Part shown: in pieces, positions 1 through 32,000 of the stretch
Layout of the letters: every line of letters begins with the position of its first letter
Position numbering within the stretch: the first letter of the stretch is position 1
NCBI GenBank assembly: GCA_021650915.1
Contig: CP091279.1
Coordinates: forward strand, 2,460,001 to 2,492,000
DNA length: 32,000 nucleotides
Reading direction: 5' to 3'
Origin: Candidatus Brocadia sp.
GTDB taxonomy: Bacteria > Planctomycetota > Brocadiia > Brocadiales > Brocadiaceae
Notes under the pieces: generated by a model
Seen by the model: only the letters and a program-made list of their open reading frames with translations
Databases searched by the model: none
Told to the model about the DNA's origin: nothing
Translations under genes and position numbers: made by a program

Positions 1-1455
1 GTTATAAAAAATAAGCTTTGCCCGGAATGTAGCAGGATATATCCTGGCGATGTAAACTTTTGCAGTATCGACGGCAAGGGGCTAGTAGATTTTACGGAAG
101 AGGAACTTATCTGTCCAACCTGCAAACAAAAAGCAAACCCCGGAGAAAAATTCTGCAAAAAGGATGGGACACCACTGATCTCCAAATCTTTGCCTGATAA
201 AACGACCTCTGTGCCTGACAAAAAGATAGAAATCAACCTTCCGCCAAATGCAACTCAGGAAGACAAGACGAAGGCCGCCATGTATCATTTCATGGAAGGA
301 AACCGACTGCGCGAAGAAATGAATGATTTTGAAGGGGCTTTGGAGGAATACAGAAAAGCAGAGAAAATAAATCCGGAACTACCATCTCTCCATTTTCAGA
401 TGGGAGGAATTTATTGGAAACTTGGAAAACAGAAGGAGGCATTAGCCCATCTCGACAAATGTAAGACAATATTGGAGGCACAACCGCCCGAAACGAAGTC
501 AAGTGAAAGTTATCAAAAGACATTGCAGGATGTCAAAGTTTACATAAACAAATTAGAAAAAGGGTTAAAACCATCCGAAAAGAATCAACGCAAGGAGTTA
601 ACGCAGGCTGAACGGGACGAAAGGATGAAAAAAGCCCTGTCTGAAAATCGGGGGAAATGGGGTGAAATGATAGTAATCCCTGCAGGAAAATTTACCATGG
701 GCACAAAAGAAGATGAATTTATTCCTGAAGAAACACCACAGCATGAAGTGTATTTAGACACATACTATATCGATAAATACGAGGTCACCAACGCCCTGTA
801 CTGGGAATTTTTGCAATATATCAAAAGCACCGGCGACCACAGCAAATGTTTCCCGGGTGAACCAAAAAACAAGGACCATACCCCTGGGACACCCCACACA
901 GGATGGGATTATCCCTATTATGACTATCCTGATTACCCGGTAACCAGGGTGGATTGGTATGATGCCTATGCCTACGCAGCCTGGGCAGGCAAACGTTTGC
1001 CCACGGAAGCTGAATGGGAGAAGGCCGCCAGGGGAACTGATGGGCGCAGATTTCCCTGGGGCAATGTCTGGGACGCTAAACGAAGCAATGTCGGCCCTGA
1101 TGCGCCTTTGTCTGTTGGCAGTTTTGAATATGGGGCAAGCGTCTATGGATGCCTCGATTTAATCGGCAGCGTCTCAGAATGGTGCTACGACTGGTATCAT
1201 CCGGAATATTACCATACGAGCCCAAGCATGAATCCGAAAGGACCGGAAGCTAGCACTGGCATGCGAGTAATCAAAGGAGCGTCTTTGTTTGCACCCTATG
1301 CATATAAAATGCGCTGTGCGGTAAGAATATTTGGAAATGCTGAGGATCGAAACAAAAGCATTGGCTTCCGATGCGCGAAAGATTATACACCAGAAACCGA
1401 GAAAACGATTAAGGAAACCAGTAAACCGGAAGACAAGGGCAAGGCCGTACATTAA
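1..1455 (+). CDS. Zinc-ribbon / TPR / FGE-sulfatase (SUMF1-like) domain protein, 5' end cut by the window edge
   Basis: Frame 1 is open from nt 1, so the TTG at 190 used by the ORF track is probably internal. The upstream part reads ...KLCPECSRIYPGDVNFCSIDG...LICPTCKQKANPGEKFCKKDG, two zinc-ribbon units. A TPR-like segment follows (ALEEYRKAEKINPELPSLHFQMGGIYWKLGKQKEA). The C-terminal part carries FGE-sulfatase fold motifs: IPAGKFTMGT, HEVYLDTYYIDKYEVTN, RLPTEAEWEKAARG, GSVSEWCYDWY, RVIKGAS, IGFRCA. Confidence 0.8.
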   Translation, partial: VIKNKLCPECSRIYPGDVNFCSIDGKGLVDFTEEELICPTCKQKANPGEKFCKKDGTPLISKSLPDKTTSVPDKKIEINLPPNATQEDKTKAAMYHFMEGNRLREEMNDFEGALEEYRKAEKINPELPSLHFQMGGIYWKLGKQKEALAHLDKCKTILEAQPPETKSSESYQKTLQDVKVYINKLEKGLKPSEKNQRKELTQAERDERMKKALSENRGKWGEMIVIPAGKFTMGTKEDEFIPEETPQHEVYLDTYYIDKYEVTNALYWEFLQYIKSTGDHSKCFPGEPKNKDHTPGTPHTGWDYPYYDYPDYPVTRVDWYDAYAYAAWAGKRLPTEAEWEKAARGTDGRRFPWGNVWDAKRSNVGPDAPLSVGSFEYGASVYGCLDLIGSVSEWCYDWYHPEYYHTSPSMNPKGPEASTGMRVIKGASLFAPYAYKMRCAVRIFGNAEDRNKSIGFRCAKDYTPETEKTIKETSKPEDKGKAVH

Positions 1456-1480
1456 GAGCTATCATGTCTGTATTCCTAAT

Positions 1481-2626
1481 TTATCTATCAGGATTTGAAC
1501 CTTCATAATAGGTGGACAGGTGTTCTTCTTTGTAAATCCTGGCAAAGGCCGATTTGGCATGCTGGTAGGAATTGTAATCGTTCTGCGCGTTCACTCTGTC
1601 ACCCTTCAACTCATAGGCTTTACTCCGGCTTAAATAGGCATTGGCATAATCGTGGTCGAGGATAATCACCTTGGTAAATTCCTCTATAGCCTGATCAGCC
1701 ATTTTCTTTTTCAGATAAATAATACCTAAATTATAATGTGGAGCAACCAATTTTGAATTGGCCTCTACCGCCTTTTTGTATTCAACGATCGCCGTGTCCG
1801 TTTCGTCCATCTTATGATAAACATTGCCGAGATAATAATGAATCTTGGCAATGTTTGAACCCTGCGATAACGCCTTTCTCAGCGCTTCGATTGCATCGCT
1901 ATACTTTCCGTTTACAAAACAGGCAATTCCCAAATTCACATACGCGTCAGCATACATCGGATTTATTTCAAGCGCTCGCTTATACGCGGAAATTGATTCT
2001 TCAATGTGCCCCGTCTGATAGTAAGCAATTCCCAGGTTAAAGTGCGCCTTGTCATAATTCGGTGATACCTCAATCGCTTTTTTATACATTTCAAGTGCCT
2101 TGTCATGGGTATTAACATCCTGGTACAAAACACCGAGATTAAAATATGCCTCTGCCTTCTTAGGATCGAGTCCTATTGTCGTTTCGTATTCCCTCTTTGC
2201 TTCATCAGAATGATTACGTTTATAGTAAATCATGCCTAATTGAAGATGAGCATCTGCATTATGAGGGTCTTTTTGTACTGCTTTCAGGCAAACCTTAAGC
2301 TCATCGTCCGGCACTCCGATCTGCATGCTTACCTCAGACATTCTTTGATAGGCCTCAGCATAATCCGGTTTGAGTTGGGTTGCTATCGTAAACAACTCCA
2401 AAGCCTTTTCCAGATTCCCCTTTTTGTAATAGGCATTTCCCAGTTTAAAATAAATCTCTGGCTGTTTCTTGTTTTTTTGTAGCGACTTTTCGTACTCATG
2501 AATAGCCTCATCAATGCGTCCATCGTCAAAATGTCTATCTCCAGACAGGGAGACTTCTTTAGCAAATCCATAAGGCTGGGAAAGTAACAGGGTAATAATT
2601 CCTGCAATCGAAATTCTTTTTACCAT
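1481..2626 (-). CDS. Secreted TPR-repeat protein
   Basis: 381-aa ORF with an N-terminal signal-like segment (MVKRISIAGIITLLLSQPYGFA). It is followed by about 9 tandem 34-aa TPR units of the form A..Y..LG..Y...G....A...Y.KA....P....A..NLG. Confidence 0.8.
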   Translation of the reverse strand: MVKRISIAGIITLLLSQPYGFAKEVSLSGDRHFDDGRIDEAIHEYEKSLQKNKKQPEIYFKLGNAYYKKGNLEKALELFTIATQLKPDYAEAYQRMSEVSMQIGVPDDELKVCLKAVQKDPHNADAHLQLGMIYYKRNHSDEAKREYETTIGLDPKKAEAYFNLGVLYQDVNTHDKALEMYKKAIEVSPNYDKAHFNLGIAYYQTGHIEESISAYKRALEINPMYADAYVNLGIACFVNGKYSDAIEALRKALSQGSNIAKIHYYLGNVYHKMDETDTAIVEYKKAVEANSKLVAPHYNLGIIYLKKKMADQAIEEFTKVIILDHDYANAYLSRSKAYELKGDRVNAQNDYNSYQHAKSAFARIYKEEHLSTYYEGSNPDR

Positions 2627-2627
2627 G

Positions 2628-3854
2628 TCAGTTCGATTTTAATTCCAATTCCTGATCTTTTATCTGACCTTTTAAGGCAGGAACCGAAGACAAGAACATC
2701 TCCTTAATCTCGTCCTGTTTATAGACCACCGCCGGATCTTTTCCCGTCCTCCACTTCGTAATATACGCATAGGAGAGGTAATCGCTGTAAGCCTTGCTGT
2801 GGTCTCCTTTCATTGAATAGATTTGCGCCCGGTTGTAATAGGCATCTTCGTAAAGAGGCTCAATCTTCTTTGTTATCTTGTCATACCATTCCATTGCTTT
2901 GTCGAGACGGTCCGTCCTGTGATAGATCACTCCAACATTATAGGCTGCATTCACATACTTAGGGTTTTTTTCCAGTACTGCCAAATTATCAGCCAATGCA
3001 TCGTCGTATCTCTGCTGTAAAGCAAAAACGATTGCCCTTTGATAACGCGCGTCAAGATTATCCGGATTTATCTCCATCGCTTTATTGTAGTGAGCAATAG
3101 CTTCATCAAACTTTTTTTCCGTAAGACTAATTAAACCAAAGACAACATAGGCATTAGAGTATTTAGGATTTACCTCCAACGTTTTGTTGAGTTCTTTTCT
3201 CGCATCATCAACCTTTCCCTGCTTGTGAAGCGCTACCGCGAGATTATAGTGTGCATTATCATAGGAAGGATTAATTTCCGCAGCCTTCTTAAACATGGTT
3301 TCAGCATCCTCATATAAACCCATGTCCAGATAACCAACTCCAAGATTAAAAATAATATAAGGGTTTCCCGGATCGAGTTCCAAGGCCTTTTTGTATTGAG
3401 CAATAGCATCGATATCCTTTTCAAGCTTGTGCAAAAAAACACCGAGATCCACATAAGACAGTGGGTTTTCAGGATCCCTATCAATTGCCTTATATCGTTT
3501 CTGAAACTCATCGTCTGGCGCTCCAATCTTAACAAACGTCTCAGCTAACTTTTTGTGAGCGTCAAGGTAATTCGATTTAATATCAATTGCCTTCCTGAAA
3601 TCAGTCGCCGCCTCCTCAAGCTTGTCCTGTCGAAAATAGACAACTCCTCTTCCATAATAGGCCTCTGCCAGCTTTACGTTGGCTTCTATAGCCTTTGTAT
3701 ACTCTGCTAACGCTTCATCGAGTTTATTTTCCCTCACTAAGCCATCGGCAATCTCGCTATGGTTTTTCCCCTTCTCACACGCAAACGGTGAACAAAAAAG
3801 CGCCAATGATAGTAAAAACAATGCGTACTTATACAATTTCATATCCGTCTCCAC
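2628..3854 (-). CDS. Secreted or lipoprotein-like TPR-repeat protein
   Basis: 408-aa ORF from a GTG. An ATG at 3842 (MKLYKYALFLLSLALFCSPFAC) preceded by GGAG is the more likely start. It has a hydrophobic signal with a Cys, then repeated TPR units. Its stop lies 1 nt from the start of the next TPR gene, suggesting an operon. Confidence 0.8.
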   Translation of the reverse strand: METDMKLYKYALFLLSLALFCSPFACEKGKNHSEIADGLVRENKLDEALAEYTKAIEANVKLAEAYYGRGVVYFRQDKLEEAATDFRKAIDIKSNYLDAHKKLAETFVKIGAPDDEFQKRYKAIDRDPENPLSYVDLGVFLHKLEKDIDAIAQYKKALELDPGNPYIIFNLGVGYLDMGLYEDAETMFKKAAEINPSYDNAHYNLAVALHKQGKVDDARKELNKTLEVNPKYSNAYVVFGLISLTEKKFDEAIAHYNKAMEINPDNLDARYQRAIVFALQQRYDDALADNLAVLEKNPKYVNAAYNVGVIYHRTDRLDKAMEWYDKITKKIEPLYEDAYYNRAQIYSMKGDHSKAYSDYLSYAYITKWRTGKDPAVVYKQDEIKEMFLSSVPALKGQIKDQELELKSN

Positions 3855-3943
3855 TCAAGTGTAACAAAAGTATTTTTAACTAATATTTATTATTTTAGTT
3901 TCCTAAGTATATGTAAAAGTTCTTTGATTTCAACTTTTTTATA

Positions 3944-3984
3944 ATAAAAAAAGGAAGCTGTGCAAACACCGCACAGCTTCCTTT
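3944..3984 (-). terminator. Rho-independent terminator downstream of the HDH-like gene
   Basis: Perfect 11-bp inverted repeat GGAAGCTGTGC (3953-3963) / GCACAGCTTCC (3971-3981) with a 7-nt loop. On the minus strand it is followed by a run of T (plus-strand aaaaaaa at 3945-3952). It sits 36 nt after the stop at 4020. Confidence 0.7.
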
Positions 3985-4019
3985 CATTCACTACTAATTA
4001 CAGGGAAAAATATTACAAA

Positions 4020-5762
4020 TTAATGCGTCTTCCCCATGGATCTTGCACCTTCATCATGTGGGTCACCGTGATGAGCATCATGTCCGGTCTTCCAGCCGAG
4101 TTCTTTTATCTTCCTGTTGATGTACTCAACTTCCTCAGCAGGAGCATGGTGCGTATCTAACCAACCTGGGTCAGGACACAGATCAAATATGGTCTTTCCA
4201 GGATGATTCTTTACAATGTACGGACCCGTCAACTGATCAAGCCATTCGCCCGTCTTCCAGAAACTCTCCGGAACCCAGGTAATGCCAACCTTCTTCTCAA
4301 GAGCAGCAAGTCTCCTCGCCTGAGAAGCGTCCTGCTTCACGTTGACCAACCAACGATCCATACCAAACGAACCATCTGAGTACGTAGCATCGTTCCATGA
4401 ACCATGCGCCATACCCTTGTAAATGTATGTCTGGAAATATCCAACGCTCTCGAAGCACAGACGCTCAATGTCAGAGCAGTTCGACATCCTGAATTCACCT
4501 GATTCACCGGCCTTGCCACCAAATGCCGGATCATCATGATAAGCGCCAATCTTCAAACTCCATATATGCTGACCTGACCAGTCAGGACACAAATCTTTTG
4601 GCATAGGATCAGCAACGCCATCCTTGACAAGGTCTGCTGCAATTTGAAATGTCTCACGATACTTTAAACCTGCATCCTTAACTGATTCATCCATAGCCTG
4701 CAAGTTTTCCTTTGCAAACCGTGGTGAATGGCAATCGTCGCAAACTGATGCCCAACGGTCCCTCTTCTCTTTCCATATAGGCGCGCCACGATCTGCCATC
4801 GACATACCCATACTGGCATATACCGTACTGAACCTCTGCACGTTATGATGACCACCCCTCATGTGGCAATACTGGCAGGTTGGGCCAACATAATCAGCAT
4901 CAGCCAGCTTCTTGTCCCAGTCAAACTGCTTGGGATCCCACTTGTTCACCTGATATACCGTACCGTGGAGACCGATATCGTATGCCTCCCAGTCCCTGTG
5001 GTCCTTACCCCAGTGGCACGTCTTGCACTGTTCTGATTTCCTTGCAACCTTCGGATCAAACTGATGCCTCTGGTGACAGGTGCTGCACCTTTCTTCAGGA
5101 CTCGTATGACAGAACGTGCAACCAGCGGTGTCTCCTGGCGGCCTTTCAATTGACCATGCGCATTCTACCTGAGCAAAGCTTGAACAGGAAGCGTGCGAAC
5201 CAATACCACCCTGGCCCTGCTCTGAATACTGTGTCTCATGGCATTCGCTCGTGCCGCAAGCCTTCGATGACGGCATGGTTAACTTCTGGTGATTATTGCC
5301 ATGGCAGGTATCGCAACCCGTCGGGCTTGGTTCAGCCCTGGAGTGCGCGCTCTTCTTATAATCCCTTACAATACCCGGGGTCATAACCGAGTGGCACGCA
5401 ATACACTGCTCTAACTGGAACGTACCCTTAATCGGGTTTGACGGCCTTACCTCATCCCTGTTGTACATATAGTCAGGGATGTAATAACGGTATGCCGGTA
5501 GCGTCTTCCAGAATTTGCTATATTTTCCTGGATAAGGCGGCGCACCAGAGTCCTTAGGATATCCCATATATTTTGCACCTAAACCAGAGAAAAACACCTT
5601 ACCGTTATTATCCGGCTCGCCTATCTGTCCATATACTTCGTGCGGTACCCAGTGAGTGATAATTTCTACTGCCTTTGCCTCTTTTGTCATCAGGTTCGTC
5701 ACCACACCAATGGTGCCAAAACCTATAATCGACGCTAATGTTACTTTCAGAAATCTTTGCAT
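4020..5762 (-). CDS. hdh: Octahaem HAO-family cytochrome c, hydrazine dehydrogenase (HDH/HZO)-type
   Basis: 580-aa ORF with a signal-like N-terminus. It has eight haem c sites in HAO order: CIACH, CDTCH, CGTSECH (CX4CH), CTFCH, CSTCH, CKTCH, CQYCH, CDDCH. It is collinear with the paralog at 8327-9934. A strong SD (GAGAAAGGAGGAG) precedes the ATG at 5762. The HDH subtype rests on the CX4CH third site and the ~580-aa length, as I recall them for kustc0694-type proteins. The family call is far more secure than the subtype. Confidence 0.8.
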   Translation of the reverse strand: MQRFLKVTLASIIGFGTIGVVTNLMTKEAKAVEIITHWVPHEVYGQIGEPDNNGKVFFSGLGAKYMGYPKDSGAPPYPGKYSKFWKTLPAYRYYIPDYMYNRDEVRPSNPIKGTFQLEQCIACHSVMTPGIVRDYKKSAHSRAEPSPTGCDTCHGNNHQKLTMPSSKACGTSECHETQYSEQGQGGIGSHASCSSFAQVECAWSIERPPGDTAGCTFCHTSPEERCSTCHQRHQFDPKVARKSEQCKTCHWGKDHRDWEAYDIGLHGTVYQVNKWDPKQFDWDKKLADADYVGPTCQYCHMRGGHHNVQRFSTVYASMGMSMADRGAPIWKEKRDRWASVCDDCHSPRFAKENLQAMDESVKDAGLKYRETFQIAADLVKDGVADPMPKDLCPDWSGQHIWSLKIGAYHDDPAFGGKAGESGEFRMSNCSDIERLCFESVGYFQTYIYKGMAHGSWNDATYSDGSFGMDRWLVNVKQDASQARRLAALEKKVGITWVPESFWKTGEWLDQLTGPYIVKNHPGKTIFDLCPDPGWLDTHHAPAEEVEYINRKIKELGWKTGHDAHHGDPHDEGARSMGKTH

Positions 5763-5859
5763 GATACTTTAAATTCTCCTCCTTTCTCATTATCCATACG
5801 CCACAATCGTCATTCGATTGCGTTACATGACACAACAATCTTACCCTTTACTTTTTCAA

Positions 5860-5872
5860 ACCACCCCCTTTC
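5860..5872 (-). promoter_or_regulatory. Extended SD-like G-rich leader motif, copy 1 of 3
   Basis: The coding strand reads TTTTGAAAGGGGGTGGTTTG, 98 nt upstream of the HDH-like ATG. The same core occurs upstream of the HOX-like gene and hzsB. A separate canonical SD sits next to the ATG. Confidence 0.4.
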
Positions 5873-6062
5873 AAAATTTCATTTAACGTATAATCTCACT
5901 TGTTCTATTGTATCCTTTTCAGTAACACACAAGATGATTTTGAGGTGATATTTTCAGACAAGCAATTATACTTAATCTCATAGTTATGTCAATATAAAAA
6001 GTTAATTATTTTCGATTCACACGCTATCATTTGCATCATTTAAAAAAGATTTTTATAATGAA

Positions 6063-6866
6063 TTACCCCTTTGCCCCTGAAATCAATTGCTTTACAAAGT
6101 CACCCACACTCCTTATCAATTTTTCTGCGGGTTCTTTCTCAAATTTCACAATTTCTCGCATAATAGCGCTCCCTACGATCACCCCGTCGGCAACCGTACC
6201 GATCATCTTTGCATGATCTGATGTCGATACACCAAAACCAACGGCGACCGGCACCTTCGTCAACTGTTTCAGTCTCCCGATATTTTGAACAATATCATCC
6301 GGCAAGGCATCTCGTATTCCCGTTATTCCAACCACAGAAATGTAATATAAAAAACCCTGAGCCCTTTCGGCAATCATGGTCATCCGGTGGTCCGTTGTCG
6401 TCGGTGCGACAAAACAGATGATCTTAAAATTATTTCTCTCGGCTATCTCAAACAATTCAGAATTTTCTTCCACCGGCAGATCAGGGATGGTTAAGCCGTC
6501 CAGGCCTGCCTTCAGGGCATTTTCGATAAAATGCTGGCATCCTTTTTTGAAGACGGTGCTGTACGATACCATGGAAACGATAGGAATTTCCGATTTCTTA
6601 CGAACTTCTGAAACCATGTCTAAGATATGCGCAACCTTGACGCCCTTCATTAAAGCCCGATAATATGATGCCTGAATAATCGGACCATCTGCAATAGGAT
6701 CGGAAAAGGGGATGCCAAGTTCTATAATATCGGCACCCCTTTTCTCAAACTCCAGAATTAAATCCTTTGTAATTTGCAGGTCAGGGTCTCCTGCCGTGAT
6801 AAATGGTATAAAGGCGGGTTTTTTCTTTGCTTTTAATTCCTGGAACTTTTTATCAATCCGGTTCAT
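6063..6866 (-). CDS. trpA: Tryptophan synthase alpha chain
   Basis: 267-aa ORF with typical TrpA motifs (FIPFITAGDP, GADIIELGIPFSDPIADGPIIQ, GFLYYISVVGITG, PVAVGFGVS). It lies immediately downstream of trpB. Confidence 0.95.
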   Translation of the reverse strand: MNRIDKKFQELKAKKKPAFIPFITAGDPDLQITKDLILEFEKRGADIIELGIPFSDPIADGPIIQASYYRALMKGVKVAHILDMVSEVRKKSEIPIVSMVSYSTVFKKGCQHFIENALKAGLDGLTIPDLPVEENSELFEIAERNNFKIICFVAPTTTDHRMTMIAERAQGFLYYISVVGITGIRDALPDDIVQNIGRLKQLTKVPVAVGFGVSTSDHAKMIGTVADGVIVGSAIMREIVKFEKEPAEKLIRSVGDFVKQLISGAKG

Positions 6867-6922
6867 GAAATCCTTTGCCTGAAAAGGTTTTCCAAAGTAT
6901 CACGTGCGTGTAGTTGTCTTTC

Positions 6923-8170
6923 TTAAATCTCGTACCCAAGTTTTTTTGCGACCTCAAATGAATCCTTATCGCCGCTCCCCGAAAGACACACAACAATGAG
7001 CTTATCTTTGCTTATTCGTGGCGCAAACTTCATCGTGTAAGCAATGGCATGAGCAGCTTCGAGGGCTGGAATAATTCCCTCCAGCCTCGCACATTCCTGA
7101 AAAGCATTGACTGCTTCTTCGTCGGTAATCGAAACATACTCTGCCCTTCCAATATCCTTCAAATAACTATGCTCCGGACCAACCCCAGGGTAATCTAAAC
7201 CGGCCGATATTGAATGAACTGGCAATGTCTGCCCATCCTCATCCTGCAGCACATAACTAGCGCTTCCATGCAAGATACCTATTTTCCCACTTGTCAGCGT
7301 GGATGCGTGCTGGCCAATTTCTATGCCAAGCCCACCAGCCTCAACGCCAATCATATTCACTGTTTTGTCTTCAATAAAGGGATGAAATAATCCCATTGAG
7401 TTACTTCCGCCGCCAACGCAGGCAATTAAATAATCAGGCAGTCTCTGCTCTTTCTCCAGCATCTGCTTCCTGACCTCCTTGCCAATTATCACCTGAAAAT
7501 CCCGGACCATCATGGGATAAGGGTGTGGCCCAACTACCGACCCGATGATGTAGTGGGTATTCCTTACCGACGCCATCCAATCCCTGAGCGCCTCATTTGT
7601 TGCGTCTTTTAACGTCCTCGAACCACTGGCCACCGGTATTACCTTCGCCCCAAGGAGCTTCATCCTAAAGACATTCAGCGCCTGTCGCCTTATGTCCTCC
7701 TCTCCCATATATACTTCGCAGTCGATTCCAAACATGGCAGCAGCAGTCGCCGTAGCAACACCATGCTGACCAGCGCCTGTCTCGGCAATAATGCGCTTTT
7801 TACCCATCCTTTTGGCAAGCAATATTTGGCCGATGGTATTGTTAATCTTATGCGCACCCGTATGATTCAGGTCTTCCCGTTTTAAATAAATCTTTGCGCC
7901 ACCCAGCTTTTTCGTTAACCTCTCGGCATAATAGAGCGTTGAGGGACGCCCCACATATTCTCGTAAGTAATACTCTAATTCCTCATTAAAAGACGGATCT
8001 TTTTTAGCCTCAAAATATGCCTTTTCTAGCTGATCCAGAGCCGGCATTATCGTTTCGGGGACAAACTTTCCGCCAAAACGCCCGAAATGTCCCATCCTGT
8101 CAGGCAAAATCGTTCCTTCTGATATACCCTTAGATTTCTGTGTTTTCGATTGCGCTATTGTCGTTATCAT
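6923..8170 (-). CDS. trpB: Tryptophan synthase beta chain
   Basis: 415-aa ORF with [19 protein letters not shown], the PLP-lysine region [21 protein letters not shown] and GGGSN motifs. Confidence 0.95.
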
Positions 8171-8234
8171 ATTATATCACCGCCTTTTGTAAAGCCTGCT
8201 TACTATAGATACTCTGCTCGAATTTACAAACACA

Positions 8235-8269
8235 ATGAGGGTAGCAAATAACTTTTCTGCTACCCTCAT
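8235..8269 (-). terminator. Terminator-like hairpin downstream of the HOX-like gene
   Basis: Perfect 11-bp inverted repeat ATGAGGGTAGC (8235-8245) / GCTACCCTCAT (8259-8269) with a 13-nt loop. It lies 58 nt after the stop at 8327. The minus-strand trailing sequence TGTGTTTGTAAATT is moderately T-rich. Confidence 0.55.
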
Positions 8270-8326
8270 CGCTTAAACCTTTTTAACTACTACTTTTAGA
8301 ATCTGGACTTGTTACCAGATTACCGC

Positions 8327-9934
8327 TTAGTGACCATGCGGCGCAACACCAGCGTCTGCATTTGCACGGTGAGGAATATCAGTTCTCTTAAACCATTCAA
8401 CATCTACGTCGCCTGGTTTTCTTATCCAGCCTGGGAGTAAATCCAGGTATTCACCATGCTGCCAGAACCCTTCTGACTTGTGCTCTAAACCAATCTTTTT
8501 CTCAATGGCGGCAAACCTTCTTAGCTTCGCTGCCTCGGTCTTGATTTCAACCAACTTTCTATCCTGTTCGAAGGCACTTCCGTTTCCATATGTCTGGTTG
8601 TACATTGACATATGAGCGTAGGCTTTGTAAACGTTACCAGTAAGATAGCAAATCATTTCAAGACCTAAACGTTCCAGGTTTGAAGTAGCGTAGAACCTGG
8701 GATCTCCACCTGGCAACAAACTGAACGTATAGTGACCATACCAATCAGGAGGCGAACCCTCTGGCATTGGATCAACAACTCCATCCAGGAAGCAACCAAC
8801 GATAACCGCCGCAGCTTCTCTCCATTTGGTAAAGCTCAAATTAACACCAGCATCCATTTCTTTTAGTTTGTCAGCAGCAAACCTTGGGGAATGGCAGTCC
8901 TGACACTTCTTTATCCATGCATCTCGCTTTGCCTTGTGTTTTGGCGCTCCACGATCGACCTGGAACATACCCATATCGCTATAGATGGTTCCAAATTGTT
9001 GCGGATTGTGATTTCCATCCTGCATGTGGCAATAAGCGCATGTTGGGACTCTGTAGTTGCCTTTCTTGGAAGGCTTACTCCAGTCCATAGTGGCTGATTC
9101 TGCTTCATACAAGCAACCATGAACAGAGGTGTTGTACATTGCCCATTCATCATGATCTATACCCATATGGCAGTATCTGCAGGCAGTTGGCTTCCTCGCC
9201 TCAGCAGGGCTAAACACATGTCTCGTATGACAACCATCACAACGATTTTCTACGATGGCATGACACTCTGCGCAACCGGCAACCTCTTCAGCCGGCTTTC
9301 CTACATGCCATGAAAATTCCAATACGTTCACCGTATAAGCATGGGTATGCGAACCTAATCCACCCGACCTGTGTTCGGAAGTCTCTCTTGGATGGCACTC
9401 ACCGCAATTTTTGTACGTTGGCATAAAAAGCTTCTGATGATCATTGCCATGACATGCATCACAGCCGACGGTGCCTTCAACTGGCTTTCCATCTTTCCCC
9501 TTTACACCAAGCCCTCTTCTCATTTCCAAATTGCCATGGGCGCTCTTCTTCCAATCCTTTACAATGGTTGGAGTCTGCACCGTATGACAAAGAACGCACT
9601 CTTCATTCTTAAAAACACCTTCATTCTGACTACCATTTGTCCAATAATGTTCCGGATCATACCAACGAATTGAAGGTAAAAATTTCAAAAACGATTTATA
9701 AGGACCTCTTCCATCGACATAATCAGGCTTAGTATATTTTGCCGTTAATCCAAACACATACAATGTCCCGTCGTTATCCGGACCAACTGCCTGACCAAAC
9801 ACTTGCGATGCTACATCCTGAAATGTAGGTCCTTCTGCCTTCGCAACACTATTACCCACCGTACACGTCAGCAGCGATACTCCCGCTACAGCAAGAGCGA
9901 TCCTGGACAACGGCTTCTTCAAAATATCAAGCAT
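8327..9934 (-). CDS. hao: Octahaem HAO-family cytochrome c (hydroxylamine oxidase HOX-like)
   Basis: 535-aa ORF with a signal peptide (ALAVAGVSLLTCTVGNSVAKA). It has eight canonical sites: CVLCH, CDACH, CGECH, CAECH, CDGCH, CRYCH, CAYCH, CQDCH. SD AAAGGAGAGG precedes the ATG at 9934. The subtype (HOX versus another HAO paralog) is only inferred from the length and the all-CXXCH pattern. Confidence 0.8.
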   Translation of the reverse strand: MLDILKKPLSRIALAVAGVSLLTCTVGNSVAKAEGPTFQDVASQVFGQAVGPDNDGTLYVFGLTAKYTKPDYVDGRGPYKSFLKFLPSIRWYDPEHYWTNGSQNEGVFKNEECVLCHTVQTPTIVKDWKKSAHGNLEMRRGLGVKGKDGKPVEGTVGCDACHGNDHQKLFMPTYKNCGECHPRETSEHRSGGLGSHTHAYTVNVLEFSWHVGKPAEEVAGCAECHAIVENRCDGCHTRHVFSPAEARKPTACRYCHMGIDHDEWAMYNTSVHGCLYEAESATMDWSKPSKKGNYRVPTCAYCHMQDGNHNPQQFGTIYSDMGMFQVDRGAPKHKAKRDAWIKKCQDCHSPRFAADKLKEMDAGVNLSFTKWREAAAVIVGCFLDGVVDPMPEGSPPDWYGHYTFSLLPGGDPRFYATSNLERLGLEMICYLTGNVYKAYAHMSMYNQTYGNGSAFEQDRKLVEIKTEAAKLRRFAAIEKKIGLEHKSEGFWQHGEYLDLLPGWIRKPGDVDVEWFKRTDIPHRANADAGVAPHGH

Positions 9935-10049
9935 TACAACCTCTCCTTTCTTTCTTAACCTATACCTTATAAACTACATTTATTACCTAACAGCCTCCTT
10001 AAAAACCTTAGGTAACCGTAGACACAACTAAATTTCTTTACCTGCCAAA

Positions 10050-10063
10050 ACCACCCCCCTTCC
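10050..10063 (-). promoter_or_regulatory. Extended SD-like G-rich leader motif, copy 2 of 3
   Basis: The coding strand reads AATGGGAAGGGGGGTGGTTTTGG, 116 nt upstream of the HOX-like ATG. It is followed by GTAAAG...TTGTGTC, as in the HDH-like leader. Confidence 0.4.
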
Positions 10064-10235
10064 CATTTCTTTTTTTCTTGTAATATCTGTTGAAATCCGT
10101 AAATAGTACAACAACAGTACAAAGCTCTTCCATTATACTTTTAGAATCGTTCTTGTCAAGCACATTTTGTGCATCTTTTTACGAAGAAAACATCCCATAT
10201 TTTGCAAGTTTAGTCATTGTTACGGCGCCAAACAC

Positions 10236-10283
10236 GAAGAGCTGGGCAGTGGGGAATAACCCCCACAGAAGACCCAGCTCTTC
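10236..10283 (-). terminator. Compound hairpin downstream of hzsA
   Basis: Outer 11-bp inverted repeat GAAGAGCTGGG (10236-10246) / CCCAGCTCTTC (10273-10283). An inner GTGGGG/CCCCAC pair lies within it. It begins 65 nt after the hzsA stop at 10348. The T-tract after it on the minus strand is weak (GTGTTTGG). Confidence 0.5.
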
Positions 10284-10347
10284 ATGACGTTAATATCCGT
10301 GAGTCCTGGCTTTCACAACCGACAAGCTCAGCGACCTCTCTCAGGCA

Positions 10348-12780
10348 TTATCTTGAATGATACCCCGGATAGAGATCAGGACCCTGGATGTTGTCCCACT
10401 GTGCCCCTATATCAATCCACTCAACAAACAAATACCTCTCATCCTGCGTGAGGAACTTGTCATGCATTACTCTTCCCTCTATCGGGAATACATTCTCCCT
10501 CGGTGCAAACTGACTCAACGCCGTCTCATACAGCCTCCAAATTAACAAACTGTTGATGGCCGACGACGGATTGACATACTTACCACCAAGGTTGGCGTCC
10601 TTGCCCCTCTGCGGCTCAAGCAAGCTGGTGTACGCACGGCTGAATGCCGACACGCCATCCACACTCACTAACTCCGATCCACCCGACAAATCCGGTGAAC
10701 TGCCCGCATTGTGACAACCTGCACACTTCACATCAATGATCGGCTGAATGTCCCTGCGGAAATCCACCGTTCTCCTCTTATCATCCGTTAACCCTTCCAC
10801 CGGCTGAGATGTCGTTCCTGACGGGCCTCCATAATACACATCCGAAGGCACCACCACATCGTCCCCGTGCTTTACTCCCTGATAGATTCCACTCTTGTCA
10901 AATTTCAGGTACCCAAACGCAAAGGGTGAATCATAATGGCTCCGGTCATCATACCACCAGTTGTACAACGCCTTCGCATGCTGGTTCTGGAACGCCCTGC
11001 CACGGTACGATCCGTCATGACAACCACTGCATATCCTGCCATGATACGGCCTCAAATACGCCCATACCAACGCCGTCTGCACCGCCATTCCCCTCTCATC
11101 CAGGTTCTGGATATAGTACGGGGTGTCAGCCGTCTGAGACGTTACCACTGAACCATCATCCTCTACATACTGATACCCGATGATCCGCCTCTGCTGGAAC
11201 GCTGTGCCTGAGTTGCTGCTTGAACGACATCCACCCAACAGGTGACTGCCCGCACCAACCTTGAACCTGCTTGCATCCGGCTCAACACACTGCGTACCTT
11301 CCACTATCCTCACCGCCTTCACATCGCCCCGCTTTGTATCCTTCGCCTTCTGATGCGGATAAGGACCTACCGGGATATCGGTCAACGTCGTGTCAAAACA
11401 AATCCACGTTGCCCATGAATGCGGATACCCTTCCACTTTCACCTGATCAAACGGCTGATACGTCACCGTCGTTACCCCAAAGTTCTTTCCGGCCGTAAAG
11501 GTGTTGATCCACCTCGGACGGTACTTAACGTATATCGGGGCCGGCTGATGATCGTTCCACTCAGGATCATTGTGCACCAATTCCCCAGCCTTGCCATTCT
11601 TGAAATCAAACCAATAGATGCCGAAATCTCCACGCTCTGCATATGACACCAACATCCTGTCGTCAGGAAGCGGATACGGACTCCGGTACAATCCACCATC
11701 ATCCTTCGTCAACCTCTCATAGGTCTTGTTATACGGGGCATCCCAGCTTACCGATGCCAACTGACCTACTCCCCAGTTCATATACGGCGACTCTACATAC
11801 ACCAATCTCCTGTCCCCGAACGTGATCTTGGCCTGTGACCTGCCACTTGCACCGCCAACCTCACCCTCGCAGTTCCCATAGATCGGCCTCGGATACGCAC
11901 CGTCCCAGTTGTCTACACACAGCATTACCCGACCCTTGCCCCCTGCCCTGCTGCCATTGGCCTGGGTGCTGGAGAACAGGATGTTTCCATCCGGCGTCGT
12001 CGTCGGATCAAAGTTCGAACTGATGTTGTAGGTGATCTGGTCTATCGTCGTATTGATGCTCGGGAACTCTATACCCGACAACACGTGACCGGTAATTCTC
12101 TCCGTCACATGCCCGCCCTGCGTATCCAACCGGAACAGGTTATACGCATACGGATTGTGGAACTCATCCATGACGCCGTCCGGAGAACCTGCAAAGATGA
12201 TGAACCCGGTCTTCTCTACCGTGCCCCTCTCCTTCCAGTCTCCTTCAAAGTACCGGTCACGCCATATGATGCGTCCCTGACCTTCTTCGATACTGCCTGC
12301 TGCATAATAGATCGGCGCACGGCAGGTGCCCTTGTAATCCGTCATCTGCCTCAAACCGCTGCCGTCTACGTTCATCTCCCATATCTGGCATCCGCCGCCC
12401 TTCTTGTGCACCCCGGCAAATGCAAATTTCTTCCCGTCCCAATACGTTGAAGGATCAAAGGCCGTTGCAAAATCATTCGTCAATACCTTCAATTCCTTCG
12501 TCTTTAAATTGTACAGCACAATCCGGCTGCCCTCTGGCACATAGTGCGGATAGTTCTGATACGGATCTCCCTTTGTCGTCCTCGGTGACTGCGTAAATAA
12601 TAACGCATCGACCGGACCCTGCACTTCCTTCGACATCCCGCTATAATCAGTCCATAAGGCCTTTCCCTGCTTCGAACCGCCTACCATCACCTGGTTGCCC
12701 GATGCAAAGACGCTCCCACAGACCAACGCACCTGCCATGATCGCAGACGCCACCACTCCTCCTATTTTCCTCTTACTCAT
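10348..12780 (-). CDS. hzsA: Hydrazine synthase alpha subunit
   Basis: 810 aa from the ATG at 12780 (SD GAAAGGAGAAGG). The track start at 12819 adds 13 aa with no SD. It has a signal peptide (GGVVASAIMAGALVCGSVFA) and a long propeller-like N-terminal part. Two haem c sites are present: CSGCHDGSY (11005-11031, Tyr four residues after the His, as I recall for the haem alpha-I site of the K. stuttgartiensis structure) and CAGCH. Size and context next to hzsB/hzsC agree. Confidence 0.92.
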   Translation of the reverse strand: MSKRKIGGVVASAIMAGALVCGSVFASGNQVMVGGSKQGKALWTDYSGMSKEVQGPVDALLFTQSPRTTKGDPYQNYPHYVPEGSRIVLYNLKTKELKVLTNDFATAFDPSTYWDGKKFAFAGVHKKGGGCQIWEMNVDGSGLRQMTDYKGTCRAPIYYAAGSIEEGQGRIIWRDRYFEGDWKERGTVEKTGFIIFAGSPDGVMDEFHNPYAYNLFRLDTQGGHVTERITGHVLSGIEFPSINTTIDQITYNISSNFDPTTTPDGNILFSSTQANGSRAGGKGRVMLCVDNWDGAYPRPIYGNCEGEVGGASGRSQAKITFGDRRLVYVESPYMNWGVGQLASVSWDAPYNKTYERLTKDDGGLYRSPYPLPDDRMLVSYAERGDFGIYWFDFKNGKAGELVHNDPEWNDHQPAPIYVKYRPRWINTFTAGKNFGVTTVTYQPFDQVKVEGYPHSWATWICFDTTLTDIPVGPYPHQKAKDTKRGDVKAVRIVEGTQCVEPDASRFKVGAGSHLLGGCRSSSNSGTAFQQRRIIGYQYVEDDGSVVTSQTADTPYYIQNLDERGMAVQTALVWAYLRPYHGRICSGCHDGSYRGRAFQNQHAKALYNWWYDDRSHYDSPFAFGYLKFDKSGIYQGVKHGDDVVVPSDVYYGGPSGTTSQPVEGLTDDKRRTVDFRRDIQPIIDVKCAGCHNAGSSPDLSGGSELVSVDGVSAFSRAYTSLLEPQRGKDANLGGKYVNPSSAINSLLIWRLYETALSQFAPRENVFPIEGRVMHDKFLTQDERYLFVEWIDIGAQWDNIQGPDLYPGYHSR

Positions 12781-12875
12781 CTGTTGGCCTTCTCCTTTCA
12801 CTATTTTTGGAATTCTCAAATATTTCTCTCATTCTCCAAAGGGCAAACACCTGGTTCACCCCTCCACAAAACCTC

Positions 12876-13900
12876 TTACAGCGCCTTCAGGAATTCAACC
12901 AGGTCCTGCATCTCCTGCTGAGTCAAATGCGACGTCCTTCCATGCATGTCCTTCTCATTCACCGTGTTGTTGATCGTGTCTATCAACGTCCGGGCTCCCC
13001 CGTCATGGAAATACGTACCCGATGCATAAATATCCCTCAACGTCGGCGTGTCAAACTCCTTCACCAGGTCCAGCCCGATGATCGGCGTGTCACTCTCCTC
13101 GCCATAGGGATCTTCCCCTGCCTCTAATGCCTTCAGGTTAAAGACCTTTCCCGGCGTTGAACGGAAACCCTTTACCCCAACACGGCCCGTCCCCACGTCA
13201 TGGGTCTGCGCATCGCTAAAAAGCGCCTTCGGATCACTTGCATCACCCGGATGGCACTCCACACATCCCACATTCGGATCGTTGAATATCTTCTCGCCCT
13301 CTTCTGCGCATCCGTCAGCGAACCATCCGGATTCCTGAACGGACTTCCCGTGAATTCCAGCGCACGGATGTAGCAGATCAACGCCTCCAACCTCAATGGC
13401 GAAAAGTTCTCACTCCTGAACACAAACCCAGGGTCTCTTCCGCACACCCTGTCCAGCGAACTCGTTGCTCCCACGATCTCATCCGGATGTCCCGTGAATC
13501 CCTCATGACGGAACGGCGGCAAATACCTTCCCCCACGGATGTACTTCGTGTTCTTCCAGCTTCCCCATCCCTCATCACCAAGGTCCCAGATCAATCCCGT
13601 CGTCTGGCCCCTCTCGTAATGACAGCTCGCGCATGCATACTCACCCTGAAGACCCCAAGATGCATCGTTAAACTGGAACTGCCCGTACCGCACCAGCTCG
13701 CTCTTGTACGGTGAGTGCTTTACCCGATAATGCACCTCCGGCACCGTAAGCGGTTCTGCCCGCGGAAGCGGCTCCCACTCCGGCCCCGTCTGGATCGTCG
13801 CCACTACCTGCGGCGTACCGGCCATCAACTGGCCAGTCGTCGCTACCCCCATGATCCCCAGAGCGGCTATCAAACCGATCTTTTTTATTCCACTTTTCAT
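12876..13900 (-). pseudogene. hzsC: Hydrazine synthase gamma subunit (dihaem, CCP/MauG-like), frameshifted as assembled
   Basis: The start ATG at 13900 has SD TAAGGAGGAG and a signal peptide (MKSGIKKIGLIAALGIMGVATTGQLMAG). The first haem site CASCH lies in the frame of ORF 13172-14089. The second site CVECH lies in ORF 12876-13271, one frame over. The frames join at coding-strand CAGAAGAGGGCGAGAAG (plus-strand ccc at 13297-13299). Adding one G restores ...DAQKRGEKIFNDPNVGCVECHPG.... The span is 1025 nt, one short of a multiple of 3. Confidence 0.85.
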
Positions 13901-14004
13901 AACTCTTTTCTCCTCCTTAATGAATTGCCCTATTTCTGAATTCTTACCGCTTATCACTCTCTTACTACTTTTCTCTCTGTAATCAGCACGACTATGCGCC
14001 ACAA

Positions 14005-15135
14005 TTAATCCACCGGCGTCCTTATCACGGACACGTTGTTGGAAAAATAGTTCGCTGCATAGCAATACTTCCCATCCGGTGATAAACACACTGAGCTTGG
14101 CCCAAGTCCCGTCGGCACCCTGGCCACCAGATAATCCCTTACAAATCCAAGATCATCCCTCAGGTAATCCAGCTCCGCCTGTGAATTCCCGCGCACGGCG
14201 TTCAACACCTTCGCCATATCCAGGATCGTTACCCGGTGCATGCCTCTTACCCCAATATACAGATACCGGCCCTTCGGATCCATCGCCAACCCGTACGGAT
14301 TTCCATCGTAGTTGTTCAACTCATCCAGCGGCAACCGCGCTACCTTACCACCCGGCTTCGTCTCCAGCACCGCGATGTTGTTCGTAAAGACCTGCCCGTT
14401 CTCTGCCTCGCACACCGGCAACCAGTTCTTCGGCGTCTCATACGTCACCACCACATACTGCCCATCAGGCGTATATACCACATCCCTCAGGTTGGAACTC
14501 TCACGGATTACCCGCTTCTCAAGCACACGGCTCGTGTCCACATCAATAAAATTCACGCTCCGGCTAATCGAACCTACCGTGTCATTAATCACCGCAAGCG
14601 TCTTGCCGTCCGGCGATATGTCCAAGGTCCTTGGACCGTAATCACTCGTGTAGATCGCCCTCGTCTTCTCCATCCTCCCCGTGTCTATCACATCAACCGT
14701 GTTCCACATATTTCCCGAACATGCAACGTATGCCGTCTTCCCGTCTCTGGAAATCTTTATCCCGCTTGGCCAGTCCCCCACCTTGATCTCCTTGACGACC
14801 TGCTTGCGCGCCACGTCAATCACCGACACGCTGTCGCTCTCGGCATTGCATACATACAAAAACGCATTGTCCGGCGTTGTCGCCGCCGCCTCAGGCTGCA
14901 CTCCTACCGCAACCTCACCCGTCACCTTCTGCGTCCGGGCATCCACAAACGTCACGCTATGCCCCGACTGATTGCAGATATACAACGTCCCTCCATCCGG
15001 CGACGTCGTGATATGAAACGGCCCCGGCAGATCCGTCTTCACGTGTGTCCCCTGGATAAACCCAGCGCTCGACACACCCACCACCGACAGCACCGCTCCC
15101 ACTACCGCTGCTCCTATCCATCCTCTTCCTTTCAT
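14005..15135 (-). CDS. hzsB: Hydrazine synthase beta subunit (beta-propeller)
   Basis: 376 aa from the ATG at 15135 (SD GGAGGGAAGGAAG). The track start at 15225 adds a basic 30-aa extension that overlaps the leader. It has a signal peptide (GWIGAAVVGAVLSVVGVSSA). Repeated propeller blades are visible: SPDGGTLYICN, TPDNAFLYVCN, SRDGKTAYVAC, SPDGKTLAVIN, TPDGQYVVVTY, DPKGRYLYIGV, SPDGKYCYAAN. Confidence 0.9.
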   Translation of the reverse strand: MKGRGWIGAAVVGAVLSVVGVSSAGFIQGTHVKTDLPGPFHITTSPDGGTLYICNQSGHSVTFVDARTQKVTGEVAVGVQPEAAATTPDNAFLYVCNAESDSVSVIDVARKQVVKEIKVGDWPSGIKISRDGKTAYVACSGNMWNTVDVIDTGRMEKTRAIYTSDYGPRTLDISPDGKTLAVINDTVGSISRSVNFIDVDTSRVLEKRVIRESSNLRDVVYTPDGQYVVVTYETPKNWLPVCEAENGQVFTNNIAVLETKPGGKVARLPLDELNNYDGNPYGLAMDPKGRYLYIGVRGMHRVTILDMAKVLNAVRGNSQAELDYLRDDLGFVRDYLVARVPTGLGPSSVCLSPDGKYCYAANYFSNNVSVIRTPVD

Positions 15136-15251
15136 CGCTCTTCCTTCCCTCCTATATCTTCGATTTTTAGGAATATAAATCTGAAACTTTCTTAATACGC
15201 CATCCACATAACTTCTGAATCGCAAAACCTACCGCTTAAAAAATTTTCCCT

Positions 15252-15264
15252 ACCACCCCCTTTC
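15252..15264 (-). promoter_or_regulatory. Extended SD-like G-rich leader motif, copy 3 of 3
   Basis: The coding strand reads TTATGAAAGGGGGTGGTAGGG, 117 nt upstream of the hzsB ATG at 15135. GGATTATAAG lies about 30 nt further upstream, similar to GAGATTATACG (HDH-like leader) and CAGATATTACAAG (HOX-like leader). Confidence 0.4.
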
Positions 15265-15374
15265 ATAATTTGTTGGCTGGTCTTTGCGTCTTATAATCCA
15301 AATGCTAAAATTCTATTAAGACAAAAAACCAAACCGGAAGATACGTGAAAAAATTTATTGCGTGTATAGCATAG

Positions 15375-15390
15375 AGCAACAACCGTGCCG
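15375..15390 (-). promoter_or_regulatory. Candidate sigma-54 (-24/-12) promoter facing hzsB
   Basis: The minus strand reads CGGCACGGTTGTTGCT, against the consensus TGGCACG-N4-TTGCW. It matches at 15 of 16 positions, with the GG-N10-GC spacing exact. It lies about 240 nt upstream of the hzsB ATG and 373 nt downstream of the stop of a sigma-54-dependent activator gene. Confidence 0.6.
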
Positions 15391-15462
15391 TATTTTTTTC
15401 AACATCATGAGCAAACCGTAACTCTTTGTAAATAAACCTATTATAAAAATTATTGTGCAAAC

Positions 15463-15482
15463 AGTCTTTTAGGCAAAAGACT
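15463..15482. promoter_or_regulatory. Perfect palindrome, possible enhancer-binding-protein site (UAS)
   Basis: AGTCTTTT-AGGC-AAAAGACT is centred about 82 nt upstream of the -24 element. That is the usual distance range for bEBP binding sites. There is no independent support. Confidence 0.3.
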
Positions 15483-15762
15483 ATAATTGGTCACTACACA
15501 TTTCGATCTTTTTGTAGCACGAGTTCTATCTCGTTATAAAAAAAGGGTATAAGGCGTGACTATTTTTGGTCATAAAATTTCATTGTATTGTCACGTTTTG
15601 ATGCGTTTTTTTCAGTAAGAAACATCTCACCTTAGACAAAAAGTGCGGGAAACGAAGAATGTTCCAAACATAGATTCTTTCGATGTGAAATTATTTTTTA
15701 TTGAGCGCCTTGAGTTTATTGCTTTTGTAAGTTTTTCGTGATCAGGCTGCCGTTTCATAGTG

Positions 15763-17151
15763 CTAAGACATTGATTTGTCAAACAATTGCAGCCGAACCA
15801 ATCTATTGCGAAGTGTCGTGCGCGGAACGCCTAAAATCTCCGCCATTTTGACTTGATTGCCATTCGTCTTTTGGTGTGCCCATTGAATAAGTTTTTTTTC
15901 CACTTCGGTAAGCGCGTCTTGCAAATTTATCGATTGTTTATTATATAAATCCATTGACAACAAGTCGGTGTTCACATCGTACTTTCTTAAATACTCCGGA
16001 AGAGTTTCCAATGAGATACCCTTGGATTTGGAGAATGCAACAGCGTGTTCAATAACATTTTCAAGCTCTCTTACATTCCCGGGCCAATCGTAGGCCATCA
16101 GGACCTCTTTTGCCTCTGGTGAAACATCCGGCAAGGCGTCTTCGTATTGCGACACAAACTTTCTTAAAAAATAGTTGATCAACAGCGGTATATCTTCCTT
16201 TCGTTCCCGTAATGACGGTATGCTGATTTGAACCACATTCAACCGGTAAAACAAGTCTTCCCGAAAATAACCCTCTTTTACCCGTTCAAGGAGGTCTTTT
16301 TTCGTTGCGCAGATAATTCTTACGTTAACACCAAGGGTTTCTTCTCCACCAACCCTTTCAAAAGTCCTCTCCTGAAGCACACGCAGGAGCTTGACCTGCA
16401 TATCCACAGGGATATCATCTACGTCATCCAGAAAAATTGACCCGCCATCCGCCAACTCAAACCTTCCGCGTCGAGTCTTAATTGCACCCGTAAATGCCCC
16501 CTTCTCGTGCCCGAAGAGCTCGCTCTCTAAAATTTCCCTGTTCAACGCGGCGCAACTTACCCTGATAAATGGCCCCGTTTTTCTGCTGCTGTGGTAATGA
16601 ATAGCGCCGGCTATTTTTTCCTTTCCGGTTCCGCTTTCTCCCCGTATCAGAACGGTTGTGTCCCTTTCAGAAACGCTCTTCACAATTTCAAGCACCTTTT
16701 TCATCGATTCACTCTTTCCGACAATATTGCAAAATTCAAATTCAGCCTGAATTTCACCTCTGAGACGATTTACTTCTGCAGCCGTGTTTTTGTGGTGAAG
16801 CGCCCTTTGCAGTTTGATCATCAACTCGTCTGTAGAGAAAGGCTTTGCAATATAGTCGTATGCACCATCCTTGATCGCAGATACGGCGCTTTCAAGGGTG
16901 CCATACGCCGTCATGATAACAACAATAATCTCCTGGTTGTATTTCTTTATTTCCTTGAGAAGCTCCATTCCATTCATGCCTGACAGTCTTAAGTCCGTGA
17001 CCACCACGTCGTAGTCTTCAGACTTCACCATTTTTAGCCCCTCGGTTGCATTATCCACCGATTTCACCTGATACCCATCCTTCCTTAACTGGCTCTCCAA
17101 GGATATCCTCATAAGTTTTTCATCGTCTACGATCAACACTTTACTACCCAT
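15763..17151 (-). CDS. Sigma-54-dependent two-component response regulator (NtrC/AtoC family)
   Basis: 462 aa. The REC domain has MGSKVLIVDDE and DVVVTDLRLSGMNG. The AAA+ domain has Walker A GESGTGKE, the sigma-54 contact loop GAFTGA, and FLDDVDD. A C-terminal Fis-type HTH is present (MAEILGVPRTTLRNRL). Confidence 0.9.
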   Translation of the reverse strand: MGSKVLIVDDEKLMRISLESQLRKDGYQVKSVDNATEGLKMVKSEDYDVVVTDLRLSGMNGMELLKEIKKYNQEIIVVIMTAYGTLESAVSAIKDGAYDYIAKPFSTDELMIKLQRALHHKNTAAEVNRLRGEIQAEFEFCNIVGKSESMKKVLEIVKSVSERDTTVLIRGESGTGKEKIAGAIHYHSSRKTGPFIRVSCAALNREILESELFGHEKGAFTGAIKTRRGRFELADGGSIFLDDVDDIPVDMQVKLLRVLQERTFERVGGEETLGVNVRIICATKKDLLERVKEGYFREDLFYRLNVVQISIPSLRERKEDIPLLINYFLRKFVSQYEDALPDVSPEAKEVLMAYDWPGNVRELENVIEHAVAFSKSKGISLETLPEYLRKYDVNTDLLSMDLYNKQSINLQDALTEVEKKLIQWAHQKTNGNQVKMAEILGVPRTTLRNRLVRLQLFDKSMS

Positions 17152-17175
17152 ACGATCACTCCTTGATATTTTGCA

Positions 17176-19479
17176 TCATGTCATTACCGTCACTTTTCTC
17201 ACCGGCAAACAGACATAAAATGTCGTTCCTTCCCCTGGATTACTCTTCACTACAATGTTCCCATTATGGTCATCGATGATCCTCTTGCTAATCGCAAGAC
17301 CTAAGCCGCTCCCCATCTCTTTTGTGGTAAAAAACGGGTTAAATATTTTACCGAGAATCTCTTCCGGAATCCCCGATCCCGTGTCAGCAATTGCCACTTG
17401 TATACTTGACGAATGAAAGTCACAATACCCGGTCTTTATGGTCAGGCTGCCCCCCTCCGGCATGCTATCCAGGGCGTTGACCATAATGTTAATAATGACT
17501 TGCGAGATATTGTCAGCGTCACCATAGATCTCGGGCAAATCCAGAGACAGCTCCTTCTCCAAAGAGATGCCGCGCTCTTTTATCCGATGCCCCACAAATC
17601 GTAAAGAATTTTCAACAATTTCACTTAAACTGTGGTTGGACATATGGGTGGAATATGGGCGGGAAAATGCCATCAACTGTTTTACAATCACCTCAATCCG
17701 TTTCAGGCCTTCTGACATTAAATCCAGAAATTCCCGGTTTTGCGATATGTTTTCAGGCTCTTTCCTCATCATTTTTACAAAATTCTGCAATCCGCCTAAT
17801 GGATTATTCACCTCATGGGCCACACCGGCAGCCAACTCACCCACCGCAGCCAACCGCTCGGCCTGAATCAGTTGCAACTCCATTTTTTTTCTCTCGGTAA
17901 TGTCCCGGCAAATCCACTGAATGGTCTTCCTTTTCCCGTATTCAATCACGCTGGCGCTGATACTCGTAGGAGTTAGCCCGCCGTCAACATGCTGGCAATC
18001 AACGTTATCCAGCATGCCGGAACCCGTCTCGTTTATCATCAACCACAATTGCCTTGTCTTTTCACAATCATATTCCGGGACAATTTCCCATATTTTTTTG
18101 TCATGTAATTCATTTTTCACGCACCCCGACAACTCCTCGGCCCTTTTATTCAAATCAACAATCTGCGCAGAGTCGGCATCCAGGGTAAAAATGGCATCGT
18201 TGGCCAGATTAATAGATTCCCGATACCTTTCCTCAGATTCTCTCAGCTGTGCGGTGCGTTCACGAATCTTTTGTTCAAGCCCTGCATACGACCCTTCCAG
18301 CTTTTCAGCCATTTTATTGAATTCTGAAGCAAGAACGCCCACTTCATCTTCAGAATTAATGGTAATGCGATGCCCCAGGTTCCCCTTGCCAATAGCATGC
18401 GCACCCTGCACCAGACGGGAAATAGGATGGGTAATTCCGTGTGACAGGGCAAAAACGATGACAACGATAATGAATACGCTTACTATCGCCAGGGTAATTA
18501 CCTGATTCTTCAATTCCATAATCGACTTAAAGGCCTCGGAGGTATCCTGCTTCACAATCAATCCCCATTTCAACGGCGATAGATAACGAAAGGCCAAAAG
18601 AACTTCCGTCCCTCTGTGATCAACAACCCTGGTGATGCCCTCTTCCTTTTCGTCCAGCATAAAAGACTCCGGCGCTATTGAATTCACCGGGATACTCATA
18701 GTGAGCGCCGTATCCGCCCGATGCCGCGTGTTGTTGAGAAATTGCAACTGATCACCCTTGCGGCGCACCAGGAGGGTCTCACCCGTTTCTCCGCTGCCTG
18801 GCCAATCCTGCAACAACCGTCCTATGGCCTTGTTTGTGTTTACCCGGATCGTGACGATTCCATTGATCACGTCTGTCTCCTCCATGGTAATCGGGTCTGT
18901 TCTCTTCATCGTGCCAAACAGAGTCATTCCTACCTGTTTTGTATACTCCGAATAGTGAATATCTTTAAACGGCAGCCCTTTATTTCCCAGCACATCAAGA
19001 TAATACCGGTAATCTCCATCGACTAATCCAATATTTGACTCGGTTGTAGACATCACAATCTCACCATTTTCTATATCCAGCATCGATATTTCATCACAAG
19101 AAATAAACTTTTCCTTGAGTTTACCCAGATATTCCGAAAGTCTCTTGTAATAGACATCGCCAATTTCAGATTCCTTCATCCTTTCAACGGAACGGAATGC
19201 CTGTCTTAAGTAAAGGAGATTAGAAAATGATACCTCCAGGGACTTATTTGTTGAAAGAACTCCAATATCAACCAGGCGCTCCTGCAACCAGTTGCTTAGC
19301 TGCGTCTTTTTTAATTCAGCAATCGAGGTCAGCTTCTCTGTCACCCTGTCGTTTAACGCCCTTTTCCCGCGGTTGTACGCCGTATTACTTACGATCAGAA
19401 TGGGCATCGTCGTCATGAGGATAAAATAGCAGATGAGCTTAACCTTGATGCTCTTAAAAAACCGAACAGACCCTTTCAT
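17176..19479 (-). CDS. Sensor histidine kinase (TM, Cache-like periplasmic domain, TM, HAMP, PAS, HisKA, HATPase_c)
   Basis: The ATG at 19479 has SD GGAGGAGAG; the track start at 19512 lacks one. Two hydrophobic segments flank a ~290-aa extracytoplasmic region. HAMP: PISRLVQGAHAIGKGNLGHRI...VGVLASEFNKMAEKL. PAS: DAIFTLDADSAQIVDLNKRAEELSG. H-box: GVAHEVNNPL (NtrB/AtoS-like). The G-boxes DTGSGI and GSGLGL are present. Its stop lies 24 nt before the regulator gene. Confidence 0.88.
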   Translation of the reverse strand: MKGSVRFFKSIKVKLICYFILMTTMPILIVSNTAYNRGKRALNDRVTEKLTSIAELKKTQLSNWLQERLVDIGVLSTNKSLEVSFSNLLYLRQAFRSVERMKESEIGDVYYKRLSEYLGKLKEKFISCDEISMLDIENGEIVMSTTESNIGLVDGDYRYYLDVLGNKGLPFKDIHYSEYTKQVGMTLFGTMKRTDPITMEETDVINGIVTIRVNTNKAIGRLLQDWPGSGETGETLLVRRKGDQLQFLNNTRHRADTALTMSIPVNSIAPESFMLDEKEEGITRVVDHRGTEVLLAFRYLSPLKWGLIVKQDTSEAFKSIMELKNQVITLAIVSVFIIVVIVFALSHGITHPISRLVQGAHAIGKGNLGHRITINSEDEVGVLASEFNKMAEKLEGSYAGLEQKIRERTAQLRESEERYRESINLANDAIFTLDADSAQIVDLNKRAEELSGCVKNELHDKKIWEIVPEYDCEKTRQLWLMINETGSGMLDNVDCQHVDGGLTPTSISASVIEYGKRKTIQWICRDITERKKMELQLIQAERLAAVGELAAGVAHEVNNPLGGLQNFVKMMRKEPENISQNREFLDLMSEGLKRIEVIVKQLMAFSRPYSTHMSNHSLSEIVENSLRFVGHRIKERGISLEKELSLDLPEIYGDADNISQVIINIMVNALDSMPEGGSLTIKTGYCDFHSSSIQVAIADTGSGIPEEILGKIFNPFFTTKEMGSGLGLAISKRIIDDHNGNIVVKSNPGEGTTFYVCLPVRKVTVMT

Positions 19480-19726
19480 CCCGCCGCTCTCCTCCCCCCC
19501 ATCCCCATCCAATTGTCCTTGCCTGGCCGTTTGCCATTTGCAGTCCTTTTATCCAAAATTATATTCACACCAAACCCTTAAATAAAGCGAATTTTCCTCT
19601 CTGCAACAGGAAAACCTCTTCTGCAAAACATTCTTTTGTTGACATAGCAGATGATTTATATTATTTTACGTACGTAATTACGTGGAAAAAATCCCCAAAA
19701 CTCTTTGTCTATAACAGGCAAAAGCA

Positions 19727-20893
19727 ATGCAGAGAATAAACAAAACCTGTCTTATCCTTACCATTTTCAGCATAGTATCCATTCTTTCCCAATGCAATCG
19801 CATCCAGGCAGAAAACGACAAAACTCCATGGCAGATGTTCAGAGGTGATATCCGGCACACCGGCCAAAGCGCTTACCGGGGAGCGCAGACAAACACCGTG
19901 AAATGGTCATACAAAATAGACACCCGCATTACCTCCTCTCCGGTCGTCGCATCGGACGGCACTATTTACTTCGGCTCCGTTGACGGCAGGCTCTATGCCA
20001 TTCATCCTGACGGCACCACAAAATGGGCGTTCCAGGCAGGCAGCGAGATAACCGCATCACCTGCCCTTGGAGATGACGGGACAATCTACATTGGCTCCCG
20101 GGACAAAAAAATGTATGCCATCACGCCGGATGGAAAGCCCAAATGGACGTACACCGCCGGAGATATCATCCTTTCTTCCGCGACGGTTACCCCTGACGCC
20201 CTGTATTTTGGTTCAAACGATAATACCCTTTACGTCCTTACCGCGGATGGCAAATTAAAGTGGAAATATACCGCCAAGAGCAATATTACGGCTGCACCTG
20301 CATTGGGGACGGATGGCACCGTCTACCTGTTCGAAATCAGCGGCGCTCTGCATGCTTTATCGCCGGATGGAGTTGAAAAATGGACGAAGCGCGTTGGAAC
20401 CGGCGTTTATGATTCCTATTCTTCACCATCAATCGGCGCAGACGGAACGGTGTATGTGGGAACGGACAGCGGACGGTTGGTCGCCGTAAAACCTGATGGC
20501 AATGTAAAATGGTACGTTAACACCGGAAAGGCCGTCCATTGCAGCCCTGCGATTGCCACCGACGGAACCATTGTCTTTGGGTCTTACAGCGGCATGGTGT
20601 ACGCTGTTACACCCGATTGCAAACTCAAATGGAGTTTTAAAACCAACGGCTGGGTGGAATCCTCTCCCGTCATTGACGCAGAAGGAACTGTTTACCTTGG
20701 TTCAAGCGACGGAAGACTCTATGCCATCAATGCAGGCGGCACCCTGAAATGGTCATATCAGACTAAGGGAGAGATCGAATCATCTCCGTCTATAGGACCC
20801 GACGGCACGGTGTATATTGGATCAAACGACTGCCACCTCTACGCCATAGGCGACACTTCACAGACAACATCCGTACCTGTGTTTGAAAAATAA
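19727..20893 (+). CDS. Secreted PQQ-like (BamB-like) beta-propeller repeat protein
   Basis: 388 aa with a signal peptide (CLILTIFSIVSILSQCNRIQA). It has about 8 tandem ~40-aa repeats of the form SSP.(I/V)..DGT(I/V)Y.GS.D..LYA(I/L).PDG..KW. Confidence 0.8.
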   Translation: MQRINKTCLILTIFSIVSILSQCNRIQAENDKTPWQMFRGDIRHTGQSAYRGAQTNTVKWSYKIDTRITSSPVVASDGTIYFGSVDGRLYAIHPDGTTKWAFQAGSEITASPALGDDGTIYIGSRDKKMYAITPDGKPKWTYTAGDIILSSATVTPDALYFGSNDNTLYVLTADGKLKWKYTAKSNITAAPALGTDGTVYLFEISGALHALSPDGVEKWTKRVGTGVYDSYSSPSIGADGTVYVGTDSGRLVAVKPDGNVKWYVNTGKAVHCSPAIATDGTIVFGSYSGMVYAVTPDCKLKWSFKTNGWVESSPVIDAEGTVYLGSSDGRLYAINAGGTLKWSYQTKGEIESSPSIGPDGTVYIGSNDCHLYAIGDTSQTTSVPVFEK

Positions 20894-21001
20894 GGATATA
20901 AAAAATTATTGACCTATTCCTTCTTTTCACAACTCATCCCGAACCCTTCTGTACGAACCGATTCATGCTGATAATTACCTGCAACAAGGACCAGGAGCGT
21001 T

Positions 21002-21907
21002 ATGCCAGAAGCAGATACCCTGGATGACCTTACCGAGTCATTTATCAACTACCTCCTTGTAGAATGCGGTTTATCCAGGAATACCATCCTCAGTTACAGT
21101 CACGACCTGCAGCTCTTTACCCGTTTTCTGCTTTCAAAAGAGATATCCGGCTTTGACGGCGTCCGTCCCGACATGATTACAAGCTTTATCATTTCTGAAA
21201 AAAACCGCGGCCTTTCCATCAACTCCATCAGCCGCACCATCGTGGCTATCCGTATGTTATACAAATTCCTCCTTTCTGAAGGAAAACTCCGGACAAACCC
21301 ATTTACCGTAATTGATTCGCCAAAGCTCTGGAAGAGATTGCCGGAAGTCATTCCCGTTCATAAGATCGATGACCTCCTTGCGGTCCCCAACACGCAAACG
21401 AAATTAGGGATGAGAAACAAGGCTATTCTTGAACTCATGTACGCCACCGGCGCGCGGGTGTCGGAGGTTGTTGCAATTCAGATGGACTGGGTTAATCTTG
21501 AATACCGCTACATGAAGTGCAGAGGCAAAGGCTCAAAGGAACGAATTGTGCCCCTTGGAACAAAGGCGATTGAGGCGATTCAGGGTTACTTAACCCTTGC
21601 CAGGCCAGAGCTAAAGAACAGCAGGGACAGCGCGTATCTCTTCCTTTCAAAGGCCGGAAGACCCCTCAGAAGAGAGAATATCTGGGTTGTCGTGAAGAAC
21701 TGTGCCGCAAAAGCCGGTATCCCCGGGAAGATATCCCCCCATAAGCTGAGGCATTCGTTTGCCACCCACCTGCTGGAAAACGGCGCAGACCTGCGTTCCG
21801 TACAGGAAATGCTCGGGCATGTCAATGTCTCAACCACCCAAATCTATACCCATGTCGGCAAACAGCACCTCAAGGCTATCCATCGCCATTACCACCCACG
21901 GACATGA
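21002..21907 (+). CDS. xerD: Tyrosine site-specific recombinase, XerC/XerD family
   Basis: 301 aa. It has an N-terminal SAM-like domain (FINYLLVECGLSRNTILSYSHDLQLF). The catalytic residues are in context: ATGARVSE, HKLRHSFATHLLENGADLRSVQEMLGH, STTQIYTHV. The C-terminus ...HYHPRT resembles XerD, but XerC versus XerD is not resolvable by eye. Confidence 0.8.
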   Translation: MPEADTLDDLTESFINYLLVECGLSRNTILSYSHDLQLFTRFLLSKEISGFDGVRPDMITSFIISEKNRGLSINSISRTIVAIRMLYKFLLSEGKLRTNPFTVIDSPKLWKRLPEVIPVHKIDDLLAVPNTQTKLGMRNKAILELMYATGARVSEVVAIQMDWVNLEYRYMKCRGKGSKERIVPLGTKAIEAIQGYLTLARPELKNSRDSAYLFLSKAGRPLRRENIWVVVKNCAAKAGIPGKISPHKLRHSFATHLLENGADLRSVQEMLGHVNVSTTQIYTHVGKQHLKAIHRHYHPRT

Positions 21908-21938
21908 ACAGCCAGTGTGGCTCATGAAATGCTTGCTA

Positions 21939-24158
21939 TTACGCATCGCATAAAACATTATGACGCATTTCCATCTTCCCAAACTCATCAGCGGGCAATG
22001 GTTTGCAGAATAGATACCCCTGCATCTCGTCGCATTGACGCTGCTTCAGGAATACGAGCTGTTCCTCATTCTCAACCCCTTCAGCAACGACCTTGAATTT
22101 CAAGCTTTGCGCCAGGGCAATAACGGACGACACAATTACCTTGTCATTTTGGTCCGTTGCAATGCCGCTTACGAAATGCTGGCTAATTTTTAGCTTATGA
22201 ATAGGAAATTTTTTGAGATAATACAGAGAAGAGAAGCCGGTGCCGAAATCATCGATAGAAATTTGAATCCCCATCGAGCTTAATCGTTCCAATTTCCCGA
22301 TCGTCGTTTCCATATCCTGCATTGCAATGCTCTCGGTAATTTCTATCCCCAGAAATTGCGGATCGAGACCGGTCTTTTGCAAGATAGACGTAACCATTTC
22401 CACAAGGTTGGGCTGCTGAAAGGTGCGAACTGAAATGTTCACTGCTACAGACAGGGGCTGATGTCCTTCATCCTGCCATACCTTGCACTGTTTACAAACG
22501 GTATACAGCACTAACTCATCAATAAATACGATTAAACGGGTATTTTCTGACAGGGCAAGGAATTCATCCGGAAGAACGAGTCCCCTTTCCGGGTGCCGCC
22601 AACGCACCAGGGCTTCCATGCCGACAACCAGGCCGGTGTTAATACTCACAAGAGGTTGATAGTAAACATCAAATTCCTCGCGCTCCAGAGCGCGGTGAAG
22701 GTTACATTCCAGCAGCATCTTGTCAAAGGACTTGGCGTGCATCGCCGCCGTGTAAAACTGGTAGGTATTTTTCCCCTGTTCCTTGGCGCAATACATGGCG
22801 GCATCGGCATTCCTCAGCAGGATTTCCGCGCTATCGCCATGATTGGGATAAATGGCAATGCCAATACTCGCCGTAATGTAGAGTTCGTGCTTGCTGATGC
22901 TCCACGTTCGTTTGAATGCATTGAGGATTTTGCATGCAATATTGGTTACGTGGTCAACCTGAGTGATCCCCACCATTAAGAGCGTGAATTCATCGCCGCC
23001 GAAACGGGCAACGGTGTCTTCTTCACGCACACAGCTCTTCAACCGGTCGGCAACCTCACGCAGCAACTGGTCTCCCATCGTGTGCCCCAGCGCATCATTG
23101 ACGGCCTTGAATCTGTCCAGATCAAGAAACAACACGGCAAGGATTTCATCCATCCGCTGTGCATGAGCCAATGCGATGGTCAGGCGGTCGTTGAATAAAA
23201 TACGGTTGGGCAGGGCGGTAAGGCTGTCATGGAAAGCCATATGCCTGATTCTTTCTTCTATCCGTTTGCGTTCTTCGATTTCGCACTGGAGTTCTTCGTT
23301 TACCCTCATTAACGCCGATGTTCGCTCTGCCACGCGTTGTTCCAAAGATTCATTGAGCGCCCTTAGTTCTCTCTCTAGCTGTTTGCGTTCGGTAATATCC
23401 TGGACGACCCCGTTCATCTGAATTGCCCTGCCGGTATCATCAAAAACGACTTCGGCCTGTGCCTGGACAACGCGCTCAAAGCCACCCGGCAAAACAATGC
23501 GATAGTCAATCCGATATGGTTTTTCTTCATATAATGCATCGCGAACGGATTGTCTCACAAATTCCCTGTCGGCAGGATGAACGAAATCGAGAAACGCCTC
23601 ATAGGTTGTGCTACAGGCGGAGGGCACCAATCCGAAGATGCGGTAGACCTCATCGGACCAGCGCACTTCATTTTTTCCGATGTCCCATTCCCAATTTCCC
23701 AGGTGGGCAATTCTTTGCGCATTGGCAAGACTGGCTTCGTTTTTCCGCAACGCCGCTTCCGCCAGCCTGCGCCTGCGCCGTTCCTCAACCTCGATCAATT
23801 CCCGCTCAATAGCCGGAACCAGTCGCGTCAGATTGTCCTTCATAATGTAATCATGAGCGCCGGCTTTCATAGAAGAAACCGCGAGTTCTTCTCCTATCGA
23901 GCCAGAAACGATAATAAACGGCATGTCCTGTCCGCTGAGTTGTAACTGTGTCAGAGCCCCGAAAGAGCTAAAAAACGGCATGGAATGGTCTGCAAGAACG
24001 ACGTCCCACTCCTGTGCATCGAGCATCATCTTCATGGCTGCGGCTGTTTCAACCCGTTCAAACAAAGGTTCATAGCCCCCGCGTCGCAGTTCACGAAGCA
24101 TCAATTCAACGTCATCCATCGAATCATCTACAACCAGTACGCGAAGGGGGGCTTTCAT
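21939..24158 (-). CDS. Response regulator with PAS, GGDEF and EAL domains (c-di-GMP turnover)
   Basis: 739 aa. REC: LRVLVVDDS...DVVLADHSMP. A coiled coil plus PAS follow (GNWEWDIGKNEVRWSDEVYRIFG). The GGDEF domain has an intact RFGGDEF, and the EAL domain an intact EALVRW...DDFGTG. Its start overlaps the upstream REC gene stop in an ATGA (24155-24158). Confidence 0.9.
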   Translation of the reverse strand: MKAPLRVLVVDDSMDDVELMLRELRRGGYEPLFERVETAAAMKMMLDAQEWDVVLADHSMPFFSSFGALTQLQLSGQDMPFIIVSGSIGEELAVSSMKAGAHDYIMKDNLTRLVPAIERELIEVEERRRRRLAEAALRKNEASLANAQRIAHLGNWEWDIGKNEVRWSDEVYRIFGLVPSACSTTYEAFLDFVHPADREFVRQSVRDALYEEKPYRIDYRIVLPGGFERVVQAQAEVVFDDTGRAIQMNGVVQDITERKQLERELRALNESLEQRVAERTSALMRVNEELQCEIEERKRIEERIRHMAFHDSLTALPNRILFNDRLTIALAHAQRMDEILAVLFLDLDRFKAVNDALGHTMGDQLLREVADRLKSCVREEDTVARFGGDEFTLLMVGITQVDHVTNIACKILNAFKRTWSISKHELYITASIGIAIYPNHGDSAEILLRNADAAMYCAKEQGKNTYQFYTAAMHAKSFDKMLLECNLHRALEREEFDVYYQPLVSINTGLVVGMEALVRWRHPERGLVLPDEFLALSENTRLIVFIDELVLYTVCKQCKVWQDEGHQPLSVAVNISVRTFQQPNLVEMVTSILQKTGLDPQFLGIEITESIAMQDMETTIGKLERLSSMGIQISIDDFGTGFSSLYYLKKFPIHKLKISQHFVSGIATDQNDKVIVSSVIALAQSLKFKVVAEGVENEEQLVFLKQRQCDEMQGYLFCKPLPADEFGKMEMRHNVLCDA

Positions 24159-24649
24159 TTATTGTCTTCCCCTCTCGTGTCCGGAGATTTGTTCAGGAGA
24201 AGCCAATAAATCGCCAATCGCCCTACCGCCTCCGAGAATTGAGTAAAATCAACCGGTTTTTGAACATAGCTATTAGCGCCGAACTTGTAACCGTTAACCA
24301 CGTCCCTTTCCTCACTTGAGGACGTGAGAATAACCACCGGAAGGTGTTTCGTTCGTTCGTCAGAACGCAGTCGTTGCAAAACTTCAAGACCATCCACCTT
24401 TGGCAGTTTTAAATCCAGCAGCACAACCTCCGGCAGTTTACCGATGTCTCTGCCGGCATGCCTGCCATCACCAAAAAGATACTCAAGCGCCTCTGTCCCA
24501 TCACTGGTTATCACCACCTCGTTCATAATATGATATTTTTTGAACGCGCGCAGTATCAGCTCTGCGTCGTCCTGATTGTCTTCCACAAGCAAGACGACCT
24601 TGGATTGCGTCTTTGTGATTATCGATTGCTGATCTGTCGTCATTACCAC
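24155..24649 (-). CDS. Single-domain (CheY/Rcp-like) response regulator
   Basis: 164 aa. Motifs: VVLLVEDNQDDAELI, VVLLDLKLPKVDG, PVVILTSS, GANSYVQKP. No output domain is present. Confidence 0.85.
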   Translation of the reverse strand: MVMTTDQQSIITKTQSKVVLLVEDNQDDAELILRAFKKYHIMNEVVITSDGTEALEYLFGDGRHAGRDIGKLPEVVLLDLKLPKVDGLEVLQRLRSDERTKHLPVVILTSSSEERDVVNGYKFGANSYVQKPVDFTQFSEAVGRLAIYWLLLNKSPDTRGEDNK

Positions 24650-24763
24650 TCTTTTACCCTATCAAACCTCTATGGGATGATCTGCACAACTGAGCCGGCA
24701 GTAAATATAACAAAAAAATTACGATTATCGAAATTCTAAAACATTACTTCCCGATTTGCAATC

Positions 24764-27478
24764 TTAAATCGTAAAGGAGAACGTGGCGCCCTGACCCACC
24801 GCGCCCTCAGCCCAAATCTGCCCGCCATGACGATGGATAATACGCTGAACAGTAGCCAGTCCAATGCCCGTGCCGTCAAACTCGGCTTTCGGGTGCAGGC
24901 GCTGGAATGCACCAAAGAGTTTGTTTACGTAAGCCATATCAAACCCGGCGCCATTGTCGCGTACAAAATACACGGGTTTTTCGTCATCCTGCTTTGCACC
25001 CAGTTCTATGATTGCCCGCGGGCACTTACGGGTAAATTTCCATGCATTGCTGAGTAAGTTCGTAAGCGCTATCCGCAGCAAATGCGGGTCGCCTTGGACG
25101 ACTAATTCTTCAGCAATGACAAACTCCGCACAACGCCCCGGCTCAGTTTCCTGAAGCTCCAAAGCAATCGCCCGCGCCACTGCGCTCAGATTCACTTTCT
25201 TACAGCTCATTTCACCGCGGGTTATGCGGGAAAGATTCAACAGGTCATCGATAAGCTGCCCCATATACTTGCTGGCCGCGCACACCCGATGGAGGTAGTT
25301 TTTGCCCTGTGCATCCAGCTTGTCAGAGCAATCTTCCAGCAGCGCCTTGCTAAAGCCATCGATGCCCCGCAACGGCGCACGCAAGTCATGCGATACCGAG
25401 TAGCAGAACGCTTCCAGCTCTTTGTTGGAGGCAATAAGCCGATTCGTAAGATATTCAAGGTGATCGCGTTGCTTCCTTAACTCTTCCTCCGTTCGCTTGC
25501 GTTCGGTGATGTCTTCCTTGATCGCAACGAAATGGGTAATAACGCCCTCATGATTTCTGATAGGTGAAATGGAAGCGTATTCCCAGTAAAGTTCACCATT
25601 TTTTCTCTTGTTGTGAAATTCGCCCTCCCATTCTCCCCCGGAGGTAATCGTGTCCCACAACCTCTTGTACTCTTCGGATGGTTTCTCGCCGGATTTTAAG
25701 ACGCGGGGGTTTTGTCCGATCACCTCTTCCGGAGCGTAACCGGTCGCCCTGCTGAATTTGGGATTTACGTATTCGATTTTGCCTTGTACGTCAGTGATTA
25801 CCACCGAACATGGGCTTTGTTCGACGGCATTAAACAACTTGCGAAGCTCTCCCTCCGTCCGCCTGCGCTGCGCGATTTCCATTGTAAGCTCTTTGTTTGC
25901 CTGCACCAACGCCACTGTTCGCTCCGCTATGCGCTGCTCAAGGGAGTCGTTGAGCACCCTCAGTGCGTCCTCTATCGCCTTACGCGTGGTAATATCACGA
26001 AAGATGCCCATGAGATATGTCTTCCCATCAAACGTTACCCGTGAGGTGTTGATATCCGCATAAAAAACCGTGCCATTCTTTCGTTGGACAGGGATATCTT
26101 TCGCCAGTGTTGTTTCGCCTTTTGCCTGTTTTTCAAACTGTTCCATAACAAAGGATATCTCTTCCTTTGGGTGAATATCCGCGATTTTTAAGTTTTTAAT
26201 TTCTTCGGCAGGATAACCGAGCATATGGCAAATCGCTGTATTGCCAGCATAGAATTCTTTCGTCTCGATATCAGTGATCAGGACACCATCGATTACGCTG
26301 TCAAAGATGGTTCTGAACCGCTGTTCGGACTCCCTTAAAACCTCCCCGGTACGTTTGTGTTCAGCGATCTCTTCCTTGAGTTTCTCCGCCATAGCATTAA
26401 AACTCCCGGCCAGAACGCCAATCTCATCCCTGCGAGTCGTCTTTACCCGATAATCCAGGTCTCCGCCTGCAAATCTCTCCGCTGCATCCTTTACCTCCCT
26501 GATGGGTTTTGACGTTGAAACCGCGAAAGAGATTCCCAGTCCGGTAACCACGCCCGCGCTCACTACGCTAAAAAACAACGCAATAAGACCCAGCCTCTTC
26601 AATGGCGCAAAGGCCTCTGCCTTATCTATTTCAGCCAAAAGCATCCAGCCGTATGCGGGTAAATATCGCGAGACGCCAACAACGGTCTTCCCCCGGTAAC
26701 CCGTATAAATACCAACCATCTCTTTCCCCTCTTCGACAAGCTTGCGGACTGGTTTCGTGTCCATGACTTCCGGGGAGACCGCATCATCGAAAAACCGTGA
26801 ATGGGTAAGCATCTCCTTATCTTTACTCACGAGATACACTTCACCGGTCTCTCCCATTCCAATACGGTTTGTTGTAATCCCATTCAGGGCTGAAAGGGAA
26901 TAGACATTGATAATCACACCAAGCGTTTCAACGCCGCTCCCTGCAACAATTGGGGCGGAGACAAAGATACACTTCACATCAAGATCGGGAGAATAATGAA
27001 GCTGGCCAAGGTATGTTTCACCGCAACTCTTTCGTATGCCTTGCATAAATACATCCTGGGCAGAAAAATCCTTGCCCAGCAACCTCTTATCGGTGGATGA
27101 GACGATTTTGCCATTCTTATCCACAAGAGCTATCGCTATAAGCTGTCGGTTGAACGCCCGTTTTTTCTTTATGAGGTATTCATTGAGGCGAATTATCTTA
27201 CGGGACTGCAAATTCTCTCCACGAATGATTGACCCGAAACACCTCCGTATAAACCCATCGGTGCTGAAGTCTGCCGCGCGCATTTCAATTCTTTCCATAT
27301 AAGCGCTGACGTGAAGCTCCCGTGACCTTGCAATTGCTTTCAAATCTTCAAAGACTCGATGCTGTAAGGCATTTTTGGCGTGGTAATAGTGTATCATTGT
27401 CATGAGTACAATAGGAATAAGTGAGATGCACAGCGCAAAGGTAAGTAATCTGCTCTTTATAGATAAAAAGGGATTCAT
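24764..27478 (-). CDS. Sensor histidine kinase (TM, Cache-like domain, TM, HAMP, multiple PAS, HisKA, HATPase_c)
   Basis: The ATG at 27478 (MNPFLSIKSRLL...) is preceded by GGAG; the track start at 27508 has no SD. HAMP: PIREVKDAAERFAGGDLDYRV...IGVLAGSFNAMAEKL. There are at least two PAS units (FRTIFDSVIDGVLITD, LFNAVEQSPCSVVITD). H-box: SVSHDLRAPL. ATP-binding boxes DNGAGFD and GTGIGL are present. Confidence 0.88.
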   Translation of the reverse strand: MNPFLSIKSRLLTFALCISLIPIVLMTMIHYYHAKNALQHRVFEDLKAIARSRELHVSAYMERIEMRAADFSTDGFIRRCFGSIIRGENLQSRKIIRLNEYLIKKKRAFNRQLIAIALVDKNGKIVSSTDKRLLGKDFSAQDVFMQGIRKSCGETYLGQLHYSPDLDVKCIFVSAPIVAGSGVETLGVIINVYSLSALNGITTNRIGMGETGEVYLVSKDKEMLTHSRFFDDAVSPEVMDTKPVRKLVEEGKEMVGIYTGYRGKTVVGVSRYLPAYGWMLLAEIDKAEAFAPLKRLGLIALFFSVVSAGVVTGLGISFAVSTSKPIREVKDAAERFAGGDLDYRVKTTRRDEIGVLAGSFNAMAEKLKEEIAEHKRTGEVLRESEQRFRTIFDSVIDGVLITDIETKEFYAGNTAICHMLGYPAEEIKNLKIADIHPKEEISFVMEQFEKQAKGETTLAKDIPVQRKNGTVFYADINTSRVTFDGKTYLMGIFRDITTRKAIEDALRVLNDSLEQRIAERTVALVQANKELTMEIAQRRRTEGELRKLFNAVEQSPCSVVITDVQGKIEYVNPKFSRATGYAPEEVIGQNPRVLKSGEKPSEEYKRLWDTITSGGEWEGEFHNKRKNGELYWEYASISPIRNHEGVITHFVAIKEDITERKRTEEELRKQRDHLEYLTNRLIASNKELEAFCYSVSHDLRAPLRGIDGFSKALLEDCSDKLDAQGKNYLHRVCAASKYMGQLIDDLLNLSRITRGEMSCKKVNLSAVARAIALELQETEPGRCAEFVIAEELVVQGDPHLLRIALTNLLSNAWKFTRKCPRAIIELGAKQDDEKPVYFVRDNGAGFDMAYVNKLFGAFQRLHPKAEFDGTGIGLATVQRIIHRHGGQIWAEGAVGQGATFSFTI

Positions 27479-27550
27479 CTGTGATACTCCATAAATCCGT
27501 ATTATCATATCATTGAATGAGGCATTCGGCGGCTTTGTTTGATGTCACAC

Positions 27551-27625
27551 GTAGGGGCGAAGCATTTGCTGTCCAGGATATAAAATGACATTCAAATTTA
27601 ATATCAGCAAATGCTTCGCCCCTAC
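27551..27625. repeat. 75-bp hairpin (palindromic) repeat element, copy 1
   Basis: Arms GTAGGGGCGAAGCATTTGC (27551-27569) and GCAAATGCTTCGCCCCTAC (27607-27625) are perfect reverse complements. They are identical to the arms at 30897-30970. The stem extends 2 bp further (TG/CA). The loop is unrelated to that of copy 2. Confidence 0.85.
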
Positions 27626-27780
27626 AACAAACATTGAAATTTCTATGCATAAATGTAACGCGACGAGGCTCGTCGCTCTGCAACCTTCGCTGGTTCAATC
27701 GCCCCCGATTGAGCCACAACATTTGGCATGAGTCATTATAACAGCACAAGTTCAAGCCTTAGAGTGCCATTCAAACTATA

Positions 27781-27805
27781 TGGTTCAATCTGCAAGATTG
27801 AACCA
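27781..27805. terminator. Hairpin with T-run; bidirectional terminator or 3' end of an unannotated plus-strand RNA
   Basis: TGGTTCAATC-tgcaa-GATTGAACCA is a 10-bp stem followed on the plus strand by GCTTTGAGTTTTTT. It lies 66 nt below the stop (27871) of the minus-strand TPR gene. A related hairpin, GGTTCAATC-gccccc-GATTGAGCC, occurs at 27692-27715. Confidence 0.35.
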
Positions 27806-27870
27806 GCTTTGAGTTTTTTAAATCATCCGTGTAATCTGTGGTTTCAAATGTTTTTCCCGGTCTCTGAGGC

Positions 27871-29400
27871 TTAGCCTTGCTCATTCCTGCAAAACAATGC
27901 CTTTTCATATTCATCCAGCGCTTCTTTTATTTTCCCGCTTTGCAGGTACGCGTTTCCCAGGCAACGATGGGCGGTATATGACGATGGCATCAATTCAACG
28001 GCCTTTTTCAGTGCAACAGTCGCCTCCTCGTGTTCCCCGTTTTTTGCATGCAACCATCCCAAACACAGATAGGCCTCGGGGTAATCCGGCTTTATCTCTA
28101 TAACATCCATTACCTCACGGAATTTTTGTTCAATCGAAGGTACCTTGCCGCGAATCCATCCGTAATTATTTACCGTCTCGTTTTTCCTTGACAGGGTATC
28201 CAAAGCCATGTTACCCGTCGTTATTGCCTCCGGGATCTGATCCTGAGAGGCGTAAAGAAAGGCCGTTAATGCCTGAATGTCGGCGTTTTCAGGCTCAATG
28301 CTCATTGCCCGTTCCACGATAGCTTTTGCCTCTTCGAACAAGTCGCACTGGACATAAACCCACCCAAGGACGGCATACATCGGGATATCATCCGGGTACT
28401 TGCATAAAACCTCTTTGCATATTTCCACCGCTTTCTCCGGTTCTCCCTTTTTACTGTATGCGCTTGCAAGCAGCCAATATGCCTTTTTATCTCCGGGAGA
28501 CAGCTTTATGGCGTCTCGTGCAATCGTTATTGCCGTATCATACCTGCAGGAACTCATGGATTGTTCGCCTTGCGTTATAAGGTTTTCCAGGAGGTTATCC
28601 CTGATTTTCTTTGCCGCACCTAACGCCTGCAATGCCTCGTTCAGCATCCGCTGGCGTGCATAAAAACACGCCAGGTAGACGTGTGTCTCCAGCCGTTCAG
28701 GTTCAAGGGAGATCGCCTTCCGCATGTCTGCAATGGACCTATCCGGCATCCCTTTCTCCCAGCGAACACAGGCCAATTTGATATAGGCCTCAACGCAATC
28801 GGGTTTCACCTGCAAAATATCTTCATATTCCCGTATAGCCTGATCAACCCCGGAAAGGGTTTCTTTTCCATCAACACGTTTCAGATTCAACGCCCTTGTA
28901 TATGCGGTGAGAGCGTCTCCCAGCCTTCCCAGTTGCACGGAAGAAAAGCCCATGACTTCATGCGCACCCGGAAAGTCGCCTATCAGATCAATAAAATCCT
29001 CAAACTCTGCCACGAACTCCCTGACCGCATCAGGAGTGTCTTTTGTCATAGGATAGTCAAAGGGCGTGTTTTGAAGGTCTGGATGTATCCGGATTACCGC
29101 CTGAAATTCTTCCACGGCGCGGGAAATCAACCCCTTCTGACTATAGGCCCATCCGAGATAGGCATGGGCTTCCACATAATCTGGATACCGTTCGGTTATC
29201 TTTTGTAAATCCGGTATGGCCTGGTCGATGAATCCTCTTTCTGCAGCGAGTCTGGCCCTTTCATACCGTGGTTTTTCCCAGATACCGAGAGGATGGTTGA
29301 TGCCTTTTGGTATTTCGGTGGCGCTGAGAGAAAAAAATAGCCCTTGCATAACAAGGGCTATCGCAGAAATAATGGCCGTTAATTTCACAATACGCGTCAT
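27871..29400 (-). CDS. Secreted TPR-repeat protein, co-operonic with amt
   Basis: 509 aa with a signal peptide (LTAIISAIALVMQGLFFSLSA). Many TPR-like units are present (AHAYLGWAYSQKG, AYIKLACVRWEKG, THVYLACFYARQR, AYWLLASAYSKKG, MYAVLGWVYVQCD, AYLCLGWLHAKNG, AHRCLGNAYLQSG). Its start lies 2 nt after the amt stop. Confidence 0.8.
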   Translation of the reverse strand: MTRIVKLTAIISAIALVMQGLFFSLSATEIPKGINHPLGIWEKPRYERARLAAERGFIDQAIPDLQKITERYPDYVEAHAYLGWAYSQKGLISRAVEEFQAVIRIHPDLQNTPFDYPMTKDTPDAVREFVAEFEDFIDLIGDFPGAHEVMGFSSVQLGRLGDALTAYTRALNLKRVDGKETLSGVDQAIREYEDILQVKPDCVEAYIKLACVRWEKGMPDRSIADMRKAISLEPERLETHVYLACFYARQRMLNEALQALGAAKKIRDNLLENLITQGEQSMSSCRYDTAITIARDAIKLSPGDKKAYWLLASAYSKKGEPEKAVEICKEVLCKYPDDIPMYAVLGWVYVQCDLFEEAKAIVERAMSIEPENADIQALTAFLYASQDQIPEAITTGNMALDTLSRKNETVNNYGWIRGKVPSIEQKFREVMDVIEIKPDYPEAYLCLGWLHAKNGEHEEATVALKKAVELMPSSYTAHRCLGNAYLQSGKIKEALDEYEKALFCRNEQG

Positions 29401-29402
29401 AC

Positions 29403-30722
29403 TTAATAACCTTTCATACCACCTGTCGAGACGAATTCCGGATAGGTCGGCGTCATGTGTTCTGAAATATCGAGTCCCATGGTCTCGTCTTCTTCACTCA
29501 CGCGCGCCAATCCTATCGCCTTCAGCCCACCGAAAATAATAATTGCGCACACACACGAGTAGGCGATACAGATGATAAAACCCAGCGCCTGTACGCCAAT
29601 ATGACAACTGATACCATGATAGACAGGCCGTATCAGACCCATAATGCCTGTGGCAATGCCCCCGATAGCGCCTGCGGTACAGTGTACCCCGCAGGTGCCA
29701 ACGGTATCGTCGATTCCTATTTTATCCAGAGACTTTACCACCAGTGGAATAATTCCTCCGCTGATTACCCCCACGACCAGAGCAAAACCGGGATGGGCAA
29801 AACCCACACCCGCACAGATAGACACCATGCCCGCTATCGCCCCGTTTCCCGTGGTGAGCGGATCGGGTTTCTTATTCACCAGCCAACCGCCAAACATTGA
29901 GCCCAGGATACCGCCAGCCATGCTCATCGTAACATTGATCGTCGTGGTCGGCAAATCGTTTACCAGGATATTGAGCATCTTCCGGGCAGTCTCCGCGCTG
30001 GTTGGCTCGCACAACGATCCAACCAACACCGACCCTACGTTAAAACCATAAAAACAGACACATAAGATAAATACCCCAAGCATCGTTTGTGAAACATTGT
30101 GTCCGGGGATGGTGTAACATTCTCCGCGGCCAAACTCAAACAACCAGGTCTTCCTGCTCATGCGTGCATACTTCTCCATTCGTGGCCCGATAATCATTGC
30201 GGCAATCAGGGCGGTCAATCCCCCCTGAAAATGCACCACCACCGAACCTGCATAATCCACATAACCCCACTGCAACAGCGGCCCTGCAGACCATGCCAGC
30301 CACCCAAAGAACGGATACATGAAACCACAATAGAGCACGACATAGATCAGATACGCCTTAAAGCTAAATCTTTCTGAGATGGAACCCGAGGCTATCGAGC
30401 AGGAAACCAGGCAAAACCCCCACATGGTAAACCAATGTCCATACACATTTAGCTTGTCCACGTGTCCCGGATCGGTCACCCCAAGAAGACAGTAATTCCA
30501 GTTACCGGAAAAAATGGCATATCCAAACAGCCACCAGACCAGGGAACCAAGCCCTATATTAGCGCAAATCTTCATGTAGACGTGGGTGGCATTTTTGGAC
30601 CGCACCTGCCCGCTCTCCAGGAATGCAAAGCCGGCCTGCATAAAAAAGACTAATATCCCGGTAATAATTAACCAAAAAATATAAACAATCAGAACAATGT
30701 CTCTTGCTAATATGTCTACCAT
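29403..30722 (-). CDS. amt: Ammonium transporter (Amt/MEP family)
   Basis: 440 aa from the ATG at 30722 (SD AAAGGAGGA 7 nt upstream). The track start at 30842 adds 40 aa without an SD. It is polytopic and carries Amt signatures: FFMQAGFAFLESGQVRSKN, DYAGSVVVHFQGG, VGTCGVHCTAGAIGG. Confidence 0.92.
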   Translation of the reverse strand: MVDILARDIVLIVYIFWLIITGILVFFMQAGFAFLESGQVRSKNATHVYMKICANIGLGSLVWWLFGYAIFSGNWNYCLLGVTDPGHVDKLNVYGHWFTMWGFCLVSCSIASGSISERFSFKAYLIYVVLYCGFMYPFFGWLAWSAGPLLQWGYVDYAGSVVVHFQGGLTALIAAMIIGPRMEKYARMSRKTWLFEFGRGECYTIPGHNVSQTMLGVFILCVCFYGFNVGSVLVGSLCEPTSAETARKMLNILVNDLPTTTINVTMSMAGGILGSMFGGWLVNKKPDPLTTGNGAIAGMVSICAGVGFAHPGFALVVGVISGGIIPLVVKSLDKIGIDDTVGTCGVHCTAGAIGGIATGIMGLIRPVYHGISCHIGVQALGFIICIAYSCVCAIIIFGGLKAIGLARVSEEDETMGLDISEHMTPTYPEFVSTGGMKGY

Positions 30723-30896
30723 CGGGCATCCTCCTTTTTCTAAGTGCATCAGATCACAGGTGCAGGGAAGCCATTTATCATGCTTCACCGCCCCAGAATA
30801 TACTACCACTATCATGAAAATAATCAATAGAATACTAGACAAGGTAACACTTTAGTTTTTTGAAAAATTACCATAATAACGATGTTGCCGCACTGT

Positions 30897-30970
30897 GTAG
30901 GGGCGAAGCATTTGCCATAAATTGGCACAAATCTGTTCACACCCCAAGCTGGCAAATGCTTCGCCCCTAC
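30897..30970. repeat. 74-bp hairpin (palindromic) repeat element, copy 2
   Basis: Arms GTAGGGGCGAAGCATTTGC (30897-30915) and GCAAATGCTTCGCCCCTAC (30952-30970) are identical to copy 1. The stem extends 2 bp through a different pair of bases (CA/TG). The loop sequence differs from copy 1. Confidence 0.85.
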
Positions 30971-31112
30971 TGAACAAGACGTTTCTTGGTATTTTCATTG
31001 AAACAGATGCAAAAAAATTATACGATAATAGGAAGCGCCGATGCATCCATTTCTTTTTAAATCCTGGATCCGGTGAAGGGAATTATCTCTTATTCAAAAT
31101 CCTCATGCGCAT

Positions 31113-31619
31113 ATGATAGAAGCGGCAAAACCAGACGAAATCATCGTGTCTCGACGGCGAATCCTCCTTGCTGCGGGGTGGGCCGGTATTGGAATATTTG
31201 TGACAACTTTATTGAGCGCCATAGCGCGGTTCTTCTTCCCCAGAACCATCATAGAGCCGCCCACGCGGTACAAGATCGGCTATCCCCCCCAATATTCCGA
31301 GGGAGTAAGCGAAAGGTTCAAGAAACAATTCAGGATATGGATTGTCAGAGAGGTCAACCGGCTTTACGTAATTGAGGCAAAATGCACCCACCTCGGCTGC
31401 ACCCCGAACTGGCTGGCGGCGGAAGGCAAATTCAAATGTCCCTGTCACGGGAGCGGGTTTACGCCGGATGGAATCAATATTGAGGGCCCTGCGCCAAGAC
31501 CGCTGGAAAGATTTAAGGTTGCATTGGACGCGGACGGACAAATTATCGTTGACGAAGCGATAAGATTCAGAGGAGAGCGTGGGGAATGGGAAAAGGCCGG
31601 TGCATTTTTAAAAGTATAA
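31113..31619 (+). CDS. Rieske [2Fe-2S] protein (cytochrome bc1/b6f-type subunit)
   Basis: 168 aa with a Tat-like signal and anchor (SRRRILLAAGWAGIGIFVTTLL). Both cluster-binding boxes are present: CTHLGC and CPCHGS. Confidence 0.88.
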   Translation: MIEAAKPDEIIVSRRRILLAAGWAGIGIFVTTLLSAIARFFFPRTIIEPPTRYKIGYPPQYSEGVSERFKKQFRIWIVREVNRLYVIEAKCTHLGCTPNWLAAEGKFKCPCHGSGFTPDGINIEGPAPRPLERFKVALDADGQIIVDEAIRFRGERGEWEKAGAFLKV

Positions 31620-31724
31620 ATTTCTAGCGACAGGGCGTGCCTTGCCATAGGGAGTAGACATTCTATGTCAAGCTCTTTTTTTCTAAAAGAAAAAAAGAAT
31701 TAAAAGTTCTTTAAAAAATCAAGA

Positions 31725-32000
31725 CTACAAAGCCATAGCCCAGGGGACATTTTTTGCCTTGAGATTTTGAATATGCACCGTTTCATCATAGGTTGTTCCC
31801 TGAGACCAAAGAGCAAAAAGGATTTTGATCCATTTTTTAGCGAGGTTGCGCAGGATGGTAGAATGATTTTGGTTTCTCTGCTTGTGGTAATCGTAGAATG
31901 CCCTTGCCCAGCGTGAGTGGTTGATACTGGTAAAAGCCCAATCACGAAATGTCCTTCTGAGGGGTTTTACGCAGGCGTAACGCAGAGATACCGTTCGCCA
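31725..32000 (-). CDS. IS110-family transposase, C-terminal 91 codons (5' part lies beyond the window)
   Basis: This is not in the ORF track because it has no in-window start. The minus-strand frame is open from nt 32000 to TAG at 31727-31725. It reads ...WAFTSINHSRWARAFYDYHKQRNQNHSTILRNLAKKWIKILFALWSQGTTYDETVH.... This matches the conserved C-terminal pattern of IS110/IS116/IS902-type transposases (FY...G.....A.RALA.KW..I....W......YDE). Confidence 0.75.
   Translation of the reverse strand, partial: WRTVSLRYACVKPLRRTFRDWAFTSINHSRWARAFYDYHKQRNQNHSTILRNLAKKWIKILFALWSQGTTYDETVHIQNLKAKNVPWAMAL

Follow-up and report, generated by a model that had tools for sequence, protein, structure and literature searches.

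The window, by which we mean the whole stretch of 32,000 nucleotides of Candidatus Brocadia sp. that was analysed, carries the hydrazine synthase genes hzsBCA, a gene for an HAO-like (HOX-like) protein and the HDH gene. NCBIfam equivalogs recognise the products of hzsB, hzsA and HDH. The hzsC gene is broken into two ORFs and for that reason scores under its equivalog cutoff, though it can still be recognised; the HOX-like product is an octahaem protein of the HAO family and has a Hao_C domain. A sigma-54-dependent response regulator is encoded at 17151-15763.

The leaders of hzsB, the HOX-like gene and HDH share an extended SD-like element far upstream of the start codon (Table 1). In the HOX-like leader its core is GAAGGGGGGTGGT, at 10062-10050 (-), which the flanks at 10064-10049 extend to GGGAAGGGGGGTGGTT. 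The original prediction had placed this common core 117, 116 and 98 nt from the three start codons, with a separate normal SD at each ATG, and had seen it upstream of no other gene in the window. Reading of the strand and a pattern search bore out the positions, and the leaders, read directly, gave each of the three genes its own SD near the ATG, apart from the orphan element. The pattern search, run over both strands of the window with up to two mismatches, returned no copy besides those of the three leaders.

Table 1 Sequence elements of the three catabolic leaders and genuine SDs of the window (distances to the ATG are counted from the 3' end of the motif)
Feature	Coordinates	Strand	Sequence and remarks
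Orphan extended SD-like element, hzsB (hzsBCA) leader	15252..15264	(-)	GAAAGGGGGTGGT; 117 nt 5' of ATG 15135
Orphan extended SD-like element, HAO-like (HOX-like) leader	10049..10064	(-)	GGGAAGGGGGGTGGTT; 116 nt 5' of ATG 9934
Orphan extended SD-like element, HDH leader	5860..5872	(-)	GAAAGGGGGTGGT; 98 nt 5' of ATG 5762
Genuine SD region of hzsB	15141..15153	(-)	AGGAGGGAAGGAA; identical among orthologs
Genuine SD of HOX-like gene	9940..9950	(-)	GAAAGGAGAGG; invariant block in alignment
Genuine SD of HDH	5776..5786	(-)	GAAAGGAGGAG; invariant block in alignment
Genuine SD of hzsA	near ATG		GAAAGGAGAAGG
Genuine SD of amt	near ATG		AAAAGGAGG
Predicted sigma-54-type -24/-12 promoter, hzs operon	15376..15390	(-)	cGGCACGgttgTTGCT
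Predicted sigma-70 promoter, HOX-like gene	10132..10159	(-)	TTGACA-16-TATAAT, 12/12; TSS ~10125
Predicted sigma-70 promoter, HDH	5965..5992	(-)	TTGACA-16-TATAAT, 12/12; TSS ~5958
Conserved hairpin, HDH leader, between orphan element and genuine SD	5802..5822	(-)	CGCAATCG-AATGA-CGATTGTG
Conserved block, HOX-like leader	10011..10027	(-)	TTGTGTCTACGGTTACC

Predicted pairing with the 3' tail of 16S rRNA

The motifs match the 16S 3' tail GAUCACCUCCUUUCU, a sequence confirmed on anammox rRNA contigs; on metagenome contigs carrying the targets of the probes Amx368 and Amx820 the tail reads GGATCACCTCCTTTCT, also given as GGAUCACCUCCUUUCU. Against this real tail the motif proved to be what had been proposed, a variant SD whose match to the anti-SD makes use of G-U wobble. 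The extent of the pairing had been underestimated, in that the match is not just to CCUCCUUUC but runs over 13-15 nt, essentially the whole single-stranded tail, with two to five G-U wobbles, and in the HOX-like element all 15 tail nucleotides are pairable. The sequence CACCUCCUU is common to the 30S subunits of E. coli and B. subtilis.

The computed duplexes with the tail have energies of -22.1 (HOX-like), -21.7 (HDH) and -21.4 kcal/mol (hzsB), as against -14 to -17 kcal/mol for the genuine SDs. When every position on both strands of the window was scored against the tail, the three motifs took ranks 1-3, and the site at rank 4 (-19.0 kcal/mol) lay within an ORF. Sites at or below -21 kcal/mol occurred at a mean of 0.19 per shuffle in 200 dinucleotide-preserving shuffles, none of which had three. 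The observation of three such motifs is real and far from chance.

Conservation of the element among anammox leaders

The ortholog survey was unbiased, with Kuenenia represented by its hzs cluster alone, without HDH and HOX-like leaders. The element was found in 14 of 14 HDH leaders examined, in 8 of 8 Brocadiaceae HOX-like leaders (including that of L191, where the gene does not adjoin hzs), in about 12 of 17 Scalindua-type HOX-like leaders and in 9 of 10 hzsB-first leaders, the orthologous ones being L003, L007, L010, L015, L016, L017, L020 and L054; the tenth (L011) has a shorter SD-like sequence. These counts exaggerate independence, because the instances are phylogenetically related. A 558-aa HAO paralog is without the element. 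The motif is also lost in one Scalindua subclade (L046, L047, L050; degenerate in L045 and L048), and since the promoter is kept in this subclade, the motif must be dispensable there.

An alignment of 29 instances, drawn from the three leader families and several genera, shows what is being conserved. Motif positions 2-14 are pairable with the tail in 26 to 29 of the 29 instances, the positions facing an rRNA C are always G, and the variable positions 3, 5, 8 and 13, all four of which face an rRNA U, exchange A and G almost exclusively (4 exceptions in 116 cells), while the columns flanking the motif show no conservation. At the level of sequence, the substitution pattern is one that keeps the predicted pairing to the rRNA. 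Scalindua and deep-branching versions such as GAAGGGAGGTGAT and GAAAGGAGGTGGT have no G-runs and yet retain the complementarity to rRNA, and a G-quadruplex was rejected on these grounds.

Across about 0.8 Mb of anammox DNA, intergenic sites of this strength were confined to these leaders and to the first cistron of the hzs cluster, where they form its SD; in a Jettenia locus found later, a csp gene provides another use of the motif as a genuine SD.

Promoters and the position of the element in the transcript

The element always lies 3' of predicted promoters, which fall into two classes, sigma-70 and sigma-54. In the window, the HOX-like and HDH motifs would begin about 61 and about 86 nt into their predicted transcripts, and the hzsB motif about 100 nt 3' of the predicted sigma-54 start. 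The HOX-like promoter is conserved in L001, L007, L008, L051 and L054 and the HDH promoter in L001, L007, L008 and L054, with similar strong promoters in L177, L178, L180 and L188. The hzs promoter is kept as TGGYAYR-N4-TTGCW in all hzsB-first leaders, and a relaxed sigma-54 form is present 5' of a 181-aa first gene in the hzs clusters that we call type A.

Eight Scalindua-type leaders have a perfect TTGACA-17-TATAAT whose end is only about 10 nt from the motif, which itself lies 165-245 nt from the ATG, and judging from these predicted promoters the motif would stand at the extreme 5' end of the transcript. In Brocadia, where 60-100 nt separate the predicted transcription start from the motif, a processing step must be assumed. 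Among Brocadia leaders, pairwise identity rises from 0.41-0.48 in the stretch between promoter and motif to 0.88 within the motif, and is 0.70-0.78 beyond it, and this jump in identity suggests a leader that behaves as if its functional part started at the motif. A search of the literature on anammox bacteria for mapped transcription starts or 5' ends, 5' UTR motifs, sigma-54 control, half-lives and ribosome binding returned nothing relevant, and the Kuenenia MBR1 genome paper is without TSS or UTR analysis.

Structure and other elements of the leaders

Partition-function folding gives the motif an unpaired probability of 0.14-0.72, near the leader averages; for the zone of the genuine SD the predicted value is 0.4-0.97 in most of 29 leaders, and the genuine SDs are open in the consensus folds as well. 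These consensus folds contain short helices only, without compensatory changes. Eight inner pairs of the HDH hairpin are retained in 4-5 of 5 sequences, and with compensatory changes absent the case for it is one of conservation only. In the consensus fold of the HOX-like leader, GGTTACC pairs with GGTAAT further downstream. A scan of the whole window against Rfam 15 at the gathering score gave no match to any curated covariance model.

Three further candidates were rejected. The HDH leader of the window contains an anti-SD mimic, ATCACCTC, at 5949-5942, which occurs in no HDH ortholog, and intramolecular sequestration was dismissed as a general mechanism. All three leaders do contain the GAT(T)AT(T)A box described upstream of the motif (at 15298, 10087 and 5895; 5 found against about 1.9 expected in the three), but L001, the closest relative, is alone in having kept it, and the box is not supported as a second promoter or as a shared functional part. 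GTAAAG and TTGTGTC, which the HOX-like and HDH leaders of the window share, are likewise not supported as common functional parts, because among orthologs TTGTGTC and TTGTGTCTAC are conserved in HOX-like leaders only and the HDH leaders differ there.

Discussion

We consider it somewhat better than an even bet that the element is a STAB-SD-like, ribosome-docking stabiliser of abundant catabolic mRNAs, with the docking, the stabilisation and the identity of the nuclease being our inference. It can be hypothesized that the orphan extended SD, lying in the transcribed 5' leaders of the hzsBCA, HAO-like and HDH messages, pairs as RNA with essentially the whole single-stranded 16S 3' tail, such that a 30S subunit or a ribosome would dock far 5' of the real ribosome-binding site, at a place where start codons are scarce at the genuine spacing. 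The docked ribosome would then serve as a roadblock close to where the functional mRNA begins and may shield the message from 5'-end-dependent decay, be it by an RNase J-type 5'-3' exonuclease or by RNase E/G scanning. Such shielding could help to hold very abundant catabolic mRNAs at a high level.

A related role that we regard as unlikely, though the likeliest of the rival explanations, is that of a standby site or translational enhancer, in which the orphan SD captures the 30S subunit and passes it to the genuine RBS, raising initiation and not stability. Complementarity and conservation are equally expected in this case, the motif and the genuine SD are indeed separated by conserved structured elements, and tisB is known to have standby sites some 100 nt upstream. 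Yet a standby site presupposes an RBS sequestered in stable structure, which the predicted folds do not provide; there would be little need for standby with genuine SD zones that folding predicts to be largely accessible. Standby sites such as that of E. coli tisB are, moreover, unstructured, lack strong SD complementarity and serve a structured, occluded RBS, whereas the anammox site is a near-perfect complement of the anti-SD in front of a genuine SD that is predicted to be open. A duplex of 13-15 bp and about -21 kcal/mol should retain the subunit and not release it, and the highly variable distances (~90-245 nt), like the 5'-terminal position of the motif in Scalindua, fit a 5'-end function better than delivery. 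The same docking could instead serve a tiny upstream ORF or start-stop, with the element as its working SD and with its translation or arrest regulating or protecting the downstream message. TTG, ATG or GTG does follow GGTG within 0-4 nt in 61% of 36 instances, against a background of 33%, and some translation of mini-ORFs at the element may occur. Genuine starts that use the same motif, however, are spaced at 5-10 nt, and at this functional spacing start codons are depleted (14% against 37% background). Most of the TTG codons stem from a conserved GGTGGTTTG run in related leaders, and 13 of the 36 instances are devoid of start codons up to 15 nt from GGTG. The resulting ORFs range from 0 to 37 codons (ATG-TAA in L056 and L011) and vary among orthologs in presence, frame, length and sequence, and no conserved uORF at functional spacing or conserved peptide was found among them; we hold this explanation to be distinctly improbable.

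The presence of one element in three separately transcribed catabolic units is also what would be expected of a shared regulator, whether a small RNA or a protein that binds DNA or, like CsrA, RNA. Leader sites of CsrA are typically purine-rich and of the GGA type, but half of the instances read GGGGG and therefore contain no GGA. The element lacks palindromic symmetry, occurs on the coding strand in every case and lies 3' of promoters of two sigma classes, its invariant and variable positions track the rRNA tail exactly, and the identical sequence is the genuine SD of the 181-aa gene and of csp, all of which makes a non-ribosomal binding site very unlikely. Least probable of all, in our estimate, is a functionless relic, according to which the element of the hzsB leader is the leftover SD of the 181-aa first cistron of other hzs clusters. 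In these type-A clusters, to which that of Kuenenia belongs, the sigma-54 promoter is followed after 55-95 nt by ATGAAAGGGGGTGA and, 5-10 nt further, by the start of the 181-aa gene, so that the motif is a genuine SD; this promoter and ATGAAAGGGGGTGG recur in the window without the gene, as would be expected of a relic. A relic should decay, though, and the motif is the best-conserved island of the leader, with full pairing kept in about 10 hzsB-first lineages, and tblastn found no remnant of the 181-aa ORF in the hzsB leader. Nor would a relic account for the occurrence of the motif in HDH and HOX-like leaders of Brocadia, Jettenia, Scalindua and deeper lineages.

The closest precedent for a ribosome-docking stabiliser is the STAB-SD of Bacillus thuringiensis cry3A (Agaisse and Lereclus 1996; mechanism, Mathy et al. 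2007; both as summarised in PMC4113751), where the promoter lies well upstream and the stable 5' end is found just before the STAB-SD. The likeness to it that the original prediction had seen is partly upheld, at the level of sequence, as the anammox element has the sequence features by which a STAB-SD is defined (PMC4113751) and lies inside predicted 5' UTRs. Both are SD-like and complementary to the 16S 3' end, over 13-15 nt including G-U wobbles in the anammox element versus 9 in cry3A. Unlike cry3A, the putative anammox stabiliser belongs to three transcription units and is conserved across an order, and on other first cistrons the same sequence is put to use as a genuine SD. The hosts differ too, in that the cry3A STAB-SD blocks the 5'-3' exonuclease RNase J1, whereas anammox bacteria are planctomycetes, a phylum for which the literature consulted, in which RNase J was also looked for, reports homologues of RNase E/G only (PMC3071783).

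Two other bodies of work bear on the mechanism. In Bacillus, 5' stabilisers that act through ribosome binding include the SP82 polypurine leader and the leaders of gsiB, hbs and aprE, where a strong ribosome-binding sequence near the 5' end protects the message. They resemble the type-A hzs clusters and csp, in which the motif is the first cistron's real SD, and are unlike the orphan element in that they are single-gene cases from Firmicutes in which the stabilising SD is mostly a genuine start site. In organisms with RNase E, a ribosome or a bulky ligand on the 5' UTR lengthens the life of the mRNA, and Richards and Belasco are said to have described, in 2019, obstacles to the 5'-end scanning of this enzyme. 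The obstacle principle would offer a planctomycete a plausible route without RNase J, with the difference that the obstacles in that work were artificial or formed by sRNA and Hfq, whereas the anammox element is a natural and conserved orphan SD.

A wider version of this proposal is possible, and we put it forward tentatively, as the odds seem to us to be against it. The core catabolic transcripts (hydrazine synthase, HDH and the linked HAO-like enzyme) of all anammox lineages would share the element as a post-transcriptional module, in which docking of free 30S subunits through the entire 16S tail would set the lifetime of the message and tie the catabolic supply to the pool of idle ribosomes. 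It would then be the first STAB-SD-type system outside the Firmicutes, in an RNase E/G background and with order-wide conservation.

The HZS, HDH and HAO-like proteins are among the most abundant in anammox bacteria, which grow very slowly and, to our knowledge, are not yet genetically manipulable. A conserved putative ribosome-docking element in exactly these leaders provides a concrete hypothesis for how their high expression is sustained. Should the element turn out to be merely a translational enhancer or a relic, it would amount to a minor note of annotation. If the stabiliser reading is true, the loci could be better annotated with respect to promoters, leaders and true starts, and a strong promoter joined to a stabilising leader would supply expression parts for anammox and planctomycete genetics. 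It would also extend the STAB-SD principle from toxin genes of Firmicutes to an energy-metabolism regulon of the planctomycetes.

A 16S-complementary element in three catabolic leaders

The original prediction placed a Shine-Dalgarno (SD)-like motif far upstream of hzsB, of the HOX-like gene and of hydrazine dehydrogenase (HDH), and its account of the copies, their distances and a separate SD for each gene proved exact. The motif 3' ends lie 117 nt (hzsB), 98 nt (HDH) and 116 nt (HOX-like) from an ATG with an SD of its own, and no other copy with two or fewer mismatches occurs in the window, where the motif is thus confined to these leaders, as had been claimed. When each 16-nt stretch of both window strands was folded against GAUCACCUCCUUUCU, the three motifs ranked 1 to 3 (-22.1, -21.7 and -21.4 kcal/mol; 13-15 contiguous pairs), followed by a site within an ORF at -19.0 kcal/mol; the genuine SDs scored -14 to -17 kcal/mol. 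Dinucleotide-preserving shuffles of the window (200) had on average 0.19 sites at or below -21 kcal/mol, and three such sites in 0/200.

Features of the window, with positions and strand
Feature	Position	Strand	Sequence or remark
Histidine kinase	19512-17176	(-)	
Sigma-54-dependent response regulator	17151-15763	(-)	
Sigma-54 -24/-12 element, hzsB leader	15390-15376	(-)	cGGCACGgttgTTGCT
Element, hzsB leader	15264-15252	(-)	GAAAGGGGGTGGT
hzsB	15135-14005	(-)	
hzsC	14089-13172 and 13271-12876	(-)	two overlapping ORFs
hzsA	12819-10348	(-)	
Predicted promoter, HOX-like gene	10159-10132	(-)	perfect TTGACA-16-TATAAT
Element, HOX-like leader	10062-10050	(-)	GAAGGGGGGTGGT
Conserved block, HOX-like leader	10011-10027	(-)	TTGTGTCTACGGTTACC
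HOX-like gene	9934-8327	(-)	HAO-family octahaem, Hao_C domain
trpB/trpA	5763-6062 and 6063-8170	(-)	
Predicted promoter, HDH	5992-5965	(-)	perfect TTGACA-16-TATAAT
Anti-SD mimic	5942-5949	(-)	ATCACCTC
Element, HDH leader	5872-5860	(-)	GAAAGGGGGTGGT
Hairpin between element and HDH SD	5802-5822	(-)	CGCAATCG-AATGA-CGATTGTG
HDH	5762-4020	(-)	NCBIfam equivalog, 1227 bits

Scanning metagenomes for the stretch that immediately precedes the 16S 3' end recovered rRNA contigs, and with the primer and probe sequences taken as given, all contigs that also contain the targets of the anammox probes Amx368 and Amx820 have a tail that reads ...GCGGCTGGATCACCTCCTTTCTAAGGAG. Because of this tail, the motif 5'-(G)GAAAGGGGGUGGU(U) pairs with its entire single-stranded length, and the proposed wobble at the A-to-G position holds, since that G, like a second one near the motif 3' end, faces an rRNA U.

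The substitution pattern is the most telling result of the study. In 29 aligned instances, which are phylogenetically related and partly ascertained by pairing energy, the base opposite rRNA C is G in 27-29/29 (invariably at five of six positions), the base opposite the A1534-equivalent is always U, and the flanking columns on both sides are unconserved. Positions 3, 5, 8 and 13, all of which face rRNA U, alternate between A and G in all but four of 116 cells. Mean pairwise identity of the Brocadia leaders peaks in the motif (0.88), against 0.41-0.48 from promoter to motif and 0.70-0.78 downstream.

Conservation across anammox lineages

The comparison drew on 57 anammox loci, identified by scanning a genome collection with an alignment of hzsB, and on more from exact-protein look-ups. 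Across about 0.8 Mb of anammox DNA, only two kinds of intergenic site reached -18.5 kcal/mol or lower: those a long way ahead of an hzsB, HOX-like or HDH start, and those that serve the first cistron of an hzs cluster as its genuine SD. A csp gene, from a Jettenia locus obtained later, is one more example of a genuine SD. This cold-shock protein gene (L185 19292-19320) has the same extended sequence, GAAAGGGGGTGA, as its SD, 8 nt before the ATG, which suggests that the wobble variant also works at a functional SD in a second gene family of typically high expression.

Every ortholog, whatever its pairing score, was taken into a survey free of pairing-energy ascertainment bias. The element is present in 14/14 HDH leaders (Brocadia, Jettenia, Scalindua and deep-branching lineages), 8/8 Brocadiaceae HOX-like leaders (including L191, where the gene lies away from hzs), about 12/17 Scalindua-type HOX-like leaders and 9/10 hzsB-first leaders, the tenth (L011) having a shorter SD-like GAAAGGAGGAAG. 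Among Scalindua-type leaders it is degenerate in L045 and L048 and absent from L026, L046, L047 and L050, and the Scalindua members of this group still have the promoter. One Scalindua subclade (L045-L048, L050) keeps, ~230-300 nt ahead of the HAO-like gene, a terminator and a perfect sigma-70 promoter, and its degenerate (L045/L048) and element-less (L046/L047/L050) members form a natural loss-of-motif comparison set.

The leader of a 558-aa HAO paralog (L189, L190, L193) lacks the element. This paralog, only ~55% identical to the HOX-like gene, is found in another operon, with DUF1858, cupin and DUF2249, and several sources, databases among them, name it hydroxylamine oxidoreductase as well; either gene may be the true HOX ortholog.

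Two architectures of hzs clusters were observed. In Kuenenia, Jettenia and one Brocadia copy the first cistron encodes a Cys-rich protein of 181 aa whose N-terminal segment is hydrophobic, and this cistron uses GAAAGGGGGTGA as its real SD (L182 5407-5952, L186 9404-9949). The window (15136-15762 (-)) is without this gene, and the SD there is orphaned; B. pituitae and other genomes have both cluster types.

Promoters and gene organization

All relevant genes, trpB and trpA among them, are on the minus strand. The odd position of trpB/trpA between the HAO-like gene and HDH is kept in Jettenia (L186) and another Brocadiaceae lineage (L191), even without adjacent hzs. The split of hzsC results from a 1-nt deletion in a G run at ~13297-13299 (-), which reads GGG as against GGGG in L001/L003 (B. 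pituitae); either the gamma subunit has become a pseudogene or the homopolymer was misread in sequencing.

Going by the predicted promoters, which orthologs retain, the motif would lie ~61 nt (HOX-like) and ~86 nt (HDH) into the transcripts. Every hzsB-first leader keeps the -24/-12 element as TGGYAYR-N4-TTGCW, in the window the sigma-54 activator/histidine kinase gene pair lies beside it, and the hzs operon appears to depend on sigma-54. The Kuenenia, Jettenia and Brocadia clusters that begin with the 181-aa gene have a relaxed form, TGGTAYN-N4-NTGCT, ahead of it. The searchable library, with subscription papers outside its coverage, yielded no paper that ties hydrazine synthase to sigma-54 or places hzs under its control, none with mapped 5' ends and none in which the element is described.

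The element is thus predicted to be transcribed, always on the coding strand, and the same element follows two sigma classes of promoter, since those of HOX-like and HDH are sigma-70-like vs sigma-54 for hzsB. Eight Scalindua-type HOX-like leaders have an intrinsic terminator, a perfect TTGACA-17-TATAAT and, ~10 nt later, GAAGGGAGGTGAT, so that their element would stand right at the start of the transcript, 165-245 nt before the ATG. In Brocadia the predicted primary transcript has the element in its interior, just as the long cry3A transcript has the STAB-SD, the SD-like stabiliser of its leader.

Possible function of the element

Each rival explanation faces specific counter-evidence. For the element as the SD of a mini-ORF, 61% of 36 instances, vs 33% in the background, have a TTG, ATG or GTG at 0-4 nt after GGTG; however, most of these close start codons originate in a conserved GGTGGTTTG run, the mini-ORFs (1-37 codons) are conserved neither in presence nor in frame or sequence, and start codons are depleted (14% vs 37%) at 5-10 nt, the distance at which the motif acts as a genuine SD for the 181-aa gene and csp. 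The hzsB element could be a relic of the SD of the 181-aa cistron, of which no remnant is detectable at 15136-15762 (-). A site for a non-ribosomal ligand has to be set beside the A/G switching opposite rRNA U.

As for a standby or enhancer site, motif accessibility in single-sequence folds (0.14-0.72) is uninformative, and the fairly high accessibility of the genuine SDs argues weakly against standby. Consensus folds leave motif and genuine SDs unpaired, with a conserved hairpin at 5822-5802 in the HDH leader and a GGTTACC/GGTAAT helix in the HOX-like leader; no compensatory changes were seen in the hairpin, the helix or the conserved block. The anti-SD mimic, at ~+9 to +16 of the predicted HDH transcript, could by its sequence pair with the orphan element or the genuine SD of that leader, and is not conserved in orthologous HDH leaders.

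The element has all three sequence-level features of a STAB-SD (PMC4113751), in that it is complementary to 16S, lies far upstream in the leader and is distinct from the real SD. On the functional side of a STAB-SD, stabilisation, its dependence on pairing and the blocking of a nuclease would be plausible here on the model of a known kind, and we do not call the element a proven member. Ribosomes bound in the 5' UTR also hinder scanning by RNase E, and a stabiliser model is therefore independent of RNase J. RNase E/G has been reported in Planctomycetes (PMC3071783). The leader element is real, strongly non-random and conserved across the order, and has a clear molecular partner in the 16S tail; we lean, with modest confidence and by analogy, towards the view that it would work like a STAB-SD.

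Follow-up and report, generated by a model that had tools for sequence, protein, structure and literature searches.

The window (the whole 32-kb stretch of Candidatus Brocadia sp. DNA that was analyzed) carries the genes for hydrazine synthase (HZS), which ranks among the most abundant anammox proteins (PMC7709395). Directly upstream and on the same strand lie genes for a sensor kinase (HK_A) and a response regulator (RR_A), and a further gene diverges from the kinase gene.

10348..12780, minus strand: hzsA, hydrazine synthase alpha subunit with an HZS_alpha domain
12876..13900, minus strand: hzsC, diheme subunit (Pfam and comparison with other hzs loci)
14005..15135, minus strand: hzsB, hydrazine synthase beta-propeller subunit, 376 aa
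15763..17151, minus strand: RR_A, NtrC-family sigma-54 activator (REC, AAA+, HTH_8; Pfam)
17176..19479, minus strand: HK_A, membrane sensor histidine kinase, 767 aa from the ATG at 19479
19727..20893, plus strand: exported beta-propeller gene, PQQ_2/BamB-like, divergent from HK_A

The kinase and activator genes

The combination of a subunit with the HZS_alpha domain (PF18582, E=7e-29 in Pfam) and beta-propeller and diheme subunits identifies the hydrazine synthase operon, in which hzsB is followed by hzsC and hzsA; an HAO-like gene comes next. HzsB matches Ca. Brocadia sp. proteins at 100% identity, and in the window the hzsC frame is disrupted near position 13298, where 1 nt is deleted from a G run.

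The open frame of HK_A reaches back to a TTG at 19512, and gene calls from the same species give 767 or 778 aa. Its layout consists of a transmembrane segment, an extracytoplasmic sensor of ~300 aa, a second transmembrane segment, HAMP, PAS, HisKA, and HATPase_c, the last four being Pfam assignments. The earlier note had described a Cache-HAMP-PAS kinase with an NtrB-like H-box. The HAMP and PAS parts of this description hold; the Cache part is a matter of predicted fold, and in its core the kinase resembles AtoS more than NtrB. Specifically, sequence comparison did not detect a Cache domain in HK_A (dCache_1, E=0.16, 11.9 bits with the cut-off at 45), and one distant homologue carries PF02743. 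An AlphaFold2 (AF2) model of the sensor, of medium confidence (pLDDT 65, pTM 0.58), matched only dCache/tandem-PDC domains in the PDB (best E=1.8e-8), and we therefore describe the sensor as dCache-like by predicted fold only. In NCBIfam, the core lies nearer AtoS than NtrB, with both scores under their cut-offs (AtoS, 312 versus 646 bits; NR(II), 135 versus 240 bits). An assignment of HK_A as NtrB was rejected on the NR(II) score and because HK_A is a membrane protein with two transmembrane segments rather than a cytoplasmic one.

RR_A begins 24 nt past the HK_A stop codon and has the Pfam domains Response_reg (E=7e-32), Sigma54_activat (PF00158, E=8e-70), AAA_lid_14, and HTH_8 (E=6e-10). In its translation, the receiver shows Asp53 (VVVTD53L), DD9-10, and K103, and the AAA+ domain has both a Walker A motif (GESGTGK) and the GAFTGA loop, so that Pfam and translation agree with the sigma-54 activator with GAFTGA, Walker A, and Fis-type HTH that had been noticed earlier. 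The Walker B motif reads IFLDDV and not the canonical hhhhDE, an Asp taking the place of the catalytic Glu; FLDDV is shared by all RR_A orthologues but one (L041, FLDEV). This conservative change might reduce ATPase activity. The closest solved relatives of RR_A are NtrC-family activators, and its scores fall under every NCBIfam equivalog cut-off (AtoC, 474.8 versus 714; NtrC, 455.4 versus 558.6; ZraR, 417.7 versus 760). Its best 120 homologues are all at least 85% identical, and every one of these that is named by organism comes from anammox bacteria.

The rpoN gene was found neither in the window nor in ~0.95 Mb of related anammox loci; its presence in these genomes is implied by the intact GAFTGA activators. 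RpoN is annotated in Kuenenia stuttgartiensis CSTR1 and was detected in its proteome (KsCSTR_22140 = kuste3730; PMC7709395 supplement).

The -24/-12 element and the upstream dyads

The gap between RR_A and hzsB measures 627 nt and holds the following features, with positions relative to the predicted start site.

15136..15364, minus strand: predicted 5' untranslated leader of ~229 nt, following the predicted start site
15390-15375, minus strand: sigma-54 type -24/-12 element CGGCACGGTTGTTGCT, predicted start site ~15364
15463..15482, no strand assigned: inverted repeat AGTCTTTTAGGCAAAAGACT of the earlier note, 8-bp arms and an asymmetric 4-nt center
15478..15493, minus strand: predicted proximal activator site, dyad TGACCAATTATAGTCT, center ~-121, 79 bp from the distal site
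15557..15572, minus strand: predicted distal activator site, perfect dyad TGACCAAAAATAGTCA, center ~-200
15578..15593, minus strand: weak third dyad TGACAATACAATGAAA, 21 bp upstream of the distal site

Reading of the sequence confirmed the earlier observation that the minus strand at 15390-15375 is a single base off the sigma-54 consensus TGGCACG-N4-TTGCW; the deviation is the first base, C instead of T, and the GG and GC are correctly spaced by 10 nt. The element is oriented toward hzsB and lies 240 nt upstream of its ATG. It is the sole match with at most one mismatch in the 32 kb (0.29 expected), and 25 of 100 shuffled windows contained at least one equal match; judged within the window alone, it is thus not significant beyond chance, and the comparative data decide. 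The sigma-54 PWM scan that had been suggested for this element gave it 17.6 bits on an approximate matrix, the top score in the window, followed by a site of 12.6 bits inside hzsB (sites of at least 10 bits have a background of 0.22 per kb per strand). The same approximate scan found no site of at least 10 bits upstream of either HAO-like gene, which bears out the statement that these genes lack a comparable -24/-12 element.

The predicted leader carries a conserved Shine-Dalgarno-like box, GAAAGGGGGTGG (15253-15264), in addition to the ribosome-binding site proper of hzsB, AGGAGGG. There was no Rfam match and no terminator in the leader or the gap, and no consensus fold in the leader.

Both main dyads span 16 bp and read TGAC-N8-GTCW, and the third reads TGAC-N8-GACA in most relatives. 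The motif TGAC-N8-GTCW has a background of 0.08 per kb and occurs at 7 distinct places in the window (10 matches over both strands), compared with 1.5 expected. It does not appear to match the NtrC site. The perfect palindrome that the earlier note had placed where activator sites usually lie did not stand: AGTCTTTTAGGCAAAAGACT is imperfect, its left arm coincides with the proximal dyad's right half, and orthologous loci do not preserve its right arm. We therefore rejected it in favor of the two TGAC-N8-GTCW dyads.

Conservation across hzs loci

In an alignment of the RR_A-hzsB intergenic region from 9 species (mean identity 44%), invariant columns are concentrated in GG..A......TTGC and in the two dyads. 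The GG-N10-GC element is present in all 15 hzs loci with the HK_A-RR_A pair (type A; Brocadia, Loosdrechtia, and Scalindua), at 185-330 nt from hzsB, except that the distance is 150 nt in L067, where the leader is 90 nt shorter. It was also found in 33 of the 34 loci with RR_B (type B), the kuste2857-like activator considered below, at 73-135 nt before a kuste2858-like gene, and in none of the 13 hzs loci without an activator gene. An adjacent activator gene is accordingly accompanied by the element in 48 of 49 loci, compared with 0 of 13 where there is no such gene. Most Brocadiaceae relatives have TGGTAT instead of TGGCAC, which leaves their elements with modest PWM scores (10-14 bits).

Loci ranging from Brocadia to Scalindua likewise share the dyad motif and its position. 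The distal dyad lies at -200 to -214 in Brocadiaceae and at -223 in Scalindua, and where both dyads were found, they are in most cases 78-80 bp apart (L054 has 94 bp). In addition, the gene order HK_A-RR_A-hzsB is maintained from Brocadia to Scalindua and in three further genera checked, with HK_A and RR_A co-conserved in at least 13 loci. Separate checks of Jettenia, B. sinica, and Wujingus recovered both the -24/-12 element and the dyads. The element and the kinase/activator pair are thus kept at related hzs loci, the comparison that the earlier note had called for.

A putative sigma-54 circuit for hzsBCA

Taken together, we consider it probable (roughly 0.8) that the 627-nt gap holds a sigma-54-dependent promoter for this hzsBCA copy, activated by the adjacent HK_A-RR_A pair. 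The invariant element, its co-occurrence with activator genes, and the HK_A-RR_A-hzsB synteny all support the earlier suggestion that hzsBCA is gated by a two-component system through RpoN. From the sequence elements, domain content, conservation, and co-occurrence documented above, we infer the start site, RR_A binding, and kinase signal as follows. Sigma-54 RNA polymerase would sit on the -24/-12 element as a closed complex, and the dCache-like domain of HK_A may sense a small molecule outside the cytoplasm. HK_A would phosphorylate the receiver Asp of RR_A, and phosphorylated RR_A would assemble on the 16-bp dyads near -121 and -200 and on the weaker third one 21 bp further upstream. Its GAFTGA loop would then contact sigma-54, with ATP used for promoter opening, and transcription would begin near 15364 to give the leader of ~229 nt. 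The conserved promoter, dyads, and regulator pair provide a testable model for how a key anammox enzyme is switched on.

The mechanism is of the standard NtrC type. NtrB/NtrC at glnAp2, AtoS/AtoC, and ZraS/ZraR likewise encode a kinase together with a REC-AAA+-HTH_8 activator and use a GG-N10-GC promoter; several dyad activator sites 100-200 bp upstream and the GAFTGA of RR_A also fit this type, and AtoC, NtrC, and ZraR are the best NCBIfam matches of RR_A, as AtoS is of the HK_A core (all below equivalog cut-offs). RR_A differs in its Walker B DD in place of DE and in its target, a catabolic hydrazine synthase operon, and the predicted membrane dCache-like sensor of HK_A sets it apart from the cytoplasmic NtrB. 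DctB/DctD, which controls dctA, resembles the pair in joining a periplasmic tandem-PDC (dCache) sensor kinase to an NtrC-family activator acting at tandem upstream sites, and DctB sensor domains are among the HK_A fold matches (3by9 and 3e4p). However, the sensors have no detectable sequence relationship, and HK_A has an extra HAMP-PAS module.

A much less likely reading is that the -24/-12 element is genuine but has a secondary role, with most hzsBCA transcription arising from an unrecognized housekeeping promoter or from HK_A-RR_A read-through and sigma-54 only modulating it under particular conditions. Read-through would be possible, as no terminator separates RR_A from hzsB, and the 13 hzs loci above lack both the adjacent activator and the element. 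Moreover, a TTGACA-17-TAGATT sequence precedes the sigma-54 element in Scalindua type B loci, and the abundance of HZS (PMC7709395) could fit a constitutive promoter too. On the other hand, sigma-70-like matches in the gap occurred at chance level and none was conserved (a weak test, made with the E. coli consensus, from which planctomycete housekeeping promoters may differ), and it is the sigma-54 element and the dyads that form the conserved blocks.

It is quite improbable that HK_A-RR_A controls another target, be it the divergent beta-propeller gene (19727-20893) or its own operon, and that its place next to hzs reflects synteny without regulation. The beta-propeller gene is a conserved neighbor of HK_A in 15 Brocadiaceae loci and may or may not be a member of the kinase/activator system, for which it is a candidate. 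Nevertheless, downstream of RR_A come the dyads and the -24/-12 element, oriented toward hzsB, whereas 19480-19726 has neither a site of at least 10 bits nor a dyad; the Scalindua type A loci have no beta-propeller gene, yet they have retained HK_A-RR_A and hzsB as well as the promoter and dyads. Finally, that the consensus match is a functionless product of chance in an AT-rich spacer is hardly credible, even with a match of at most one mismatch in a quarter of the shuffled windows, given that the element holds its position across genera while its flanks diverge and that its presence tracks that of the activator gene.

Two predicted regulatory set-ups for hydrazine synthase

A hydG/atoC-like "sigma 54 response regulator", kuste2857, has been published as an annotation within the hzs cluster kuste2854-2861 of Kuenenia stuttgartiensis (PMC6423088, PMC12053348), and the sigma-54 idea for hzs is therefore not wholly new. 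For either system, we found no paper on hzs promoters, binding sites, the kinase pair, or dual wiring.

Like RR_A, kuste2857 is encoded directly upstream of hzs. Its orthologue RR_B is found at a second hzs copy of this species and is followed by a -24/-12 element of its own. RR_B is only ~42% identical to RR_A; no kinase gene adjoins it, it comes after the kuste2854-2856 electron-transfer genes, and its promoter precedes the kuste2858-like gene. Genomes including that of this species have two hzsBCA copies that are 99.9% identical, and this identity begins only 20 nt before the ATG, so that sigma-54 promoter, activator, and type of binding site are separate for each copy. At the second copy, the sigma-54 promoter is different and the dyad, at -130, reads TGGY-N8-RCCA; the HTH recognition helices of RR_A and RR_B differ, each being paired with a different dyad.

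The HK_A-RR_A arrangement is, as read from these sequences, one of two regulatory set-ups for hzsBCA, and with different promoters, dyads, and activators at the two copies, hydrazine synthase would receive two separate sigma-54 inputs. We tentatively propose, at somewhat less than even odds, that gene conversion keeps the copies identical with each wired to its own activator and site, and that the dCache kinase driving RR_A responds, in the periplasm or anammoxosome, to a substrate or intermediate of anammox (ammonium, nitrite, NO, hydroxylamine, or hydrazine). On this reading, a signal-transduction pathway for the control of anammox catabolism would be defined for the first time, and a single enzyme would answer to two enhancer-dependent inputs that are independent of each other.

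In addition, a Kuenenia-like hzs copy with neither kinase nor activator next to it still has the dyads, the distal one in its usual position, together with TGGCGTATTTATTGCA, which indicates that the cis elements belong to hzs and not to the regulator genes.

A predicted sigma-54 promoter and adjacent regulators upstream of hzsB

The HzsB protein encoded in the window is 100% identical to database entries named Candidatus Brocadia sp., and the genes surrounding it are listed below. Downstream on the minus strand, hzsA carries the HZS_alpha domain and is followed by an octahaem HAO-like gene.

Genes of the hzs region in the window
19479-17176, minus strand: HK_A, membrane histidine kinase of 767 aa with HAMP, PAS, HisKA, and HATPase_c domains
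17151-15763, minus strand: RR_A, response regulator of 462 aa with Response_reg, Sigma54_activat, AAA_lid_14, and HTH_8 domains, starting 24 nt after HK_A
between 15763 and 15135, in minus-strand order: non-coding RR_A-hzsB gap of 627 nt
15135-14005, minus strand: hzsB, then hzsC, hzsA, and the HAO-like gene
12876-13900, minus strand: hzsC, in two reading frames in the window

An earlier note had placed a near-consensus sigma-54 promoter facing hzsB, and this element is indeed present. At 15390-15375 on the minus strand, the sequence is CGGCACGGTTGTTGCT, with one mismatch relative to TGGCACG-N4-TTGCW and the correct GG/GC spacing. It is the only match with at most one mismatch within the 32-kb window and, using our own approximate position weight matrix (PWM), it achieved the top score (17.6 bits), the next-best site (12.6 bits) being located inside hzsB. 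The same approximate PWM revealed no site of at least 10 bits upstream of either HAO-like gene, in agreement with the note's remark that those genes lack a comparable -24/-12 element. Since 25 of 100 dinucleotide shuffles of the window also yielded a match with at most one mismatch, the window statistics for the element alone are not significant and prove nothing by themselves, and we therefore undertook a comparative analysis of related loci.

The activator described in the note was recovered in full, i.e., RR_A carries the receiver Asp, the Walker A sequence GESGTGK, the GAFTGA loop, and a Fis-type HTH, according to Pfam and its translation. The best 120 RR_A homologues are all at least 85% identical to it, and every organism-named one is from an anammox bacterium. 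Orthologues follow HK_A in the complete Jettenia genome CP091278, B. sinica, and Wujingus, and they directly precede hzsBCA where the contig continues. Neither RR_A nor HK_A reaches any of the curated NCBIfam equivalog cut-offs, among them those of AtoC/AtoS, NtrC/NtrB, and ZraR/ZraS, and both are NtrC-class members outside any named orthologous group. The Walker B of RR_A is FLDDV, whereas enhancer-binding proteins usually have FLDE with its catalytic Glu; the Asp is kept in all RR_A orthologues but one, that of the Scalindua locus L041 (FLDEV).

The kinase had been read as a Cache-HAMP-PAS protein. Its HAMP and PAS domains were found together with HisKA and HATPase_c, but the Cache label is not supported by sequence (dCache_1, E = 0.16) and enters only through the predicted fold. 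Sequence searches identified only five homologues of the sensor, and the alignment behind its AlphaFold model (pLDDT 65, pTM 0.58) is thus very shallow, with six sequences. All PDB matches of the model are dCache/tandem-PDC sensor domains (best E 1.8e-8). A dCache-like sensor is plausible at the level of this modeled fold.

Within the RR_A-hzsB gap, we found no terminator-like sites, no Rfam family, and no sigma-70-like sites above chance, and inspection by eye gave no convincing match to an IHF site. Read-through of the RR_A transcript into hzsB is a possible alternative.

Conservation of the promoter and of putative activator sites at hzs loci

In total, 62 hzs loci from species-representative genomes were fetched with an alignment of 21 HzsB proteins, and 10 further loci were added from places encoding identical HzsB. 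Sorting by tblastn, with the proteins of the window and of the second locus type, uncovered three upstream arrangements. Type A (HK_A, RR_A, gap, hzsB) occurs in the window, B. pituitae, Loosdrechtia, several Brocadiaceae MAGs, and four Scalindua loci. Type B (34 loci) has kuste2854-, 2855-, and 2856-like genes, then RR_B, an activator of the kuste2857 type that is ~42% identical to RR_A, and then a gap, a kuste2858-like gene, and hzsB. Type B' (13 loci) is the same arrangement without RR_B.

In each locus, we scanned the gap that directly precedes the first gene of the operon. A GG-N10-GC element, whose conservation the note had proposed to examine, is present in 15/15 type A loci, the loci defined by the kinase/activator pair. 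The element lies 185-330 nt before hzsB, or 150 nt in the type A locus L067, where the leader is 90 nt shorter. It also occurs in 33 of the 34 type B loci, 73-135 nt before the kuste2858-like gene, but in none of the 13 type B' loci. The best type B' scores range from ~2 to 11 bits, mostly within shuffle range, with the two highest falling inside the kuste2858-like coding sequence; the background rate of sites of at least 10 bits is 0.22 per kb per strand across all compared sequence. The element therefore tracks the adjacent enhancer-binding-protein gene. Such co-occurrence is what a functional sigma-54 promoter would predict.

When nine type A gaps were aligned (mean identity 44%), the invariant columns coincided with the GG, A, and TTGC of the element and with two further blocks, both of which are 16-bp dyads of the form TGAC-N8-GTCW. 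The predicted transcription start to which their positions refer is near 15364, 12 nt after the GC.

Predicted activator-binding dyads in the window
15572-15557, minus strand: distal dyad TGACCAAAAATAGTCA, centre at about -200 from the predicted start
15493-15478, minus strand: proximal dyad TGACCAATTATAGTCT, centre at about -121 from the predicted start

A third, weaker copy is located 21 bp upstream of the distal dyad. Most type A loci have both dyads, as a rule with a spacing of 78-80 bp. Their centres are at about -121 and -200 in Brocadiaceae and at -143 and -223 in Scalindua, and the pair also occurs in Jettenia, B. sinica, and Wujingus; across the compared loci, the strict pattern is found at 0.08 per kb. 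The Kuenenia-like hzs copy L020 lacks a neighboring kinase or activator gene, yet it shows the same arrangement of the dyads and TGGCGTATTTATTGCA, and therefore these cis elements belong to hzs. Further exact TGAC-N8-GTCW matches in the window, at 15766-15781 on the minus strand (last codons of RR_A), 17407-17422 (in HK_A), and 21025-21040 (integrase start), are probably due to chance.

The note had proposed a perfect palindrome as the activator site. This inverted repeat (15463-15482) is imperfect, with 8-bp arms and an asymmetric 4-nt centre. Of the proximal dyad, it covers only the right half, and its other (right) arm is not conserved. We rejected it, and the two dyads are the predicted sites instead.

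No TGAC-N8-GTCW was found in type B gaps, where a different dyad, TGGY-N8-RCCA, occurs in 20 of 25 loci with its centre at about -130. The recognition helices of the HTH likewise differ (PRTTLRNRL in RR_A vs TRGTFRYRL in RR_B), and the two dyads would fit the two helices.

Collectively, the comparison strongly supports placing hzsBCA under sigma-54 and the adjacent two-component pair, and we estimate a probability of about 0.8 that the element is a functional promoter activated by RR_A. In the note's overall reading, the promoter and the activator stand, while the activator sites differ, the Cache assignment is weaker, and a second, parallel system exists. A regular expression for the RpoN box gave no match in the 0.95 Mb comprising the window and related loci. 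RpoN is implied by the two conserved GAFTGA activators per genome, and in Kuenenia CSTR1 it is annotated (KsCSTR_22140 = kuste3730) and has been detected in the proteome (PMC7709395 supplement).

Two hzsBCA copies behind different predicted control regions

B. pituitae and MAG H5_AMX3 each have one type A and one type B locus, and both types were found in the window's own species. Within a genome (L001 vs L003 of B. pituitae, and L006 vs L007; positions 9981-14890), the hzsBCA copies are 99.9% identical. The identity sets in at the ribosome-binding site, exactly 20 nt ahead of the hzsB ATG, and extends to ~120 nt past hzsA; thus, the leaders and promoters lie outside the repeat. Its sharp boundaries suggest gene conversion, and one enzyme is encoded twice behind two different predicted sigma-54 control regions. 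As the copies are indistinguishable by coding sequence, only leader-region reads separate them in transcriptomics.

Two identical hzs sets have already been reported in Kuenenia CSTR1 (PMC7709395), and for kuste2857, in the hzs cluster, there is a table-level annotation as a sigma-54 response regulator (PMC6423088, PMC12053348). In the literature on anammox, Kuenenia, and hydrazine synthase regulation, we found no description of the promoters, the dyads, the HK_A-RR_A pair, or the dual wiring.

In mechanism, the system belongs to the ordinary NtrC type of two-component sigma-54 regulation. It is of value for its target, the key anammox enzyme hydrazine synthase, for which it provides the first regulatory model concrete enough to be tested. 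This enzyme defines anammox, which is important for global nitrogen loss and in the treatment of wastewater. To our knowledge, anammox bacteria have neither a pure culture nor a genetic system, and so the control of their catabolic genes is almost unknown. The bare annotation of a sigma-54 regulator in the cluster now becomes a specific model testable in vitro, comprising two promoters and two activators, two different 16-bp dyads in fixed positions, and one sensor kinase, HK_A, with a predicted ligand-binding domain. Tests of these components need no anammox culture, as E. coli or purified proteins would suffice, and the ligand of HK_A would reveal the environmental cue that sets hydrazine synthase levels.

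RR_B proteins have the canonical DE in Walker B. Several from Brocadia, including the window's species, have GAFTNA or GAFTSA for GAFTGA and FFMDE for FFLDE. Altered or lost RR_B genes were seen in L001, L006, L013, L051, L064, L066, and L009; the gene is frameshifted in B. carolinensis (L013), and in MAG MFD09964 (L009) it is a 210-nt remnant (8927-9136) and the -24/-12 element is gone. Judging from these sequences, decay of the type B control region may be under way in some Brocadia.

A comparison of flanks with L001, L003, L063, and L064 revealed that in the window, at 8000-19500, the type A upstream region (HK_A-RR_A) is combined with the HAO, trpB, and trpA flank, which in B. pituitae and in short-read assemblies of the window's species lies downstream of the type B copy. 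The two B. pituitae copies are mutually inverted, and the window arrangement looks as if either the 4.9-kb repeats had recombined to produce an inversion or the assembly had been joined across the repeat. In addition, the break in the window's hzsC is a 1-nt deletion in a G run (13290-13305, minus strand; GAGGGGC to GAGGGC), and the gene is intact in other assemblies of the species and in B. pituitae. The deletion is probably a homopolymer sequencing error of a long-read assembly; a genuine frameshift in one of the two copies is possible.

Leader, neighboring genes, and Scalindua loci

A strong Shine-Dalgarno-like box, GAAAGGRGGTGG, lies at 15253-15264 on the minus strand of the hzsB leader. 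In all type A leaders of Brocadiaceae, those of Jettenia and a Kuenenia-like locus among them, the box precedes the hzsB ATG by 103-143 nt; it is absent in Scalindua. A leader peptide or a conserved RNA structure was considered and rejected, as our reading of the aligned leaders found no conserved small ORF after the box and the consensus structure around it had 0 pairs. The 90 nt missing from the L067 leader (GCA_029287005.1, window's species; 9836-10001) take most of the box, with the rest identical, and this deletion is either a natural variant or an assembly artefact.

Divergent from HK_A is an exported PQQ_2/BamB-like beta-propeller gene (19727-20893, plus strand), which is kept in 15 Brocadiaceae type A loci (72-100% identity) and not in Scalindua. 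Farther along the window is a second signalling cluster.

Second signalling cluster (21939-27508) and adjoining gene
24764-27508, minus strand: dCache_1-HAMP-multi-PAS kinase of 914 aa
24155-24649, minus strand: single-domain receiver
21939-24158, minus strand: REC-PAS-GGDEF-EAL protein
21002-21907: XerD-like integrase gene, adjoining the cluster

Among the type B loci, a -24/-12 match is missing only from L035 of Scalindua sediminis (8610-8640), whose sequence there is TGTGCCATAATATGCT, compared with TGGCACATAATATGCT in its close relative L030, the -24 box being scrambled; the same genome also carries a type A locus, L052. In L031 and L052, both from Scalindua, HK_A-RR_A and the promoter precede hzsB and hzsC with no hzsA within 10 kb downstream, and L052 has two hzsB-like genes in tandem; the type A system in Scalindua may control a partial or variant hzs set. 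Finally, Scalindua type B gaps (L042, L045, L048, L037, and others) share a conserved sigma-70-like TTGACA-17 nt-TAGATT located ~60 nt upstream of the RR_B dyad, a layout suggesting that marine anammox bacteria have sigma-70 and sigma-54 promoters in tandem.
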